Shown here: in pieces, positions 1 through 64,000 of the stretch
Layout of the letters: each line of letters opens with the position of its first letter
Numbering within the stretch: the stretch's first letter is position 1
Assembly: GCA_018238545.1 (NCBI GenBank)
Contig: JABCTC010000001.1
Location: 88,977 to 152,976, forward strand
From: Candidatus Heimdallarchaeota archaeon
Lineage (GTDB): Archaea; Asgardarchaeota; Heimdallarchaeia; Heimdallarchaeales; Heimdallarchaeaceae
Direction of reading: 5' to 3'
Length of the DNA: 64,000 nt
Made by a program: the position numbers and the translations under genes
Notes under the pieces: model-generated
The model's input: only the letters and a program-made list of their open reading frames with translations
What the model was told of the DNA's origin: nothing
Database searches by the model: none

Positions 1-867
1 TGAGAAAGCCTTTATCGCTGCAATGTAATCACCTAAGCTTTCGCATAAAGTAGCTCCAGCTTGTTTAACAGCTGTTTTAAGAGAGTTATAGTCAGTTGCA
101 ATTGAACCTGTATGGCTGCTTGCACTTTTCATTCCCGCAACTGTTCTACCTCCTTTGAGGACTACTGTTGGTTTCTTAGCTGCAAGCTTAACAAGCTTAT
201 TGTAAAACGCTCTACCATCAATAACATTTTCGAGATAAACAGTAACAACTTTAGTGTTCTCATCATCGATAAAATACTGGAGAAGATCTGTAAGGTTAAC
301 ATCTATCATGTTGCCTAGATTGGCAAATTTGGAAAAACCTAATCCTTGCCACCACATTTCATAGAGAATCGCTGCTCCGAAAGAACCTGATTGTGTTACT
401 ATACTCACATTGCCTTCAATCGGCGTTTGAACAAAAGAAGCATTCATACCGATGTCAATATTTTGAATTCCAACGCAATTGGGACCAATCAATCTCATAC
501 CTGCATCCAAACTTCTGCGTTTTATCTCTTGTTCAATTCTTTTACCTTCCTCGTTTATCTCTCCAAATCCTGCTGATACGATAATAACCCGTTTAACTTT
601 TTTCTCAATGCATTGATCAATAACAATCGGAACAGCTTTAGAAGGTACTAAAATAATGGCAAGATCTATATCTTTCTCAACATCCAATACAGATGGGTAA
701 CATTTTAACCCGAAAATTTCTGTTGCTTTTGGGTTGATTGGATAGATTTTTGCTTCCAATTTATCATTTTCTAATAAGTTTGCTGTCACTGCATTACCAA
801 ATTTTTTTGGGTCGCTTGTAGCTCCAATAATTGCTATGGATTTAGGATAAAAGAATTGATGAACCAT
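1..867 (-). CDS. ADP-forming acetate/acyl-CoA ligase alpha subunit (CoA-binding domain), runs off the left window edge
   Basis: Not in the ORF track. The minus strand from 867 reads MVHQFFYPKSIAIIGATSDPKKFGNA..., later YPINPK, GLKCYPSVLD, SQSGSFGA and FSKFANLGNMIDV, all typical of the ACD alpha family. Confidence 0.85.
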   Translation of the reverse strand, partial: MVHQFFYPKSIAIIGATSDPKKFGNAVTANLLENDKLEAKIYPINPKATEIFGLKCYPSVLDVEKDIDLAIILVPSKAVPIVIDQCIEKKVKRVIIVSAGFGEINEEGKRIEQEIKRRSLDAGMRLIGPNCVGIQNIDIGMNASFVQTPIEGNVSIVTQSGSFGAAILYEMWWQGLGFSKFANLGNMIDVNLTDLLQYFIDDENTKVVTVYLENVIDGRAFYNKLVKLAAKKPTVVLKGGRTVAGMKSASSHTGSIATDYNSLKTAVKQAGATLCESLGDYIAAIKAFS

Positions 868-933
868 CTTAATCAATTAGAAGTTATTACCTAACTTTTA
901 TGTTTTTCTCTTCCATCTGAAAATAGAATGTGA

Positions 934-1890
934 TTATTTGAATCCCTTTTGTATGACATATTCGGACAAATCAATATTCAACACTTGAACTACTATACTT
1001 TCTAACATGGTAAAATCTTCCATAGGTTGTACCAACTCGTTTAGTACTTCAATTTCTCTTCTAGCTTCATGTTGACTTTCATCTTTTGCAATAATCATCG
1101 AGTAGATATACTGATCATCTGTCTTAATTATGTACTTATAATCACCAGAAACCATGTATTGCAACATCCCTGTTTTCCCAAATAACCTTTGACTAAAACT
1201 TTCAATTGCAGCTAGAAATCCTGCTAATAAAGAAGGATCTTCCTCAAGCCCAATTTTGTCAATCTCAAGCAGAGGAAAACCATCAATATCTGCAATCATA
1301 AACATAAGTGGGTCTATTTTTCTTTTTGTAGCAAGTTTTGCGGTGTTATTCTTTAACCAGTTTAGAGCATTATGTACATTTTCACCAGTTTTCATGCTAG
1401 TTTTAAAAAATTGATAGGAAGCATTTTCTTTCTTTGCTAAATTATACAAACCCAAGTGATTTATAATCGATTCTAGGTCTAGACTTTCCTTTAAATCTGC
1501 TTTATTGCATAAGAACAAGATTAAGAATTCATCACGATTATCTTTGAGATCGACAATTCGCCAAAATTCTTCTTTAGCTTCATCAAAACTCTCTGGGTCA
1601 GCTGAATCTATCATGAATACTAAACCATAAGCTAATTTTACATAAGATTCCCAAATTGTTTTTCGATAAGATATATGACCTCCAAGATCGAAAATATCAA
1701 ATCTTGCATCTCCTATGTCTGTAGTTTCGAATTGCAAACCCATTGTAGGTTTGGTTTCCTCGAATTTACCAGTCATTATTCGCTTAACAAACGAAGATTT
1801 TCCTGCTTGAGATAAACCTATTACAACTAATGGGATGCCTTTCTTATCAAATTTCATCGCAGTAGGTGCATTCTTCATCTTATCTAACAA
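934..1890 (-). CDS. Arf/Sar1-family small GTPase with C-terminal longin/roadblock-like domain
   Basis: G1 GLSQAGKS, G2 PTMG, G3 DLGGH, G4 NKAD, G5 TSMK; C-terminal LLAGFLAAIESFSQRLFG helix typical of Asgard longin-like domains. Confidence 0.85.
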   Translation of the reverse strand: MLDKMKNAPTAMKFDKKGIPLVVIGLSQAGKSSFVKRIMTGKFEETKPTMGLQFETTDIGDARFDIFDLGGHISYRKTIWESYVKLAYGLVFMIDSADPESFDEAKEEFWRIVDLKDNRDEFLILFLCNKADLKESLDLESIINHLGLYNLAKKENASYQFFKTSMKTGENVHNALNWLKNNTAKLATKRKIDPLMFMIADIDGFPLLEIDKIGLEEDPSLLAGFLAAIESFSQRLFGKTGMLQYMVSGDYKYIIKTDDQYIYSMIIAKDESQHEARREIEVLNELVQPMEDFTMLESIVVQVLNIDLSEYVIQKGFK

Positions 1891-2142
1891 CTTCCCTTTC
1901 AGACATACTTTTATTTCTATTGATATTATTCGTTAGTACAAAATAAAGTTATCTTAATTTGCAATTAGTTTGTTCTTTAATATAAAAAGAAAATTCATTA
2001 AAGAAAAACTGAAACAAAGGTATTAGCTCTCTAAATCACAAATCAATTTTGTCGGTATTTACACCGTGTAAGTTTTGAGGAAAGAGATATATACAACATT
2101 TCACTATTGTATGCTGTACTCGCTGATAGGGTGTGTAAGAAT

Positions 2143-4890
2143 ATGAATAGACAGAATTTAATGAAAACAACTTTCATTATTCTACTTTTGACACTTTCTA
2201 TGATTGGGGTTTCTAATCAAGCTGCTCAAGCTCTAAATTACACTCAAGACCCCTCTACTGAAGAAGTGCAACAAGTAGCAACTGAACCGGCACAAGATCA
2301 AATAGGATTGCAAGACGCGGCTGATACAATTGAAATCTGGATTGTGCAAGATTTTGTGATAACGGTATATGATTTGGCATTGATGGAATGTCATGTGCTA
2401 AGTCTTTATGGAATTGAAATTGAAGCGGATATAGAAGTATGGATACAATATGACAATGGTAGTGTTTTCCTTATCTATCAAGAATCAAGAATACTGTTTC
2501 CTTACTTGGAATATATCTTTAATGTAAATCATACTTTCACGTTAGTAGGTTTCCATTTAGTTAATCTCAAAGTAATGGATATAACAAATAATCAAGAAGT
2601 TACAACAGAGTGCCAATGGGAAGTTATTGATGGTTACGTAGAACTAGCTATTATTCAAGACTACGAAGCTCAAGTCGGAATAGAGGTTAAGATGGAATTT
2701 TATATCTATAATGGGTATCCAGTAGCAAGGGAATATTTCATTGAAGTATTTCTTGATGATGGTTCGGGTCCAATACAAATACATATTGAAACGACAATTA
2801 TTGCAGCATATGATGTACTGATAATAGTAGTTTACTGGACCTTTTCTGTAGCGGGATATTATGAGGTAATGCTAAGAGTTGCTGATGTACCTGAAACAAA
2901 TGAATGGTTTTCTTATTGCCACTGGGAGGTTATGGATGGTTTCATAGATATAATAATTGAGCAAAATTATGAAGCATGGATTGGCATTGAGGAAAGGATA
3001 CAGTTCTGGGTTTACAACTACTATGCTATCGATATTACTGCTGACATCTCTGTTTGGATTGACAACGGAACACATGTAATTCAGATATGTTCTAGAACGG
3101 ATGTAGTAATATATGCTGGAACGTATTTTGTGGATGAAATTTTCTACACATTCATCTATGAAGGATTCTGGGAACTTTATGTAGAAGTTTTTGTAATTGA
3201 ACTCGATATTACGTGGATAGAATTTTGTCCAGAAGGATGGTATGTTTATGGTGGGTTCATAGATGTTTGGATCTACCAACGGTACGAAGTTTTCATTCTT
3301 GAAGAAGCTATAATGTATTGTTGGGTCATAAGTAATTACGCAGTTGATCGTGATATAGCTATTGAAGTGTGGATAAGTAATGCAACGCATAACATCTTGA
3401 TATATGGAGAAACTATGGTTATTACTCCTGGAGAAATGTATAACTTCACGGTATTTTGGACGTTCTTTTACGTGGATTATTGGGATGTAAAACTAGTTGT
3501 TATTGATTTATTCTCAGGAGAGCTGTATGTTGACTACTGTTATTGGTATGTTTATGGAGGATATTTTGATCTCTATATTTACCAAGAATACTATGGATTA
3601 ATCTCTGAAGATCTCTGGATGAGATTTGAGATATATAATTACTACGAAGTAGATAAGACCGTAGAAATTGAAATACTCATCTTCGATGGTGTAAATTATG
3701 TTCAAGTGTATTATATTGTGGACATTGTCAACTCACTTACATTTTGGATCTTGGATCTTTGTTACATATTTGAAGCCGCTGGATATTATGACGTGATACT
3801 AATTGTGACGGAAGTGGATACGGGAGAAGTGTGGATAGAATATTGTTGGTGGTACATCTATGCTGAATATCTAGATATCTGGATTGTCCAAGATATGGAA
3901 GCTTCAGTTGGTGAAGAGGTCCTTATGGAATTCTGGATAGTAAACTACTACTCAATTGAAATGGATTTGACAGTTCAAGTATGGATAAATGATGGAACGG
4001 ATAATGTCTTAGTTTATACTGACACCTCGGTGATAATTGCAGCTAATGGTATTTACTCATTCACGTTGCCTTATACATTCTTATACGCAGGATTTTACAC
4101 CATAACCTTAATTGTAATAGATGTAACAGGTGCTCAATGGTTTGAATACTGTAGATGGGATGTCTATGATGGATTCATTGATGTCTGGATAATTCAAGAC
4201 TATGAAGCTGTTGTAGGACAAGAAGTATGGATGGTATTCTACGCACAGAGTTACTATGGATATGATGTACCCATCTATATAGAAGTGAGAATAGACACGG
4301 GATACGGAATTATAATACTTTATTCAGACACCTTAGATATACTAGCTGGTCAACTACTAATGTGGAATCTAAGTTATATATTCTTGGACCCAGGAATATT
4401 CCAAATCTACTTTGTAATTGTTGAATTACAAACGGGTAATGTTTGGACTGCAGAATGTCGCTGGTATATCCACGATGATGGCTGGTTAGACATATGGATT
4501 GAACAAGGCTTCTATGGAGAAGTAGGAATAAACTATACTATGCAGTTTGGTGTGGGTAATCTGTTCTCAATAGATAAGAATCTGAATCTTGTAGTAAAAA
4601 TAGTTCAAGGAGCTGACTCTTGGATAGCGCATAATGAAACGAAATTGGTATTATCGATGACAACCTATGACTTCTACGTCTATTGGGTATTTGTGAACGA
4701 AGGTTGGTATGACGTTTACTTCATAGTTACTGATGTCACCACTGGAACCGTTAAAATAGTTGATTGCTGGTGGAAGATCGAGAAACCCGTTATACCTGAA
4801 TTCGGTGTCATAACTCTATTACCGTTACTAGGCGCTCTTTCTGCAGCGGTTTATTTAGCATTCAGAAGGAAAAGAAAACTAACTCACTAA
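2143..4890 (+). CDS. Secreted/surface protein with 8 tandem ~102-aa beta-rich (Ig-like) repeats and PEFG-TM-basic C-terminal anchor
   Basis: Signal peptide after ATG 2143; 8 repeats starting (F/Y)xD/ExxIxQ and ending CxW; ends VIPEFG + hydrophobic helix + RRKRK. Confidence 0.8.
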   Translation: MNRQNLMKTTFIILLLTLSMIGVSNQAAQALNYTQDPSTEEVQQVATEPAQDQIGLQDAADTIEIWIVQDFVITVYDLALMECHVLSLYGIEIEADIEVWIQYDNGSVFLIYQESRILFPYLEYIFNVNHTFTLVGFHLVNLKVMDITNNQEVTTECQWEVIDGYVELAIIQDYEAQVGIEVKMEFYIYNGYPVAREYFIEVFLDDGSGPIQIHIETTIIAAYDVLIIVVYWTFSVAGYYEVMLRVADVPETNEWFSYCHWEVMDGFIDIIIEQNYEAWIGIEERIQFWVYNYYAIDITADISVWIDNGTHVIQICSRTDVVIYAGTYFVDEIFYTFIYEGFWELYVEVFVIELDITWIEFCPEGWYVYGGFIDVWIYQRYEVFILEEAIMYCWVISNYAVDRDIAIEVWISNATHNILIYGETMVITPGEMYNFTVFWTFFYVDYWDVKLVVIDLFSGELYVDYCYWYVYGGYFDLYIYQEYYGLISEDLWMRFEIYNYYEVDKTVEIEILIFDGVNYVQVYYIVDIVNSLTFWILDLCYIFEAAGYYDVILIVTEVDTGEVWIEYCWWYIYAEYLDIWIVQDMEASVGEEVLMEFWIVNYYSIEMDLTVQVWINDGTDNVLVYTDTSVIIAANGIYSFTLPYTFLYAGFYTITLIVIDVTGAQWFEYCRWDVYDGFIDVWIIQDYEAVVGQEVWMVFYAQSYYGYDVPIYIEVRIDTGYGIIILYSDTLDILAGQLLMWNLSYIFLDPGIFQIYFVIVELQTGNVWTAECRWYIHDDGWLDIWIEQGFYGEVGINYTMQFGVGNLFSIDKNLNLVVKIVQGADSWIAHNETKLVLSMTTYDFYVYWVFVNEGWYDVYFIVTDVTTGTVKIVDCWWKIEKPVIPEFGVITLLPLLGALSAAVYLAFRRKRKLTH

Positions 4891-4920
4891 TCTCTTTTTC
4901 TTTTTTTCTTTTTTATTTTA
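4891..4920 (+). terminator. Oligo-T archaeal terminator
   Basis: T-rich tract directly after the stop codon. Confidence 0.5.
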
Positions 4921-4929
4921 ATAATTTCT

Positions 4930-5021
4930 AATACCATTGCAATAGATCTTTAAAATTCGTTTTTCGCTTGATTCTATCTTATATGGCGGACTAAAATGAT
5001 AAGATTTTTTGTAACAGGATC
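4930..5021 (+). repeat. Diverged direct repeat of the promoter and first 9 codons of the gene at 5916 (partner 5850-5941)
   Basis: ttgattctatcttatatgg..ctaaaatg shared at an offset of 920 bp; MIRFFVTGS* versus MKKYFVTGSYG. Confidence 0.85.
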
Positions 5022-5162
5022 TTGAAGAAGTGTAAGTAATTCTTCAAATGTAGGTTCTTCCTCTTCTTTCCACATAGCGAACAATTTTTCTTTCACAGTT
5101 TATAACTATTATTCAGATTCTATTAAGTGAAAGAATTTTTATATTAAGATTGTGAGTAGAAG

Positions 5163-5489
5163 ATGATTAGATTGACAACCATTGAATCAAAAGAAGATGA
5201 TAAGGTTACTCTTTATCTAGAAACTTTAAGGAAATATCAAGAAGAAATCGAACAAAAGTTCAAAGTTAACTATCTAGGTATTTTTGGTTCATTTGTTAGG
5301 TCCGAGCAGAAAGAATGTAGTGATATTGATATTTTAGTTGAATTCTTTGAAACTCCTAGTCTATTTCAATTTATTCGATTAGAAAACTACTTGAGTGAAA
5401 TACTAGAAATAAAAGTAGATTTGGTAATGAAAGAAGCTCTCAAACACAACATAGGAAAGAGGATTCTCAAGGAGGTTATAGAAGTATGA
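5163..5489 (+). CDS. MNT (minimal nucleotidyltransferase) antitoxin
   Basis: GIFGSFVRSEQKECSDIDILVEF motif; 108 aa; overlaps the HEPN gene. Confidence 0.9.
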   Translation: MIRLTTIESKEDDKVTLYLETLRKYQEEIEQKFKVNYLGIFGSFVRSEQKECSDIDILVEFFETPSLFQFIRLENYLSEILEIKVDLVMKEALKHNIGKRILKEVIEV

Positions 5490-5851
5490 ATTCTAAACGA
5501 ATATACAGTGATTATTTAGAAGACATTATTGAATCAATTTTGAAAATTGAGGAATTTACAAAAGACATGAACTACATTCAATTCAAAGATGATTCAAAGA
5601 CATCATATGCAGTCATTCGAGCTTTTGAAATTATCGGAGAAGCAGCAAAAAAAATCCCAAATGAAATAAAGTACAAATATGCAAATCTCCCATGGAAAGA
5701 AATAGCAGGAATGAGAGATAAGCTAATACATGCATATTTTGGTGTGAATCTAGAAGTGGTCTGGAAAACAGTAATACAAGATATTCCTCATTTGAAACCT
5801 TTAGTTCTGGAAGTCATAAATGAGGAGAAAAAAGACAAAAACTCATCATAA
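5486..5851 (+). CDS. HEPN (DUF86/HepT) toxin
   Basis: EIIGEAAK and GMRDKLIHAY (RxxxxH) motifs. Confidence 0.9.
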   Translation: MNSKRIYSDYLEDIIESILKIEEFTKDMNYIQFKDDSKTSYAVIRAFEIIGEAAKKIPNEIKYKYANLPWKEIAGMRDKLIHAYFGVNLEVVWKTVIQDIPHLKPLVLEVINEEKKDKNSS

Positions 5852-5915
5852 TGACAATACAATAAATTTTTAAAATTCATTTTTTGTTTGATTCTATCTT
5901 ATATGGTGAACTAAA

Positions 5916-6872
5916 ATGAAAAAATATTTTGTAACTGGATCGTATGGCCAAATAGGCATGGATTTGATTCCCGCAATGTTAGAACGTTATGGAAAAGAAA
6001 ACGTTGTAGCCACTGGCCGAAAAAAGATTAATCCTACATTCAAAGAATTAGATGTTATCTATCACCGTTTAGACGTTAGGGATGAGTATGGTCTTCGAAA
6101 TCTGTTAGTTGAATATGATATTGATATCATCTTACATAATGCTTCAGTTTTATCTGCAACTGGTGAGAAAAATCCTCAGTTAGCTCATTCAATAAACTTT
6201 GAAGGTTTTTATAACGTTCTAGAAGCATCTAGAGAATTAAACATTGAGCAGCTATTTGTTCCCTCCTCTATCGCTGCTTTTGGACCCACGACCCCCTTGG
6301 TGAATACCCCTAATACAACTATAATGGAACCCTCTAGTATTTACGGGATTTCGAAAGTTTATATTGAATTAATGGGTAGTTATTATAACAAAAAATATGG
6401 TCTGAATTTCAGGAGCTTAAGATATCCTGGTGTTCTAAGTCCTGAAGAACCAGGAGGTGGCACAACAGATTATGCTATCTGGATTTTCTATGAAGCTCTC
6501 AAGAACATGAAATATACTTGTTTCTTAAGTGCAGACGTTACCTTGCCTATGATGATGATGTCAGACTGCTTAAAATCAACTTTTGACTTGATAGAAGCTG
6601 ATGATTCCAAGCTCAAACATCGATCATTTAATGTTACAGGTATGAGTTTCAATCCAGAAGAACTAGCCAATGAAATCAACAAATACCTCCCTGATTTCAA
6701 AATCGATTATGAGCCTGATTTCCGCGATGCTCTCGCTCGTTCTTGGCCTCAATCACTTGATGATAGTGTTGCAAGAGAAGAATGGGGTTGGGAACCTGAG
6801 TTGCCTTTTGAGAAAATGGTTCCAGCTATGTTAGATGGTGTTAGTGAGAGATTAGGTATTTCTTACAAATAA
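5916..6872 (+). CDS. L-threonine 3-dehydrogenase-like NAD-dependent epimerase/dehydratase (extended SDR)
   Basis: TGSYGQIG, LSATGEKNP, YGISK and GGGTTDYA motifs. Confidence 0.85.
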   Translation: MKKYFVTGSYGQIGMDLIPAMLERYGKENVVATGRKKINPTFKELDVIYHRLDVRDEYGLRNLLVEYDIDIILHNASVLSATGEKNPQLAHSINFEGFYNVLEASRELNIEQLFVPSSIAAFGPTTPLVNTPNTTIMEPSSIYGISKVYIELMGSYYNKKYGLNFRSLRYPGVLSPEEPGGGTTDYAIWIFYEALKNMKYTCFLSADVTLPMMMMSDCLKSTFDLIEADDSKLKHRSFNVTGMSFNPEELANEINKYLPDFKIDYEPDFRDALARSWPQSLDDSVAREEWGWEPELPFEKMVPAMLDGVSERLGISYK

Positions 6873-6972
6873 TCCTTCCTTTCTTCTATTTTTCTTTTTA
6901 TTTACAATGGTTTAAAAATGCCTATGAGCTAATTTCAGGAGAAGAAGTTAAATTCTTCAGGGGCATTTCAAC

Positions 6973-8466
6973 ATGAAAAAAGGCTGGAAAATCGTTTTAG
7001 GGATTTCATTAGGATTAATTTTTATTGTCTCTTCGTTATTAGTAGTTCAAATGATTTGAATAACCACGGTAGATTATGAATGGTTGGAAGGAGAACCTGA
7101 AGACTATGGATTCAAATGGAATAAAATAGCTGCTACACGTCTTGTTGCCGAACAGATGCCCTATCTATCTTAGAAGTGTGCTTATCTTACGCACGTCATG
7201 AAACTTGGTCAAACTTGCCAGAGGCGGTCTAACCGTCGTTTAAGTGGGTCCCCTCACGTGCGTTGAGGGGAAGAATCATGAGGATCATGATTGGGAAAGG
7301 AATGAAGGGAGTGCGCATTTACTCCGACAACATTCCTGTCATTGCGCTTCGTGCTGTATGGTTCAAGCTTTATTAACTGAGGGATAAGTGTTCAAACACT
7401 TGCGAACCATAAACATGACGAGTTTTCGCCAAGCACTACCCATATATCAGCACTTTCCTATATAAACTCGTAGAAAAATGGGAGAAAATTAGAGAGGTAT
7501 TAACCATCATCACCTCAACATGCAATGATGAAAGCTCAGAGACTTCTGGCAAGATTGAATAAGATTTTAATCAGCTGTTGCTTACGGCTCAATGATGGGA
7601 CGTACTATGGAGCTAATCATATACATTCAGCATCAAAAAGTTTCATATCGGCGTTGATAGGTATAGCAATAAGAGAAGGTTACTTAACGGATTTGGATCA
7701 AAAGATACAAGATTACTTCCCAGAATATGTCGATTTAGCTCTAGAATCAATCAAGCAAGATATCACCATTCGTCACTTACTACAGATGAAAGCTGGATTT
7801 AATTTCAATGATTCAGCTGATGAATGGTATGATTATGCTTACAGTGCAAATTGGGTTAACTATGCTTTATCCTTACCTTTAACACATGATCCAGGAGAAA
7901 ATTGGCATTATTGTACACCTCAATCAAACTTGCTTTCTGTAATATTGACAAGAGCAACTAACATGAGCACAAAAGCCTTTGCTGACCAATTTCTTTTCGG
8001 TCCAATGAATATATCAATAAATTACTGGAGACAAGATCCTCAAGGTTACTACACTGGTGGGCATGAGATGTACTTTACTCCGAGGGATTTAGCACAATTT
8101 GGTCTACTTTATCTTAATAATGGTTCATTAAACGGAGAACAGATTGTTCCTGCTGAATGGGTGATAGAGTCTACTCAAGATTACGCTGTTGGTTTGGTAG
8201 AAACTGATGTTGCAATGACTGGTGGATTGGAATCTGATTTCTATAAAGGCACTGGCTATGGTTACCAATGGTGGTTGAAAGAAATGAGAGGGTACCGATC
8301 TTATTCGGCTCGTGGTCTTGGTGGTCAGTTTGTTTTCTGTTTTCCAGAACTAGATATGGTTGTTGTTACAACAGCTTCTGGAGATATTGTCAATGCCTAT
8401 CCTGGACAATATGAAGGAATAATTGACTTAATTGAATACAATATTTTGGGATCGATAATAGATTAA
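6973..8466 (+). pseudogene. Serine hydrolase (beta-lactamase/AmpC family), disrupted by an in-frame TGA, a small duplication and a ~400-bp insertion
   Basis: 5' part MKKGWKIVLG...QMI*ITTVDYEWLEGEPEDYG...MPYL then frameshifted RSVLILR; 3' part resumes at ~7590 with SASK (SxxK), YCT, YGYQWW and ARGLGGQ. Confidence 0.8.
7193..7435 (-). ncRNA. Putative structured ncRNA within a mobile-element remnant (omegaRNA-like hypothesis; strand inferred from a TATA box)
   Basis: GC-enriched; hairpins cccctca/tgagggg, aatcatga/tcatgatt, ggaatg..ggagt/actcc..cattcc, aagtgtt/aacactt, atggttc/gaaccat; closing stem cttgg..aaact/agttt..ccaag; TTTATATA on the minus strand at ~7459-7466. Confidence 0.55.
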
Positions 8467-8587
8467 CTTCTGTTTTATTTGCATTTTTTAGATATCTAAA
8501 ATATGATTACTATTTCAGTTAATCATAGCTTGGGTTGTCCGGCTTTAAACAGATTTCTTTATATATATTCAATAAGAGAATGCAACT

Positions 8588-9595
8588 GTGGAAACTCTAG
8601 TAATTGTTTTAATTGTTATATCGGTTATATTGGTTATCCTTATACTCCTACGAATTGCTTTTGTTAGATGGAAAAAATCCGCATCTAGAGTTATGGACGA
8701 TGGAGATGTAATGGAAACAGCTATGGGGAAGCTGCATTACAAACTCTCTGGAAAGGGTCCTGTGTTATTTTTTATGCATGGCGGACCGGGAGGAATAGAT
8801 CAGGCTATCTTAATTGATAGTATGATTGAGCTAGGTTATTCAATACTGAGTGTTTCAAGGCCCGGATATCTAAGAACCCCCTTTGTTCCTCTATCTTATG
8901 AGGAGCAAGTAGATCATTATGTGGAATTGCTGGACAAATTAGAAATCGATAAGGTTGTTCCCATGGGATACTCAGCTGGTGGTCCTCTTGCACTCAACTT
9001 TGCTAATAAATACCCCGAGAGAACTCATGCTCTTATTATGGAAGCTGGTGTAAGTACCGAATATAATATGCCAAGTGGAGCACCGGATTCAATTTGGATG
9101 AAACTCTTTCAGAGTAAGGGTATACAAGATTTCTTGAGCTGGCTTACCGTAATATTTGTTAGAATAGCATTCAAAATGACATTCAAGAGTATAATCAGAC
9201 TGGAAACCTCACTTGACAAAGAAAGCATAAAGAAATTTACTGATCTGGTTTCAAATGATAAGGAGAGAAGAGAGTGGATAATGAGCTTTATGGATACAAC
9301 TGTTCCGATGAGTCTAAGAAAACTTGGCTTGAATCATGATATAGACCTCTTATTTTCCATCGAGAATATTCCAGTTGATAATATAAGCGCAAAAGCATTA
9401 TTAATCTATAGTAGAGACGATAATGATGTCAAGTGGTTAAATGCTGAATATCTCGAAAGCAATCTCAAAGATTTCGAGTTAATGGAGACACACGGTGGTC
9501 ATTTCATGTGGGTAGGAGAGGATATGGATAAAATAAAAAATAAAAGAATTGAATTTTTAAAATCAATAAATTTCGCAAAATTTATAGAAATTTGA
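8588..9595 (+). CDS. Membrane-anchored alpha/beta hydrolase
   Basis: N-terminal TM helix, HGGPGG, GYSAGG nucleophile elbow, C-terminal GGH. Confidence 0.9.
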   Translation: METLVIVLIVISVILVILILLRIAFVRWKKSASRVMDDGDVMETAMGKLHYKLSGKGPVLFFMHGGPGGIDQAILIDSMIELGYSILSVSRPGYLRTPFVPLSYEEQVDHYVELLDKLEIDKVVPMGYSAGGPLALNFANKYPERTHALIMEAGVSTEYNMPSGAPDSIWMKLFQSKGIQDFLSWLTVIFVRIAFKMTFKSIIRLETSLDKESIKKFTDLVSNDKERREWIMSFMDTTVPMSLRKLGLNHDIDLLFSIENIPVDNISAKALLIYSRDDNDVKWLNAEYLESNLKDFELMETHGGHFMWVGEDMDKIKNKRIEFLKSINFAKFIEI

Positions 9596-10008
9596 TGAAT
9601 AAGTAATGCACAGAATTTATATTTTTATATGAAATTATTCTTTTCTAGCTCCTTTAAATACCATTTTGCTGATTCTTGGATAGCGATATAGCAAGAATCA
9701 AGTCAAAGACATGGCTTACAAAGAGTAGCTCTTTGCGTTTTTGTTTTGATTTCAATCGCTAAAAATACAGGTGAAAAATATGACTGTATCTCAAGCAAAA
9801 TTTCAATTACCAAAGAGTCCGCTCATTGGTTTTCGTCTTAATCCCAAGTATAAACACTGGTGATGGTTATAGGTTCCAACATATAAAATGGAGAGATTAC
9901 ATTCAATTATATCTCAAATAATACGGAATAAGACCATATGTAAGCGGATCAGTAGAAAGAAATGCTTTTATCGCAATAAATACATAGAAATAACATACAA
10001 AGAACTAG

Positions 10009-11049
10009 TCAAGCTCTAGATGATGGAAAAAACAATTTATTTTTCACACTTAAAGCTACCAAATGACCAATCATAGATATACCTACACCACATAAAATAT
10101 CTATAATAAAATGATGATTGAAATAGATTGCTCCTAGGAATATGGCCATACTGTAGGGAATAGTTAAATATATTGATTTTTTCCATTTTTGATGAATACA
10201 CAAGGTTGCTGATAGTGCGTAAACAGCATGAACACTAGGGAATGCTGCAAAAGAGTTCTGTTCAAATGTTCCATAATACCACGAAAAAATATTCACTCCC
10301 AAAATTTCATCAATTCTTCCTAAACCAGCTGTTATGTTTTGACTATAATCTATTGCAATATCGGGTTGAACAAAACCATATTGACTGATATACCAAGGAG
10401 CTGCAGCGGGAAAGCTCACAAAGAGAATAAAGGATAGTAATGTTACAGTATAGAATGTAATTACGAGAAATTTGAAGTTTTTCTCGTCTCCTTTAAAATA
10501 CAAGTATAATCCAAAAACCAAGGGAACAAAGGCATGTAATAGATAAATTCCACCTAAAATAAGATCAATAGGAATAGAATATAAAGTTGAATGAACCCAT
10601 TGATTAGGGGTCATTCCCCCAAAAATCCATCCAAATAATTTCATCTCTAAGAGATAGATTTCTTCTGTAAGAACACGTGGATACAGCAAATTTTCTTTTA
10701 TTTTTGACATTAACTCATAAGTAATCCAAAGTATGAAAAAAGGCAAACTATTAATTAATAATGTAATAGGGGTTTTGGAGGTTTTAAATTTCATCAAATA
10801 TAGAATAGCAGAAATAACAGCAAAAAAGAAAAAAACAACCCCCGATAATAATGAAATGAATACAAATCCTTCTCCATTTAATATAATTAAAATAGTATCA
10901 AAAAAAAGATAAGCTATAGCAAAATAAATATGATACTGTCCGCTTTTAAAATCTCGCAATATTTTCTCTGATAACAATGTTTGTGTAAGTGTTATTTCTT
11001 CCTCTATTGGTTTAGTTTCTCTACGTATTTTTGATGCCAATTCTATCAC
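10009..11049 (-). CDS. PAP2-superfamily, Aur1/inositol-phosphorylceramide-synthase-like membrane phosphotransferase (copy 1)
   Basis: PAAAPWY, FAAFPSVHA and HHFIIDILCG motifs; several TM helices. Confidence 0.8.
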   Translation of the reverse strand: MIELASKIRRETKPIEEEITLTQTLLSEKILRDFKSGQYHIYFAIAYLFFDTILIILNGEGFVFISLLSGVVFFFFAVISAILYLMKFKTSKTPITLLINSLPFFILWITYELMSKIKENLLYPRVLTEEIYLLEMKLFGWIFGGMTPNQWVHSTLYSIPIDLILGGIYLLHAFVPLVFGLYLYFKGDEKNFKFLVITFYTVTLLSFILFVSFPAAAPWYISQYGFVQPDIAIDYSQNITAGLGRIDEILGVNIFSWYYGTFEQNSFAAFPSVHAVYALSATLCIHQKWKKSIYLTIPYSMAIFLGAIYFNHHFIIDILCGVGISMIGHLVALSVKNKLFFPSSRA

Positions 11050-11108
11050 CTTTTAATATTACTTTACTTATAAAAAAATAAAAAAAATAAAAAATAATCA
11101 GTACTTCT

Positions 11109-11210
11109 CTAATATTCTTCTTCTTTTACTGATCTTTTGGTTATTCGTTTAACGCTTGTTTTTAAAGATTCTATAACTTGCTTTGTTTTTGCTTTTAATC
11201 TGTCTAACAT
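11109..11210 (-). CDS. Putative 33-aa basic peptide MLDRLKAKTKQVIESLKTSVKRITKRSVKEEEY
   Basis: ATG overlaps the radical SAM stop (TAATG), GGAGGA upstream; first 17 codons identical in a second copy. Confidence 0.55.
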   Translation of the reverse strand: MLDRLKAKTKQVIESLKTSVKRITKRSVKEEEY

Positions 11211-12667
11211 TAGTATTCCTCCTTTTTAATCGATTTATAATTAGTTTCTTCATCATCAATACGTTCCTCAGCACCATCCCACTCAACGTCCCAGTACCGG
11301 GGGGGTTTTAAATCAACAAATTTTGATAATTTATTAGATTCACGTCTAATTCTATCAGCTACTGGTGCCCACTCTTTGGCTGCTTGTTGACATTTATCTG
11401 TAAGATCATCAACTGATTCTTCATCAATCATCTGAGTAGATTTAGCCTTTGATTTATGCACCATCACTTTCAGTTTATCAGGATTATCAAGAAGAGGACA
11501 TGGACGTAAGTAGTTATTATTGAATGGTTGTCTACGATTATATTGTCTAAATAATGGAGATTTCAAAGATTCCAACAAACTTACATCTTTGATATTAACA
11601 TTAGAATAGTGTATAAAGGCACATGGTTCCACATCTCCATTTGCGTTGATGTGTAGGTAGCTTCTTCCTCCTGCTATACACCCTCTTGCATAATCTCCAT
11701 CGTTCCAAAAATCAATTAAGAAAATAGATTTTGTCTCTCTAAATTTCCTAACTTGATGAAACATAAATTCTCTCTGTTCTGGAGTACTCATTAATTCTGG
11801 CAAAGCATCTTTTCCAAGTGGCATATATGTAAATAACCATCCATAACTTGCACCCATCTCAATCATGTAGTCAATAAATTCTTCTGAACCTACAACATCC
11901 GTATTCTTATTGTGATAACAAGTAGAAATACCAAACAAAACACGATGCTCCTTAAGAATCTTCATGGCTCTTATTACCTTTTGATAAGTCCCCTCGCCTC
12001 GACGAAAATCAGTTTCTTCTTCAAAACCTTCCACACTTATCGCCAGAGTAAGATTTCCAACTTCAGCTAATGCAATAGCAAATTCTTCATCTACCAAAGT
12101 TCCATTTGTGAAAGCCAAAAAGACGCAATCTTGATGTTTTTTTGCTAACTTTAGAAGATCGTTCTTTCTAATAGTTGGTTCTCCACCTGAATATAGATAC
12201 CAATAGATTCCCAAATCTTTCCCTTCCATTATAATTCTATCCATTAACCTATAACTTAAGTTATCTGTTTTATCGTATTCTGCGGCCCAACAACCTTTAC
12301 AGGTTAAATTGCACGCAGATGTAGGATCCATAAGAATGGCTATAGGGACATTACACTGGTTTTCTCTCATTACTTCACGAGTTCTTTCAATTCCAACAAG
12401 TGCTGCATTCACTCCAAGATTCCGTATGAGGAGCTTCATAGTATTTGGATTTATATTTTCAAACGACTCTAGAAGAAGCTTATACATAGGATTGCTTTCA
12501 TCACGAAAAGCTTTGAGATGTTTCTTTTGATTTGGATCCGATGAAAATCGTTCAACACTTTTGATAAGTCTTGGAATATTTCTTTTTGGGTTTTTTATCG
12601 CAAATCTAGTTGCTATATTTAATGCCAATCTGTTAATTATTAAATTTTTACTCTTCATGCGTATCAT
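11210..12667 (-). CDS. Radical SAM protein with SPASM/Twitch-type C-terminal domain (copy 1)
   Basis: DPTSACNLTCKGCWA (CxxxCxxC), SGGEP, CIAGGRSYLHINANGDVEPC...CP. Confidence 0.9.
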   Translation of the reverse strand: MIRMKSKNLIINRLALNIATRFAIKNPKRNIPRLIKSVERFSSDPNQKKHLKAFRDESNPMYKLLLESFENINPNTMKLLIRNLGVNAALVGIERTREVMRENQCNVPIAILMDPTSACNLTCKGCWAAEYDKTDNLSYRLMDRIIMEGKDLGIYWYLYSGGEPTIRKNDLLKLAKKHQDCVFLAFTNGTLVDEEFAIALAEVGNLTLAISVEGFEEETDFRRGEGTYQKVIRAMKILKEHRVLFGISTCYHNKNTDVVGSEEFIDYMIEMGASYGWLFTYMPLGKDALPELMSTPEQREFMFHQVRKFRETKSIFLIDFWNDGDYARGCIAGGRSYLHINANGDVEPCAFIHYSNVNIKDVSLLESLKSPLFRQYNRRQPFNNNYLRPCPLLDNPDKLKVMVHKSKAKSTQMIDEESVDDLTDKCQQAAKEWAPVADRIRRESNKLSKFVDLKPPRYWDVEWDGAEERIDDEETNYKSIKKEEY

Positions 12668-12680
12668 CTTTATGTTCGTT

Positions 12681-12745
12681 AAACAAACATTTCAAACGAG
12701 TATTTAAATCTATCGTTTCAAACACTTGTTTCAAACATTTGTATT
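12681..12745. promoter_or_regulatory. Tandem AAACA-N2-TGTTT-type operator array upstream of radical SAM copy 1
   Basis: Repeated tttcaaac units and the inverted repeat aaacacttgttt at 12720-12731; same motif at 20233-20324. Confidence 0.65.
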
Positions 12746-13045
12746 ATGTGTGTCTTGAAATAATTACTTTATACAAAAAACTATAAATTCAATTGAATTA
12801 AAAATTGGGTTAAACATAAGACTTTAAAAAAACTATATATCACAATATTAAAAAGCACGTTTGGACATATTTCAACGTACTTCAGTAAGATCCAAAAATC
12901 TTCAACAGCTCAAAATCATAAAAATTGGAGAACAGATTTTGAAATAAACAGTCTCTAATTTCTAGTTTTGCGATTTTCAAAGAACTGAATAATAACAAAA
13001 GAGAAAAAAATTGATTAAAAAAAGAAATAAGACTAACACATCAGT

Positions 13046-16000
13046 TTAGTCTTTTTTATTCTTGTCCTTTGTATAGTTTCTCTTAACTGTTTCCTTTGAT
13101 ATTCTCCAATATGGCCACCAATTCAGTTTCTTAAGCACCATCATAAGAGCAGGTACAAGAAACAGTCGAACTATTGTAGCATCCAAAAGAACTGCGAACC
13201 CTATAGCAAAACCTATGATTTTTAATGGCCATAACTCTGACAACATCAATGAGAAGAATGATGCTGACATAATAAATCCAGCGCTTAGAATCATTTTTGA
13301 AGTACTTTTTACAGCTTTAAATGTTGCTTCCTTGTCAGTAGCACCTTTCTCTATCTCTTCTTTGATTCGAGAAACAAGAAGAATATCAAAATCCATTCCA
13401 AGACCAAACATTGTTACAAACAGCAGTACAGGTAGAAACCAGATTATTGGCTGACCTAAACCATAATGGAAAACTAGGTTCGTTGCACCTAGACTGACTA
13501 AAACCGATAATAGTATAGTCAGTTCTAATCTAATAGGTGTGAAAAATGAACCAAGTAGAAAGAATAACACGAGGAAAATACCTACAACTGTAAATATAAT
13601 TATTATTGGTGTGTCTTCTACCATCATAGTGTTCAGTTCTGAATAAAGTGCAGTCATCCCAGTAATGTAAATTACTGAATCCTGTAAGGCTAGTTCTGCT
13701 GTAACTGCTGTACCCAGATTTGTGATCAGGTCATGTGCTACATCTAAAGCTTCTTTTCCAAATGGGTCAAGTTCCAGATATATCATCAACATTATTGTGG
13801 TATTATCATCCGAAATGTATCGATGCATTTGTTCTAAGTGAATAGTATCTGTCATCTCTGGTGGAATATATTCGCCATTAGGACGCGTTACCGTATGAAC
13901 GCTAGAAACATTGTCAAAGTTCGTTATAATATGAGATATAATGCTTTCTAGAGCAATTAATTTTGCTTCTTCAGGGAGACCTGTTGATTCATTAAGAGAT
14001 AAGGATTCATTCCATATCAAGAGTACTTGAATTGGTTGCAATTCACTTACAACAAATTCATTAGCTAATATGTTTGATCCAGTTATACTATCCATTGAAC
14101 TAGGAAGTGTTGCAGTTATATCATAGCTTTGCTCACCAGTCACACCAAAATACACAAATGGGCTGGAAACTAGTAAGAAAATGGCAATAACAACTAGAGG
14201 ATACTTCAGAGTAAAGTTTGTCATTCGTTCTAATAGGGGATTACTTTTCTCTGGTTTACTTTCATCGACCTCTTTTTTCTCCTTCTTCTCCTTCTTCTCT
14301 TTCTTACCATTTCTCCCCATTCTTGGCCAATAAATCTTGTCTCCAAGCAAATGTAAAATAACAGGAATCAAAGTTAGTGCTATAAGTAAAGAAATAGCTA
14401 TACCCAATAGTGGACCTAATCCCATTAATCTCAGCAAGGAAAACTTAGAGAATAATAAAGCTCCGAAACCAATCATAACTGTTATACCAGATGTAATTAC
14501 TGATTCGCCAATTTTCTTTGTTGTTTCTACAATTGATTTTTCTTTTGTATCACCTTTTCTTCGTTGTTCTTTATAACGAAAAATCATGAAAATGCAATAA
14601 TCTACACCTGCTCCCATCATTACTATAGACGTAATGATTACGGTATACGAAGACATCATAATAACGTTAGACATTAACATGAACAATGCATTAACAATCA
14701 TTAAACCCATACTAATTGCTATTAAAGGAAAGAAAGGTGTAAATGGTGACAAGAACACAATAACTAGCACTCCTAAAACGAAAAGTATAGACGTTATATC
14801 AGTATTTTCAAAATCAGAAGCCATTACATATTCTAAATCATACAATAATGCAAGCGTCCCAGTCAGATGTATGTCGATAGTTACATCTGTATCACTTTTT
14901 ATTTCAGCTATTTTTGCTCTAATATCTGGTGTGTAGATCCCCAAATCTATTGATTCATCCACGTCTGACAGAAATATAGCAATAACCATAGTTGAATTAT
15001 CTGAACTTATTAAACTGTAGTAAATATCTGCAGGTAAATCAGTTACTATGGTAGGATAAGGCATGATCTGAGCTATTTTCTGATCAACGAGAAGTGAAAA
15101 TTGCTGTATCATCATTGTAGTAACAATATCTAGCATAAATAATGGTGTTTCATAAAGCGAAGTTACCATTCCTTCTACATCAAAATCTTTGAAGAACATC
15201 TCTGGATCAAAATCAAAACCACTTATTGTGAAATTTTCTAGCAACGTTGAAAATGAAGCATTTACAGCTTGAGTTATTGAACTGATTAATGTCTGTTTAT
15301 AAATAATGCTTGTTTCATAATTTTCTTCTCTTAACATATATGCCATTTGAAGAAGTAATTGCTCTTCAGAACCTGGAGGTAGCAAATCAACTAATAGCTG
15401 TCCTGATTGAGTTTTCATACTTGGTTTTAAGGTAGAAAGATTACCTATCACGTTTAGTTGTGAAAGCATTCCTTGTTGAAAATCAGTCAAAATCGGATCA
15501 GAAGTTGCATAATAATCATCAAAGAAAGCATTTTGTGGAATGAAACTTGATAACCGGATGGTATCAAACGTCGCATTCAAAAGCAAGAGATAATTATAAC
15601 TTAGCGAGTTTAAGTAAGGAATTCCGTATTCTGATTCATTATACATTGCTGACATTGAAGCATTCACAACTTGAAATGCTAAAACTGAAGTCATGTTATC
15701 TGCCAAATATGGATCTGCTAGCATCGCTGGAATAACCGGAGCTAATGGAAGAGTTGACATAAGATACATATCTAAAGTAGTATTATCAAACATAGTCCAA
15801 TTATTCATAAGTACATATTCAGTTGAATTGAAAAAACCGTTTGAATATGCATTTGTTTGATTATTTGTATAATAAATGAATTTAGAGAAATCAGACCAAG
15901 CAAATAAGTAGTAAAGAGGAACTTGTTCTAATAAATCTATCAATCCTTTTGTTGTTTCATTTGCTAAGCTGATATAATCATACATCAAAGGAATTTGTTC

Positions 16001-16453
16001 AGTAAATGTAACATTTAGAAAAGTCTGTACCTCATCTAAAGTAACATTGTAAAATGTCTGTAAATCCTCTAGTACCGAATAAATTGATAGAATTGAATCA
16101 ATATAAGGATAGGCTGATTCATCTTCAAAAGTGCTTTCTAAACTCTTCACAAAATTCGTAAAGTTCTGTGATGTTAAGTCTGATTCTTCTAACCCATCAA
16201 TCACTGCTACAAAGCTACTGCTAAATTCAGGAAATTTATCCGCTAAGATATCCAATCCTACACCTGCTGGTGTTTCACCAAGAAACGCTGTTTCGTCAGT
16301 TTCAAGTTTATCACCTATATTTATAGCCCAAGGTGCTGCTACTGATGCAAGTACTATCCAAGTAATTAGGATAAACCATCGATATTTTTCTGTAATTTCC
16401 GCGATTTTTGCGAATACAGATTTACCATTCTTTTTGTTGTTGTTATTTTTCAA
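13046..16453 (-). CDS. MMPL/RND-family transporter with large extracytoplasmic domain
   Basis: Two TM bundles with GAGVDYCIF and GLGMDFDILLVSRIKEE; DATIVRLFLVPA. Confidence 0.9.
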   Translation of the reverse strand: MKNNNNKKNGKSVFAKIAEITEKYRWFILITWIVLASVAAPWAINIGDKLETDETAFLGETPAGVGLDILADKFPEFSSSFVAVIDGLEESDLTSQNFTNFVKSLESTFEDESAYPYIDSILSIYSVLEDLQTFYNVTLDEVQTFLNVTFTEQIPLMYDYISLANETTKGLIDLLEQVPLYYLFAWSDFSKFIYYTNNQTNAYSNGFFNSTEYVLMNNWTMFDNTTLDMYLMSTLPLAPVIPAMLADPYLADNMTSVLAFQVVNASMSAMYNESEYGIPYLNSLSYNYLLLLNATFDTIRLSSFIPQNAFFDDYYATSDPILTDFQQGMLSQLNVIGNLSTLKPSMKTQSGQLLVDLLPPGSEEQLLLQMAYMLREENYETSIIYKQTLISSITQAVNASFSTLLENFTISGFDFDPEMFFKDFDVEGMVTSLYETPLFMLDIVTTMMIQQFSLLVDQKIAQIMPYPTIVTDLPADIYYSLISSDNSTMVIAIFLSDVDESIDLGIYTPDIRAKIAEIKSDTDVTIDIHLTGTLALLYDLEYVMASDFENTDITSILFVLGVLVIVFLSPFTPFFPLIAISMGLMIVNALFMLMSNVIMMSSYTVIITSIVMMGAGVDYCIFMIFRYKEQRRKGDTKEKSIVETTKKIGESVITSGITVMIGFGALLFSKFSLLRLMGLGPLLGIAISLLIALTLIPVILHLLGDKIYWPRMGRNGKKEKKEKKEKKEVDESKPEKSNPLLERMTNFTLKYPLVVIAIFLLVSSPFVYFGVTGEQSYDITATLPSSMDSITGSNILANEFVVSELQPIQVLLIWNESLSLNESTGLPEEAKLIALESIISHIITNFDNVSSVHTVTRPNGEYIPPEMTDTIHLEQMHRYISDDNTTIMLMIYLELDPFGKEALDVAHDLITNLGTAVTAELALQDSVIYITGMTALYSELNTMMVEDTPIIIIFTVVGIFLVLFFLLGSFFTPIRLELTILLSVLVSLGATNLVFHYGLGQPIIWFLPVLLFVTMFGLGMDFDILLVSRIKEEIEKGATDKEATFKAVKSTSKMILSAGFIMSASFFSLMLSELWPLKIIGFAIGFAVLLDATIVRLFLVPALMMVLKKLNWWPYWRISKETVKRNYTKDKNKKD

Positions 16454-16462
16454 AATTTCACC

Positions 16463-17326
16463 TCATTTTTCCCCTATGCAAACAAGAATCTCAGCAAAAT
16501 CGCCTACAAAACTCGATTTAGGAAATATATCTTGCATTAATTCTTGAAAATCCTCTCGTCGAAATTGATTTGAATCTATGTTCAAATCCTTTTTTATGGG
16601 ATTCAAATCCCCAATAAATGAAATCATGCTTTGTTCAAGTATACTATAAAAGTATCTTACTTCAACTAACATAATCCGACCCTTCTTCTTAAGCACTCGT
16701 TGATATTCTCTGAGCAGTTTTTGGTAACATTTTGGTTCATGAAAGCCAAGAGAAAAGAAAGAGATTATGAGTGAGAAAAAGTCATCTTTGAGAGGTATTT
16801 CGTCGTATGTAGATTTTATGGTTTCATATCCCTCCAAGCTGCTATAACTGGAAAAAGACATCTGAAGGTTAAATGGTCTAATATCACTCTCAAGAATCTT
16901 TTGGGTGAATAGTTGTTGAAGGCTTGGATTAGATAAGATCATATCCGGTGCTACAATTGCTAGATTTCCCTTATCAAAATTCTTAAAGTTTTCTTCAATA
17001 ATCATCCCGATTTCAATAATGAACCTGTCAACTATTGTTGGAATAAAATAATCAAAAGCTGTTTTCATTGATTCTGTTATAACCATGCGACCTTCGTCTG
17101 TAACATTCACAAAAGCTTTATGACCTGCACCTTCACGTTTTTCAATTGATATCAGCCCTTCTTTTTTTAATCTGTCGAACATTAGATAGAAAGAACTAGA
17201 GGGTTTATCTTTTAAAAAAGGAAAAATATTCTGTAATTCTTTAATTATTGCAGTTTTATACTTTTCCTTCTTCAAATTAACAATCTTAAGTATCTCTAAT
17301 TCTTTCCAATTAAGAGAAGGTTTCAT
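16463..17326 (-). CDS. PadR-like winged-helix regulator fused to a class I SAM-methyltransferase-like domain
   Basis: N-terminal SSFYLMFDRLKKEGLI...VTDEGR; C-terminal IPLKDDFFSLIIS...LREYQRVLKKKGRIMLVE. Confidence 0.7.
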   Translation of the reverse strand: MKPSLNWKELEILKIVNLKKEKYKTAIIKELQNIFPFLKDKPSSSFYLMFDRLKKEGLISIEKREGAGHKAFVNVTDEGRMVITESMKTAFDYFIPTIVDRFIIEIGMIIEENFKNFDKGNLAIVAPDMILSNPSLQQLFTQKILESDIRPFNLQMSFSSYSSLEGYETIKSTYDEIPLKDDFFSLIISFFSLGFHEPKCYQKLLREYQRVLKKKGRIMLVEVRYFYSILEQSMISFIGDLNPIKKDLNIDSNQFRREDFQELMQDIFPKSSFVGDFAEILVCIGEK

Positions 17327-17358
17327 TGAGTAGAAAAGTTTTAGCAGTTATAAAAACA

Positions 17359-17379
17359 TTTCCATATTTCTGGAAATAT
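17359..17379. promoter_or_regulatory. Palindromic operator candidate upstream of the PadR-like/MMPL operon
   Basis: TTTCCA-N6-TGGAAA overlapping ATATTTC-TG-GAAATAT, next to a TATA-like box. Confidence 0.4.
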
Positions 17380-17564
17380 ATTTACGGATGTATGAGTAAT
17401 TTTTTCCATTTTTTAGTTTAAACGATTCGGTTAAATAAGGTGGCCAACTAAAAAATTTAATGATATATAATCAATGTATTTTATCAGAAATTTAACAAAG
17501 TGTATTGTTCAAATGAGAGTCTTGCTATATCTTATCGAAGGATAATCATATTTTATATTAGCAT

Positions 17565-18617
17565 CTATGACTTGAGAAATTTCAGCTTAGGGAATATACT
17601 GATGTTCTTTTTTAAACATAATGCTACAATATAACTAAGCGTTGATATCCTAATACCACACAAAATATCGACAATAAAATGGTGATTGAAATAGATAGCT
17701 CCTAGAAATATGGCTAGACAATAAGGAATCGTTAAATATAGTGATTTTTTCCATTTTTGACGAATACAAAGGGTTGCTGATAATGCGTAAACAGCATGAA
17801 CACTTGGGAATGCTGCAAAAGAGTTTTGTTCAAATGTTCCATAATACCACGAAAAAAGATTCACTCCTGTAATCTCGTCGATTCTTCCTAAACCAGCTGT
17901 TATATCTTGTGTATAATCTACTGCAATATCAGGTTGAGTAAAACCATATTGATCAATATACCAAGGAGCTGCTGAAGGAAAAATCATAAAAAGTATAAAA
18001 GCGAGTAATGTCGCAGTGTAGAAATTTATTGCAAGGAATTTGAGATTTTCCCGATCATTTCTTATATATAAGTATAACCCAAAAACCATTGGAATCAAAG
18101 CATGTAACAAATAAACGCCCCCAAATATAATATCTGTATAAACAGAATTGAAGGTCATATGGAACCAGTGGTTAGGAGTCATCCCGCCAAAAATCCACCC
18201 AAATAGTTTCATCTCTAAGTTATAGAAAACTTCTGTATAAACGCGTGGATAGATTAAGTGCTCTTTTACATTTGCCATTAATTCATAGGTACACCAAATT
18301 ATGAAAAAAGGAAGACTATTAATTAATAAGGTAATAGGGGATTTAGAGTTATTGGGTTTTAACAAATAAATAACAGCAGAAAGAACCACAATTGAAATAA
18401 AAACAATTCCTGATAATAAGGAAAAACCCAAAAATCCGTCCCCATTAATAACTAGTAAAACAATAGCAAAAAGTAGATAAGAAATAGCGAAAAAAATGTG
18501 AAAATACCCCTCTCTAAACTCTTGAATTATCTTCTCTAATAACGATATTTTTACGATAGTTGTTGTCTTGTCTATAGGTTTATTTCTTCCAACTGTTTCA
18601 GGTTCCATTACGACCAC
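17565..18617 (-). CDS. PAP2/Aur1-like membrane phosphotransferase (copy 2)
   Basis: Close paralog of 10009-11049 with the same catalytic H/H/D motifs. Confidence 0.8.
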   Translation of the reverse strand: MVVMEPETVGRNKPIDKTTTIVKISLLEKIIQEFREGYFHIFFAISYLLFAIVLLVINGDGFLGFSLLSGIVFISIVVLSAVIYLLKPNNSKSPITLLINSLPFFIIWCTYELMANVKEHLIYPRVYTEVFYNLEMKLFGWIFGGMTPNHWFHMTFNSVYTDIIFGGVYLLHALIPMVFGLYLYIRNDRENLKFLAINFYTATLLAFILFMIFPSAAPWYIDQYGFTQPDIAVDYTQDITAGLGRIDEITGVNLFSWYYGTFEQNSFAAFPSVHAVYALSATLCIRQKWKKSLYLTIPYCLAIFLGAIYFNHHFIVDILCGIRISTLSYIVALCLKKNISIFPKLKFLKS

Positions 18618-18684
18618 TTCTTAATGTTAATTTAATAAAAAAAAATGAAAGAACTATCAGTAATTCACTAATATCCAGCTTTTG

Positions 18685-18771
18685 CTACTGATTGCTTTTT
18701 TTCTCTCTCTTAATTCTTGATTTTAAAGATTCTATAACTTGCTTTGTTTTTGCTTTTAATCTGTCTAACAT
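18685..18771 (-). CDS. Putative 28-aa basic peptide MLDRLKAKTKQVIESLKSRIKREKKSNQ (copy 2, possibly frameshifted in an A-run)
   Basis: 61-bp block identical to 11160-11220; removing one A gives a ...KKQSVAKAGY* end colinear with copy 1. Confidence 0.5.
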   Translation of the reverse strand: MLDRLKAKTKQVIESLKSRIKREKKSNQ

Positions 18772-18786
18772 TAGTATTCCTAATAT

Positions 18787-20220
18787 TTAATGATCTTTAT
18801 TGGAATCCTCCCAAACTTCCTCAGTACCATCCCAATTTTTATCCCAGTATCGAGGTGGTTTCGAATTTACAAAATTTGATAACTTGTTAGATTCACATCG
18901 AATTCTATCAGCTACTGGTGCCCAATTCTTAGCTACTTTTTGACATTTATCAGTAAGATTATCAACAGATTCTACTTCAATCATATGTGTAGATCGCGCA
19001 TTTGATTCATGCACCATTTCTTTCAATTTATCAGGAATATCAAGAAGTGGACACACGCGTAAATAGTTTTTATTGAATGGTTGATGTTTGTTAAACTGCT
19101 TGAACAATGGCGATTTCAAAGATTCCAATAAGCTTACATCTTTGATATTAACATTTGAATAATGGATAAAGGCACATGGTTCAACATCTCCATTTGCATT
19201 AATATGTAGATAACTTCTTCCGCCAGCAATACACCCTCTCGCATAGTCTCCATCATTCCAAAAATCAATTAAGAAAACAGGTTTTGTTTCTCTAAATTTT
19301 CGAACCTGATTAAACATAAATTCTCTTTGTTCTGGAGTACTCATTAGCTCAGTTTTAGCATCTTTTCCAATTGGTATATATGTAAAAAGCCATCCATAAC
19401 TTGCTCCCATATCAATCATATAATCGATAAATTTTTCTGATCCCATAACGTCCACATTCTTATTATGGTAACAAGAAGAAAATCCAAACATGACACGGTG
19501 TTTCTTAAGCAGTTTCATGGAGTTTATTACCTTTTGATAAGTACCCTTACCTCGACGAAAATCTGTTTCTGCTTCAAAACCTTCCACACTTATTGCTAAA
19601 GTGAAATTTCCAACACTAGCTAAAGCTTCAGCGAATTCTTCATCTACAAGAGTTGCATTTGTAAATGCCAAGAAGAAGCAGTCTTGATGTTTTTTCGCCA
19701 ATTTTAATAGATCATTCTTTCTGATTGTTGGTTCTCCACCTGAATATAGGTACCAATAAATCCCTAGGTCTTTTCCTTCTTGTATGATCCTATCCATTAA
19801 CTCAAAACTTAAATTATCTGTCTTCTCATAATCTGCAGCCCAGCAACCTGTACAGTTCAGATTACAAGAGGATGTTGGATCCATCAGAATAGATAGAGGA
19901 ACATTACACTGGTGTTCTCTCATCGCTTTGCGAGACGTTTCTACTCCAGTCAGAAAAGTATTTACACCTAGATTCCTTACGAATAGTTTCATAGTCTTTG
20001 GATTTATATTTTTAAAGGAATCTATAAGAAACTTATTCATTGGTTTGTCTTCATCCTGAAGAGATTGGAGCGCTTTCTTTTGATTAGGATTTGATGCAAA
20101 TCGTTCAACGACTTTAATCATCTTTGGAATATTTTTCTCTGGATTCCTTATGGCATATCTAGTTGCTAAATTTAAGAGAACACCATTAATTTTGTTTTTT
20201 GCATTTATCATAGCTATCAC
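18787..20220 (-). CDS. Radical SAM protein with SPASM/Twitch domain (copy 2)
   Basis: DPTSSCNLNCTGCWA; close paralog of 11210-12667. Confidence 0.9.
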   Translation of the reverse strand: MIAMINAKNKINGVLLNLATRYAIRNPEKNIPKMIKVVERFASNPNQKKALQSLQDEDKPMNKFLIDSFKNINPKTMKLFVRNLGVNTFLTGVETSRKAMREHQCNVPLSILMDPTSSCNLNCTGCWAADYEKTDNLSFELMDRIIQEGKDLGIYWYLYSGGEPTIRKNDLLKLAKKHQDCFFLAFTNATLVDEEFAEALASVGNFTLAISVEGFEAETDFRRGKGTYQKVINSMKLLKKHRVMFGFSSCYHNKNVDVMGSEKFIDYMIDMGASYGWLFTYIPIGKDAKTELMSTPEQREFMFNQVRKFRETKPVFLIDFWNDGDYARGCIAGGRSYLHINANGDVEPCAFIHYSNVNIKDVSLLESLKSPLFKQFNKHQPFNKNYLRVCPLLDIPDKLKEMVHESNARSTHMIEVESVDNLTDKCQKVAKNWAPVADRIRCESNKLSNFVNSKPPRYWDKNWDGTEEVWEDSNKDH

Positions 20221-20232
20221 GTTTTAAGACAC

Positions 20233-20324
20233 AAACAATTGTTTCAAACAATTATTTAAACATATTGCTTTCAAACAACTGTTTAAATACGGTGTTTCAA
20301 ACATAAGTTTTAAATATCTGTTTG
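20233..20324. promoter_or_regulatory. Array of ~7 AAACA-N2-4-TGTTT-like operators between radical SAM copy 2 and the divergent TetR gene
   Basis: aaacaattgttt (20233-20244), aaacaactgttt (20273-20284) and degenerate units with a 12-15 bp period. Confidence 0.7.
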
Positions 20325-20483
20325 ATTAGACTTATTTGTCGTATTATAATTGTTTTCATTGCAATAATAATAGCCAAAATATCAAATCTGTAGAGAAAAT
20401 ATATAATATTAGAGGTAAATAGTATATTTGAACAAGCTTGAACAAGCTTAAGAATTGATTGGTTCAGAAATAAACTTGAGTAA

Positions 20484-21092
20484 TTGCTAGATATTAAATT
20501 AAATGGAGAATTAACTTTGAAAGAAAAAATTTCAAAAAAGGATAAAATCATCAACACAACACTTAAACTTATTGCTGAAAAGGGTAATTTAGATTTCACA
20601 ATAAGGGAGATTGTTTTAAATGCAGATGTTAATATCGCCTCGGTTAACTACTATTTTGGCACAAAAAAGAAATTGATTCAAGAAATAGAGAAGAAATTCA
20701 GTAAAAAATATGCTGAATATGAAAATATTCTAAAAGATACTCAAATTACCCCAAGAGAACGTCTTCTCAAGTGGGCTAATTCTTTAACTGAATACATGGT
20801 GAGTAACCCAGGAGTAATTTCGATTATGTGCAATAAAATATTTTTATCTGTAGATTTTAACAGTAATCTAGAATTATCTTTGCAAAAAACCAATAAGTAC
20901 TTAGTTCGAATTATTAAAGAAATCACAAATATAAATGATGAAGAAATTATTCAATTTAAATTGGTCAAATTAAATGCAGATCTTTTCTATCCTTTGCTTT
21001 TCATTAGAGATTTTGTAAAACTGTTTGGATTTTCTATCCAAAACCATGAAAGCCGAAGGAAATATATCAAAGCAGTTATAGATTCAATTTAA
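20484..21092 (+). CDS. TetR/AcrR family transcriptional regulator
   Basis: FTIREIVLNADVNIASVNYYFGTKKKL helix-turn-helix. Confidence 0.9.
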   Translation: MLDIKLNGELTLKEKISKKDKIINTTLKLIAEKGNLDFTIREIVLNADVNIASVNYYFGTKKKLIQEIEKKFSKKYAEYENILKDTQITPRERLLKWANSLTEYMVSNPGVISIMCNKIFLSVDFNSNLELSLQKTNKYLVRIIKEITNINDEEIIQFKLVKLNADLFYPLLFIRDFVKLFGFSIQNHESRRKYIKAVIDSI

Positions 21093-21125
21093 ATTGAAAA
21101 CAACAATAAAAATCTTGGTGTTTAA

Positions 21126-22430
21126 ATGACAAAGGTATCAAAAGAAGAAGTTCAATATTTAGCTTTTGAGGGTGGGGGCGGAAAAGGTGTAGCATATATT
21201 GGTGCTCTAGAAGTCATGAAGGAGCTAGGTATTATATCTTATTATAATAAAGAAAAAGAAAGTAAAATTTATAGAAGAATCAATACTGACAAAATCAAAG
21301 GTGTTGCAGGAACATCTGTAGGTTCAGTTGTAGCTTTGCTTGTAGCTTGTGGATATTCACCTGAAGAAATGCAAGAAATGCTGATGAAGAAAATAGGTAT
21401 AAATATTCTTGACACAGTAGAATTCGGGAAAATGCCTACTATTTATACAGAGGAGTATCAAGACATAGTTATTCAAGATCCAAGATTTAAAGATATTGAG
21501 AAATTCATGAAAGCTTCATGGTTAGAATATATTAAATCAGAAGATAAGAGTATAAGTAATTTATTGGAAATACCTGTTAATCGTTTACAAAGTGGAGGTC
21601 TGAAATTTTTTTCATTGATCTTAAAAGGTTTCTTTAGTTATGAATCGAAAAAAACTTACTCTAAAGATTCGTCAATTAAAAATAATCTTATCAACATTAA
21701 GGAATTAGTTCATTCAGAAACAATGAGTCCAGCATTAAAAAAAGTTTTAGCTGATCCTATTCATTCATTTAATAGTTTAAAATACGAATATGGGTTATTC
21801 TTAGGTAAGACAGCAAGAGACATGTTTGATTCATGGATTGAACAAAAGTCTGGAATACAAAACTGTACATTTAAAATGTTTCAAAAGGAGTTTAATATAG
21901 ATTTAGTTATACCTGCTGTTAGCGTAAATTCAAAAGAGCTATTCTATTTCAGAAATAATAGAAAGTGGAAAGATTTATGTGTAGCAGATGCAGTAAGAAT
22001 GTCAATAAACATACCTTTCTTGTTTAAACCTGTGTTAATGAAGAAAACAAAAAAGGGAATAAGCTCTGTTACAGATGAAATTCATTTAGCTAATTTTATG
22101 ATTGATGGAGGTGCAATAAACAATCTCCCTATACATGCATTTGATAAAAAAAGTTCTTCAAAGTTAAATCCTTCAGTCGTTGGATTTTCTCTAGTACCGT
22201 ATAAAAAAGCAAAGACAACAGAAATTAATTCCATAAATCAGTATATCGGGGATATAAGTTATATAATCCTAAACAATGCAACAAATCTTCAGATTCTACA
22301 AGAAGAAGATAGAGATCAGATTGTAGAATTAGATACTAAGGACGTGAGTATTTTTGATTTCTCATTTGAAGAGATACCAGAAGAAGTAAAACGGGAGTCT
22401 AGATCTAGAACATTAGAATATTTTTCGTGA
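21126..22430 (+). CDS. Patatin-like phospholipase
   Basis: GGGGKG, GTSVG and DGG motifs. Confidence 0.9.
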   Translation: MTKVSKEEVQYLAFEGGGGKGVAYIGALEVMKELGIISYYNKEKESKIYRRINTDKIKGVAGTSVGSVVALLVACGYSPEEMQEMLMKKIGINILDTVEFGKMPTIYTEEYQDIVIQDPRFKDIEKFMKASWLEYIKSEDKSISNLLEIPVNRLQSGGLKFFSLILKGFFSYESKKTYSKDSSIKNNLINIKELVHSETMSPALKKVLADPIHSFNSLKYEYGLFLGKTARDMFDSWIEQKSGIQNCTFKMFQKEFNIDLVIPAVSVNSKELFYFRNNRKWKDLCVADAVRMSINIPFLFKPVLMKKTKKGISSVTDEIHLANFMIDGGAINNLPIHAFDKKSSSKLNPSVVGFSLVPYKKAKTTEINSINQYIGDISYIILNNATNLQILQEEDRDQIVELDTKDVSIFDFSFEEIPEEVKRESRSRTLEYFS

Positions 22431-22714
22431 TTGCATACCTTTCTGAAATGATTAAAAAATTAATAAGATAATTCATTGCGTATTTTTCCTTTATATTTCT
22501 AAGGAAAAGGAATCTGCTGAAGAGAAAATACAGCGAGATAATATCCTGGGAAAGATGAATTAAGTTTGAAGATAGTTATTGAGAAAAAATAGACAAAAAG
22601 GTAATTCCTACCCTTGTTTATCTGATGAAATCTTCTTAGTAAACCAATATAAGAATCAAGTGTCAGATAAAATTGTTTTGAGTAAACAGGCTATAATTTA
22701 ATGATTACTTATAC

Positions 22715-23629
22715 TTAATTCCAATATTCATCATCTGTATAGTCAGATATTACTCCTATTGATTCTGGACCAAGGTGTGATAGAACTGAACCTCCACTTT
22801 GAACTAATTCGATTTCCATTTCTGGATATCTCTTTTTGATAATATCCGCCATATTGTTTGCATAATCGAGTCTGCTTCCATAGACTATTGCTATATTCTT
22901 TGGAACTTTAGTAAAATCATCAGTACTCAGCTTTAGTGATTCTTCTAGTCCTTTTTGTACATCAGTTGTTGAGCCAGCTGTCACAACGTTTCCTTCTTCG
23001 TTCATGGTTACAATAGGTTTCTTTCTTAACACTGCTCCCATAAGGAATTTGGAAGTTCCAAGTCTACCTCCCTTCCACAAGTATCTTAAGGTTGGAAGGA
23101 GAATGATTGTTTTAATCTTCAAGGCTTGTTGAGTTAATATTTCAGCTATCTCTTCAGCACTGTGTTTCCCTTTTTTGATCAATTTGAGAGCCATTCTTAT
23201 TAAGAAAACCTCTGGAGCAGATGCAGATAAGGAACTTACAACGTGAATATTTACATCCACAAATTGTTTCATTACTTGTTTTGCAGCTAGACGAGCACTA
23301 TTGATTGATCCACTTAAACCTGCACTTACTGTGACAACAACAATGTCCTTTGTTCCCTCTTTGATATGCTCCATATAGGCATCTGTGTAGTCTTTTGGAT
23401 TTGGTTGAGAGGTTTTTGGAACAAAAGAATAAAGATTTAATTTTGGTATGTGTAAAAATGCTTTTTCGTCTTCAAACAATTTATAGTACGCATCTCTATC
23501 AAAATTCTCATCTTCTCTTAGCTCTTCTTCATGAACATACATGTACATGCAAGCTATCTTAACATTGTTTTCTTTAGCAAAATCCCAAGGTAAATCAGAA
23601 CCACTGTCAGTAACTAAACCAATTGTCAT
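22715..23629 (-). CDS. DegV family fatty-acid-binding protein
   Basis: VTDSGSDLP, KTSQPNP, SAGLSGS, YLWKGGR, HLGP. Confidence 0.9.
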   Translation of the reverse strand: MTIGLVTDSGSDLPWDFAKENNVKIACMYMYVHEEELREDENFDRDAYYKLFEDEKAFLHIPKLNLYSFVPKTSQPNPKDYTDAYMEHIKEGTKDIVVVTVSAGLSGSINSARLAAKQVMKQFVDVNIHVVSSLSASAPEVFLIRMALKLIKKGKHSAEEIAEILTQQALKIKTIILLPTLRYLWKGGRLGTSKFLMGAVLRKKPIVTMNEEGNVVTAGSTTDVQKGLEESLKLSTDDFTKVPKNIAIVYGSRLDYANNMADIIKKRYPEMEIELVQSGGSVLSHLGPESIGVISDYTDDEYWN

Positions 23630-23863
23630 AAGATTTTTCTGTATTGCATCATTAAAAATCTATCTTATTCTTTGAACATTGTGAGCGAATATTTATAAAT
23701 TCATAGAACATTCGAGTAGATTCACTCTCTAAAAATCAATTTAAAGATTCAGGACGGTATTATCAAATCTCTGCAAAACTATAGTTAAATTATTTGAAAA
23801 GGCATGAAAAGTATCCGTGAAGAAAAAAAAGAGATGAGCGATTATTTATCACTTCTTGTTAAT

Positions 23864-24271
23864 TCATTCTGTTTTTCTTGCTTTTAGTTCTAGATATAGT
23901 GCTACAGCAAATCCTGCTCCAATTATAAAGTATGACGCAGTGTTCATCCAATTCCAAGCATGAATCCCTTCTAGTCCAAATTGTATGTAGAGCATAATTG
24001 GAACCCCTGTAAAGCCAAATACCATTTCTGTGATCAAGGGGATTTTAGCTTCTGCCCAGTTTGCTTTAAAGAACGTTATGAAACTCATAACTGCTAAGGA
24101 AAGAGCAGCACCACCAAAGCATAGTGGTAATCCTGGATCATCAAAAGGCCATTGTTGAATTCCTTGAAAGAACCATTCAAAGAGAAATAAGAAGGCTATA
24201 GCAAAGCTTATTTGAACACATCCTGTAACAAGAAACCAAATTTTTGTAAATTTTAACATTTCTTCAGACAT
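23864..24271 (-). CDS. Hypothetical 4-TM membrane protein
   Basis: Four hydrophobic segments; GGAG upstream. Confidence 0.7.
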   Translation of the reverse strand: MSEEMLKFTKIWFLVTGCVQISFAIAFLFLFEWFFQGIQQWPFDDPGLPLCFGGAALSLAVMSFITFFKANWAEAKIPLITEMVFGFTGVPIMLYIQFGLEGIHAWNWMNTASYFIIGAGFAVALYLELKARKTE

Positions 24272-24340
24272 ATTTTTGTCTCCTTTTAGATTCTATTTAA
24301 TAGAATCATACAAACACTGTGTTGGCATATCATATAAACA

Positions 24341-24376
24341 TTATGTCTACATACCATGTACCCGTTATGTCTACAT
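24341..24376. promoter_or_regulatory. Two direct copies of near-palindromic TTATGTCTACAT upstream of the 23864-24271 gene
   Basis: Identical 12-mers at 24341 and 24365. Confidence 0.45.
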
Positions 24377-24445
24377 GATTTTACTATTGAAAATGTTTTA
24401 TTAATTCTGAGAAAAAGGGAAAAGTAACACTGAGATACGAGGAAA

Positions 24446-24913
24446 TTAACCAGAATCGCTTTCTAATTTTGCTTTTTCCTTGGTTAAAATCTCTTCTTTC
24501 ACTATTGGAACAACTTTAGACGCAGTAATAATAGGCATATCCGCTTCGTATTTGATTTCTACCCCTAATTCCTTCAAAGTTGATGTGTGTCTATCAGTTA
24601 AGAAGAATTCCCTGAGTTTAATCCAACTGGTAGATATGATCATAGGTATGTTTTTTGGATTTGAGAGCTGATCCTCATTTAATTTTTCTGTATAGTTTTT
24701 AATACACTCGTGATCTGCTGTTAATTCTTTAACCGTATTAATTTCACCACATAACAAACAAAAATTCCAGCGAGCTGCATGCTTGTATAATGCCCTAAGT
24801 GTTATATCATATACCATAAAACTGTTCTTGAATTGTCCGCCCCACAGGTCCAAAACAAAATGTTTTGCTCTAGCGCGAATTCGATGTTTATCGGAAGTAG
24901 CAATATCTGGCAT
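24446..24913 (-). CDS. Hypothetical protein with possible C2HC zinc finger
   Basis: CLLCG-x11-HEC; likely ATG at 24913. Confidence 0.6.
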   Translation of the reverse strand: MPDIATSDKHRIRARAKHFVLDLWGGQFKNSFMVYDITLRALYKHAARWNFCLLCGEINTVKELTADHECIKNYTEKLNEDQLSNPKNIPMIISTSWIKLREFFLTDRHTSTLKELGVEIKYEADMPIITASKVVPIVKEEILTKEKAKLESDSG

Positions 24914-25028
24914 AGTATGTGAACATATTGTTTGCAACCTATATAAATTTTAGTGAATATGCAAGAAATTACCCAGAAAGTATAAAAGAAAGGCTAAGTA
25001 CTGTTTAATATTCTACGGAGTTTAAATA

Positions 25029-27492
25029 ATGACCGATTTTGTTTCTGAAACACCAGAACAAATAGACCAGTTAATTAGAAAAGGCTACAGTAACAAAATA
25101 TTAGAGAAAATTCAATCTGTGCTATCTTCCAAAGAAATTTCTGGAGAAACAAGATTAGACTATCAACTACTCAAATGCCGAGTTTTAACCAAGCTTAATC
25201 AGCACATTCCTGCTCTTAACTTGCTGGAAGAAATAAATAAGGAGACATTCAAAAGTGGTAATGATATCCAACAGTTAGATTACCATATTTGTAAATCTGA
25301 AAATTTTGAAATTACAGGTAAAGTGAAGGAAGGATTAGAGATTCTTGTAGAAGCTGAAAAAATTCTAGAGAAATCTAAAAGTATAGAATCTTTTGAAATA
25401 TTTCAGAGAAAAATCGATTTGTTAATTCAAAGAGCACGAACAATAACTATATCTAAGAGATATTTTGACTATTATCAACCAGAAAGCTTCGATCAGATAG
25501 TAGATTCTTTTGATGAATGCATTAACCTTAGTCACAAACGAAATTATGACTATGGAATAGCCATTTCCCTGGAACTCAAAGGCTGGTTTTTTTACACCCT
25601 AGGTAGACTTAAAGAAGCCTTTGAATGTTATGAAGAAGCTCATGAAATATGGAAAAGAGATGAGAATAAAATGGGTCATGCATGTATTCTTTTTAGAAAA
25701 GGTTTTTTGCATGCTTTTGCAGGAAATTCTGATCCTGCGATTGATCTTCTTGAAGAATCTCTTCTCATCAGTGAAGAAATAGGATCAAAAAGGCTTAATG
25801 CAAGCATACATTTTGCTCTAGATGCAGCATACTATAGCAGAGGTGAGATAGATCTATCATTAAAACATATTAAGATTGCAGTTGAATTATATCGAGAATT
25901 AGGTGATAGAGTATTTATTGCTTTGTCCCTTCACAATTATGGCTTTGTCCCTTCACAATTATGCAACTAAAATTATTTATGAAGATCTGGAGTATGAAAA
26001 AGGATTGACTCTTTTGCATGAAGCTTTGTCGGATGCAAAAGAATCTGGATCAAACAGGACATTTCAAGCAATCCAAACTGGTCTAATTTCCGCTTATATA
26101 TACAAGGGAGAGCTAAATAGAGCTTTAGAATTCATTAATGAGTTAATAGAATCTTTTGCTGAGATTGGAGATATTGAGGGATTAGCAATAGCTCAAATGC
26201 ATAAAGGTCAAATAAATCTAAAAAAGGGAGATTTGGATGAAGCATTGGAATTTTATTCTGATGCTCTTGAAAATTTTAGAATTCTTGAGAGACCAGATGG
26301 AACAAGAGAGTCATTAACTAATATTGGAAAAATTTTTCAAATGAAGGGGGAGTATGATAAGGCTTTATACCAGTTCTATGAATTAAATAAGCAATCCAAT
26401 AATCAAAAAAACAAACTCTTTTTAGCTTTAAATTATTCCAATCTCATTTCTTGTTACCTTGATTTGGGGGACTTGGAGAAAGCTGCCAGTTATCTGCAAT
26501 CGTTACAAGAAATAGATAAGGAGACAGAAAATAAGTTAGTTAAAATTACTAATAAACTATCAACAGCTTTAGTTCTAAAAAGGAATGAAAGCGTTCAAGA
26601 TAGATTGAAAGCCAAAGAATTACTAAAATATATTATCAATGAGAAAGATGTAGAATATCGAACTGTTGAAACTGCAATTTTAAACTTATGCGATCTTCTG
26701 CTTATTGAATTGAAGAAATCAGAAGACTATAAATTACTTGAAGAGCTAAAATCCCTCATAAATAAATTACAAGAAATAGGGATTAGAGAGCTTACTTATC
26801 CTTTACTTGTACAAACATATTGGTTACAATCCCAGATATCTCTGCTTGAGTTTAATGCTGAAGGAGCACAACATCTGTACACAAAAGCACAAGTAATGGC
26901 AGAAGAAAAAGAGTTGGAGCCCATGGCTAGAAAGATTTCAGATGAACACGATTTCTTGATAGGTCAACTTGATTTATGGAAAAAGTTTACTACAAAACTT
27001 CCTTCCATTTTAGAGCTATTTGAACTCACAAGAATAGAAGATATGTTAAGCCAAATGTTAAGAAAAGGTGTAGTTCTTCCTTCAGAAATTGAAAAAGAAG
27101 ATGAACAACCTGTTTTAATCTCTATCTTTACAGAATCTGGTGAATTATTGTTCTCTGAGAAATTATTTGATACTTTGGAAGATGATATAATTGAAAGAAT
27201 TTTACCTGAGATGAAAACACAGATAGAAGAAGAAACTGATTATAATACAGCAAGAAGAGGACGATTATATGATTATTCCTATATACTTAGAAAGATAGAT
27301 AAATTATTTTTCTGTTATTATTTTGTTGGAAAATCATATTCTGCAATTCATAAAATAGAGAAATTTTCAAGAATTTTGAATGAAGCTAGTAAAATATGGG
27401 AAAGACTAGTTACTTTCAGTCAAACTGGATCAAATCTCAACTTTGAGGAACGCAATTTTATCGCTAGTTCTATTGACAACATCTTTTTTTAA
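25029..27492 (+). pseudogene. Large TPR protein with C-terminal longin-like domain, split by a 22-bp tandem duplication frameshift
   Basis: TPR helices in both ORFs; gctttgtcccttcacaattatg occurs twice at 25920-25963 exactly at the frame switch. Confidence 0.8.
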
Positions 27493-27589
27493 CACAAATT
27501 AATAAATTTGGCTTCTTTCTTTTTCCATTATGATGCAAAGATCCTAGGTATTTCTTGCTTTGTAAACAATCCTTTTAAGTTACTACATT

Positions 27590-29035
27590 TTGTCAAATTG
27601 GTTTGAGATTATGAGAATAGGTCTTACATTTGATGATGTTCTTCTTGTACCAAAAAGGTCATCTGTTTTCTCTAGGCGTGATATAGATACTTCTACACGT
27701 CTTTCCAGAAATATCAATTTACAAATCCCAATTGTTTCTTCTAACATGGATACAGTCACAGAATCACGTATGGCTATTGTTATGGCGCAACAAGGTGGAA
27801 TAGGTATTATTCATAGATTTATGACTGTTGACGAACAAGTTTCTGAAGTTAGAAAGGTTAAACGTTCTGAAATGATAAGAATAGACAATCCTTATTGTCT
27901 TCACCTTGAACATACTTTAGCTAATGCTAAAAAAATGATGGATGATAAGGGTATTTCAGGTATTCTTGTTACTGATGATAAGGAGAAACTTATCGGGATT
28001 CTTACCACTCGTGATATCCTTTTTGAGGAGAATGGTGATGTTAAGTTAGCTGATTTGATGTCTACTGATTTAATCACAGCTTCTCCTGATATCACAATAG
28101 AAGAAGCTCAAGACATGTTGAAGAAGAATAGGATTGAGAAACTCCCCTTAGTAGATTCAAAAGGTTATCTGAAGGGTTTGATCACTTCTAAAGACATTAT
28201 AAAAAGCAAAGTTCTTCCTGATTCCTCAAAAGATGCAAAAGGTCGTTTATTGGTTGGAGCTGCTATTGGTGTTAGAGGAGAATATCTACAAAGAGCTGAA
28301 GAATTAATTAACGCAAATTGTGATGTTCTGGTTATCGACATAGCTCATGGACACTCTGATTTGGCTATCAATACCATAAGAGAAATAAGGGAAAACTTTG
28401 GCGATGTAGAGCTCATTGCAGGCAACGTTGCTACAAAAGATGGCACTAAAGAATTGATTGAAGCTGGTTGTGATGGTATCAAGGCAGGAGTGGGTCCCGG
28501 TTCCATCTGCATAACAAGAATCGTTACTGGAGCTGGTGTTCCTCAACTTACAACAATTATGGATTGCTCGGAAATTGCTAAAGAGTATGATGTACCAATT
28601 ATCGCTGATGGAGGTGTTCAGACAAGTGGAGATCTCACAAAAGCTATCGCTGCTGGTGCTTCAACTGTAATGATAGGTGGAATGTTTGCTGGCACAGAAG
28701 AAAGTCCAGGCGCATCTGTTCTACGTCAAGGTAGAAGGTATAAGGTTGTCCGAGGTATGGCTAGTCTAGGGGCTTCTTTAGGAAGAGAATCAAGAAAGAA
28801 AGGTTCTTTTGATGAGCTTGATTTAGGGAGCATTGTTCCAGAGGGTGTTGAAGCAATGGTACCATATAGAGGTTCGACGGTGGAAGTTCTCGAACAGTTA
28901 GTAGGTGGATTACGTAGTGGCATTAGCTATTGTGGAGCTAAGAACATCAAAGAGATGCAAAAGAATGCTGAATTCATTCAAATTACTTCAGCTGGAAGAA
29001 CTGAATCAGCTTCACATGATGTAGAGAAGATATAG
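27590..29035 (+). CDS. guaB: IMP dehydrogenase with CBS pair
   Basis: [48 protein letters not shown]. Confidence 0.95.
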
Positions 29036-29079
29036 CTCTTCTCCTTAATTTTTTGCTACAAATTTTTGGTGCAAATAAC

Positions 29080-29225
29080 TTATGACATGAATTCTATCTG
29101 AATTCTTTAGAAGTACCTAGGTACATCATGGGGACGCCACGAACCCTCCTACCCCGCCCACATCTTTTTGTAAAGATGCTTACGGTTCGCTTTTGGTTTT
29201 TAAGATGTAGACTCGAGGATCACCA
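29080..29225 (-). ncRNA. Conserved structured ncRNA candidate, copy 1 (strand inferred)
   Basis: About 80% identical to 48546-48692 with compensatory changes in two stems; minus-strand TTTATATA at ~29274-29281. Confidence 0.7.
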
Positions 29226-29336
29226 TAAAGTTGGTGCATATCTACAATCCTCACTGGATAATCTGTTTAACCCTATATAAATACCAAGAAAAATATACAA
29301 ACAACTTATAAGTAACAACCAAACCTTTGCACAGCA

Positions 29337-30842
29337 ATGGTGAATTATGGGGCTATTTCAGTTATCATTTTCAAAGTAAAGAACAACCAACCTTACTTTT
29401 ATTTAGTTAAACGAAGTTCAAATATGCCTATTTTTCCAGATACTTGGACACCTATTGCTGGTACTATAAATAAGGATGACCAAGAAGTCTATTCGTTCCT
29501 TTACAATAAATTGGGTAACATTATCGATGATATGAGCTCTAGACTTACAGCTGTTAGACTTATGCTAGAACGAAATTTGCTCTCACCCTTTGAAGAAGAG
29601 CAAGCAAATAAAACTGAACAGGATGTCTATGAAAGGATAAAGAATTTAGATTCTGATTTATTGAGTGTTTATCTTCATTCAATGATTCCCTCTGGTTTTG
29701 AAAAAATTAATAATGGAGAAAATACTTTCAATGTTAAACAATACATTTTCATATCTTCAGGAAGTAGTATTTTTGAAAGACTAAATCTTATCAATAAATC
29801 AACTATTTACATTGATCCTAGATATAAATTAGAAACTAAATCCAGATGGTTCTCTGCTAAACAGATAAAGAAGTTCTATGAAAAATCTAAAAAATTATTC
29901 CTTCCCTCTTTTGCTTATCTTATACATTTGATTACTGATAAAGGAATGAAACTTATCGAAGCATCTCGTAGTCTAGTGAATATATTGGAAACTAATGAAT
30001 CTGTGCACTACCAAATTCTACCTTTCATTTGGAGATATATGACTCAGGCATTAACTTTACCTCCGTTTCACACTACCAATATCTATGTTATTGGAGATAA
30101 AAGAAAATACATTATCGATCCCGGAGCAAATAGTGCATCTGATATTGTGAATCTTATAAGTTTTATTGAAGATCACATAAACGAAATTGAAGGCATCATT
30201 TTAACTAGTGCAAATGCTGATCATTGTAATCAAGTTCTAGAACTGAAAAAAAGATACAATTTCCCAATTTACGCTTCTCATAATATAACAGGAATTATGG
30301 AAAGAGAAGGATGTGTGATTAATCACGAATTAAAAGAAGGTGATAGAATTCAGTTAGGTCCCTACGAACCTACTGGTGAGAGCAACTGGTTTATGGAAGT
30401 TATAGATCTTCCTGGCAACTCTCTTGGATGTATTGGCTTATGGGATTCTAGAGGAATAATCTTCACTGGTTCAACACTACATAAAACACTAGTTAACACT
30501 CCTGGTCCTTACCCTAATTCCTTTGATGATTTATTTAGAAGTTTAAATAAACTGAAAAAATATCCAGCTCGTTTTGGACTTTCAGGTCATGGTAACTTAA
30601 TAGCTGATGTGAATGCTTCGATATCACTCAATCTAAAAAGAATGAAATGGTCAGAAAAATCTATTTTAAAGTATCTCAAGAAAGGTATTTCTCAGATAGA
30701 TGAAATTGTTGACACGCTTATTGTTAAAGATCTACCCATGTGGAAAAGAATGACAAGAAATACCATTGTAGCTACTCTTGATAAACTGGTTCTTCAAGAA
30801 AAAGTTCTTCGAAGAGGGGATGGTTACTTACTCTCAAAGTAA
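29337..30842 (+). CDS. NUDIX-like + metallo-beta-lactamase-fold (LACTB2-like) fusion with degenerate metal-binding motifs
   Basis: TLPPFHTTNIYVIG, IIDPG, LTSANADH (in place of THxHxDH), SGHG. Confidence 0.7.
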   Translation: MVNYGAISVIIFKVKNNQPYFYLVKRSSNMPIFPDTWTPIAGTINKDDQEVYSFLYNKLGNIIDDMSSRLTAVRLMLERNLLSPFEEEQANKTEQDVYERIKNLDSDLLSVYLHSMIPSGFEKINNGENTFNVKQYIFISSGSSIFERLNLINKSTIYIDPRYKLETKSRWFSAKQIKKFYEKSKKLFLPSFAYLIHLITDKGMKLIEASRSLVNILETNESVHYQILPFIWRYMTQALTLPPFHTTNIYVIGDKRKYIIDPGANSASDIVNLISFIEDHINEIEGIILTSANADHCNQVLELKKRYNFPIYASHNITGIMEREGCVINHELKEGDRIQLGPYEPTGESNWFMEVIDLPGNSLGCIGLWDSRGIIFTGSTLHKTLVNTPGPYPNSFDDLFRSLNKLKKYPARFGLSGHGNLIADVNASISLNLKRMKWSEKSILKYLKKGISQIDEIVDTLIVKDLPMWKRMTRNTIVATLDKLVLQEKVLRRGDGYLLSK

Positions 30843-30900
30843 TGATTAGTTTGAAATATTCACGCTAAAACTTATATTTGCATCAAATACTACCCAAACA

Positions 30901-32349
30901 ATGAGTATTCCACTTATACTAGAAATGTGTGATCCTAACGCTTGTAAACTAGAATGTATTGATATTTGCCCTCAGAATAAGAAAAACAAAGTTGCAATTG
31001 AGATTAAAGAAGATAAAGCACGTATCATAAAAAAAAATTGTATTAATTGTTTGCAATGTGTTTATGCTTGTCCATTAGATGCTATAGAAACCACAATAGG
31101 TGGCAATAACAAAACAACTTCTTCAAAACTGAAAGCAGAGAAAACAAAGAAAACTAGTCGAGGAGAAGAGAAAGTTTTCACAATCGATGAAACAGTATTT
31201 GAAAGATACAGTGAAAAGAAAACTATTTTCAATAGAAGAATCTGGGATGAGAGCTATGAAGGTTATAAAAAACCAATATATGGGAAAGCATCAGAAAGGG
31301 CAAAACTAGGGATAGACGGATACTCCGAAATAGAACAAGCTGCGATGGATGCTGCATGGTCGATAGAAAACCTTGTTTCTATGAAGGAATTTCATGAAGA
31401 ACGTTCAAAAACTCTAAATTCAGAAGAAAAAAAGAAAGTTGAAGTTGCTAAAGCTAAAACAGATGTTAAACAAGTAAATTATGATGTCCAACAACCTCAG
31501 CAATACAAGGTAGAAGACCCAAGAGAAATGACTGTTTGGCTGAAAAAAATAGCAAAATTTTATGGCGCTAACCTAATAGGAATAGCAAAGCTTGATCCAA
31601 AATGGATATACTCCGAGGATAGAATGGAGAGAGAATACATAATTCCTGAAAATTTGAAGTATGCGATAGTTATTGCAATAGAAATGGATCAAGGGGCAAT
31701 AAACACTTCCCCAAAGATGCCTTCTGGTATTGCAACTGGCTTAGGATACTCAAAGATAGCTTTTGTTAGAACATTAGTATCAAAGTTTGTTAAAAATCTA
31801 GGATATGAAGCTGTTCCTGCTGGAAACACTTTAGGACTCTCTGTTCCTTTAGCAATTGAAGCAGGATTGGGTGGATATGGTCGACAAGGTTTGCTAATTA
31901 CACGTGACTATGGGCCAAGAGTTAGGATATGCAAAATATTAACTGATATGCCTTTAATTGCAGATAAACCTGATTATAAATTTGCTAAATCAGTAGTTAA
32001 GTTCTGTCGTACTTGTAAAACATGCGCAGAAAGATGCCCTTCAGCTTCAATACCCTTTGATGACGATGAGAGTTACAAAACCTATAGTACCAGTAACAAT
32101 CCTGGAATTAAGAAGTGGTATATTAATGTGGAAACCTGTTTTCTTTACTGGCTAGAGAATGGTGGAGATTGTTCTACTTGCATCTCTGACTGCGAATACA
32201 GCCATGTTCCCACTTTGCCTCATAAATTTGCTAATTGGATTATCATGAACTTTCCTTTTCTTAATCCTATTTGGCCATTTATAGGGAAAATGTTAGGCTA
32301 TGGTGGTAATAAGTCAGCTAAGAAGTTCTGGAAGAAGATCAAAGTATAG
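30901..32349 (+). CDS. Reductive dehalogenase (RdhA family) with an extra N-terminal ferredoxin domain
   Basis: AIEAGLGGYGRQGLLITRDYGPRVR, FCRTCKTCAERCP, CSTCISDC; N-terminal CDPNACKLECIDICP...CINCLQCVYACP. Confidence 0.85.
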   Translation: MSIPLILEMCDPNACKLECIDICPQNKKNKVAIEIKEDKARIIKKNCINCLQCVYACPLDAIETTIGGNNKTTSSKLKAEKTKKTSRGEEKVFTIDETVFERYSEKKTIFNRRIWDESYEGYKKPIYGKASERAKLGIDGYSEIEQAAMDAAWSIENLVSMKEFHEERSKTLNSEEKKKVEVAKAKTDVKQVNYDVQQPQQYKVEDPREMTVWLKKIAKFYGANLIGIAKLDPKWIYSEDRMEREYIIPENLKYAIVIAIEMDQGAINTSPKMPSGIATGLGYSKIAFVRTLVSKFVKNLGYEAVPAGNTLGLSVPLAIEAGLGGYGRQGLLITRDYGPRVRICKILTDMPLIADKPDYKFAKSVVKFCRTCKTCAERCPSASIPFDDDESYKTYSTSNNPGIKKWYINVETCFLYWLENGGDCSTCISDCEYSHVPTLPHKFANWIIMNFPFLNPIWPFIGKMLGYGGNKSAKKFWKKIKV

Positions 32350-32361
32350 TTTTCCACCTTT

Positions 32362-33222
32362 TTACCCAAAGAAATCTGCAAGTTTATGTTGTCCCTTGAA
32401 GGTAGTTTTTTCTGGTATCATTACATTGAGGCCTCTCTTGCCTAGCATTTCTCTAAATTTACCTGCAATAGGAGGAGCGTAACCTGAAAAATGTTGGTTG
32501 ATGTAAACAAATGCTGATTTTTCTGGATTATTTATTAATTCTTGAGAAAGCTCTCCGACCATCTCTTCTATTAATTCACTTCTATCTAGAACTTGTCTCC
32601 CCAAATCTGTTTGAGTCTTATGTGATCCAATAATTCTTAGATAGAAATAATCACTCTTAATTTTCTCATATAAGTTAAGTTTGAGATATGGTAAATAAGC
32701 ACTTACAATACCCAATTTCTTGTTATTAAGAAAGTCATAGGTTTCTTGATTAAACCATGTTTTATGTCTGAATTCTAGTAGAAGTGTATAATCGTTGTGA
32801 GGAAAAAAGTTTACAAATGTTTCTAATTCTTCCATTGTTCTTGCATTTTTCTCAAAACTGGGGGCGAATTGCATGACTAGAGGACCAAGTTTATCCTTTA
32901 ATGGACTCATTACATGCAAAAACGATTTCAAACTCTCTCTGGTTGAAGCTAGACTTTCAGCTTGCGAGATTATCTTTGGCATTTTTGCTGTAAGAACAAA
33001 ATCATCTGGTAGTAGTTTTTCCCAGCGTTTTGTGGTCTCTATTTTAGGATAAGCATAGAAAGTTGAATTTATTTCACAAGTGGTAAATTGTGTTGAATAA
33101 TATCCAAGTAACTCATAATTTTTCACGTCTGAAGGGTAAAAACCACCTAAATTTGCTTTCCAATCATCATAATTAAATCCAGTACAACCCACATGAATTT
33201 GCTGATTTGTCATGATATCCAC
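32362..33222 (-). CDS. DUF72 (YecE) family protein
   Basis: GCTGFNYDDW, EINSTFY, QFAPSF, LEFRHKTW. Confidence 0.9.
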   Translation of the reverse strand: MDIMTNQQIHVGCTGFNYDDWKANLGGFYPSDVKNYELLGYYSTQFTTCEINSTFYAYPKIETTKRWEKLLPDDFVLTAKMPKIISQAESLASTRESLKSFLHVMSPLKDKLGPLVMQFAPSFEKNARTMEELETFVNFFPHNDYTLLLEFRHKTWFNQETYDFLNNKKLGIVSAYLPYLKLNLYEKIKSDYFYLRIIGSHKTQTDLGRQVLDRSELIEEMVGELSQELINNPEKSAFVYINQHFSGYAPPIAGKFREMLGKRGLNVMIPEKTTFKGQHKLADFFG

Positions 33223-33340
33223 CTCAAGAAATAGTTTTTAGTTAAAAAGCCCGTCTTGTTCGCTAAAAATCTTTCTTTTTTATTGCGGAGAAAACTACTA
33301 TAATCTATTTAATATATCTTGAGAACTGTTTTCTGCCTTT

Positions 33341-33436
33341 AGGCAACCCCTTGCCCGTGAGGCTGAGTAGTGGCAGTTAGAACAATTAATTGAGTTACGC
33401 CACTAACTCTCCTCCATCCACCAGGGCATTTTTTTT
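33341..33436 (+). ncRNA. Putative small hairpin RNA or leader upstream of lat
   Basis: GC-rich island; TGCCC/GGGCA, GTG/CAC, AGG/CCT and GAGT-AGTGGC/GCCACT-ACTC stems; TTTAATAT ~30 bp upstream; T-tract immediately after. Confidence 0.5.
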
Positions 33437-33545
33437 ATATTTAGATTACTGTGATTATTTATCTCTTTAACATAGCTTTTTTAGAAATTTCTCTGTGTCT
33501 ATTGGGTTCAATTTAAAAAGGTTGAAACATTTCCCACGTTAAACA

Positions 33546-34868
33546 GTGGATTTTGAAATGGATACTATAGAAAAATTATCTAAACATATGCTTGTTGACG
33601 GATTTCCTTTGATACTTGACATGGAAAAAAGTCAAGGTTGTAGAATTTACGATAAAAAAAGTGATAAAACTTTTCTAGATTTCTTTTCTTTCTTTGCTTC
33701 TAACCCTGTAGGTATGAATCATCCCGAGATGGTAAGTAAAGAATTTATCAATAAGATAGGAACTATAGCAGTTAATAAGCCAAGTTGCTCCGATTTTTAT
33801 ACTGATGAAATGGGTGATTTTGTTGAAACTTTTAGTAGAGTAGGAATACCTGATTTCCTTCCGAACCTCTTTATGATATCAGGTGGTGCATTAGCTGTAG
33901 AAAATTCTCTAAAAGCAGCTTTTGACTGGAAAGTGCGCAAGAATTTTGCTAAAGGAATAGATGAAGAAGTTGGATCAAAAGTTATTCATTTTGAACAAGC
34001 TTTTCACGGACGAAGTGGATACACTCTTAGTTTAACAAACACTTTCGATCCTCGTAAAACAAAGTACTTCCCCAAATTCAAAGATTGGCCAAGAGTCATC
34101 ACCCCCAAAATTACTTTTCCTCTTGAAGAAAATTTTGAATCAGTAATGCAATTAGAGGAAAAAAGTTGCCAACAAATACATGATGCAATAGAGCTATATG
34201 GAGACGATATTGCAGCTTTACTAATCGAACCTATTCAAGCAGAAGGTGGTGATAATCATTTCCGACCACAATTCATGGAAAAATTAAGGTCAATATGCGA
34301 CTCTCATGATATTATGCTTATTTATGATGAAATACAAACTGGTGCTGGAATGACAGGTTCTTTCTGGGCTCTTGATCATTTTGGTGATAAAGCTAGACCT
34401 GATATTATATGCTTTGGAAAGAAAATGCAAGTGTGTGGTATTCTTGCCTCCAACAAAGTTAAGGAAGTGGAAAACAATGTTTTCGAAGAATCAAGTCGAA
34501 TAAACAGTACTTGGGGTGGAAATTTGGTAGACATGGTCCGTGCAACTAAGTATCTAGAAATAATTGAGAAAGATAACTTAGTAGCAAAAGCAGCGACCAA
34601 TGGTAAGTATATGTTAGATTTGGTTTATGAATTCCAAACTGATTTCCCTGATTTAATATCCAACGCTCGTGGAAAAGGTTACTTTATTGCTTTTGACCTT
34701 CCTGATACTGCAACTCGTGATAAAATTATGAAAATAGCTTATGATAAACAGCTATTGATTTTAGGTTGTGGTGAAAAATCTATCCGTTTCAGACCTTACC
34801 TTACAACAGAGCAAGCTGAAATTGATGAAGGCATGGCTATTTTATTGGAGATTATCAAATCTCTTTAA
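33546..34868 (+). CDS. lat: L-lysine 6-aminotransferase (class III PLP)
   Basis: GGALAVENSLKAAFDWK, AFHGRSGYTLSLTNT, DEIQTG, FGKK, SRINSTWGG. Confidence 0.9.
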   Translation: MDFEMDTIEKLSKHMLVDGFPLILDMEKSQGCRIYDKKSDKTFLDFFSFFASNPVGMNHPEMVSKEFINKIGTIAVNKPSCSDFYTDEMGDFVETFSRVGIPDFLPNLFMISGGALAVENSLKAAFDWKVRKNFAKGIDEEVGSKVIHFEQAFHGRSGYTLSLTNTFDPRKTKYFPKFKDWPRVITPKITFPLEENFESVMQLEEKSCQQIHDAIELYGDDIAALLIEPIQAEGGDNHFRPQFMEKLRSICDSHDIMLIYDEIQTGAGMTGSFWALDHFGDKARPDIICFGKKMQVCGILASNKVKEVENNVFEESSRINSTWGGNLVDMVRATKYLEIIEKDNLVAKAATNGKYMLDLVYEFQTDFPDLISNARGKGYFIAFDLPDTATRDKIMKIAYDKQLLILGCGEKSIRFRPYLTTEQAEIDEGMAILLEIIKSL

Positions 34869-35007
34869 TTTCTTTTCTTCTCCATTGCGATGATTTTAAA
34901 TATACATCTTTTTGTTATTTTTTACAGCTAATGATTTAGCTTAAAAAATATGATTCATGATTAAACTTAAAATTTCATTGTGAATCTGATAAATAAGGTG
35001 GATAATA

Positions 35008-35916
35008 TTGCCTCTAGTAGAATGTGTGCCAAATTTCAGTGAAGGAAAGCGTGAAGAAGTAGTACAACAAATTGTTGATGCTATTAAAAAAGCTGGCAAG
35101 ATAACTCTTCTTGACAGCCGTATGGATCCTGATCATAATAGAGCTGTAGTAACTTTCATAGGCGAACCTAATGAATGTTTGAAAGCAGCTTTTGCAGGAT
35201 GTAAAAAAGCAACAGAACTCATAGATATGAATGAACATAAGGGAGAACATAATAGGTTTGGAGCTACAGATGTAATTCCTTTCATACCCGTTTCTGATGT
35301 TTCGTTAGAAGAATGTGTTGATTTAGCACAGAAACTTGGAGAAAAATTAGCAAAGGAACTCAAGATTCCTGTATATCTTTATGGTGCTGCTGCATCCAAA
35401 CCGGAAAGAGAAGTTCTTCAAAAGTTTAGAACTAAAACTTTCCAATATGAACAATTGAAAGAAGAAATAGCAACAGATGACCAGTATATTCCTGATTTTG
35501 GTGATAGAGAAACTCATCCAACTGCAGGAGCAACAATTATCGGAGCTAGAAACTTTCTTGTCGCTTACAATGTTTATCTTAATACTGATGATATGTCAAT
35601 AGCTAAAACTATTGCAAAAAATATTAGACACAGTGGTGGTGGTCTCAGATATATCCAAGCTGGAGCAATGGAGATCACTGAAAGAAAGTGTGTTCAAGTT
35701 TCAATGAATATAACTGATTATAAAGGAACACCTCTACACCGCGTTTTTGACATGGTAAAAAGAGAAGCGGAAAGATTTGGTGTAGCTGTAACAGAAAGCG
35801 AGATCTATGGAATGGTACCGATGGATGCTTTGATTGATGCCGCAGAAAGCTACTTACAATTGAATAAATTCGATAGAGATCAAATTATAGAAAAAAAACT
35901 AGATTCTGAAGAGTGA
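35008..35916 (+). CDS. ftcD: Glutamate formiminotransferase
   Basis: VECVPNFSEG, DPDHNRAV, GATDVIPF, VQVSMN. Confidence 0.9.
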   Translation: MPLVECVPNFSEGKREEVVQQIVDAIKKAGKITLLDSRMDPDHNRAVVTFIGEPNECLKAAFAGCKKATELIDMNEHKGEHNRFGATDVIPFIPVSDVSLEECVDLAQKLGEKLAKELKIPVYLYGAAASKPEREVLQKFRTKTFQYEQLKEEIATDDQYIPDFGDRETHPTAGATIIGARNFLVAYNVYLNTDDMSIAKTIAKNIRHSGGGLRYIQAGAMEITERKCVQVSMNITDYKGTPLHRVFDMVKREAERFGVAVTESEIYGMVPMDALIDAAESYLQLNKFDRDQIIEKKLDSEE

Positions 35917-36560
35917 ATAACATGAGCAAAGAATTAATCGATATGAAAATAACAGAGTTTCTCGAAATTTTAGCGTCTGACGCTCCTGCCCCTGGTGGTG
36001 GAGCCGCAGCTGCTATCGCTGGAGCAATGGGCGCAGGATTAGGTTCAATGGTTGCTAACCTAACTATTGGTAAAGAAGGATATGAAACTGTACAAGACCT
36101 CTTCAAGGAAAAGCTTGTCAAAACTGAAGCATTAAGAGCTAAGTTAACCGAATTAGTTGATTTAGATGCCAATGCTTTTAGTGGAGTAATCAAATCATTT
36201 GGTTTGCCAAAGGGAACAGAAGAGGAAAAGGCTGTTCGTTCTGCTACAATTTTATCAGAATATAAAGTTGCCACTGAAGTTCCCATGGAAACTTGTAAAG
36301 CATGCAGAGAAGTTATAGACCATCTAATTGATATGGGCACTAAAGGCAATAAAAACGCTTTAAGTGACATCGCAGTTGGTGCTTTATGCGCTCTTACAGG
36401 ACTTAAATCAGCTGTTCATAATGTTGAAATTAATCTTGGTTATATATCTGGTAAAGATAAAGCATATGCAGAGCAGATGGAAGCACAACTAGGAAGTTTA
36501 TTAGAGAATATTGATGAAAAGGTCAACAAACTCGATGAAGATGTTCGAGCAACCTTTTAA
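35913..36560 (+). CDS. Formiminotetrahydrofolate cyclodeaminase
   Basis: LASDAPAPGGGAAAA and GNKNALSD. Confidence 0.9.
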   Translation: MNNMSKELIDMKITEFLEILASDAPAPGGGAAAAIAGAMGAGLGSMVANLTIGKEGYETVQDLFKEKLVKTEALRAKLTELVDLDANAFSGVIKSFGLPKGTEEEKAVRSATILSEYKVATEVPMETCKACREVIDHLIDMGTKGNKNALSDIAVGALCALTGLKSAVHNVEINLGYISGKDKAYAEQMEAQLGSLLENIDEKVNKLDEDVRATF

Positions 36561-36595
36561 CAATTTTTCTTTTTTATTTACTAATGTGATAATAG

Positions 36596-37141
36596 ATGAA
36601 TCTAGTTTCCAAACTTCGAACTGTTCTTGATCCAATAAACAAAGAATTTCAATTCAAAGAAAATCTTGTTTTAACAGCTGTTCTGATCCCTATTTTCGTA
36701 ATTGATGAGAAAATCCTTATGACTAAAAGATCCAACCTTGTAAAATTCCATAAAAGACAAATAGCCTTTCCTGGAGGGAGATATGATGATCAAGACCAAG
36801 ATCTTATTACTACTGCCTTAAGGGAAACTTATGAAGAAGTTGGTATAAAACCTGCTCAAGTTGAAGTTATAGGAAAGCTTAACCCATTAGAGACAATAAA
36901 TAATCATTATGTACATCCCTATGTTGGTATCATCTCAGAAGATATAGAAATAATAATTAATCCTGATGAAGTTGCAGAATATTTCTTTGTTCCTATAACT
37001 AAATTGTTGGATAAGAGCACTGCAAAAAAGGGATTTATAGCCGGAGGATTAAGATCATATTACTCTGTGGAAAAATACAAAATCTGGGGCATTACAGCTG
37101 GAATTTTATCTGATTTCTTAACTAGATTAAACTCTTTTTAG
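36596..37141 (+). CDS. NUDIX CoA pyrophosphatase (NudL-like)
   Basis: QIAFPGG, TALRETYEEVG, IWGITA. Confidence 0.9.
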   Translation: MNLVSKLRTVLDPINKEFQFKENLVLTAVLIPIFVIDEKILMTKRSNLVKFHKRQIAFPGGRYDDQDQDLITTALRETYEEVGIKPAQVEVIGKLNPLETINNHYVHPYVGIISEDIEIIINPDEVAEYFFVPITKLLDKSTAKKGFIAGGLRSYYSVEKYKIWGITAGILSDFLTRLNSF

Positions 37142-37536
37142 AACTTAAGTTCATCGAGTAAACTATCTATTTCATCATCTTCATCAGAACTTTCTTCTGT
37201 TTCCTCTTCACTTGTTTCGTCTTCTATCATGACTATAACTGGTATTCTCTGATCTTTCAGATAGTATTTGTATGCTTCTCTGTCTCCCAGAGCATCTAAC
37301 ATACTACCTGCTAACTCACTATAAGCATCATCTAGAGTTACGATTGAATCCTGTGTTTGTTGCCAAGTGTAAAATTCGCTTTTGTTCGCATGAAAGTATG
37401 TGACCATTTCCTTAGGATTGAAAAATTTCTTTTCGATATCATCTCGTATAGATGTAAGTTTGAAGAGGTTGAATCGATATTTTTCTAACATATGCCCACT
37501 TTTTTCCAAGTAATCCTTGAAAGTAATTTCTTGCAT
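37138..37536 (-). CDS. Hypothetical protein with acidic C-terminal tail
   Basis: Open frame with protein-like composition; no recognised motif. Confidence 0.65.
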   Translation of the reverse strand: MQEITFKDYLEKSGHMLEKYRFNLFKLTSIRDDIEKKFFNPKEMVTYFHANKSEFYTWQQTQDSIVTLDDAYSELAGSMLDALGDREAYKYYLKDQRIPVIVMIEDETSEEETEESSDEDDEIDSLLDELKF

Positions 37537-37628
37537 GAATCAATATAATTTTCTTTGAATATAACTTATTCGGCTTAAATACATAAGATAGAGGTAAATT
37601 TCTTAAATAGTTCATATAATGTCCTCTC

Positions 37629-38138
37629 ATGTTTGATAATCTAGAGTTACCTTCAAGTATGGTAGATTACCTAATTTCAATAACACCAATTCTAGGAATA
37701 TCTGGGACATTAGACAATTATGCAATGTATGTTTTTAGCAAATATTTTGCGCTATCTGATAATAAGATACTACTCCATTTTGAAGAATCAGATGTCCCAG
37801 AAACGATTAGTTTGAACATTCTTCGTAAAGGAGACGACAATACTGTCATTTCTGGTTACAAGAATGAGAAACTAGACCAGAAGCGTTTAGAAACAGCTAA
37901 AGTCCTCAACAATCCATATTATGTACACTCTGTGATAACTTTTGAAGTTAAGTTTGAAGAAAAGCTAGATTATCAAGAAAATGAAACATTAGCGATCTAT
38001 AAAGTAGTAGCAGCGTTTGGAGTTGCAGGATTGGATCCCACATTCAATGATAAAGTTACATTAGCAAAAACTTTTGAAATAATGTCATTATCGGCTGTAG
38101 ATAACTATATTATAGAGCGAAAAATAGAAAATTGTTGA
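37629..38138 (+). CDS. Hypothetical protein
   Basis: First of three abutting ORFs. Confidence 0.65.
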   Translation: MFDNLELPSSMVDYLISITPILGISGTLDNYAMYVFSKYFALSDNKILLHFEESDVPETISLNILRKGDDNTVISGYKNEKLDQKRLETAKVLNNPYYVHSVITFEVKFEEKLDYQENETLAIYKVVAAFGVAGLDPTFNDKVTLAKTFEIMSLSAVDNYIIERKIENC

Positions 38139-38510
38139 GTGAATCGAATGCCTACACGAAGTAGCAAGAAATACGTGAAATATGAGCTTAGTTACAAACA
38201 AAAACGAAAACTCCTTAAGCTCTCAACTAAGCACGAAATTGATCCAGAAAACATTATCTTGATTATTGAAGAATTCTTTGATGAATGGTCTGAAAACACT
38301 AATAACATCAGCTGGCAGACTGTTTTAACTTACTTAAACATAAAAATACTTAACAAACGCATAAACAATATGTCAGATGAAATTGTTGAAATAAAGAAGA
38401 AGAATACTACCCAGAAAAAGATGTTAGTCGAATATGAAGATGATTATTTAGCATTGATAGAGTTAGGGAAAGCTCTTGAATCCTTAACAAAGATTGGTGA
38501 TCAAGCATGA
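38139..38510 (+). CDS. Hypothetical coiled-coil protein
   Basis: Starts right after the previous stop; heptad-like C-terminus. Confidence 0.6.
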   Translation: MNRMPTRSSKKYVKYELSYKQKRKLLKLSTKHEIDPENIILIIEEFFDEWSENTNNISWQTVLTYLNIKILNKRINNMSDEIVEIKKKNTTQKKMLVEYEDDYLALIELGKALESLTKIGDQA

Positions 38511-38929
38511 AGAAAAAACAAACTTTCAATATTCATCTTCCTGATACAATTTCAGAGCAAATAGATGACATAGAAAATGTTGTGGATAACTTTCTTTCAA
38601 ATTTCAAGTATCTTGAGAATCTTGAACTTGATGATTTAACTAATGAAGAGAACCTAGAACTGGATCTAACCCGATTATCTGAAGAATTTAATCAGATAAG
38701 TCAAGTTTATGGCAAACTTCGTCAAGAATATGGTGTTTTGAATTTCCATGGTAATGAACTTTATACAAGAAATACTTTAACAGGATTGAAACTAGGTCTT
38801 GTGACTGGTAAACTTGAAAGAGCAAAATCTATCTGGGGAACTCAACTAGCTTTGGATTATGATGCTGCAAAAGAACTTATACAATATTTCTTTGACAGGT
38901 ATCTTAAGAAAAGTGAAGATGATGATTAA
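38507..38929 (+). CDS. Hypothetical helical protein with RHH-like N-terminus
   Basis: ATGA overlap; TFNIHLPDTISEQID start. Confidence 0.6.
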   Translation: MKKKQTFNIHLPDTISEQIDDIENVVDNFLSNFKYLENLELDDLTNEENLELDLTRLSEEFNQISQVYGKLRQEYGVLNFHGNELYTRNTLTGLKLGLVTGKLERAKSIWGTQLALDYDAAKELIQYFFDRYLKKSEDDD

Positions 38930-40425
38930 TTCGAATTTGAATTAATCTTTTCATCGTTTTCTTCCTTTAGTTTACTCTTCTGTTGTTCTGTTTTCTCTTT
39001 GCTATTGTCCTCTCCATTTTCTTTCTCTTCTTTTGATTTAGGAGATCGAAAAGCAAATCTAAGAAGTAGTGGTGTTAGAAATACAGTTACAAGTACGATT
39101 AATATTGTTATTGAATATAAATCTCCAGCAAGTTCTTGAATATCAGAAGAGAATTTAACTGCTTCAGTTAGACCAATAGCTGCAATAATTAGAGTAATTT
39201 CACCTTTTGGCATCATTCCTAGAGAGATTTTTCCTGAAGAAATGATATTTGGTTTAATTGTATTTTCCCATGTAATATCCTTCTTCTTAGAGATCTTTTC
39301 AATATTTTCTTGGTCTGAAGAATTCGATTTGCTCCTAGTTTTCTTAATTGATCTTACCAGTCTCTCTCTCAATGGGTTTGTAGAAAACATCGCTCCAGTG
39401 AAAGACCCGATCATTTTAGCAAAAATAGCTATTGGAATGATTACCAAATAGATATAATTGAATTCTACGAGAATGAAAGAACTACCGACAGAGAAGAAGA
39501 ATAGAGGTATCAATGATCCTTCTCCGAATTTTATGAAGGTTTCAAGAGGTTCTTTCATTAAGAACTTAACCCTTTGCATACCAATTCCTAATAGAAATGC
39601 CCCAATAGCTGCGGATATTCCTAGATATTCTGCAAAGAAGGCTATAACTAATAACAAACCAAATAGTATTCCTACAAACAAATAACTTGTTGAAGTTACA
39701 GAAAAAACTCTGAACCTATTTTCTAGAAATTCTATTAGTTTAGGTAATAAATAGAGGACAATTATTACTAATACTATTATAAACCCTACTTGGATCAGAA
39801 TGTCCCATACAAGTCCTAAACCTGTTCCAGAAGAACCTGAGAATACAATTCCTGATACAATTAGAAGTAACAGCATTGCTAAAAAGTCATCAAACACGGC
39901 TAAACTTAGTAATGTTTGACCTTCTTTTGAATTGAGCTTTTTCATATTACTGAGAGTTCTAACTGTAGTTCCAATACTTGTAGGTACGAAAATTAAAGCA
40001 AAGAAAGCTGCAACACCTATATTTTTTTCACCAAAAATTTCACCAATCAAGAAGTAACCTACAAGTACACCCAAACTGTAAGTAATTGTAACATCTGTAA
40101 AAGAAATCAAAATGTTTCGTTTCCCAGCTTTTCTTAGCTCTGAAGTTTTAATTTCAGAACCAACAATAAATAATAGCAATAGAATACCAATTTGAGCAAA
40201 GGGTTCAATTCCTTCTGCCATATCTGCAAAACTGTAAGTAAAATTCTCACCAATACTAAATTCTTCTATACCAAACAGAAAGAATATAGGCCCTCCTAAA
40301 AGTAAACCTGCAAGAAGTTCTCCGATTATTGAAGACAACTTTAATTTCTCGAATAACTCACCAAAAATTCTTGCAATTAGAACTGCAAAACCAATGTAAA
40401 GAAAAATGATGAAATGGAAACTCAA
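38926..40425 (-). CDS. CPA2 cation:proton antiporter
   Basis: IIGELLAGLLLG, PTSIG, AVFDDF, GMMPKGE. Confidence 0.9.
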   Translation of the reverse strand: MSFHFIIFLYIGFAVLIARIFGELFEKLKLSSIIGELLAGLLLGGPIFFLFGIEEFSIGENFTYSFADMAEGIEPFAQIGILLLLFIVGSEIKTSELRKAGKRNILISFTDVTITYSLGVLVGYFLIGEIFGEKNIGVAAFFALIFVPTSIGTTVRTLSNMKKLNSKEGQTLLSLAVFDDFLAMLLLLIVSGIVFSGSSGTGLGLVWDILIQVGFIIVLVIIVLYLLPKLIEFLENRFRVFSVTSTSYLFVGILFGLLLVIAFFAEYLGISAAIGAFLLGIGMQRVKFLMKEPLETFIKFGEGSLIPLFFFSVGSSFILVEFNYIYLVIIPIAIFAKMIGSFTGAMFSTNPLRERLVRSIKKTRSKSNSSDQENIEKISKKKDITWENTIKPNIISSGKISLGMMPKGEITLIIAAIGLTEAVKFSSDIQELAGDLYSITILIVLVTVFLTPLLLRFAFRSPKSKEEKENGEDNSKEKTEQQKSKLKEENDEKINSNSN

Positions 40426-40487
40426 ACTGTTTTCCTCCGAGAAATATAATATACATCAATTTTTTCAGCGGATTTTCGTTTTATCAT

Positions 40488-40976
40488 TTACTCAACCTCT
40501 TCATCATCACATGCACAATCCCAACGAGATTTAACTTCACCAAGAATGTCCATTAAAGCAATTACTCCAAGAATTTCTCCTTTACGATCTTTAACTCTAG
40601 GTAAAAATACCGTGTCATGAATTTCCATAAGATTCGCAACAGTACTAATTTCATCATCATCTTTGATTGGTGGCAACTGTCTTTTTGCTAAATCACATGC
40701 TGTGATACATGATAGAACTCTTGAACGCATCAAAGCGTCATGAATATCTGTTTTCCTTTTTTGTAAGAGGGGCAAAATGTCTTTTATTGTCAACACTCCT
40801 GTGTATTTACCATCTTCGTCGACCACAATAGTTATTGGAGAAGTGTCATTCAGGAATGAATCAATCAATTCCATGCAACTCAAATCTTCATGAATAGTTG
40901 GAACTTTTCTAATAGGAAATTCGGTGACCTTCATCTCTTTGATTGATGAGAATATCTCTTCCATTGTCTCGTCCAT
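40488..40976 (-). CDS. CBS-domain protein
   Basis: VVDEDGKYTGVLTIKDI and GVIALMDI. Confidence 0.85.
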   Translation of the reverse strand: MDETMEEIFSSIKEMKVTEFPIRKVPTIHEDLSCMELIDSFLNDTSPITIVVDEDGKYTGVLTIKDILPLLQKRKTDIHDALMRSRVLSCITACDLAKRQLPPIKDDDEISTVANLMEIHDTVFLPRVKDRKGEILGVIALMDILGEVKSRWDCACDDEEVE

Positions 40977-41076
40977 ATGTGCTTAATATTGGTATTAAAA
41001 ATAAATCTTTCTAAAAATAGAATATATTTTTTACAATGATTGATAAAACTATTAAAATAAGAATATTAGTGAGGAT

Positions 41077-42330
41077 TTATTGGCTATTGCTTTCCGTGAT
41101 TTCTATTATCTCGTCTACTGGAGTATCTGGTTCTAGTACCTTCTTTTCTCTGAAAACCAGTTTTAGTAGTAATGGAGTTATAAGTACAGTTACTAACACT
41201 AATAGAATTGCCATAGAAAAAATATCTTGAGTAAATATTCCATTTAACAATCCTATTTCAGCAATAATAATCACGATCTCTGCTCTAGGCATCATTCCAA
41301 CAGATAATTGGGCTGATTCTATGGGTTTGAACCCAATAATAGAACCTCCAATAAATGTTCCTAAAGCTTTTGAACCAATAGCTATGGGGATAATTAAAAG
41401 ATTCACTAAAGTGAAAATTTTCCAGTCAAGTTGAAAAGTGGCACCCACCGTGAAGAAGAAGAGGGGAATGAATACACCCTCACCAATTTTCACAAAAGTT
41501 TCTTTGATTTCCTTAACTATTATAGAATTTCGTTGTAAAGAAAGCCCTAATAGAAATGCTATGATCGCACCTGAAAAACCCAAAAAACTTGCAAAGAATG
41601 ATAAAGAAACTAGTAATGCAAAAATGATGCCTATCGAAAAATGTTGAGTAGAGGAACGAGAGAAAATATTAAATCTCTTCTCTAGAAACTTTAGTATTTG
41701 TGGGATTATTAGTACTACAACAACAATAAATATCGCTAAATATAGGATTTCAAGCCAAGGGTTCACTTCAGGATTTGGAAACAAAGTACCTCCTAAAACA
41801 AGAACGAGAATTAAAGCTAGAAAATCGTCTAAAACTGCTACCGATAGAGCAGCTCTGCCTACCCTTGTGTCTAATTTTCCTAAAGCACTTAGGGTTCTAA
41901 CTGTAACACCAATACTAGTGGCTGTAAATAATAATCCAAAGAAAAGAGCAAATTTGTAATCTTGTTTAATTAAAAAGTACCCAGTAAGAAACCCTCCAGC
42001 TAAGGCTGCTAAAACCTCAGTAATTGATATCGTAAGACATTGTTTACCTATTTTTCTTATATCTTTAATATTTATTTCCAAACCAACAATGAATAATAGT
42101 AAAAGTATACCTATTTGAGAAAATTGCTGCAACGTACCAGCATCCATGAAAAATGAAACATCTACACCAATCAACAGGAAAAGCGGTCCTCCTATTAGTA
42201 TTCCTGCAACTAACTCTCCAACAATCGCAGATAATTTCATCCTCTCAAAAAATTCACCAAATAATCTAGCCGAGAAAAGACCTATACCTATAAATAATAG
42301 AATATGGGTGATTTCAAGGCTTTCAACCAT
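41077..42330 (-). CDS. CPA2 cation:proton antiporter
   Basis: VGELVAGILIG, ATSIG, AVLDD, GMMPRAE. Confidence 0.9.
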   Translation of the reverse strand: MVESLEITHILLFIGIGLFSARLFGEFFERMKLSAIVGELVAGILIGGPLFLLIGVDVSFFMDAGTLQQFSQIGILLLLFIVGLEINIKDIRKIGKQCLTISITEVLAALAGGFLTGYFLIKQDYKFALFFGLLFTATSIGVTVRTLSALGKLDTRVGRAALSVAVLDDFLALILVLVLGGTLFPNPEVNPWLEILYLAIFIVVVVLIIPQILKFLEKRFNIFSRSSTQHFSIGIIFALLVSLSFFASFLGFSGAIIAFLLGLSLQRNSIIVKEIKETFVKIGEGVFIPLFFFTVGATFQLDWKIFTLVNLLIIPIAIGSKALGTFIGGSIIGFKPIESAQLSVGMMPRAEIVIIIAEIGLLNGIFTQDIFSMAILLVLVTVLITPLLLKLVFREKKVLEPDTPVDEIIEITESNSQ

Positions 42331-42830
42331 TATGTTTCACCCGTTCGAACTATATTGTGTTGTTTTTTAATCTCTCTACATTTTAAAATCAAATCTTTTT
42401 GTAAAATGACTCCTTGTAGTTCTGATTCCTTTTTTGAGATAGCTCTAGGCAGAAAATTTGTCTCATATTTCAACATTAATTCTGCAATTTCTTCTAATTT
42501 AGTATCATCATAAACATAAGGCAGATGAGTTTTAGCTAAATCACAAGCTCTGGTCGTAGATAACATTTGGCTTCTAGAAAAAGCACTTCGAATATCAGAG
42601 TGTTTAGGTAAGAAAAGCCCAAGAAGATCTCTTAGTGTAATAAATCCTCTAGATATGCGTTTCAGGTTGATAACATGAATTATTGGAGTTTCTTGATTAA
42701 GAATCACAGAAAATATGTCGAAACATTCGGTATCTTCTATAACAGTTTTAATAGGTCTTAAAGGGAAGTTACATGCCTCTAACTCACTAAGTTTGGTGAG
42801 TAAACCTTGTAAAGAAATATCCTTATCCAT
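42330..42830 (-). CDS. CBS-domain protein
   Basis: GFITLRDL and GVILQKDL; paralog of 40488-40976. Confidence 0.8.
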   Translation of the reverse strand: MDKDISLQGLLTKLSELEACNFPLRPIKTVIEDTECFDIFSVILNQETPIIHVINLKRISRGFITLRDLLGLFLPKHSDIRSAFSRSQMLSTTRACDLAKTHLPYVYDDTKLEEIAELMLKYETNFLPRAISKKESELQGVILQKDLILKCREIKKQHNIVRTGET

Positions 42831-42954
42831 ATTAACGCATAGTCGTGTGATTTTTTATATGTTTCGCCAAAAGGAATAGAAAGAAAAAATGAAGGAAGTT
42901 CTATTAGGTAAATTCCTAATTAGGTTCAAAGGTTCCATCCTATTTCTGATTTTT

Positions 42955-43363
42955 TTATTCTATACTTATTGTATTTTTGGCAAAAATTTTCCTCACTTTA
43001 TCTGATCTTAGTAAGGTTCTTATGAACTCAATGAAAAGACATAAGCCTATAGTAAATGCTAAAATCATCATCCAGTCTCTACCAGTTAGGAAGTAGAAAT
43101 AACCCTCAGAAAAAGAACTGAAAATAACTCCTAAAGGTTTAACGTACAAAGTAGTGATTAATAAAACCCAAGATATTAGGATAGCTCCAATCATATGTTT
43201 ATTTTTAAAAGGATTTGATTTGAAAAGTGACGTATCATTGTCATTTCTCGCTATGAAAATAAACCATAATTCAAAGGATAATGTAGTGACAAAAGCTAAT
43301 ACTTGTGCATAAGCAACAATATTCTTTTTCATGAAAACTTGATAGGCTGAGGTAGGATCTGCG
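42955..43363 (-). pseudogene. C-terminal fragment of a P-type II (Ca/Na) cation ATPase
   Basis: AQVLAFVTTLSFELW...SLFKSNPFKNKHMIGAILIS..LLITTLYVKPL is Cation_ATPase_C-like; no catalytic domains upstream. Confidence 0.7.
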
Positions 43364-43970
43364 CTACTCCTATTTCACTAAAGAAAACGGTTGCCATATC
43401 AAGAAAATCAAACCCGTTGCCGCTAATACTACTCATAGTAATCCCTTTTGATACTTGAACAAAAATAACAGAAGCTATATCATCAAGTGCAAGAATTACA
43501 AGGATTGCGGTAGTTAAAACACCTGCTGCTTTATATTCCCATAATACTTCAGTGGTTGCTGCTGGTGCAGTTGCAGCTGCTAGTGATCCTAAAATGAGAG
43601 CTGAATAAAAATTCATATCTGTGAGAAAATATACTGCAGTCGTTACTATTACGAGTGTACCAAGTGTATCAGCTAAGAGAATAAGAAACATTTTCCTGTC
43701 CATTTTTTTCAAGGTTTGCCAGGATAATTCCGCGCCGATATTAAATCCAATCAACCCTAGTGTAATAGTTATTATGTGTGGCGTGATAACATTGACCATA
43801 TCTGTTTGCATGAAAGGAAAAATACTTCTGTTAACAAATCCGATTAGATAACCAATGATTATGAACCCCAAAACTTTAGGAATATGTAACTTTTTTAATA
43901 CTCTCGTACCGAGTAAACCTACAATTAAAATTAACCCAATCTCCGATAGCATGACCCCTATTTCACTCAT
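43329..43970 (-). pseudogene. N-terminal half of a CPA2 antiporter, truncated at a fusion junction
   Basis: AATAPAATTEVLWEYKAAG, LALDD; only 213 aa, tail runs into the ATPase fragment. Confidence 0.75.
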
Positions 43971-44325
43971 ATGTTTGTATCACCCTTCGTTTTATTTAAT
44001 AACCTTTAGAATATAACATATACAGGTGATTAGTTCATATAATGATAGTCTTATTTTTATCACTATACTTTGTTTAAAACAATAATTGTCTTATTAGTAT
44101 AATTTTAAGGTTATTCTTATGGTGATTCGCTAATACTTCCTCTTTTTCGTTAAACATTTAAAAGAATCGGTGTAGAAGTTAAAATTAGTGTGTTATACAT
44201 CAAAGCTTTCGTGTTTTTTAGTTGATATCAAAAAAACTGAAAAATATTTCTTGATCTCTTTGTTAAAGATAAAAAATGGTAACCTTTTAGGTTAAATTTA
44301 AAAATCTCCTCTTTTTTCTTCATCT

Positions 44326-45159
44326 ATGAGTTCTGAATTCGAGAATATAGCAACTACACTATTCATTCAGGTTGGAGAAGGGGGAAAAGACAAAATTCGT
44401 GTTCTTTATTATGAACCTGAAGGAAAAATCAAAGATACCGTCGTCTTAATACCAGGATTTGGATCCTTACCTTCAGCATGGGATACCTTTCTAGATGAAA
44501 TGAAAGAAAACTATCGTATTTATGTTATAGAAACAAGAGAAAAACATACAGCAGAATTAAGCAAGAAACCTGAATTAAATGAAAAAAGATTCGCAAAAGA
44601 CATAGCAGACGCTATTGAATATCTGATGCTTGAAGACTATCTTCTTGTAGCCTCAAGCATGAGTGGAGCTTTTGTATTAGTTGCATTAAGCATGCAGCTA
44701 ATAAAACCTAGAAGAACATATTTGGTAGGGCCTGTTAGAAGGGTAGAGATCCCTGATTTTGCTTGGCCCTTTGCCTTCTTTGCTATTGGCCCTGTTTGGT
44801 ATTTGATACTTAAACCTCTGGTTAAACTTTGGCTCAAATATGTTTATCTTGATCGGACTCAAAAGGAACAAGCTAAAAAATACTTTGGTTACTTCGATAA
44901 TTACAATGTTCCTAGAGCTAGAAAGAGCATTCTTACTATGAGAAAATTCAGAATAACTGATGAAGATTTGAACAAGGTAGAAGCAAAATGTATCTTAATA
45001 GGAGCTGAAAAAGATAAAGCTCATGCTGCTGATATAACAATAGGTGTTGGGAAAGCAATTAAAGACTCTGAATACTATGATTTGGAAACTAATATTGCTA
45101 CTCACAGTACACCTTTTGTTGAACTTATTGAAGAATTGGAGCGCAAAGCAAAGAAGTAG
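44326..45159 (+). CDS. Alpha/beta hydrolase
   Basis: VVLIPGF, ASSMSG elbow, GAEKDKAH. Confidence 0.75.
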   Translation: MSSEFENIATTLFIQVGEGGKDKIRVLYYEPEGKIKDTVVLIPGFGSLPSAWDTFLDEMKENYRIYVIETREKHTAELSKKPELNEKRFAKDIADAIEYLMLEDYLLVASSMSGAFVLVALSMQLIKPRRTYLVGPVRRVEIPDFAWPFAFFAIGPVWYLILKPLVKLWLKYVYLDRTQKEQAKKYFGYFDNYNVPRARKSILTMRKFRITDEDLNKVEAKCILIGAEKDKAHAADITIGVGKAIKDSEYYDLETNIATHSTPFVELIEELERKAKK

Positions 45160-45343
45160 AATTGAATGTTATCAATACTAACTCTTGGTTAACATTTGCA
45201 ACTATAATATTAGTAAATGCAGATATTCTTGAAAAACAACAAGATAAAAAGTTTAAATAACACATCTTTATTTATTTCATATTAGTTTACCTTGTCACAC
45301 TCATATACAAAATTGAGAAAGTGCTGGTACCGGAGGATAAGAG

Positions 45344-47728
45344 ATGTTTGCTCCCTTTGCTAAACGGCATACTATGGCCTTTAAAAGCCCTATAATAGTT
45401 AATCTGATTAAGAAATTAAAAGAGGAAAAGGAAGCAAATGTTAAATCTTTTTCAAAGAATTGTCTAGATTATGCTCTTAACAACGATGTTGATGACAATA
45501 TAAGAGATCTTTCAGTTGATGTTGCTATTTGTAATAGGGATTTTAAGTCAGTCCTAACTTTGACTGAAGCTTACTCAAGAACCGAATATTATATCTATAG
45601 AGCTTATGCTTATTCTAGATTAGACGAAATTAACAAGATTATTAGTTTGAAATTAAGATTTCATCAAAAATACACAAAAGCTCTAGATAGTCCTCGCAAT
45701 GCTTTTATCATTACAAGCATGGAATTCCTACTCCTCTATGGGGAGCAAAATTATTCAATGGCTATAGCCACAATCGATGAATTAGAAGAATTAATAGCTA
45801 AATATCCTGAACAGCTAAATGGGAAGCTATTCACTTCTTTGATATTAACTCTTGCATGTCAAACCTACTTACGTGTTCACAATTTTGGTAAAGTAGATGA
45901 AGTTGCAAGACAAATCTTGAGCTATGCAGTTGAACAGAATGATCCTTATTTCCAATCTGTTGCATTGAACTTGATTACAACTGTACTTATTAACTATGGA
46001 GAATTTAGGAAAGCTCAACGTATGTCAGCTGCTGCAATTCTTCCCACTGAAGAGACAGGTTTGGATGCAGATAGAGCAAGTTTACTGAATAATTCAGCAA
46101 ATCTTGAATTAGCTAAAGGAGATTACAAGAAAACAGTGAAACTCTTGCAACAAATCTATGTTTTAATAGCTAATAATCCTCATGCTCAAGCAATAAGTGC
46201 AGTTAATATTGCTGAACTTCATATATTATTGAATAATTTTGAAGATGCTGAAAAAATGCTTGAAGAAGCTATCAATTTAGAAACTTTTCATAAATTTAAT
46301 CTAATTGAACCTTACCTGTTACTATCTTGGATATGTATTAAAAAGAAGAATTACAAGAATGCGCAAGAAAACTTGGATATCGGTAAAAAGATATTTGAAG
46401 AAACAGGAGAGCTAAGAAAGAAGCCAAATATCCTCTATTTTCAAGGAAGGTTAGATTATGAGAATGGGAAAATAGATGAAGCGGTAAAATCCTATGAGCT
46501 AGCAAACAAAGCATCTGAAGAATTACAAAACATTGAATTTATGATTAAATCTCAATTCCAGTTAGCCAAGCTATATCTAGGAAAGTTCAATGAAACCAAA
46601 GAATTGGCATATTACTCCTCAGCTCTAAATTACATAAACAATTTAACATTCTTGTCAGAAGAACAATTCATACCTAAGTTAATGTGTGATTTACATATCT
46701 TGAAAGGTAGACTTCTTGCTCAAGTAGGAAAGAGATCTAAAGCCGTTGATGACATCCTAATAGCTTTGGAAATTGCTGAACGATTCAAATATCGATCTCT
46801 TCAACAAGATATAAAAGAACTGCTCCGTAAAATTGAGAGTGATAAATCTGATGAGGAAGAAGACGTTAAAACATTAATGGAAAAAGGCATTCTCGAATCA
46901 GAAAAAATTACAGAAATTTTACAGAAGTATGAAGGTTTTAAGTTTGTTAAATCACCCAAGAAAGTTGACTCTAAATTACAATGTGTAGCTTTAGTTGAGA
47001 AAGATACTGGAGTAATAAAATATCGTTATGCTACTAAGCATGAACAAAACAATGTTGCTTCAATCGTACCTTCTTTAGTTGCAGCAATAAACATGTTTTC
47101 TTCATTGGTGTTTGACGAGGATATAGTATTTGAAGAATTAAAAGAAGAGGACAAAGAGCTATTAATCAAACACATAGAGCCCTACTTACTAATAATAATC
47201 ACAGATAAAATAACATACAATCTTAAAATTCAATTCGAGCGATACGCAGAGGAAATAAAGAAAATTTTACCAAGTCTAGAACTAATAGATACTGACACAG
47301 TGCAGCATGAAAAACTTGATTCCATCACAAACATATATTTCCTCGAGAAAACACGAACAAAGAGTGAACAAGAAGAGACGAAGAAGAAGAAGAAGATTAC
47401 AATAGTGGAAAAGAAACCAGAACCTGAAGAAAAATCAACCAAAGAGGAAGATTCAAAATCACCAACAGGTATTGCTGATGATTTAAAAGAAGAAGAAACA
47501 GAACACGGAGTTGATGTATCTGAAGAAAAAGAAGATGTTTCTGAAAAAAAAGAAGATGTTTCTGAAAAAAAAGGATCATCAAAACCCGAACAAGATAGTA
47601 TGATAGAAGAATTAGATAAAGCGGTTGAAGCAGTGGAGGAAGAGTTCAAAGATAGAATTGGCAATCTAAAAACTGAAGAAATAGTTGAAACAAAGAAGGA
47701 CGAAACTGAAAAGAAAAAAGAAGAATAA
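45344..47728 (+). CDS. TPR protein with longin-like domain and acidic low-complexity tail
   Basis: TPR helices; IVPSLVAAINMFSS longin-like helix; E/K-rich tail. Confidence 0.8.
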   Translation: MFAPFAKRHTMAFKSPIIVNLIKKLKEEKEANVKSFSKNCLDYALNNDVDDNIRDLSVDVAICNRDFKSVLTLTEAYSRTEYYIYRAYAYSRLDEINKIISLKLRFHQKYTKALDSPRNAFIITSMEFLLLYGEQNYSMAIATIDELEELIAKYPEQLNGKLFTSLILTLACQTYLRVHNFGKVDEVARQILSYAVEQNDPYFQSVALNLITTVLINYGEFRKAQRMSAAAILPTEETGLDADRASLLNNSANLELAKGDYKKTVKLLQQIYVLIANNPHAQAISAVNIAELHILLNNFEDAEKMLEEAINLETFHKFNLIEPYLLLSWICIKKKNYKNAQENLDIGKKIFEETGELRKKPNILYFQGRLDYENGKIDEAVKSYELANKASEELQNIEFMIKSQFQLAKLYLGKFNETKELAYYSSALNYINNLTFLSEEQFIPKLMCDLHILKGRLLAQVGKRSKAVDDILIALEIAERFKYRSLQQDIKELLRKIESDKSDEEEDVKTLMEKGILESEKITEILQKYEGFKFVKSPKKVDSKLQCVALVEKDTGVIKYRYATKHEQNNVASIVPSLVAAINMFSSLVFDEDIVFEELKEEDKELLIKHIEPYLLIIITDKITYNLKIQFERYAEEIKKILPSLELIDTDTVQHEKLDSITNIYFLEKTRTKSEQEETKKKKKITIVEKKPEPEEKSTKEEDSKSPTGIADDLKEEETEHGVDVSEEKEDVSEKKEDVSEKKGSSKPEQDSMIEELDKAVEAVEEEFKDRIGNLKTEEIVETKKDETEKKKEE
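47513..47575 (+). repeat. Three 21-bp coding tandem repeats (DVSE[E/K]K[E/G])
   Basis: gatgtatctgaagaaaaagaa / gatgtttctgaaaaaaaagaa / gatgtttctgaaaaaaaagga. Confidence 0.85.
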
Positions 47729-47892
47729 TAAGATTAAGAAAAATAGTTTCAATAGTTTTCTTGAAAAACATGAAAAAGGCAATTTTTTCTCTCAATTTTA
47801 TATACCAATTTAAAGATAATAGGTAAAGTTAGACTTTACAATTGTAATTTGTTTAACATCAACAGACATCAGAATCAAAGGAGAGAATATTT

Positions 47893-48231
47893 GTGTGGGA
47901 TTTATTGATAATAGAATACGACCATTATGTTGATCCCAAAACAGGTGATAAAAAATCAACTGAAGCAGAAAGATATAATGTAGGAGAATCTAAGTCTTTG
48001 AGTAATTTTCTACTGAACATAAAGAAAGATGTTAATCGTAACCCTGAATTCTTTTGTCATGCTTGTGGTTTTTGGACAAGTTATTCATTAGTTTTACAGG
48101 ATGGAGAGAACAATTTAGTCTGTATTAGAAACCTCTATGAGATTTTCATGGAAAATGATGAGACTAGTTGGAATTTTGATTCTTTGACAATTAAACAGCT
48201 GCAAGAAATACTAACTAACGGAACAGTGTAA
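47893..48231 (+). CDS. Hypothetical protein (CxxC)
   Basis: GGAG upstream; FFCHACGFW. Confidence 0.55.
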   Translation: MWDLLIIEYDHYVDPKTGDKKSTEAERYNVGESKSLSNFLLNIKKDVNRNPEFFCHACGFWTSYSLVLQDGENNLVCIRNLYEIFMENDETSWNFDSLTIKQLQEILTNGTV

Positions 48232-48312
48232 GAGTTCCGAATTTTAGGTAAATAGGTAAAATATAAATATGTATCAAAAAAACAATAGCTAAAAACCATA
48301 GAGGAATACAAA

Positions 48313-48480
48313 ATGAGTGAAAAATGGATATGTACTTTGTGCGGATATATTTACGATCCAAAAATCGGTGACCCAGAAGAAGGTGTTGAACCTGGAACAG
48401 CATGGGAAGACGTACCAGAGGATTGGGTATGTCCTGAGTGTGGTGCCACTAAGGACGATTTTGAACCACATGAAGATTAA
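48313..48480 (+). CDS. Rubredoxin (55 aa, missed by the ORF track)
   Basis: [50 protein letters not shown]; GAGGA upstream. Confidence 0.97.
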
Positions 48481-48545
48481 GAGATATTCTCTTTATCAGT
48501 ATTTTTTTGTTATTTTTTATTTTTAATTATTTTAACTGCATATCA

Positions 48546-48692
48546 TTATGACATGAATTTTGTACAAATTCTTTAGAAGTGCCTGAGCACATCATGGGGA
48601 CGCCATTTACCCTCCTACACCTCCCACAGCTTCTTGCAAAGATGCTTACGGTTCGCTTTGAGGTTTTTGTTGGATTTAGCTCCGAGGATCAC
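48546..48692 (-). ncRNA. Conserved structured ncRNA candidate, copy 2 (strand inferred)
   Basis: Homolog of 29080-29225 with covarying stems; minus-strand TTTAAATA at ~48731-48738. Confidence 0.7.
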
Positions 48693-48756
48693 TATGGGTC
48701 TTATAATTCTAAGTCAATGTGTTTCATTCGTATTTAAAAGAAGAAGGATGAAGAAA

Positions 48757-48963
48757 ATGCAAGATGTTCAAGTATTGAATTCTTCTAAGGTTACAGCCTC
48801 TGTACCTAGTACCTTTACCTCAGCTAAGTCTTCAGCTCCTAAAGAAGCTATTAAAATTGATGAATATGCTGTTGCATATTGCCCTACTTGTGGGAAAAGT
48901 TTTACAAAAAAATACACATTTTGCCCTAACTGTGGTTCATGTAAAATAAAAGGTATGTTGTAA
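48757..48963 (+). CDS. Small zinc-ribbon protein
   Basis: CPTCG...FCPNCG; start ATG 48748 or 48757 (the longer TTG start overlaps the ncRNA). Confidence 0.7.
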   Translation: MQDVQVLNSSKVTASVPSTFTSAKSSAPKEAIKIDEYAVAYCPTCGKSFTKKYTFCPNCGSCKIKGML

Positions 48964-49020
48964 TTTAGTGTTAGAAAATAGGGGAAAAAGAAAGAGGAAG
49001 AAGAAAAATATTGGTGATAT

Positions 49021-49538
49021 TTAATCTAAAGTTAGATTAGAAGATTTCATTTCATCTGCTTTAATTAGGTCAACTGTTAGTTGAATCTTATCAGCAAAAT
49101 CAACTTTTTCTTCCATCTTTTTCTTTAGCTCTTCTTGTTCTCTTTCTGTTTTCATTGATACTTCTCGTTCTTGTGCTTCATCTTCAAGTTTCAGTACTCT
49201 AATAACTATATATCCTACAATGCCTGCCATAAGGATCAAAACTGCTACAATTCCAAAAATAATTGATGTCGGTATGAATCCAGCTAGTGTTGCTGCTATA
49301 GTTGCTGCGAGTAATGAAGCTGCATTTATAATTAAATCGATAATCCCACTGACTTTTCCCAAATGCTCGTTTCTTACTATAGTTTGAAGAAGGGTTGAAA
49401 ATGGAATATTAAAACCTACATTGATCATTCCTATTAGGGCAAATCCAGCATATAGCCAAATAGCTCCTCCAGGCAAATATGGTGCTACTGCAATGAAAGT
49501 TAAGCATAAACTGGCAACCATTACTGTAAATCCATCCA
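49021..49538 (-). pseudogene. C-terminal fragment of an MFS transporter
   Basis: NIPFSTLLQTIVRNEHLGKVSG; only ~4 TMs present and no 5' part. Confidence 0.75.
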
Positions 49539-50051
49539 TCAATCGTTGTTTGGGTGCCTTTTAATGAAGCTTGGGGACAATTTCAAACAGAAGAAGTAAC
49601 AGAGTTTATTAGATCATTAGATAGTTCTAGATTAATCAATAGTGCTTCTGGTTGGGTAGATAAGAAGGTAGGCGATATAAAGGATATTCACGTTTATCCA
49701 GGACCTGATATACCTAAAGTTGAAGAAGACCGTGCAGTTGTTTTAGGTGAATTTGGTGGTTTAGGATTCAAAGTACAAAACCATATCTGGAAAACTAGAA
49801 TTTACTGGTCTTATAAGAAGTACAAAACTAAGAAAGAGCTAATCACCAATTATACTAATTTGATTAAGAAGACTAAAACACTAGTCAAGCAAGGATTATC
49901 TGCTGCGGTATATACTCAAACTACTGATGTTGAAGGTGAGATTAATGGTTTTATCACTTATGATCGTAAGAAAACCAAAATGCCCATGAAGAAAATTGCA
50001 AAATTGAACAAAAGTTTGTACAATAAACCTTCTCTTAAAAAGAAAAAATAA
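49533..50051 (+). pseudogene. C-terminal fragment of a GH2 glycoside hydrolase
   Basis: HPSIVVWVPFNEAWGQF, LGEFGG, AAVYTQTTDVEGEINGFITYDR; N-terminal domains absent. Confidence 0.8.
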
Positions 50052-50159
50052 ACATGAAAACATACATTTTACGTTTTTTTTCTATTATCTTTGAGTAAAG
50101 TTTTTTTTGGACTAATAGCTAACTTAAAAACACCAATCATCACTGTAGTCTTGAGGACT

Positions 50160-50375
50160 ATGAAATTAACTGTTGAATACAATATACCTGATATGCATTG
50201 CAAAAAATGTGCTGATAAAATCTCGCTTGCTCTACAATTTACAGCAGGTGTTTCTTCCGCAGATGTAAGTCTAGACACCCTACACGCAACAGTTCAAATC
50301 GATCCTTTAATGATAACTGGGAAAAGAATTAAAGCGATGATAATAGCTCTTGGATATAATGCGATGATAATCTAA
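50160..50375 (+). CDS. Heavy-metal-associated (HMA) domain protein
   Basis: DMHCKKC motif. Confidence 0.8.
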   Translation: MKLTVEYNIPDMHCKKCADKISLALQFTAGVSSADVSLDTLHATVQIDPLMITGKRIKAMIIALGYNAMII

Positions 50376-50469
50376 ACTTTCATTGTTCTGTCTATGAAAT
50401 TTGCTTTTTTGTGAGAATACAAAGATACAGGCTTTATTTCCTTACTTCCCTTATTAACAATCAAAACTG

Positions 50470-50691
50470 ATGATAACCATGAATGAAATTAAACTAAAAG
50501 TTGAAGGAATGACATGTGGTCATTGCCAAATGACAGTAAAAAAAGCTCTTGAAAATGTTAAAGGAGTAAAATCCGCTGAAGTTGATTTAGAAAGCAAGTC
50601 AGCTCTAGTAAATTATAAATCTGATAAAGTAACTGTAGAAAATCTTGTTCTAGCTGTAACAGATGCTGGATATAAAGCAGAAGCAATGTAA
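50470..50691 (+). CDS. copZ: Copper chaperone CopZ
   Basis: GMTCGHC motif, directly upstream of copA. Confidence 0.9.
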   Translation: MITMNEIKLKVEGMTCGHCQMTVKKALENVKGVKSAEVDLESKSALVNYKSDKVTVENLVLAVTDAGYKAEAM

Positions 50692-50726
50692 TAGAATAAA
50701 GATGCTTATTTAATTAATAACAAAGG

Positions 50727-53033
50727 TTGACTTTTGTGACTGAAAAAGAAACGAAAACGATAAATGTTACAGGAATGACATGTGCCTCCTGTGTTGCTAG
50801 AGTAGAGAAAGCACTAATTTCCTTGGAAGGTGTAGAATCAGCAGCTGTAAATTTGCTAAGTCATAGTGCTCAAATCATTTTTGATCCTGATTTAGTTGAA
50901 GAAAAACAGATCTTCAAAATTGTTGAAAAAACAGGTTACAAAGCTTCTGAAAGAACAGATGAACTTTCTTTCATGAAGAATGAACAACTCATCGATATGC
51001 GAAACAGATTTATTGCAAGTCTTATTTTCGCTCTTCCTGTGCTTATTTTTGCAATGGGGGGTATGTTCTCTCCAATTTTTGCTATATGGATGGATGAAAC
51101 GATTATCTTTGAAGGTATGTTACTTACAGATTTTATTCAATTTATTCTAGCAACTCCAATACAGTTTATTATTGCATTTCCTTTTTACAAAGTAGCTTGG
51201 AAGAGTATAATTAACAAGAGCGCTTCCATGGATGTATTAGTAGTATTAGGCACACTTTCCGCATATTTTTACAGTCTATTTTCTATGATTTATCCTTACA
51301 TTCAACCAGCATTTGAAGGTGACATATTCTTTGAAACCTCTTCTATTCTTCTTACTTTCATCTTTCTAGGAAAGTATCTGGAAGAGGTTACAAAAGGTAG
51401 GACTTCTGAAGCTATAAAGAAACTCATAGAACTGAGACCAAATACAGCTATCGTAATAAGAGATGACCAGGAGATTGAAATTCCAATAGACGATGTAGCT
51501 ATAGGTGATATTTGTTTAATTCATCCAGGAACAAGTGTGCCTGTTGATGGTATCATTGTCGAAGGACAAAGCTATGTAAATGAGTCTATGATAACAGGTG
51601 AAAGTGTATCAGTTTTCAAAGAAAAAGAAGCTGAGATTATTGGTGGAACTATTAATGAAAACGGTTTTCTTAAGATGAGAACAACAAGAATTGGTAAGGA
51701 TACTACTTTGAATAAAATCATCAAAATGGTAGAAGATGCACAAACTTCAAAAATACCAATTCAACGTATGGCAGATCGTATATCTGCTCTGTTCGTTCCA
51801 GTAGTAATTGTTCTCGCTATTCTTTCATTTATCCTTTGGTTCTCGCTCTATAGTTTTGAGTTGATCTCCCTTCCTTTACCTGCAGGAACTAGTATATTTT
51901 TACTTGCGTTCCTCACATCTATTTCAGTATTAGTTATTTCCTGCCCATGTGCTCTGGGATTAGCAACTCCGACAGCTATAATGGTAGGAACAGGACTCGG
52001 GGCTCAAAATGGCATATTGATTAGAACTGGTGAAGCTCTTGAAATAGCAAGACAAGTTGATGTAGTGCTTTTTGATAAAACTGGTACTATAACAAAAGGT
52101 TTACCTGAAGTTACAAGTATTATATCGATTGAAGAAAGTTTATCTGAAAAGGAATTACTGCAAATAGCTGCATCTCTAGAAAAAGGTTCTGAGCATTCTC
52201 TAGCTAAGGCAATAATTTCTAAAGCAGAAGAAATGGAACTTGCATTCTTAAAGATTGAATCATTTAATGCTTTTCCAGGAAAAGGTATTGAAGCGACTAT
52301 TGATAATCATAACTTTTCAATTGGAAATAGAAAATTAGCTACTGAGCTTAAATCTACTATTCCTAGCTCAATAAACGACAAGATGGAAAACCTTGAGAAT
52401 GAAGGAAATACTGTAATGATTGTTTTTCGTGACAAGTCTCCAGTCGGAATAATATCTGTTGCCGATACTATAAAAGAATCTTCGAAAGAAGCAATTGAAT
52501 TGTTGAAGGAAATGGGTATGCTTACTGTTATGGTTAGTGGAGACAATGAAAGAGCAGCAAAAGCAATAGCTAATGAAGTAGGAATTTTTGAAGTTCATGC
52601 AGAAATCTTGCCTGAAGAAAAAGTCAATGTTGTTAAATCATATCAAGAAAAAGGATTGAAAGTTCTTTTTGGTGGAGATGGTGTTAATGATGCCCCCGCC
52701 TTAGCTCAAGCAGATGTAGGTGTAGCAATGGGGGCTGGCACTGATGTAGCTATTGAAGCAGGAGATATAGTTCTTATCAAAGATGATCTTCGTGATGTTG
52801 TAACAGCTATTGATTTAAGTAAGAAAACTATCAGAAGGGTTAAAATGGGTCTTTTCTGGGCTTTGATCTATAACGCTATTGGTATTCCTTTAGCTGCTGG
52901 TTTAAGTTTTGTTTGGTTTGGTGCCCCTATTCCTGCAGTATTTGCTGGATTAGCTATGTCTCTCTCTTCTGTCTCAGTAGTGATCAACGCATTGCTTCTA
53001 AAAAGATATAAGAATCCTTTTGAAAAAAGTTAA
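50727..53033 (+). CDS. copA: Cu(I)-translocating P1B-ATPase
   Basis: GMTCASC, TGES, CPCALGLATP, DKTGT, GDGVNDAP, YN..GIP. Confidence 0.95.
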   Translation: MTFVTEKETKTINVTGMTCASCVARVEKALISLEGVESAAVNLLSHSAQIIFDPDLVEEKQIFKIVEKTGYKASERTDELSFMKNEQLIDMRNRFIASLIFALPVLIFAMGGMFSPIFAIWMDETIIFEGMLLTDFIQFILATPIQFIIAFPFYKVAWKSIINKSASMDVLVVLGTLSAYFYSLFSMIYPYIQPAFEGDIFFETSSILLTFIFLGKYLEEVTKGRTSEAIKKLIELRPNTAIVIRDDQEIEIPIDDVAIGDICLIHPGTSVPVDGIIVEGQSYVNESMITGESVSVFKEKEAEIIGGTINENGFLKMRTTRIGKDTTLNKIIKMVEDAQTSKIPIQRMADRISALFVPVVIVLAILSFILWFSLYSFELISLPLPAGTSIFLLAFLTSISVLVISCPCALGLATPTAIMVGTGLGAQNGILIRTGEALEIARQVDVVLFDKTGTITKGLPEVTSIISIEESLSEKELLQIAASLEKGSEHSLAKAIISKAEEMELAFLKIESFNAFPGKGIEATIDNHNFSIGNRKLATELKSTIPSSINDKMENLENEGNTVMIVFRDKSPVGIISVADTIKESSKEAIELLKEMGMLTVMVSGDNERAAKAIANEVGIFEVHAEILPEEKVNVVKSYQEKGLKVLFGGDGVNDAPALAQADVGVAMGAGTDVAIEAGDIVLIKDDLRDVVTAIDLSKKTIRRVKMGLFWALIYNAIGIPLAAGLSFVWFGAPIPAVFAGLAMSLSSVSVVINALLLKRYKNPFEKS

Positions 53034-53149
53034 TGTGTCAGAATTTTTTCTGTTTGATTTCAGATACTTATCAATGTTTCTGCTTGTTAGGGGTTTTCTA
53101 ACTCCGTTTTATCCTAATATATATGAGTGTCTGAAGAATCTGTTACTTA

Positions 53150-53659
53150 ATGATAGGAATAGAACTGGATCTCATCAATAAGAGAAAAACAACCAATATC
53201 AGTTTTATTGGAAAAATTGATTTCCCAGCTTCATATATTCCTCACTTGATTGAAGGATTATATTATACCAATTTCATACCTTTCATCAGATGTAGGACAA
53301 ACAGACTGTTCTTCATGTATTGGCAACCATTTACTTCTAATTGTTTAACTTTGGACTATCTTACTGATTTACGAATGAGACTAAGTTTGAAGTATTATAA
53401 AGGAGATATCATGAAAGTTACTGATTACAGTATAGATACTTTCAAAGAACATGATGCTTATTTCTTGAAAGGTCAATGGAGAAATGACAAGGATCGTATT
53501 AAAGGAGTCTTCGAATTGATGGCAGTTCACACTGGTAACTTCCTGTTACTCTTCGATATTTCCTCGGCAGAAAACCATTTTTCTAACCCAGGAATATTAG
53601 AATTACGCGAAATACGTGATAGTCTTAGATTCTCTAGTGAACTTGAAACAGAAATGTGA
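53150..53659 (+). CDS. Hypothetical protein
   Basis: Open frame only. Confidence 0.55.
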   Translation: MIGIELDLINKRKTTNISFIGKIDFPASYIPHLIEGLYYTNFIPFIRCRTNRLFFMYWQPFTSNCLTLDYLTDLRMRLSLKYYKGDIMKVTDYSIDTFKEHDAYFLKGQWRNDKDRIKGVFELMAVHTGNFLLLFDISSAENHFSNPGILELREIRDSLRFSSELETEM

Positions 53660-53744
53660 CCACATTGAGTCTTCATTCTTTTTTGGTAAAGTTTATATAT
53701 TCCTCAACAAAGTTGGTCAAGGAGAAAAAACTAGGAGTTTTAGC

Positions 53745-54986
53745 ATGAAATTCAGTAAAAAATGGCTATTTATAATTTTAATTGGTTTTATTACATTTTC
53801 ATCATTTCCTCAGTCAACATATGGTGTAGTTTTCTATACAGATTATATGCCGCATCTTACAGGAGGAAACAACGAAGAATATGTTCTCATATACAAATAT
53901 GATACAATTTCAAATGATGCTGTCATTCATGAAGAAATAAAATCTCGTATATGCACACGTACACTTACTGAATTTCAAACCGTTGAATCTGATGATACTC
54001 TCATTACAAATTGGGATTTCGTTTATGAAGAAAGAGCAATAGAATCAAATAAAACTGATCTAGTATTTTTCAATTCTCGCTCCTACGTGTTCATTGCTGC
54101 AGAAGATACAACATCTGGAAATCTTACCTTTTTCGCTACATTTAGTGATGACAATGGAGCTACATGGGAAGATATACGCCATGTATTCAATTCTTCCGTG
54201 AAAATTGACTATTTCTTAGAATTTGGAGTAGCAAATTTAGCTACTGAACTTTTCATCGCATACAGTTACAAAATAAATCCTTCAGGTACTGTTAAACGAA
54301 CAGAAATTCTTACAATTGACCCTGTATCTTTGAGTGTAAGTCTAAGTGATGTAAGCACTGATTTTTATGGAGATGATTTTGAGCTTTATACTCATGAAAA
54401 CAATATTTACGTTGTTTCAACTTATGAAGATACTTTTGATAATAGATTTGTCAGACTAGCTTCTACTTCTACAGGCACTTCTTTTGACGGCCAAACTGTA
54501 TATATAGATCCGTTGTTTGGTCTTGCTGAGTATTTTGAACCTTCTGTAGTAGCATGGAATGATGGTTTCTTTGTTGTAGCACACGATTTAATTGAAGATA
54601 TTTATGATGAAGTTCAAAACATAACTTTCACTGAACATATACTCTGGGGAGCTTATGTAGGAAATGTAGCTGATAGCTCATCCATCACATACCATAAGGT
54701 AGTGAAAGATGAAGCAGCGGGATATACTCGAAAATCACCAAGTGTTTCTACTTATGAAGGTCAAATATTTGTCGCTTTTGAACTAACAGAAGGAACAAAA
54801 TTGGGTGGAGGGCGTCCAGAAGTTGCATTTTCATTCTCAACAAATGGAGACACATGGACAGATAATTTCATGGGTGGTTTCACAATTTACTTCAATCCCG
54901 GTATTTTCTTTGCAATTGCAACAATAGCCTGTTTTGCAATTGTCCTACCAGTGTATCTTGTAGTATCCAAAGCTAAAAAGAATTAA
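53745..54986 (+). CDS. Secreted, C-terminally anchored BNR/Asp-box (sialidase-like beta-propeller) protein
   Basis: Signal peptide; SDDNGATW and STNGDTW Asp-boxes; C-terminal TM helix. Confidence 0.7.
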   Translation: MKFSKKWLFIILIGFITFSSFPQSTYGVVFYTDYMPHLTGGNNEEYVLIYKYDTISNDAVIHEEIKSRICTRTLTEFQTVESDDTLITNWDFVYEERAIESNKTDLVFFNSRSYVFIAAEDTTSGNLTFFATFSDDNGATWEDIRHVFNSSVKIDYFLEFGVANLATELFIAYSYKINPSGTVKRTEILTIDPVSLSVSLSDVSTDFYGDDFELYTHENNIYVVSTYEDTFDNRFVRLASTSTGTSFDGQTVYIDPLFGLAEYFEPSVVAWNDGFFVVAHDLIEDIYDEVQNITFTEHILWGAYVGNVADSSSITYHKVVKDEAAGYTRKSPSVSTYEGQIFVAFELTEGTKLGGGRPEVAFSFSTNGDTWTDNFMGGFTIYFNPGIFFAIATIACFAIVLPVYLVVSKAKKN

Positions 54987-55065
54987 TACTTTCTTTTTTC
55001 TCCTTTCATTTATTTTTCAAAACTAAAAGAATACTTTTTTATATTTCACTTACCAATTTACAAAT

Positions 55066-55761
55066 ATGTCTAATTCGACATACAACGGCTTCATTGTCAT
55101 ACTAGGTTTTTGTATCATAAGTTTACCAATAATATTCATTTCTTTGAGCACAGCTCCCCCTCCTTTAACTCAGTTTCAAAGTACCATGAATATTGTATCT
55201 ATTCCTGGAGATGCATTAAGTGAAGAAGTACTGGAAAATATGAAAAATATTAATGGTAGTACACCTGATCTCTTCGATGATATCTCAACAATCCCTCAAC
55301 TCGTAAATATTAACAATATTTCTGAATTAATATTTACTGAAAATGAATTTATAAGCAATTACAGTATGGATGTTTATACAGGATTTAGTAAAGAAGTCCA
55401 TCTTTTCATCCTAGATATGGTGATAACTACAGTATCCACTGTTGATGTGGCAAAGAACACTTTTGTGGAATTATTTGATGATACAAATGGAACCATGCTT
55501 TCTTACATGTATATGTTAGATGATTGGAATTCATATTATTTCACAGAATCTAACTATCCCTCTGTTAATGAAACCATAGAAACAATCTATACAAACTTTG
55601 GACCTTTAACTCTTGAATATATGGTTACAATATCTTTCTTTGCAGATTTGGATATTAACGGAACACAAACAACTACAAGTTTCGAACGTTTGATATTTGT
55701 AGATGATTCTGGAATTGTTCTGTTCTTCCTTACCAATGAGGTTGCATGGGAAATAAAATAA
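55066..55761 (+). CDS. Hypothetical membrane-anchored protein
   Basis: N-terminal TM helix, acidic N/T-rich body. Confidence 0.65.
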   Translation: MSNSTYNGFIVILGFCIISLPIIFISLSTAPPPLTQFQSTMNIVSIPGDALSEEVLENMKNINGSTPDLFDDISTIPQLVNINNISELIFTENEFISNYSMDVYTGFSKEVHLFILDMVITTVSTVDVAKNTFVELFDDTNGTMLSYMYMLDDWNSYYFTESNYPSVNETIETIYTNFGPLTLEYMVTISFFADLDINGTQTTTSFERLIFVDDSGIVLFFLTNEVAWEIK

Positions 55762-55773
55762 CTTGATTTCTTT

Positions 55774-56877
55774 TTGTGTGGTAAAATGTTAAAAGAATGG
55801 CGATTGTTAAATTTAGGCGAGGTTCCTTGGAAGAGGACCCAATCGATATACCATGCATTAGCTTTAGTTCAAGAAGAATTAAAAACACCAAACACTCTTA
55901 TAATTATTTGGCCCAATAAACCCTTTGTGTGTATAGGTCTTCATCAAATTATTGACACTTCTATTGATTTAAAGAATATCCTTTCCATGAATTTACCTTA
56001 TATCAGAAGAGCTTGTGGTGGAGGATCAGTTTATTTGAATAATGAGCAGATATTCTACCAAATAATATGTAGAGAAAAAGAATATCCAAAAGATATGCAA
56101 GAGTTTTATAAATTGTTTTTAGCTCCTGCCGTTAAAACTTATAGGCACTTTGATATTCCCGCACAGTTTGTGCCTGTAAATGACATAGTTGCCGATAATA
56201 GAAAAATAAGTGGAAATGGTGCAGTAACCTATAACAACTCAAAGGTTCTTGTTGGTAATTTTATTATTGATTTTCCTGCTCAGAACATGTCTAAAATTCT
56301 TAAAGTTCCTGATGAGAAATTTAGAGATAAAATAGCCTCTACTCTAGAAGAAAGAATGGGAAGTTTTAGGTATTTCTTGAATAAAATCCCTTCAAGAGAA
56401 GAAATAATCTCAGAATATATTGTAAATTTTGAGAAGAAATTAACTATTAAACTCATTGAAGGGGAATTACTACAAGAGGAAATTGATAAGATACAAGAAA
56501 TAGAAAATTTGTATGACACTGATGATTGGCTTTACTATGTTGAAAAAACTGGACGTGAAACATATCAACAAAAAATAAAAAGTGGGACATATTTCACATC
56601 AATTATCAAAAAATTGCCTGGAGGATTAATCAATTTATTCCTACATTTTGATGAGGATAAATTACAGGATATTATTATCTCAGGAGATTTTAGCTTAAAT
56701 CCACCTTTTGTACTTCATGAGATTGAAGCAGGATTAAAAGGTATTCCAATTGATTATGATGTCATAAGAATCAAACTAGGAACACTTCTCGATGAAAAAG
56801 ATGTAGAAATGCCAGGGATACAAAGAGAAGAATTAGCAAAGTTAATTGTAGAGGCTTATGATAAACTGAAAAAATAA
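55774..56877 (+). CDS. Lipoate-protein ligase A family
   Basis: RRACGGGSVY, NDIV, RKISGNG; C-terminal IIISGDF. Confidence 0.9.
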   Translation: MCGKMLKEWRLLNLGEVPWKRTQSIYHALALVQEELKTPNTLIIIWPNKPFVCIGLHQIIDTSIDLKNILSMNLPYIRRACGGGSVYLNNEQIFYQIICREKEYPKDMQEFYKLFLAPAVKTYRHFDIPAQFVPVNDIVADNRKISGNGAVTYNNSKVLVGNFIIDFPAQNMSKILKVPDEKFRDKIASTLEERMGSFRYFLNKIPSREEIISEYIVNFEKKLTIKLIEGELLQEEIDKIQEIENLYDTDDWLYYVEKTGRETYQQKIKSGTYFTSIIKKLPGGLINLFLHFDEDKLQDIIISGDFSLNPPFVLHEIEAGLKGIPIDYDVIRIKLGTLLDEKDVEMPGIQREELAKLIVEAYDKLKK

Positions 56878-56933
56878 CTAATGTCACACCCATTACTTTT
56901 TTAAATTACTTAATTAGATAATATTCGGTTTAT

Positions 56934-57794
56934 ATGAAAGTAAAAGTTTTTACTGATATTACTACATTTATTCCTGAAGAACTTGCAAAGGAGTATGATA
57001 TAGATTTTACAGATCTTTCTGTTCTAATGGAAGATGGTGTACATAAGGAGAAATCCATTGACCGAGAGGATTTCATTAACAAAATGAAAGACATGGATCC
57101 TTATCCTACAACAAGTCAACCAAATGCTCATGATTACCTTGAATCTTTTCAAAAAATTTTGAGTGAAGGATATGACCATGTGTTCTATATTGCGTTGAGT
57201 TTAAATCTTTCTAACGCTCAGAATTCTGCACATCAAGCTGTTAAGAAACTGAAGAAAGGACAAGTTACTATTTATGATAGTGAAATCATGGGAGCTTGTC
57301 AAGGTATTATGGCTTTATCTGCATCAAAACTCTTTAAGAAAGGGAAAAGCATCGATGAAGTTATTACTTATCTTGATAGTCTTAAGGATAAGATATACGG
57401 AGCAGGTTTATCTTCGAGCTTTGATATCTTATTCAAAACAGGAAAGGTGAAAAAAGGAGCAGCTATCTCTGTGATTTCTTCTGTCATGAAATTGAAACCC
57501 ATGTTTGAGCTCAATTTCGAAAAAGGTATTATAAGTTTAGGTGGCGGAAAAGGTTTCAAAGGTGCAGTAAAGAAGATTATGGAAAATATCCAAGAGAAGA
57601 CCGATCCTGAATCTGAATACGTTCTTATTCTTAGTGATGCTCTCTCTCCAAATCTTATGATGACAATGGAAAAAGAAATTAAAAAGATTAGAAAAATAAA
57701 GGAAGTTTATTACTGGCCTATATCAGTTATTGCTGCACATACATTAGGCAAAGGAGCCGTTACTGTAGTATTAGGGCCTTCTTGGGAGATTTAA
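56934..57794 (+). CDS. DegV family protein
   Basis: PTTSQPN, LSLNLSN, HTLG. Confidence 0.85.
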   Translation: MKVKVFTDITTFIPEELAKEYDIDFTDLSVLMEDGVHKEKSIDREDFINKMKDMDPYPTTSQPNAHDYLESFQKILSEGYDHVFYIALSLNLSNAQNSAHQAVKKLKKGQVTIYDSEIMGACQGIMALSASKLFKKGKSIDEVITYLDSLKDKIYGAGLSSSFDILFKTGKVKKGAAISVISSVMKLKPMFELNFEKGIISLGGGKGFKGAVKKIMENIQEKTDPESEYVLILSDALSPNLMMTMEKEIKKIRKIKEVYYWPISVIAAHTLGKGAVTVVLGPSWEI

Positions 57795-57800
57795 TCTCCA

Positions 57801-59027
57801 TTATCTTTCTTTTTTGAAAATAAGTATATTTTCTTTTTGCATTATATTATAGAGACCAAAAATTATTTTATCTATATTTCGTTCTAATTTATAGCCCATA
57901 TTCTGGAACTGGTTTATGGTCATTTCTACTGTTTTGATTTCTTCCTTGTTAATTCTAGCATTACCGATAATTATGACACAGTATTTGTCTTTCTTTAGTA
58001 CTCTATCCATTTCCAGATATATTTTTTCCATGTCTTTATTGTAACTTGAAATCTTGTTTTTACCTTTACCTCTAACACCTATGAAGTCATTTCTTATAAT
58101 TTCAATATCATGTCCTAGAGCTGAAAGAGCATGTTTATCATTTTCTACATAATCTAGAGCAATAGAATAAGGAGGTGATGAAACAATACCATCGATTGAA
58201 TTTGAATTTAATTTCAACTCTCTCGAATCTCCTTTGTAAATGTCAACTTTTCCTAGTTTGAGCTTGTGGTTTTTTTGTAAATCTGCATAATCAGAAACAG
58301 AAGTTATCATTTTTGCTGAATTCTTCAGGAATGATTTTCTAAAATCTTTCTTTCTTCTTCTTATCTTGTCGCTATGAGCTATTAGTTCTGAAACCTTGAA
58401 GAAATTTCTAACTTCCGGTTTCTCTATTGAACTAGTTATTTGAGAAATTTTAGTGCTTATTTCTTCTTCTTGATGTCCTTGTAATTTACCAAGTTCTTCT
58501 TCAATTTCAATTTGATTATAGATAATATCATCAATATAGTATATGGAATTGGTTTTCACTTGAGAGATTAAACTACATACTTCTGATACATCAACTCCAA
58601 TACAGTTGATTCCTAATAATTGAGCTTCTAAAGCTGCAGTTCCACTACCTACAAAAGGATCTAGAATAGTTTCGCCTTCTTTTACTTTCATGTAGTTGAT
58701 TAAAGCCCGAATCATTTGAGGGTGGAATTTTCCTTTATATGGATAGAACCAATGCGTAAGATATTGGTTTATTGACCTTGTGATATTTTTAGAAGTTATA
58801 TCGTTATACAGACTTGATCTTGAAAGAGCAGATCCAAAGTAAGCTGTGCGTGAAAGAAACTGTTCTAGATTGGTAATTTCTTTGACAGAGAAATTACGGA
58901 AATCCTCCGATACTTTGTATTCAACATCAAAACTTTGCAATTCTAACTGGGCAAGAACTAGTTCATAGATGAATTGCACATTCCAAAATAGTTCAATGTT
59001 TTTGAAGTTGTTTCTACTATCATTCAT
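57801..59027 (-). CDS. DNA amino-methyltransferase (probably N4-cytosine), no adjacent restriction endonuclease
   Basis: YPYKGKFHPQ, ILDPFVGSGT (motif I), SSPPY (motif IV). Confidence 0.85.
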   Translation of the reverse strand: MNDSRNNFKNIELFWNVQFIYELVLAQLELQSFDVEYKVSEDFRNFSVKEITNLEQFLSRTAYFGSALSRSSLYNDITSKNITRSINQYLTHWFYPYKGKFHPQMIRALINYMKVKEGETILDPFVGSGTAALEAQLLGINCIGVDVSEVCSLISQVKTNSIYYIDDIIYNQIEIEEELGKLQGHQEEEISTKISQITSSIEKPEVRNFFKVSELIAHSDKIRRRKKDFRKSFLKNSAKMITSVSDYADLQKNHKLKLGKVDIYKGDSRELKLNSNSIDGIVSSPPYSIALDYVENDKHALSALGHDIEIIRNDFIGVRGKGKNKISSYNKDMEKIYLEMDRVLKKDKYCVIIIGNARINKEEIKTVEMTINQFQNMGYKLERNIDKIIFGLYNIMQKENILIFKKER

Positions 59028-59144
59028 CTATAAACACTACCTTCAATATAATCAGTGTTCTTTCCCCTTCTTTATGCCTTTAAATCATTGATTTAAAAAT
59101 CTATACAGTGCGAAAGATTTTAATTTAAGCTGATTGATGAAGTT

Positions 59145-59912
59145 TTGATGGAAGAGATAGCTATATTCTATGGATTGATGATTGCCTCTGTTGTTATAGC
59201 TGTTGCGATGTTTATATTATTACTTTTCATCTCTGCTCCTTATGGAAGACATGTACGAAGAGGATGGGGACCAAGCATTTCAAGCAAAGCAGGTTGGATA
59301 ATTATGGAAACTCCTGCTGTAATTATTTTTGGCGTTATTTTAGCTTTCAGCGAAAGAAGATTTGATCTCATCCCTTTAGCTTTTGCTTTTCTCTGGTTAT
59401 CCCATTATATTCAAAGAGATTTGATTTTTCCATTTTTCCTAAGGACAAACAAACGAATGCCTCTTATCATCATGTTCTTTGGTATGTTGTTCCAAACATC
59501 AAATACTTACTTAAATGCACGTTGGATTTTTGTTTTTGCACCTGAGGATTATTATCACGAGAACTGGTTTCTGGATCCTAGATTCATTATAGGTGTTATC
59601 TTGTTCATAATCGGTTATATCATCAATAGACATTCTGATATCATACTTAGAGATCTAAGAAAACCAGGTGAAAAAGGATATAAAATACCTTTTGGAGGAT
59701 TTTATCGTTTTGTGTCAAGTCCTAATTATCTAGGCGAGATAGTACTTTGGACAGGTTGGGCTTTGGTAACATGGAGCCTTCCAGGATTGCTATTCATAGT
59801 ATGGACACTAGCTAATCTTATTCCTAGAGCAAAATCTCATCATGCTTGGTACAAAGAAACATTTGAAGATTATCCTGAAAAACGAAAAATTATTTTTCCA
59901 TTTATTTATTAG
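59145..59912 (+). CDS. 3-oxo-5-alpha-steroid 4-dehydrogenase (steroid 5-alpha-reductase family)
   Basis: APYGRH, GWIIMETP, YKIPFGG, SPNYLGE, NLIPRAKSHHAWY. Confidence 0.9.
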   Translation: MMEEIAIFYGLMIASVVIAVAMFILLLFISAPYGRHVRRGWGPSISSKAGWIIMETPAVIIFGVILAFSERRFDLIPLAFAFLWLSHYIQRDLIFPFFLRTNKRMPLIIMFFGMLFQTSNTYLNARWIFVFAPEDYYHENWFLDPRFIIGVILFIIGYIINRHSDIILRDLRKPGEKGYKIPFGGFYRFVSSPNYLGEIVLWTGWALVTWSLPGLLFIVWTLANLIPRAKSHHAWYKETFEDYPEKRKIIFPFIY

Positions 59913-59954
59913 ATTAATTTGTTACATTAGTAAAAGATTTATCTTTACGATATT

Positions 59955-60605
59955 TCATTTTTCTAACAATTCCAGAAGATCATTTTTGTTTACTAGTCTA
60001 TAACTTGGCTTATAGTTAGTTCGATAAGTTTCAGAGTGATGAATGAGTGGCATTTCAGAACTTTTTTCTATACTTTCAGTTAACCTAAGAATTACCTTAA
60101 TCCACTGAAGTACCATATATTCCTCTCTTTCAGATGTCACGATGAAACCATTTTCACTTAAATCAACAAGCTCTTTCCAGTTTTCTCTAAAAACCTTAGT
60201 GGATTTTGGTGTAGATTTTTCAGCTTTTAGCATCAAGTTCCATAATTCATGTAATTTACCTAAATTGTCATTTTTCCACACTCTAAGGTTGATTCTACAA
60301 AGATCTGTTTTATTGTTTAGTATGTCAAATAATCTCTCATTTGGACGAGGTTTTGATGCCAAATTTAACTCTTCATTAAGGTATTGAACAACAATCTCTT
60401 GATTTCGATTTGAAAGAAGGTGTGTCCATCCACAAGAGCCTTGAAAAACAAATTTGTAGATGTCTTGCCATTCTAATTTTGGATAACTCTCAATATGTTC
60501 TATTATCGGTTGGATTGATAAACGAGTAGAAGTATCAAGTTTAAGAGATAGAGAATTACCGGATATTTTAGGTATCAAGCTCTTGAATTCTGTTAAAAGT
60601 TTCAT
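59955..60605 (-). CDS. Hypothetical protein
   Basis: QDIYKFVFQG...H and HHSETYRTNYKPSYR look like conserved-family motifs. Confidence 0.7.
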   Translation of the reverse strand: MKLLTEFKSLIPKISGNSLSLKLDTSTRLSIQPIIEHIESYPKLEWQDIYKFVFQGSCGWTHLLSNRNQEIVVQYLNEELNLASKPRPNERLFDILNNKTDLCRINLRVWKNDNLGKLHELWNLMLKAEKSTPKSTKVFRENWKELVDLSENGFIVTSEREEYMVLQWIKVILRLTESIEKSSEMPLIHHSETYRTNYKPSYRLVNKNDLLELLEK

Positions 60606-60746
60606 TCAAACAAAAATAAAATTATACTTTCTAAAGATTTTGGGTGAAATGTTTTCAATAAGTGTTGAAAATGTTGCATATCTGTAAGTTTTATCATGTA
60701 AACTTATAAACCAGAAATGTCCTTGATTATACTTAGATGTGATTAA

Positions 60747-61299
60747 ATGAAAAAGGAACGAAGTTTAATTTTTGTTAGTATTTTAGTAATATTACTCTTT
60801 GCTGTTCTTACTCCCGTAAGTCTTCAAGCAAATGACCAAAAGCCTTTTGTGAATAATGAAAGTAGTCTAGAGGCCACTATCACTTCAACAATTTATATTC
60901 ATAATAATGCTGAATTACAGGCTCTAGCAATTTCTTGTTCTGGGAGTCCTGGTTCTGGATCTCCAGCAGATCCTTGGATAATCAGAGATTTAGTAATAAA
61001 TACTACAGATACACTTGGTTTAAGAATAGATGATACGACTGAATACTTTGAGATTCTCAATTGTACAGTAACAGCTAGCTGGGGTATCTATCTCGATAAT
61101 TTAGCTGATAGTACAGCTCGAATCAGGAATAATACTGTCATTAATTGTGATTCATATGGTATTTACCTTTACATGGCAAATGGAACTAATTATACTTATT
61201 CATGAATTCAGTATATCACAGATAGGTTTTTGGGGTTTAATCATATCCATTATGAGTCTATTTGTTGTATTAAATAGGATTAGAAAACGAAAGAACTAG
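60747..61299 (+). pseudogene. Secreted NosD/right-handed beta-helix protein with an internal deletion
   Basis: Signal peptide + GSGSPADPWIIRDL + PbH1 repeats, stop at 61205; out-of-frame TM-basic tail FSISQIGFWGLIISIMSLFVVLNRIRKRKN* ends at 61299. Confidence 0.7.
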
Positions 61300-61371
61300 T
61301 TTTTTTCTTTTTTCTCTTTTTTTCAAATATTATAATATATTTTGGTAAAATGAAATAAAAGAAGGGAAAAG

Positions 61372-61640
61372 TTATCTCTTCCTTTTTATAAACAAACCAG
61401 ATAATAATAAAACTGCAAAAATTCCAACAAATAGTGCAAAAGAACTTTCTGCTGTTTCCATACTCTCGTCAGGGAAATCATATGGGTTATTTGGATTGGT
61501 TCCGTGTAGAATTTCCCATCCGTCTTGGTGAGAATCTCCATCAGAGTCGTTGTTGAAAGGGTTGCAACCATAGATATATTCTAGAAAATTATTCAATGAA
61601 TCGTTATCTGGGTCATCCCAAGCATCATTGTAATCAAGAG
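61372..61640 (-). pseudogene. C-terminal fragment of a surface protein with Ca-binding DxDxDG repeats and TM anchor
   Basis: DAWDDPDNDSLNNFLEY...DSDGDSHQDGWE...GTNP, TM helix + KRKR; the frame runs into non-coding sequence upstream. Confidence 0.7.
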
Positions 61641-61773
61641 AAAAAGAAAATAATACTCTTTTTCCTTTTTTTTCCTTTTCTTTAGTATTTTGATTTTTGG
61701 AAAAATCTTAAATAGAAATCAAATCAATTTATTATTTAACAAGATAAAGATAAAATTCAGGAGATACTTGAGA

Positions 61774-62634
61774 ATGATACCCACAAAACAATTTGGTCGT
61801 ACTCAACATGCTAGTTCTCGAATCATTTTTGGTTCATATGCTTTAAGTAAAGCAACACAAGAGGAAGCTGATCGCTCTCTTAATACGTTAATGGAATATG
61901 GAATAAATCATATTGACACTGCACCTATGTACGGTAATGCTGAGAAGTGTATTGGTTCTTGGATGGGACGACATCGCAATGATTTCTTCCTCGCAACCAA
62001 GACTCGAAGTCGTTCATACACAGGAGCTTGGAAAGATCTTCAAAAATCTCTCAATAATCTGAAAGTTGACACTATAGACCTTTGGCAGATGCATGGTTTG
62101 ACCAACCCAGTAGGGTGGGAAAAGGCGATGGGTCCTGGTGGTACGTTGGAGGCTTTTATTGAAGCTCGTGACCGGGGGTTGGTAAGATTTCTTGGTGTAA
62201 CAGGTCATGGTTACAAAGTCCCAACAGTTCACCTGCGAAGCTTAGAGCGTTTTGATTTTGATACTGTTTTATTACCTTACAACTATTTATTTATGCAAAA
62301 ATCTCGTTATGCAACTGCTTTCAATGAGTTAATTGAATTGTGCAAAAAGCGTAACGTTGCAGTACAAACAATCAAATCAATTGCTAGGAGACCGTGGGAA
62401 GGAACAAGGAATTTCAATACTTATTTCTATGAACCGTTAGAAACTCAGATTGCTATTGATAAATCTGTACATTGGTCTTTAGGTTTATCAGAAAGTTTTG
62501 TGATTACAGCAGGTGACATGCAGGTTCTACCTAAGATGTTGGATGCTGCTAAGCGGTTTGAGAAGAGACCATCTGATGCAGAAATGAACACAATTGTAGA
62601 TAAATATGATATCCAACCAATTTTTAGTTACTAG
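61774..62634 (+). CDS. Aldo/keto reductase
   Basis: GINHIDTAPMYG, FLATK, IDLWQMH, FLGVTGH. Confidence 0.9.
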   Translation: MIPTKQFGRTQHASSRIIFGSYALSKATQEEADRSLNTLMEYGINHIDTAPMYGNAEKCIGSWMGRHRNDFFLATKTRSRSYTGAWKDLQKSLNNLKVDTIDLWQMHGLTNPVGWEKAMGPGGTLEAFIEARDRGLVRFLGVTGHGYKVPTVHLRSLERFDFDTVLLPYNYLFMQKSRYATAFNELIELCKKRNVAVQTIKSIARRPWEGTRNFNTYFYEPLETQIAIDKSVHWSLGLSESFVITAGDMQVLPKMLDAAKRFEKRPSDAEMNTIVDKYDIQPIFSY

Positions 62635-62759
62635 TTATTTAACACTGATTCTTCTTGATTAATTAACGTGTAAGTTTTTCAATAATATTTAATAGGTTAA
62701 ACAGCGGATTTATATTTTAGATGTAAATACATCAAAAAAATAAGTTCCTTTTGGATCTT

Positions 62760-62945
62760 ATAGAGAGATTCCAGCAGCTGTGACAATTAACTATGTCACT
62801 GGTAACCTAGCAGCTGGTAACTATACAATAGGAGTTTATTGGAAATCAATATATGCCAAGGCAGACACAAATTACTTGATTGGATATACTTCACCTAATT
62901 TTGCATTTCCAAGATCAATTTGGGTACAAGAAATAATAACATAGT
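62760..62945 (+). pseudogene. Orphan C-terminal gene fragment
   Basis: EIPAAVTINYVTGNLAAGNYTIGVYWKS...PRSIWVQEIIT* followed by a T-tract; no start. Confidence 0.45.
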
Positions 62946-63026
62946 TTTCTCCTTTTTTATTTTTTTCTAAAACTCTCTCATCTTTGTGATATCCTTGAAG
63001 GGATTTTATGTTGATTTGTTTGCTAA

Positions 63027-63662
63027 TTAACTACTATTAGAACTGTTTTCTGTATTATATTTTCTTAACATTCCCCAATTTGTTAGATCAGTATTAGGAA
63101 TCTTTATTTCTCCAACTACGTTAAAACCATATCTCTCATAAATAGCAAGATTTTCTTGAGACATCGTCTCCAGAAAACAGGAAATTTGTTGTGTGTCAAG
63201 ATATTTCAAGAAGGGTCTAATTAGTTTACTAGCAAAACCTTTTCCTTGATATTTAGGTGCTACTCCAATGGGGGATAAAACCCAATGTGGTTCTTTCACC
63301 AAGTTTTCTCGTAGTGTTTTAATATGATCGTTCATACCTTCAATTATTTTCATGATCTTGGGTCCTAGTTTGAGAACCATCTTTATCCCACCTGATTTGA
63401 CTGATTTCCAGTAAGAGAAGTCTGAATGATAAGAGGGTATCCAGATTGCAACGCCTTCAAACTTTTCTGATGTAGTATAAACTTGTCCATATCTCCTGCC
63501 ATATTTAACTATATATTCAATATATGCCGTAAGAGCTTCTTTCTTATTATCAACATTTGAAAACATATGGTTGCACATTGGTTCATCAGCAAATGCCTCT
63601 ACTAAACAATCTATAGCTTTTTGAATATTATTTCTTTTTACTCTAATTAAATGATTCAGCAT
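63027..63662 (-). CDS. GNAT family N-acetyltransferase
   Basis: IGVAPKYQGKGFAS, FLET, NLAIYERYGF. Confidence 0.9.
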   Translation of the reverse strand: MLNHLIRVKRNNIQKAIDCLVEAFADEPMCNHMFSNVDNKKEALTAYIEYIVKYGRRYGQVYTTSEKFEGVAIWIPSYHSDFSYWKSVKSGGIKMVLKLGPKIMKIIEGMNDHIKTLRENLVKEPHWVLSPIGVAPKYQGKGFASKLIRPFLKYLDTQQISCFLETMSQENLAIYERYGFNVVGEIKIPNTDLTNWGMLRKYNTENSSNSS

Positions 63663-63940
63663 TATGCTATGTACAGTGAATTTCTTAAATAATAATGTTT
63701 TGGCATTAGAATGACTTTTAACGTCTATTTCTTACATAACTCAATAATATACTTCACTACTCAGAGTAGTTATTGTCTTGTTTCTTCTTGGAGGAGTAGC
63801 TTTTATAATTTGGGTAATTTTTTATTTTAACTATTATTTTATTAATATGCTTTTGTCTTTTTGTCTTCTTAGTGTGGAAATCTAGAAAAATTTTAGTGAT
63901 AGTACGGGTGTTTTTATAGTGAACTCTAGGTCAACGAAGG

Positions 63941-64000
63941 ATGGCAAAGGTACTGCGTGCAGAGCGTATAGAAGTGGAGTATCATCCAGCACTGAGCAGA
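63941..64000 (+). mobile_element. Probable start of an IS200/IS605-family TnpB gene (runs off the window)
   Basis: MAKVLRAERIEVEYHPALSR resembles TnpB N-termini that precede 'LCxxSKNLYN'; GC rises from ~63890; only 20 codons visible. Confidence 0.45.

Follow-up and report, generated by a model that had tools for sequence, protein, structure and literature searches.

Gene-less, mobilised carriers of an omegaRNA that need TnpB in trans are already known (PMC10055086; PMC10691335). A nexus pseudoknot and stem-loops have been described as universal for omegaRNAs (10.1101/2023.11.20.567912), and processed omegaRNAs down to 79 nt exist (PMC10278001). In the IS607 element CboIStron (10.1101/2023.11.20.567912), a serine TnpA is accompanied by a matched core at both ends, a TAM abutting the left end, subterminal inverted motifs, a nexus loop paired with the 3' end of the scaffold and a guide taken from the right flank. 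The IS607-linked TnpB of ISFba1 uses a multi-stem, pseudoknotted reRNA (RAGATH-18) whose contiguous 187-nt scaffold lies outside the ORF of the 387-aa protein (PMC11061315, PDB 8iaz). TranC exemplifies split guides for TnpB, of the tracrRNA-crRNA kind, in the setting of CRISPR, according to the account of Jin et al. 2025 given in PMC13639567. For AmaTnpB, an internal stretch of the mRNA inhibits cleavage in vitro, possibly by pairing with the omegaRNA, an observation made on one orthologue (PMC10278001).

Within the window, by which we mean the whole stretch of 64,000 nucleotides of Heimdallarchaeota DNA analysed, a hydrolase gene is interrupted by what is almost certainly a complete, gene-less IS607 mini-element (hereafter the mini) with a stand-alone omegaRNA. 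The mini and its autonomous parents, together the Heimdall family, resemble CboIStron in all the features listed above, the TAM and the right-flank guide being predicted, but differ in core and target (YGT/RCYGT versus GG/TGGG), in the lack of an intron, and in having a 647-aa D-E-H TnpB, a dedicated tnpB promoter and a conserved RNA hairpin inside the ORF. Like stand-alone omegaRNAs and PATE-like IS605 minis, the mini is gene-less, mobilised and equipped with a putative omegaRNA for a TnpB acting in trans, whereas its chemistry is that of IS607 rather than IS200/IS605, and its RNA has an extra ~165 nt of covarying structure around a module from the middle of tnpB. ISFba1 provides the best structural match to the parental TnpB and a comparably knotted RNA, although the Heimdall protein is far longer and its RNA has no Rfam match. 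The idea of a two-piece TnpB guide is shared with TranC as that account presents it; in the Heimdall family, by contrast, no CRISPR array was seen, both pieces lie on one transcript, and complementarity between them occurs in one clade without covariation. AmaTnpB likewise has a functional RNA feature inside the tnpB ORF, but the Heimdall hairpin is family-wide, covarying and kept by gene-less copies. Gene-less omegaRNA carriers are a known class, and what is unusual about the mini is that it amounts to a shortened tnpB transcript, with the parental tnpB promoter and a mid-ORF hairpin retained; our literature search found no description of a family-wide RNA module inside tnpB that gene-less copies retain.

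The interrupted gene encodes a serine hydrolase of the beta-lactamase fold, and an uninterrupted allele is present in congener G021:

6973..7188, plus strand: 5' fragment of the host hydrolase gene, by comparison with the intact G021 allele
7589..8466, plus strand: 3' fragment of the same gene, by its PF00144 match (E 2.5e-30) and comparison with the G021 allele

A first, sequence-only reading of the locus had described a hydrolase gene broken by GC-richer DNA, with host codons missing at one junction, and had called for comparison with an intact allele; the comparison upholds this description. The insert has a GC content of 46.5% (7193-7450) against 34% genome-wide. Relative to the G021 allele, the 5' fragment has a stop codon at 7057-7059 and a 4-bp duplication at 7162-7169, and the gene, being also split by the insert, is therefore a pseudogene. 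Host DNA at the 7588 junction, beside the left end of the element, is short by 27 bp. This loss is confined to the window copy, other insertions being without it, and may predate or postdate the insertion; target deletion as the insertion mechanism is ruled out by the precise empty sites of other copies. An assembly chimera appears unlikely, since both flanks are collinear with the single intact allele. Further upstream in the window, positions 2107-4890 encode a probable surface protein of 927 aa, repetitive, acidic and Tyr/Trp-rich, whose C-terminus is an anchor-like segment of the PEF type, and adjoining genes at 5163-5851 (108 and 121 aa) resemble, by inspection, a nucleotidyltransferase/HEPN toxin-antitoxin pair.

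The limits of the element, first placed at 7193 and 7590, are in fact 7189 and 7584-7588, and its DNA-level parts are as follows:

7189..7583, minus strand: non-autonomous IS607 derivative (the mini), 395 bp counting one core; boundaries are sharp and common to many copies, and other copies have precise empty sites
7584..7588, minus strand: target motif and predicted TAM, GCCGT (family consensus RCYGT), with the left copy of the CGT core; in a census anchored on part of the same motif, 36 of 41 two-ended elements have ACCGT followed by CGT (32) or ACTGT followed by TGT (4)
7545..7583, minus strand: left end, common to autonomous elements on contigs C71 and C82
7547-7559, minus strand: subterminal motif, one arm of a 9-bp inverted repeat and likely a TnpA site by analogy with 10.1101/2023.11.20.567912
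7479..7544, minus strand: variable spacer from left end to promoter, poorly conserved among minis

RCYGT precedes the left ends and the right ends close with the same YGT. Collinear empty homologues were found for six other insertions, and as the best of these keeps exactly one ACCGT, insertion occurs without duplication or loss. The 9-bp inverted repeat that had been proposed to bound a MITE does exist at 7214-7222/7545-7553, but it lies subterminally, 25-35 bp in from the ends, and so is no boundary of the element; such inverted motifs likely correspond to the TnpA motifs described for CboIStron. A DDE-type MITE is rejected on this position, on the absence of a TSD, on the asymmetry of the ends and on the parental transposase, which is an IS607 serine recombinase. 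A PATE, the IS200/IS605 counterpart, is rejected too, as the ends are common to serine-recombinase elements and not to Y1-transposase ones.

The proposal of an RNA-guided mobile element stands as far as a predicted TnpB-type guide RNA, with its own promoter and running into host DNA, is concerned; the view of it as a right-end remnant does not. Both ends are present, the same ~400-bp form is multicopy, what was taken for an ORF tail is an in-frame reading of the left end (which lies upstream of tnpA in the parents), and the ORF was lost in an old, family-level event rather than by a later deletion at this site. BLAST against the genome, the check proposed at the outset, recovered a full-length copy on contig C21 (95.5% identical), numerous partial copies where contigs end, and longer elements whose similarity is confined to one stretch of ~45 bp and one of ~90 bp at opposite ends. 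The genome has 27 right ends, at least 9 of them belonging to minis, and no more is claimed because the census could not separate tnpB-bearing from cut ends. Element DNA was matched in 20 of 23 congeners, many solely via the common right end, and the mini-specific core in 14 of the 23 and in both genomes of a second genus. A search of 46 order-level and 151 phylum-level genomes with a model of this core (R1) placed the mini-type core only in these two genera of one family; pattern matches outside Heimdallarchaeota came without stems, promoter and ends, and the viral sequences searched gave no real matches. Other repeats are present in the window. Two copies of a ~240-bp ORF-less structured repeat with a minus-strand TATA box lie at 29060-29320 and 48530-48700 (at least 8 in the genome, 75-86% identical), and in genome G012 a mini is inserted in such a repeat at its ACCGT. 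The start of a third multicopy repeat, with about 14 matches of 76-97% identity, occupies 63815-64000, where the contig ends.

The longer elements are the parents: 2.7 kb in length, with both ends in common with the mini, they encode a serine recombinase and a 647-aa TnpB. The recombinase is a MerR-HTH IS607 TnpA (NF033518, 170.9 bits, cut-off 110). The TnpB matches NF040570 at E 3e-7, below the cut-off, and its predicted structure (pLDDT 87.8) matches TnpB/Cas12f structures, best of all the IS607 TnpB 8iaz (Z 14.3, rmsd 5.5, 342 aligned residues). From profile, residue and structure comparisons together, the protein is assigned a TnpB/Cas12 fold that includes RuvC and a zinc finger. Neither D433 nor E531 varies, and H618 is nearly invariant; the canonical D-E-D triad is not found, the third position being His, and DNA cutting is for this reason only predicted, although a D-to-H change at the catalytic site has been described in other TnpB branches (PMC10691335). 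Relatives of this TnpB include three very long proteins (P0026, P0066 and P0067; 1,227-1,784 aa), two of which have a weak MazE-like DNA-binding match. A second TnpB clade, at 38-49% identity, often adjoins a tRNA gene (L056, L058, L248, L249, L253, L256, L258, L260, L261, L263, and G000 C68 near 51100-51340), and the 20 nt past its right end resemble a variant form of part of the neighbouring tRNA; such copies are possibly settled, aimed at tRNA alleles or at elements that integrate there.

Between the left end and the RNA, the mini has a promoter:

7459..7478, minus strand: archaeal promoter (T-tract/CG element and TATA box), homologous to the parental tnpB promoter by profile scan of tnpB loci

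The minus-strand promoter box named in the first reading is indeed present as the TATA box TTTATATA at 7466-7459. When the mini promoter profile was run over tnpB loci, the top position among ~2,000-2,800 fell 38-104 nt upstream of the tnpB match in every case (26/26), usually at least 20 bits above the next one. The parents therefore have, between tnpA and tnpB, a promoter devoted to tnpB, which the mini has kept. Host tRNA genes carry similar TATA boxes, at -35/-36 in 8 of 43, and TATA spacing predicts a transcript start near 7438, at the onset of the first helix.

The 5' and middle parts of the predicted RNA are organised as follows:

7349..7438, minus strand: 5' RNA domain, a three-way junction (P1, P2, P3/P4) with a fixed 19-nt bulge, by covariation
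7374..7406, minus strand: core module, a UUC-RCA hairpin-UGU followed by CCCUCAGUUA, with the same module inside tnpB codons 283-296, by synonymous sites, pairing and motif counts
7274..7347, minus strand: subfamily-specific middle domain, absent from subfamily B; in helix 5 of the model, one pair is double-changed in 5 of 14 copies
7347-7343 with 7317-7313, minus strand: internal pseudoknot of the middle domain
7292-7274, minus strand: hairpin of the subfamily-specific middle domain

The multi-hairpin RNA noticed on the minus strand withstands folding and comparison: this strand folds better than shuffles (z -3.7), and a 12-helix model of subfamily A is 95.8% paired in 14 copies, with double changes at 10 pairs. 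The minis fall into at least two subfamilies, A and B, whose outer folds differ around the same 55-nt core of fixed length, made of two stacked 8-bp helices and the 19-nt bulge (96.3% paired, 64 double changes in 25 copies). Two further pairings, of the variable bulge with upstream DNA and of the hairpin 5' strand with the 3' end of the scaffold, were discarded, each fitting few copies only. Rearranged relatives occur as well. Two single-copy derivatives are without the module: in one (G000 C51:3054-3381) the start of tnpA is joined to the right end, and in the other (L017) the interior between two CCCTCA repeats is lost and the pseudoknot is compensated in its own way. Among L240, L237 and L238 are minis in which part of the 5' domain is duplicated in tandem, and others that end just past the core. 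At L239 and L098:7690-7820 (G040 C21), a subfamily-B 5' RNA domain without promoter or ends sits amid a broken tnpA upstream of tnpB, with a short AGAGATAG match at the junction, an arrangement that suggests recombination between mini and parent.

The 3' part of the RNA is common to minis and parents:

7189..7271, minus strand: right-end omegaRNA scaffold including the right CGT core; in both TnpB clades the scaffold loop covaries with the 3' end
7271-7249, minus strand: nexus hairpin within the scaffold
about 7241-7201, minus strand: scaffold stem-loop
7263-7256 with 7196-7189, minus strand: conserved pseudoknot of the nexus loop with the last 8 nt, by covariation
7169..7188, minus strand: predicted guide, in the host flank past the right end; the flank varies among copies and its role is proposed by analogy with known TnpB systems

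The partner of the nexus loop is the terminal 7-8 nt of the element, and the two co-vary, in a variety of forms, in minis, in parents and in the 40%-identity TnpB clade. Judged by these pairings, the last ~85 nt is a standard omegaRNA scaffold, with the loop/end pairing as its nexus pseudoknot; by itself this scaffold is short, about 65-85 nt. The sequence past the right end varies among copies as expected of a guide. A different pseudoknot, CGUCAUG with CAUGACG, had been suggested earlier; it depends on substitutions private to the window copy, and none of the 19 other loci checked has it. Searching Rfam with the element listed no match at E<=10 and, in a second search, none at E<=0.5 (RAGATH-18 included), which leaves room for distant homology. 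Inspection revealed no hammerhead, HDV-like or pistol ribozyme core motifs.

A search of the parents with the mini-core model returned weak matches at one recurring spot within tnpB, where codons 283-296 hold the same UUC-RCA...UGU hairpin and the same following motif. R1 scores this in-ORF form weakly (E>1), owing to differences in the length of the loop and in the outer stem; the case for linking mini core and in-ORF hairpin rests instead on frozen synonymous sites, best-window pairing, the profile scan and a genome motif census. Codons 280-294 are frozen at their synonymous sites (0.78-0.98, where the mean is 0.56 and the sd 0.12), and none of the other windows in the tnpB ORF, 33,858 in all, pairs as well as the hairpin. 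It covaries in 44 genes, positions that change the amino acid included, a result reached by none of 500 shuffles. It is kept in 9 of 10 homologues at 26-36% identity, for which the span of the synonymous-shuffle control was chosen on the real sequence and leans in its favour. Matches to the motif in the genome lie without exception within minis or tnpB genes (15/15; background 2 per 18 Mb), and the frequent G-U pairs in hairpin and core point to a sense-strand RNA. In the profile scan, the rest of the mini interior showed no convincing counterpart in the tnpB ORF; a circular permutation of the module in minis, based on one 10-nt match, was unsupported by the same scan. The mini keeps the parental order of tnpB promoter, in-ORF hairpin and right-end scaffold, with the distance from hairpin to scaffold reduced from ~1,030 to ~110 nt.

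We lean towards a mechanism in which the mini borrows both TnpA and TnpB in trans and the in-ORF hairpin is a second RNA element that TnpB needs. By analogy with known IS607 systems, TnpA would excise the mini, probably as a circular intermediate, and insert it at the core, while the promoter would make an RNA of ~250 nt plus a host-derived guide. As in CboIStron and IS605 work, TnpB would bind the mini RNA and cut the empty site after excision, and recombination would then restore the mini copy. Carried on one transcript with the 3' scaffold, the hairpin would act as a distant piece of that scaffold or as a signal for loading; that gene-less copies keep a mid-ORF hairpin is most simply explained if TnpB needs it on the guide transcript. 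The mini, as a shortened tnpB transcript, would then be a natural fused guide with its two parts brought together. Extended to the family, this becomes a plausible but tentative proposal: a TnpB family with a two-part guide, one part overprinted mid-ORF ~1 kb from the scaffold, and minis as natural single-guide fusions expressed from the tnpB promoter. Against a second guide part, no covarying pairing between in-ORF hairpin and 3' scaffold was found; the unpaired CCCUCA that follows the hairpin has its complement in the 3' strand of the nexus, both in the parent clade and in almost every mini, but the second clade has lost this match. Moreover, the 3' scaffold already has the universal omegaRNA features and could suffice alone, the C51 and L017 derivatives exist without the module, and one distant TnpB homologue is without the hairpin.

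The same observations can be read in terms of control, the chief rival reading, which we consider rather unlikely although it has the precedent of the inhibitory AmaTnpB mRNA. Here the hairpin would be a regulatory brake or operator that silences the omegaRNA within the mRNA or curbs expression by binding TnpB or TnpA, the mini would keep that control or act as a decoy, and the guide RNA would be the last ~85 nt. The CCCUCA complementarity and the seemingly complete 3' scaffold agree with this; however, the second clade has retained the hairpin after losing the complementarity, and an ORF-less mini gains little from translational control, yet core length and spacing are fixed. It is improbable that the 5' domain merely stabilises or processes the RNA, as a nuclease block, processing signal or host-protein site unread by TnpB: subfamilies A and B do enclose the core in different long 5' stems, as end protection predicts, but the same motif at one tnpB codon position across 26-100% identity would go unexplained, and no Rfam family matches. 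That the interior is a passive deletion relic or a DNA-level TnpA enhancer in a MITE-like passenger without functional RNA is hardly credible: simple deletion derivatives such as C51 occur, but many helices carry compensatory changes and strand-specific G-U pairs, the TATA box is conserved at a fixed distance, and the remaining interior has no similarity to tnpB.

Through what it has deleted and what it has kept, the mini singles out the cis parts that count in a TnpB element: both ends, the promoter of tnpB, the 3' scaffold and a single mid-ORF hairpin. Because TAM, guide boundary and RNA are all predicted, a direct test of the preferred mechanism, in which TnpB needs the hairpin, is possible. 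If the hairpin is part of the RNP, the usual recipe of the last 150-250 nt with a recoded gene would fail for the Heimdall TnpB family, and the mini RNA would be the right construct. If the two-part guide holds true, the family would represent a non-CRISPR route to split guides, with the mini RNA as a ready guide for a putative D-E-H nuclease family, and would bear on how guides became split in the transition from TnpB to Cas12.

What the first reader, a model, noticed from the sequence alone, without database searches (positions are those of the whole stretch)
10009..23629. Duplicated radical SAM + Aur1/IPC-synthase-like module with MMPL, TetR, patatin and DegV: candidate fatty-acyl lipid remodelling system in an archaeon
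Seen: the unit [operator array - radical SAM/SPASM - small ORF - PAP2] occurs twice (10009-12745 and 17565-20324), flanking an MMPL exporter and a PadR-methyltransferase-like fusion, followed by a divergent TetR, a patatin and DegV. Established: Aur1/Ipt1-type PAP2 enzymes transfer phospho-headgroups between lipids; MMPL proteins export lipids; patatins hydrolyse acyl esters; DegV binds fatty acids; some radical SAM enzymes couple lipid tails (bacterial Mss, archaeal Tes). Inference: this is a pathway that releases, senses, C-C couples or otherwise modifies, re-headgroups and exports ester-type lipids in an organism expected to have isoprenoid ether membranes, which bears on the lipid divide in Asgard archaea. 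Whether the radical SAM belongs to the Mss clade is unverified.
Basis: partly seen in the sequence, partly recalled or inferred. Interest (0 to 1): 0.75.

Follow-up and report, generated by a model that had tools for sequence, protein, structure and literature searches.

The report
Duplicated Mss–Aur1 lipid operon, Heimdallarchaeon
An Asgard (Heimdall) archaeon carries two copies of an operon that joins a bacterial-type lipid tail-coupling radical SAM enzyme to a yeast-Aur1-like lipid head-group transferase, under a TetR switch and beside a lipase; Mss homologues in Asgard archaea were already reported, so only this operon architecture and its link to head-group transfer are new.

Summary
The unit [operator array – radical SAM – about 30-aa ORF – PAP2_3] occurs twice, and both copies are under purifying selection. 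The copies flank an MMPL transporter and a PadR/methyltransferase-like gene, followed by a divergent TetR, a patatin and a DegV.

The radical SAMs are 57% and 55% identical over 441 residues to UniProt A0A4R3KZK4. PMC13274423 names that protein the Mss of Keratinibaculum paraultunense, a producer of iso-diabolic-acid membrane-spanning lipids. So they belong to the Mss-homologue family, not to Tes or RiPP maturases. Mss and Ger homologues in Asgard archaea were already reported in 2022.

The PAP2 keeps the Aur1 signature motifs and the His-His-Asp triad. It belongs to a narrow Heimdallarchaeaceae lineage.

- **Conserved core:** TetR–mss, in 45 of 80 bacterial loci and in Asgard.
- **Three genomes of one genus only:** mss–small ORF–PAP2 with TetR–patatin.
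- **Not conserved:** MMPL, PadR-MT and DegV.

The genome also has three PlsY, two PlsA/Ger-like, two MIPS and 14 DegV genes. No PlsC, PlsX or FakA was found.

Best reading, at about 50%: a TetR-gated acyl-lipid remodelling module. Verdict: a new variant of a known kind, of moderate interest.

The parts
10009..11049 (-). PAP2_a: Aur1/IPC-synthase-like PAP2_3 membrane phosphotransferase (346 aa)
   Evidence: PF14378 scores 68 bits against a cut-off of 27. NCBIfam PI-dihydroceramide synthase scores 128 bits, below its 480 cut-off. The alignment to yeast AUR1 (9vj3) keeps FPAAAPWY, GLGRIDEILGVN, FPSVH and HHFIIDI.
11109..11210 (-). Small ORF a: 33 aa, basic amphipathic helix with an acidic tail. 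Its ATG overlaps the rSAM_a stop codon.
   Evidence: It has an AGGAGG site. The ORF is kept in unit b and in G026 and G034 with conservative replacements. A 61-nt block is identical between units a and b.
11210..12667 (-). rSAM_a: Mss-homologue radical SAM (485 aa) with an N-terminal helical domain, a CX3CX2C motif and a twitch-like auxiliary-cluster region
   Evidence: It is 57% identical over 441 aa to K. paraultunense A0A4R3KZK4. The structure model has pLDDT 82.5.
12680..12745 (-). Operator-like array a: TGTTTGAAAC repeats directly upstream of rSAM_a
13046..16453 (-). MMPL/RND-type transporter (1135 aa), lying between the two units
   Evidence: PF03176 at E = 2.7e-87. All NCBIfam MMPL, HAE3 and HpnN hits are below their cut-offs. 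It is absent from the homologous loci of G026 and G034.
16463..17326 (-). PadR-like wHTH fused to a degenerate class-I methyltransferase-like domain (287 aa)
   Evidence: PadR scores 23.8 bits, below its 27 cut-off. Methyltransf_11 scores 24.7 bits and covers only profile positions 24-94, so the glycine-rich SAM loop is not matched.
17565..18617 (-). PAP2_b: second Aur1-like PAP2_3 (350 aa)
   Evidence: It is 65% identical to PAP2_a. dN/dS is 0.33.
18685..18771 (-). Small ORF b (28 aa)
18787..20220 (-). rSAM_b: second Mss homologue (477 aa)
   Evidence: It is 77% identical to rSAM_a and 55% to A0A4R3KZK4. dN/dS is 0.16. The b lineage is sister to (a + G026) in the tree.
20235..20324 (.). Operator-like array b, in the shared intergenic region between rSAM_b and the divergent TetR
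20484..21092 (+). TetR-family regulator (202 aa), divergent from rSAM_b
   Evidence: PF00440. Orthologues of 58-62% identity sit beside mss in G026, G034 and G133.
21126..22430 (+). Patatin-like phospholipase (434 aa), co-directional with TetR
   Evidence: PF01734. The GGGGKG, GTSVG and DGG motifs are present. An orthologue of about 80% identity follows TetR in G026 and, as a fragment cut by the contig end (91 aa aligned), in G034.
22715..23629 (-). DegV/FakB-like fatty-acid-binding protein (304 aa); membership of the module is doubtful
   Evidence: PF02645 at E = 1.4e-51. It is one of 14 DegV genes in the genome. G026 has a GDPD gene at this position instead.

Best explanation
This is a TetR-gated module for remodelling acyl (bacterial-type) glycerolipids. 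It is built around a horizontally acquired Mss-type radical SAM enzyme.

Proposed working:
1. The TetR binds the TGTTTGAAAC arrays that overlap the promoters of both mss operons and of its own tetR-patatin transcript. A hydrophobic ligand, such as a fatty acid or acyl lipid, releases it.
2. The Mss homologue (radical-SAM cluster plus one twitch-type auxiliary cluster) abstracts a hydrogen atom from a lipid tail. It then forms a tail-to-tail C-C bond, giving membrane-spanning (diabolic-acid-type) lipids, as shown for the T. ethanolicus and T. maritima enzymes.
3. The co-translated Aur1-like PAP2_3 uses its His-His-Asp triad to move a phospho-alcohol head group from a donor phospholipid onto a lipid hydroxyl. 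The head group is probably phosphoinositol, since the genome has two MIPS genes. A plausible acceptor is a diacylglycerol-type end of the substrate or product, which would set the head groups of the bipolar lipid.
4. The roughly 30-aa basic amphipathic peptide is an accessory subunit or membrane tether.
5. The patatin supplies or trims acyl chains.
6. MMPL and DegV are later, lineage-specific additions (export or flipping, fatty-acid carriage).

Shown here: gene content, duplication, purifying selection, family placement, motif conservation, and the operator motif with its conservation.

Inferred: every substrate, every reaction and all of the regulation.
For: Family placement of the radical SAM:
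- 57% and 55% identity over 441 aa to the K. paraultunense 'Mss'.
- CX3CX2C, GGE and the three C-terminal cysteines are invariant across 17 family members.
- The family's spread across anaerobic phyla matches that published for Mss.

Operon linkage:
- mss–small ORF–PAP2 is kept twice in the window and once each in G026 and G034, together with the divergent TetR–patatin.
- dN/dS is 0.16 and 0.33 at dS of about 0.7-0.9, so both copies are maintained.

Regulation:
- The TetR–mss pairing recurs in 27+18 of 80 bacterial loci and in G133.
- The operator motif is confined to the two upstream regions and is conserved in relatives.

Aur1-like PAP2:
- The Aur1 motifs and the His-His-Asp triad are aligned to yeast AUR1.
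- Two MIPS genes are present.

Acyl-lipid context:
- The patatin is intact.
- GDPD sits next to patatin in G026.
- The genome has three PlsY, two PlsA/Ger-like and 14 DegV genes.
- GC content across the region is like its surroundings, so this is not a recent import or contamination.
Against: - No direct comparison with the experimentally confirmed Mss proteins was possible. The link is transitive, through an uncharacterised homologue in a lipid-producing species.
- The original authors note that archaeal homologues have 'low homology' to the confirmed enzymes. They also note that Mss homologues do not always coincide with membrane-spanning lipids in Clostridia.
- PAP2 is never next to mss in bacteria (0 of 80 loci). 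PAP2_3 homologues in other Heimdallarchaeaceae genera stand alone.
- PlsC, PlsX and the FakA C-domain were not found in a genome that is 92% complete. A full diacyl-phospholipid pathway is therefore not evident.
- There are no expression data.
- From my own memory, not checked here: cultured Asgard archaea are reported to have only isoprenoid lipids.
Confidence: 0.5

Rival explanations
1. The Mss homologue has been recruited to archaeal isoprenoid ether lipids. It would cross-link or couple phytanyl or biphytanyl chains, in the manner of Tes or Gms. The Aur1-like enzyme would exchange phosphoinositol between archaetidylinositol and archaeol- or GDGT-type acceptors. The patatin would then be an unrelated neighbour or act on foreign lipids.
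For: - The host is an archaeon, and two MIPS genes are present.
- The PAP2_3 lineage is native to Heimdallarchaeaceae and is present in genera without mss.
- No PlsC or PlsX was found.
- Gms, another SPASM/twitch radical SAM, forms C-C bonds in GDGTs (PMC11214058).
- The Mss authors raised and discussed this option.
Against: - At 55-60% identity to bacterial proteins across the whole length, including the regions around the clusters, a change of substrate class seems unlikely.
- The conserved partners (patatin, GDPD in G026, DegV) act on acyl esters.
- The distribution is patchy, 7 of 399 Asgard genomes, which fits an accessory trait rather than core membrane synthesis.
Confidence: 0.2
2. Only TetR–mss is a functional unit. 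PAP2, the small ORF, patatin, MMPL and DegV are neighbours with no shared pathway. The duplication simply copied a stretch of DNA.
For: - The TetR–mss pair alone is what recurs in bacteria and in G133.
- PAP2 homologues elsewhere have unrelated neighbours.
- MMPL, PadR-MT and DegV are not conserved in position.
Against: - mss, the small ORF and PAP2 are separated by 0-170 bp on one strand.
- This arrangement is kept in four units that have diverged to dS of about 0.8.
- Within the genus, PAP2 occurs only in the three genomes that have mss.
Confidence: 0.2
3. This is a RiPP system. The radical SAM/SPASM enzyme matures the adjacent small peptide, and MMPL exports it.
For: - A small conserved ORF lies beside a SPASM-annotated radical SAM.
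- The nearest solved structures are RiPP maturases: SkfB, SuiB and others.
Against: - The peptide has no Cys and almost no aromatic residues, and only 8 invariant positions.
- It lies downstream of the enzyme.
- The enzyme family is 55-60% conserved across thousands of bacteria, and the window's small ORF gave no tblastn match in any of the 80 bacterial loci, a weak test for so short a query.
- Only three auxiliary cysteines are invariant.
- All RiPP-maturase NCBIfam scores are far below their cut-offs.
Confidence: 0.03

Closest known systems
Bacterial membrane-spanning lipid synthase Mss (T. ethanolicus WP_129545148.1, T. maritima Tmari_0825; Sahonero-Canavesi et al. 2022, PMC13159169) and its homologue in K. 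paraultunense (A0A4R3KZK4; PMC13274423)
   Same: - It belongs to the same radical SAM family: 57% identity to A0A4R3KZK4 over the full length.
- It has CX3CX2C plus a twitch-like C-terminal cluster site.
- Its hosts are anaerobes.
- It co-occurs with PlsA/Ger-like genes.
- Asgard homologues were already noted by those authors.
   Different: - Here it is duplicated.
- It is translationally coupled to a roughly 30-aa ORF and followed by an Aur1-like PAP2_3.
- Its TetR is divergent rather than co-directional, and is not orthologous to the bacterial ones.
- It has a C-terminal extension (PPRYWD...) that the aligned bacterial members lack and that the other close (Asgard-clade) homologues aligned share.
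- Its activity is untested.
Inositol phosphorylceramide synthase Aur1 (yeast; PDB 9vj3, 9ivc) and Bacteroides phosphoinositol-dihydroceramide synthase (NCBIfam NF052609)
   Same: - It has the PAP2_3 fold family.
- The conserved PAAPPWY-like, RID..LG, PSxH and HHxxxD motifs are present, which include the His-His-Asp catalytic triad.
- A source of inositol phosphate (MIPS) is present in the genome.
   Different: - It scores 128 bits against the equivalog cut-off of 480.
- phmmer gives only E = 6e-9 to the yeast enzyme.
- No Kei1-like partner was found, and no ceramide pathway was searched for.
- It is encoded in an operon with a lipid radical SAM enzyme, which the literature search here did not find reported.
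Archaeal tetraether synthase Tes/GDGT-MAS and GMGT synthase Gms
   Same: These are radical SAM enzymes that make C(sp3)-C(sp3) bonds between lipid tails. Gms is also of the SPASM/twitch type.
   Different: - No sequence hit to the solved Tes was found at E <= 1e-3.
- Tes does not appear among the top fold matches listed.
- The best NCBIfam neighbours are NirJ2 and AhbD at under 100 bits.
- The family's distribution is bacterial.
FakB/DegV–FakA fatty acid kinase with PlsY
   Same: The DegV domain scores well above its cut-off. Three PlsY-like genes are present in the genome.
   Different: - The FakB1 equivalog cut-off is not reached (106 against 350).
- No FakA C-domain or PlsX was found.
- There are 14 DegV paralogues, so the adjacent one is not specifically tied to the module.

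Membership tests
Mss (membrane-spanning lipid synthase) | Radical SAM core with CX3CX2C and a SAM-binding GGE motif | tested here: met
   C119/C123/C126 and S160-G-G-E-P164 are invariant in a 17-member alignment. PF04055 scores 67-70 bits.
Mss (membrane-spanning lipid synthase) | Authors' homology criterion: E <= 1e-50 (or 1e-30) and >= 30% identity to the confirmed T. ethanolicus or T. maritima Mss | tested here: inconclusive
   The confirmed sequences could not be obtained. As a proxy, the window proteins are 57% and 55% identical over 441 aa to A0A4R3KZK4. The authors selected that protein by their criterion and named it Mss.
Mss (membrane-spanning lipid synthase) | Forms diabolic or iso-diabolic acids when expressed anaerobically | not testable with these tools
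   This needs an experiment.
Mss (membrane-spanning lipid synthase) | Co-occurrence with a Ger/PlsA-type ester reductase, as in the proposed brGDGT route | tested here: met
   There are two ORFs, of 1030 and 1211+ aa, each with BcrAD_BadFG (two copies in one of them), DUF2229 and a weak HGD-D match.
Aur1/IPC synthase family (PAP2_3) | PAP2_3 domain above the Pfam cut-off | tested here: met
   68.2 and 68.4 bits against a cut-off of 27.
Aur1/IPC synthase family (PAP2_3) | Catalytic His (PSxH) and His/Asp (HHxxxD) aligned with yeast AUR1 | tested here: met
   The phmmer alignment to 9vj3 pairs FPSVH with FPSLH and HHFIIDI with HHYFVDL. H274, H312, H313 and D317 are invariant in 15 homologues.
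Aur1/IPC synthase family (PAP2_3) | Equivalog-level match to a characterised enzyme (PI-dihydroceramide synthase NF052609) | tested here: not met
   128 bits against a cut-off of 480.
Aur1/IPC synthase family (PAP2_3) | Availability of an inositol phospholipid donor and a ceramide acceptor | tested here: inconclusive
   Two MIPS genes are present. Ceramide synthesis genes were not searched for.
RiPP radical SAM/SPASM maturase with precursor peptide | Full 7-Cys SPASM motif, a score above a maturase model cut-off, and a modifiable precursor peptide | tested here: not met
   Only C330, C349 and C390 are invariant in the C-terminal domain. The best maturase model scores 60-67 bits against cut-offs of 265-650. 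The small ORF has no Cys and only 8 invariant residues.
Tes / GDGT-MAS | Detectable sequence or top-ranking fold similarity to the solved tetraether synthase | tested here: not met
   It is absent from the phmmer PDB hits at E <= 1e-3 and from the Foldseek matches listed.
FakB (DegV) fatty-acid kinase subunit | DegV domain together with a FakA partner in the genome | tested here: not met
   DegV scores 176 bits and FakB1 106 bits against a cut-off of 350. The FakA-like_C domain was not found in the 92%-complete genome; only two short Dak2 ORFs are present.
TetR-regulated operon | TetR HTH protein next to repeated palindromic sites in the controlled promoter | tested here: met
   TetR_N is present. 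TGTTT-N-AAACA-type sites occur in arrays in both mss upstream regions and in relatives. Binding itself is untested.

The most novel reading that the evidence does not exclude
A sublineage of Heimdallarchaeaceae makes bipolar, non-isoprenoid (acyl or alkyl) membrane-spanning inositol phospholipids. It would do so by coupling a bacterial Mss, acquired by gene transfer, to a native Aur1-type head-group transferase and a dedicated micro-protein. This would be a working 'mixed-membrane' pathway in the archaeal group closest to eukaryotes. The Aur1-like enzyme would use a non-ceramide acceptor.
Probability: 0.15. Interest if true: 0.8.

Novelty: new variant of a known kind. Interest (0 to 1): 0.5.

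Why it matters
Mss and Ger homologues in Asgard archaea have been cited as hints that relatives of the eukaryotic host could make bacterial-type or mixed membranes. Those reports were bare homology hits. This locus adds an operon context that can be tested:
- a regulator with a recognisable operator;
- an Aur1-like head-group transferase translationally linked to Mss;
- a conserved micro-protein;
- an acyl-ester lipase.

The host genome also has unusually many fatty-acid-binding DegV proteins.

The locus gives concrete constructs for anaerobic expression and lipidomics: rSAM, with or without the peptide and the PAP2. It also gives a marker set for asking, in enrichments and metatranscriptomes, whether Heimdallarchaeaceae actually make non-isoprenoid membrane-spanning lipids. 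That question also bears on the sources of brGDGT-type proxies in anoxic sediments. If the module proves inactive or acts on isoprenoids, the lipid-divide argument from Asgard Mss homologues is weakened.

Tried and rejected
Neighbourhoods came instead from the search for related loci, the genome search and the fetch from genomes.
- **Confirmed Mss sequences** (WP_129545148.1, Tmari_0825) could not be fetched. T. maritima is only a tally-only control genome, and the Sci Adv supplements are not held. The link was therefore made through A0A4R3KZK4.
- **Fold search** of the rSAM model gave only generic SPASM/twitch and viperin matches, so it does not discriminate.
- **Complex prediction** with rSAM + PAP2 + small ORF gave no answer (score 0.00). 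This is neither support nor evidence against.
- **Window TetR against the 45 bacterial mss-linked TetRs:** similarity only at the HTH level (about 30% over 65 aa, E >= 3e-4). Co-transfer of the regulator is not supported.
- **RNA structure in the 61-nt block** identical between the copies: rejected. MFE is -2.1 kcal/mol and z = +1.9, less structured than shuffled sequence.
- **Neighbours of PAP2_3 homologues** in other Heimdallarchaeaceae genera (transposase, QueC, GH113, TFIIB) gave no lipid context.
- **The roughly 350-aa ORFs** between TetR and mss in some Clostridia had no informative family.
- **RiPP reading:** considered and rejected; see the rival explanations.

Full report
**1. What is there**

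The window is G000:C43:88977-152976 of a MAG that is 92% complete. Close copies of its proteins are named Candidatus Heimdallarchaeaceae in NCBI.

- Two PAP2_3/PAP2 proteins: 10009-11049 and 17565-18617.
- Two Radical_SAM+SPASM proteins: 11210-12667 and 18787-20220.
- An MMPL transporter: 13046-16453.
- A weak PadR plus Methyltransf_11 protein: 16463-17326.
- A TetR on the plus strand: 20484-21092.
- A patatin: 21126-22430.
- A DegV: 22715-23629.

The two radical SAMs are 77% identical and the two PAP2s 65%. dN/dS is 0.16 and 0.33 at dS of about 0.9 and 0.7. The duplication is therefore old and both copies are maintained.

GC content across the region matches the rest of the window.

**2. Small ORF and operators**

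Between each radical SAM and its PAP2 lies a short ORF of 33 and 28 aa. The first 17 residues are identical (MLDRLKAKTKQVIESLK).
- Three of the four aligned copies have an AGGAGG site upstream (unit b has TTAGGA); in unit a the ATG overlaps the radical SAM stop codon.
- The ORF is kept in two related genomes with conservative replacements such as L/F and K/R.
- A 61-nt block covering the RBS and the first 17 codons is identical between the two units, although the flanking coding DNA is 82-86% identical.
- The block is not structured as RNA. Local gene conversion is the simplest explanation.

Upstream of both radical SAMs lie arrays of TGTTTGAAAC-like sites, an 11-bp palindrome around a central base.
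- All four exact GTTTGAAAC matches in the 64 kb lie there.
- Five of the eleven TGTTTRAAM matches lie there too.
- The motif recurs between mss and tetR in G026 and G034, and in degenerate form in G133.

**3. The radical SAM is an Mss homologue**

The protein has thousands of relatives at 53-61% identity in anaerobic Clostridia, Tissierellia, Spirochaetes, Synergistales, Bacteroidota and others. A 17-member alignment shows invariant C119/C123/C126, a GGE motif and only three invariant C-terminal cysteines (C330, C349, C390). That is a twitch-like site, not a full SPASM.

No NCBIfam model comes near its cut-off; the best is NirJ2 at 98 bits against 500. PDB sequence and fold searches give only generic SPASM/twitch enzymes and no Tes.

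The literature names Mss proteins as follows:
- T. ethanolicus WP_129545148.1 and T. maritima Tmari_0825 are the experimentally confirmed enzymes.
- UniProt A0A4R3KZK4 (K. paraultunense) and A0A1M5Z5M3 (S. acetigenes) are called Mss in two species shown to make iso-diabolic-acid tetraester lipids.

By exact look-up, A0A4R3KZK4 is P0281, a member of the 90% cluster of P0213. The window proteins are 57% and 55% identical to it over 441 residues.

The tie to the confirmed enzymes is transitive, because I could not obtain their sequences.

The same authors had already reported Mss and Ger homologues in Asgard archaea, including Heimdallarchaeota, and discussed the lipid-divide implication. They also noted low homology to the confirmed enzymes.

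**4. Distribution and history**

Only 7 of 399 Asgard genomes have a match at E <= 1e-60. Within the genus it is 3 of 24 genomes.

In a maximum-likelihood tree:
- The Asgard copies form one well-supported clade (SH-aLRT 96-99).
- The b copy is sister to (a + G026), so the duplication predates those species.
- A 'Methanomicrobiales' MAG copy nests among spirochaete sequences.

**5. Neighbourhood conservation**

In 80 bacterial loci:
- No PAP2, patatin or MMPL relative lies beside mss.
- A TetR-family gene lies upstream in 27+18 loci; those of the larger cluster lie mostly 11-130 bp upstream on the same strand.
- DegV occurs within 8 kb in 5 loci.

The window TetR shares only HTH-level similarity with these bacterial TetRs.

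In same-genus G026 and G034 there is a single unit: patatin<-TetR<->mss–small ORF–PAP2. There is no MMPL, PadR-MT or DegV, and G026 has a GDPD phosphodiesterase after the patatin.

In G133, from another Asgard family, only mss<->TetR is present, next to a PUA gene.

So the core is TetR–mss. The Aur1-like gene, the peptide and the patatin are a genus-level elaboration. MMPL, PadR-MT and DegV are specific to this genome.

**6. The PAP2**

- It scores 128 bits on the Bacteroides PI-dihydroceramide synthase model, whose cut-off is 480.
- Its only PDB sequence hits are yeast AUR1.
- The alignment keeps the Aur1 signatures FPAAAPWY, GLGRIDEILGVN, FPSVH and HHFIIDI, which include the catalytic His-His-Asp.
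- These residues are invariant in 15 homologues.

Close relatives are few. There are 15 word-sharing hits, all those with a name being Heimdallarchaeaceae. Only 7 clusters reach E <= 1e-30 among 1.84 billion representatives. The language-model neighbours are bacterial Aur1/Ipt1-like clusters.

Homologues of 27-46% identity occur in all six genomes of the other four genera of the family, without mss and without lipid neighbours.

**7. Genome context**

The genome is 92% complete.

| Feature | Result |
|---|---|
| PlsY-like | 3 |
| PlsC | none found |
| PlsX | none found |
| FakA C-domain | none found |
| Dak2 | 2 short ORFs |
| PlsA/Ger-like (BcrAD_BadFG + DUF2229 + HGD-D-like) | 2 large proteins |
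| MIPS | 2 |
| DegV | 14; none of the four archaeal control genomes has any |
| Ketoacyl-synthase domains | in one 3377-aa ORF |

The patatin keeps its GGGGKG, GTSVG and DGG motifs.

**8. Reading**

The best-supported explanation is a TetR-gated acyl-lipid remodelling module centred on an Mss-type tail-coupling enzyme. An Aur1-type phospho-head-group transferase is fused to it in one operon. The conserved acyl-ester enzymes (patatin, GDPD) favour acyl over isoprenoid substrates.

That preference, and every reaction step, is inference.

Three rivals remain:
- an isoprenoid substrate;
- mere co-location of PAP2 and the other genes;
- a RiPP system, which is very unlikely.

**9. Verdict**

The radical SAM finding is already in the literature at the level of 'homologues exist in Asgard'. 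The literature search here found no report of the duplicated operon with an Aur1-like enzyme, a micro-protein and a TetR operator. I rate it a new variant of a known kind, with interest 0.5.

Noticed in passing
G000 genome-wide; second copy in the window at 56934-57794 (+): The genome has 14 DegV-family genes, including three within about 6 kb on contig C48. None of the four archaeal control genomes has any. This is an unusual expansion of fatty-acid-binding proteins for an archaeon. No FakA C-domain was detected.
   Followed up: partly
window 11160-11220 and 18721-18781: A 61-nt block covering the RBS and the first 17 codons of the small ORF is identical between the two units. The flanking coding DNA is only 82-86% identical. 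The block is unstructured as RNA, and G026 and G034 differ in it. Local gene conversion is likely, but this is unproven.
   Followed up: partly
window 59145-59912 (+): A 255-aa protein matches Steroid_dh strongly (the 3-oxo-5-alpha-steroid 4-dehydrogenase / polyprenol reductase / TECR family, 180 bits). This is a typically eukaryotic lipid reductase family. It lies about 1.3 kb beyond the second DegV, past an intervening methylase gene.
   Followed up: no
G000:C73:~31895-35485 (-), outside the window: Ketoacyl-synthase domains lie inside a single 3377-aa open frame. This looks like a type-I PKS/FAS-like megasynthase in a Heimdallarchaeon and is a possible source of acyl chains.
   Followed up: no
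L108:675-3767 (G000:C31) and L109:1182-4817 (G000:C73): There are two PlsA/Ger-like proteins with BcrAD_BadFG (two copies in one of them), DUF2229 and a weak HGD-D match. The second runs to the contig end.
   Followed up: partly
G000:C49:25742-26350, C88:14840-15460, C82:12601-13206: Three PlsY-type (G3P_acyltransf) genes are present, while PlsC and PlsX were not found. This is an incomplete bacterial-type phospholipid pathway.
   Followed up: no
L089:13873-14694 (-) (G026): In the same-genus relative, a glycerophosphodiester phosphodiesterase (GDPD) occupies the position convergent to the patatin, where the window has DegV. This fits phospholipid breakdown or scavenging.
   Followed up: no
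L011 (JALHCK010000037.1, 'Methanomicrobiales archaeon' MAG): Its mss homologue nests within spirochaete (Rectinema-like) sequences in the tree. This is either a binning contaminant or a recent transfer.
   Followed up: no
window 7525-8466 (+) and 8588-9595 (+): A beta-lactamase-fold (esterase-like) protein and an alpha/beta hydrolase lie just upstream of unit a. They could belong to the same lipid theme. They were not examined in the relatives.
   Followed up: no
L031 and L032 (Caproiciproducens faecalis): One bacterial genome carries two diverged mss-family paralogues, in different clades of the tree. Duplication of this gene is therefore not unique to the archaeon.
   Followed up: no

What the first reader, a model, noticed from the sequence alone, without database searches (positions are those of the whole stretch)
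29080..29225. Dispersed, covarying ~150-190 nt ncRNA family (second copy at 48546-48692), possibly stand-alone omegaRNA-like guides
Seen: two intergenic copies 19.5 kb apart, about 80% identical by eye, in unrelated contexts (after guaB; after rubredoxin). Substitutions keep the pairing: GAATTC..GAATTC versus GAATTT..AAATTC, and GTAC..GTAC versus GTGC..GCAC. Blocks such as CATCATGGGGACGCCA, ACCCTCCTAC, AAAGATGCTTACGGTTCGCTTT and GAGGATCAC are invariant. Each copy has a minus-strand TATA box just upstream, and no transposase ORF or terminal inverted repeat. Inference: the minus strand reads GGGGUAGGAGGG...CCCCA and ends ...UUCAUGUCAUAA before conservation decays. From memory this resembles the right-end scaffold of IS605/IS1341-type TnpB elements (copy 1 translates GVGGFVASP, like TnpB C-termini; copy 2 has a stop there). 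They may therefore be independently transcribed guide RNAs acting in trans for TnpB or a nuclease-dead derivative, or a new Asgard ncRNA class.
Basis: partly seen in the sequence, partly recalled or inferred. Interest (0 to 1): 0.8.

Follow-up and report, generated by a model that had tools for sequence, protein, structure and literature searches.

The report
Gene-less TnpB guide-RNA mini-transposon
The two flagged stretches are copies of a roughly 230-base, protein-less jumping element in an Asgard archaeon that keeps its own promoter-like box and the guide-RNA scaffold of a TnpB nuclease encoded elsewhere in the genome; this kind of element is already described, although the enzyme that moves this one was not found.

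Summary
It is a 226-235 bp ORF-less element (copy 1: 29082-29307, minus strand; copy 2 is 5'-truncated). At least 8 copies lie in this Heimdallarchaeaceae genome, and I collected 52 full copies from 12 genomes in two genera plus two metagenome contigs. Orthologous empty sites show clean insertion at TTAT, sharing one AT. The element has a TATA box at a fixed 24-nt spacing and a covarying ~172-nt RNA. Its 3' ~110 nt are homologous to the right ends of the genome's ~20 solo, catalytically intact tnpB elements, and a -6..-2 pseudoknot covaries between minis and tnpB ends, in the ISDra2 register. The guide is just the insertion flank; no trans targets exceed chance. Best reading: a selfish standalone omegaRNA ('ghost'/PATE-like) that borrows TnpB to defend its own site. 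They look IS607-like, but no cognate transposase was found: no Y1 TnpA in 24 genus genomes, and the IS607 TnpA present belongs to another family. Expression is untested. This scan already found this element type several times in other Asgard genomes.

The parts
29082..29307 (-). Copy 1 of the ORF-less mini-element (226 bp including one shared AT); complete
   Evidence: ends from the multi-copy alignment and from empty sites in G016 and G010
29308..29311 (-). Target motif / putative TAM TTAT (host DNA; AT shared with the right end)
   Evidence: TTAT precedes the left end in 34 of 39 copies; present in the empty sites
29282..29307 (-). Left end; imperfect inverted repeat of the right end (degenerate in this copy; its first 10 nt match the right flank at 9/10)
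29274..29281 (-). TATA box TTTATATA, 23 nt before the RNA 5' hairpin here (24 nt in most copies)
   Evidence: spacer sequence varies while its length is fixed
29203..29250 (-). P1: 5' hairpin with inner helix, specific to the mini; not found elsewhere in the genome
   Evidence: 5 pairs with two-sided changes; BLAST finds it only in minis
29154..29185 (-). P2/P2b stem, homologous to the tnpB 3' coding region
29130..29146 (-). P3 stem; its loop (29135-29139, UGGCG) is the 5' strand of the pseudoknot
29089..29127 (-). P4 and P5 hairpins; P5 is also the right-end inverted repeat arm
29082..29087 (-). Scaffold 3' end UGUCAU: pseudoknot 3' strand (-6..-2) and transposon end motif TCAT
   Evidence: covaries with the P3 loop across 102 distinct mini and tnpB ends
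29066..29081 (-). Putative guide = host flank of the insertion site
   Evidence: differs at each site; follows TTAT in the empty allele; no other target beyond chance
48548..48700 (-). Copy 2: right end and scaffold intact from the 3' strand of P1 onward; left end and 5' strand of P1 not recognisable
   Evidence: empty site in G021 and G016, and a different mini variant at the same site in G010
48532..48547 (-). Putative guide of copy 2 (host flank)
63843..64000 (+). Left end, promoter and first 20 codons of a solo tnpB element of the cognate family; cut by the contig end

Best explanation
It is a non-autonomous mini-transposon derived from the solo-tnpB (IS1341-like) element family of Heimdallarchaeaceae, with the tnpB ORF replaced by a short 5' hairpin. 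SHOWN: it inserts as a unit after TTAT, shares one AT and adds no other duplication; it has amplified recently in some lineages; it keeps a TnpB-type scaffold with the 3' pseudoknot; its 3' flank is different at each site; intact cognate TnpBs are in the same genomes. INFERRED: the TATA box drives a ~172-nt scaffold plus read-through guide; TnpB made by full elements loads this RNA in trans; after the mini is excised, the RNP cuts the restored TTAT+guide junction and repair from a filled sister copy puts the mini back, as shown for IS605 and IS607 elements. The mini therefore parasitises both a recombinase and the nuclease. INFERRED, weaker: movement goes through a circle whose joined ends form an inverted repeat around an AT core, recombined by a serine recombinase supplied in trans.
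For: Copy number and sharp ends. Empty sites at both window loci. Copies 98-100% identical within G016 and within G009/G007 at unrelated sites. Covariation: 97.3% of cells paired, 16 pairs with two-sided changes, 0/500 shuffles reach this and slid controls pair 35-47%; on a tree 107 of 156 changes keep pairing, 15 of them two-sided; G-U 174 versus A-C 12 fixes the RNA on the minus strand. Model hits on tnpB right ends. Pseudoknot pairing 97% versus 77% shuffled, with types UGGCG/UGUCA in minis and UGAUG/CAUCA, UGGUU/AAUCA, UGGUG/CACCA in tnpB elements; same -6..-2 register as ISDra2 (PMC10097598). Same TTAT/TCAT ends as the tnpB elements. All 12 genomes from which full minis were collected hold at least 3 TnpB matches. 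RuvC D-E-D intact. A hybrid mini with a tnpB-type right end exists (L084). Precedent: Meers et al., PMC10691335, Fanzor ghost loci.
Against: No expression data. No TnpB with the mini's own end sequence was found in this genome (the only full element seen with the same pseudoknot type is in G043), so loading by the resident TnpBs is assumed. No cognate transposase was found. Copies are related, so covariation counts overstate independent events. Several copies are decaying (P3 mismatches in copy 1; a nested insertion in G012).
Confidence: 0.8

Rival explanations
1. Passive MITE: the element moves with borrowed transposase, but its RNA no longer works with TnpB; the structure is inherited from the parent or kept for DNA-level reasons.
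For: No RNA evidence; mini pseudoknot and P4/P5 sequences differ from the resident TnpB ends; 49 of 156 inferred changes break a pair.
Against: The mini-specific P1 hairpin covaries although it has no counterpart in the parent; G-U bias on one strand only; TATA spacing is fixed; the pseudoknot is kept in 42 of 44 minis at 5/5 pairs.
Confidence: 0.12
2. Domesticated trans-acting guides used by the host for regulation or defence, with active TnpB or a nuclease-dead derivative (TldR-like).
For: Own promoter; a few insertions are shared by several species (G007, G011, G012).
Against: Guides are plain flanks and hit TTAT-adjacent sites no better than random 16-mers (best prefix 6-9 nt, control mostly 7-9); the shared insertion is disrupted by a nested element in G012; sites are empty in close relatives; TnpBs are catalytically intact. 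Viral targets were not searched.
Confidence: 0.05
3. A host ncRNA class unrelated to TnpB.
For: No Rfam hit; mini-specific 5' hairpin; a possible kink-turn around P3 noted by other first readers (not tested).
Against: Homology and pseudoknot covariation with tnpB right ends; transposon ends and empty sites; not found in two complete genomes of the same family.
Confidence: 0.02

Closest known systems
Standalone omegaRNAs of OMEGA systems (Altae-Tran et al. 2021, as summarised in PMC10691335)
   Same: Mobilised, effector-less omegaRNA loci in the same genome as effector loci; guide from flanking DNA
   Different: Trans activity was shown there and is only inferred here; this one is an Asgard TnpB type with a separate 5' hairpin and TATA promoter
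PATE-like gene-less elements of IS200/IS605 in Geobacillus stearothermophilus (Meers et al., 10.1101/2023.03.14.532601)
   Same: No ORF, keeps ends and often an omegaRNA, needs TnpB in trans; insertion 3' of a short motif
   Different: No left-end hairpin; ends are inverted repeats of each other; no Y1 TnpA in 24 genus genomes
Fanzor 'ghost' Spu-1 loci (PMC10432273)
   Same: IR-bounded, ORF-less, omegaRNA overlapping the right IR, IRs similar to but distinct from the nuclease loci, no cognate transposase found between the IRs
   Different: Eukaryotic Fanzor1, ~550 nt, activity of ghost RNA tested; here archaeal TnpB, ~230 bp, untested
IS607-family elements (PMC6188088; 10.1101/2023.11.20.567912)
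   Same: 2-bp shared core, no target duplication, imperfect IR near the ends, TAM extending upstream of the core; the nearest transposase-linked TnpB seen (45% identity) follows an IS607 TnpA
   Different: Core is AT, not GG; IRs reach the termini; no TnpA gene is linked to this family in the genus
ISDra2 TnpB omegaRNA (PMC10097598)
   Same: Pseudoknot between nucleotides -6..-2 and a stem loop; guide directly after the transposon end; T-rich TAM
   Different: Here the pseudoknot partner is ~55 nt upstream rather than ~100; RNA has its own promoter instead of overlapping tnpB mRNA

Membership tests
Standalone omegaRNA / ghost element | No protein gene between the element ends | tested here: met
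Standalone omegaRNA / ghost element | Mobilised: dispersed copies, sharp ends, empty orthologous sites | tested here: met
Standalone omegaRNA / ghost element | Scaffold homologous to a nuclease-linked omegaRNA, with the 3' pseudoknot | tested here: met
Standalone omegaRNA / ghost element | Variable guide taken from flanking DNA next to a shared TAM | tested here: met
Standalone omegaRNA / ghost element | Compatible intact effector elsewhere in the genome | tested here: met
   ~20 solo TnpBs with the same TTAT/TCAT ends and D-E-D triad; compatibility itself is inferred
Standalone omegaRNA / ghost element | RNA is expressed | not testable with these tools
   no RNA holder listed
Standalone omegaRNA / ghost element | Guides the effector in trans | not testable with these tools
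   needs an RNP assay
PATE / IS200-IS605 (Y1) | Subterminal hairpin at both ends | tested here: not met
   right end has one (P5); the left end carries only one arm
PATE / IS200-IS605 (Y1) | Y1 TnpA available in the genome | tested here: not met
   0 of 24 genus genomes, 72-92% complete
PATE / IS200-IS605 (Y1) | Insertion 3' of a 4-5 nt motif without duplication | tested here: met
   cannot be told apart from a shared 2-bp core
IS607 | Identical dinucleotide at both ends and in the target, no further duplication | tested here: met
   AT; known members mostly use GG
IS607 | Imperfect inverted repeat near the ends | tested here: met
IS607 | Short direct-repeat motifs in the ends | tested here: inconclusive
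   clear in the tnpB elements; only TGTA-like repeats in the mini
IS607 | Cognate serine TnpA | tested here: not met
   every IS607 TnpA locus examined in the genus belongs to the 600-650 aa TnpB family with CCGT/GCGT ends
IS630/Tc1-type MITE | TA target-site duplication | tested here: not met
   empty site reads TTATAAGTT, not TTAAGTT
IS630/Tc1-type MITE | DDE_3 transposase in the genome | tested here: not met
   (own genome only)
TldR-type RNA-guided regulators | Nuclease-dead TnpB | tested here: not met
TldR-type RNA-guided regulators | Fixed guide with a host target | tested here: not met
Any Rfam family | Match at gathering score | tested here: not met

The most novel reading that the evidence does not exclude
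The mini and its parent tnpB family are moved without any transposon-encoded transposase: their joined ends form an attachment-site-like inverted repeat around AT, and a host-fixed solo serine recombinase (238-250 aa, catalytic motif intact, syntenic, in most genomes of the genus) or TnpB-induced repair does the job. That would be an OMEGA family running on a domesticated host enzyme.
Probability: 0.12. Interest if true: 0.75.

Novelty: new member of a known kind. Interest (0 to 1): 0.33.

Why it matters
As a kind it is known. Its value is as a clean natural example: a compact, self-promoted TnpB omegaRNA whose 5' end, pseudoknot, TAM (TTAT) and guide boundary are defined by about 50 natural variants, ready for a direct trans-guiding test with an uncharacterised Asgard TnpB that has no solved relative by sequence. 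It also raises one open question: hundreds of TTAT/TCAT elements with covarying inverted ends are spreading in a genus where no Y1 transposase and no linked serine transposase was found. Two independent gene-less guide elements lie in this one window, which suggests that such parasites arise readily.

Tried and rejected
RNA runs: no RNA holder listed. Contigs of four DNA runs laid on both copies showed no joint skipping either copy; contigs drop rare variants, so this says nothing on excision. Search for a full-length parent with the mini's own ends: none in this genome, in genus pattern hits or in 7 metagenome hits; the 315-bp 'intermediate' in G012 is a nested unrelated element. Transposase hunt: Y1 none; IS630 none; IS110 none; Cas1 only a 107-aa fragment with no tnpB nearby; two IS4-like DDE genes sit on separate contigs with no link to these elements; seven distant TnpB representatives had no annotated transposase neighbour, one with a faint HTH gene. 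TA-duplication model, suggested by A at +1 in 49 of 52 copies, rejected by the empty site. Trans-target search in the host genome negative; viral targets not searched. The sigma-70 promoter scan does not apply to archaea. PDB sequence search found no relative. A kink-turn around P3 was considered but not tested.

Full report
Observation. Both stretches are present and 120 of 149 columns are identical. The window is the last 64 kb of contig C43 of a 3.6-Mb, 92% complete genome. Relatives found with one of its TnpB proteins are named Candidatus Heimdallarchaeota / Heimdallarchaeaceae. Rfam gives nothing.

It is a mobile element. BLAST and nhmmer find at least 8 right-end copies plus fragments in this genome. 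A DNA search matches 17 of 23 same-genus genomes, some only through the shared tnpB core, and none of 16 genomes of other families. A covariance model finds many more full copies in two genomes of a second genus and none in two complete genomes of a third. Aligned copies start after TTAT (34 of 39) and stop after TCAT. Both window sites are empty in relatives: G016 and G010 join the two flanks of copy 1 across a single AT, and G021 and G016 lack copy 2. This rules out a TA duplication. Copies at unrelated sites are 98-100% identical within G016 and within G009/G007, which points to recent spread of the mini as a unit. Copy 1 spans 29082-29307; copy 2 has lost a recognisable left end.

Anatomy, minus strand. 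Left end; TATA box; a spacer of variable sequence but 24 nt long in 31 of 36 copies; then a ~172-nt RNA with P1 (48-nt hairpin found only in minis), P2/P2b, P3, P4, P5 and a 3' tail. On 37 distinct copies 97.3% of cells pair, 16 pairs show two-sided changes, no shuffle reaches this, and slid controls fall to 35-47%. These copies are related, so I also counted on a tree: 107 of 156 changes keep pairing, 15 are two-sided. G-U pairs outnumber A-C 174 to 12, so the minus strand is the RNA.

Link to TnpB. The genome has 36 TnpB-domain matches. About 20 belong to a 419-aa solo family whose last codons and 3' end resemble the mini core and which also ends in TCAT and starts after TTAT. A model built from minis alone hits these right ends at E 1e-16 to 4e-8 and did not hit the loci of other TnpB families included. 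The P3 loop pairs with nucleotides -6..-2. The sequence of this pairing differs between minis and several tnpB subfamilies, yet pairing is kept (97% versus 77% when partners are shuffled, 102 distinct ends). ISDra2 omegaRNA forms its pseudoknot with the same -6..-2 nucleotides (PMC10097598). The TnpBs keep the RuvC D, E and D residues and pass the NCBIfam guided_TnpB cut-off. All 12 genomes from which I collected full minis carry at least three such TnpB matches. One hybrid mini carries a tnpB-type right end, at the same site as window copy 2.

Guides. The bases after TCAT differ at each site and are simply the host flank. Against 66,924 TTAT sites in the genome the eight guides match no better than random controls. 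Their natural target is the empty allele. This fits the published model in which TnpB cuts the donor joint and repair restores the element, and in which gene-less elements rely on TnpB in trans (10.1101/2023.03.14.532601; PMC10691335). Fanzor ghost loci are the closest architectural match: IR-bounded, ORF-less, with a working omegaRNA and no transposase found (PMC10432273).

How it moves is unresolved. Left and right ends are imperfect inverted repeats (16/19 in L060), and in the tnpB elements the two ends change together between subfamilies. The left end has no hairpin, and no Y1 TnpA was found in 24 genus genomes. A shared dinucleotide without duplication plus imperfect IRs fits IS607 (PMC6188088), and the nearest transposase-linked TnpB I found (45% identical, another family) follows an IS607 TnpA. 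But each IS607 TnpA locus I examined in this genus belongs to a different element with CCGT/GCGT ends, and G009 and G007, which show recent mini bursts, have none above the cut-off. These are incomplete assemblies, so an autonomous copy may be missing. Solo serine recombinases with an intact catalytic motif sit at fixed loci in most genomes of the genus; I have no evidence that they act on these ends. My estimate for the mobiliser: serine recombinase of some source 60%, Y1 missed in binning 15%, other 25%.

Unexplained. The base after the right end is A in 49 of 52 copies, against 22% after genomic TTAT, and equals the first base of the left end. In a few copies the start of the left end resembles the copy's own flank (11/11 in L250, 9/10 in window copy 1); the mean shared prefix is 1.97 versus 1.58 on permutation (p 0.0009, copies not independent). 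This could reflect a recombination core longer than AT, or repair of a TnpB cut that overwrote the left end. It is inference only.

Verdict. A well-supported new member of a known kind: a gene-less, probably self-transcribed TnpB omegaRNA mini-transposon. Not a host ncRNA class and not a regulator. Expression and trans guiding are untested. Earlier notes of this scan describe the same type in several other Asgard genomes; they are leads, not evidence. Interest 0.33, carried mainly by the missing transposase and the ready test system.

Noticed in passing
window 7189-7587, minus strand: A second, unrelated ORF-less mini-element of about 400 bp (CCGT ... GCGT ends, own TATA at 7459-7466). Its left end resembles the genome's autonomous IS607 elements and its last 85 nt match the 3' end of the 600-650 aa TnpB family. 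About a dozen full or contig-cut copies at 92-99% identity.
   Followed up: partly
L064:1623-1940 (G012:C81): A ~318-bp relative of that second mini is nested inside a copy of the mini studied here, inserted at CCGT in the P2 stem.
   Followed up: partly
window 63843-64000: Left end, promoter and first 20 codons of a solo tnpB element, cut by the contig end.
   Followed up: yes
L035-L037 (G000 C6, C88, C26) and L170-L184: Solo serine recombinases of 238-250 aa without the IS607 N-terminal HTH, two or three per genome, at conserved loci across the genus; function unknown.
   Followed up: partly
L060 and L118 (same genome, G016): A mini and a full tnpB element have nearly the same right flank but different left flanks.
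   Followed up: no
L114-L144: In the solo tnpB elements the left and right end repeats change sequence together between subfamilies, and several insertions sit on start codons (TTAT followed by G).
   Followed up: partly
L074 (G001:C15), L084, L089, L092, L093: Variant minis: tnpB-type right end (L074, L084), tnpB-like P2 with the mini right end (L092, L093), and one lacking P1 (L089).
   Followed up: partly
window 48700-48963: The short ORF after copy 2 looks like the 3' remnant of a gene that is longer in relatives; its 5' part and the mini's left end appear to have been lost together.
   Followed up: partly
G000 C36:20601-20924 (L113): 107-aa Cas1-like fragment with no tnpB or other cas gene seen nearby.
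   Followed up: partly
G000 C116 and C118 (L321, L322): Two IS4-like DDE transposase genes; C116 also carries a RadC-like ORF and may be a contaminant contig.
   Followed up: no
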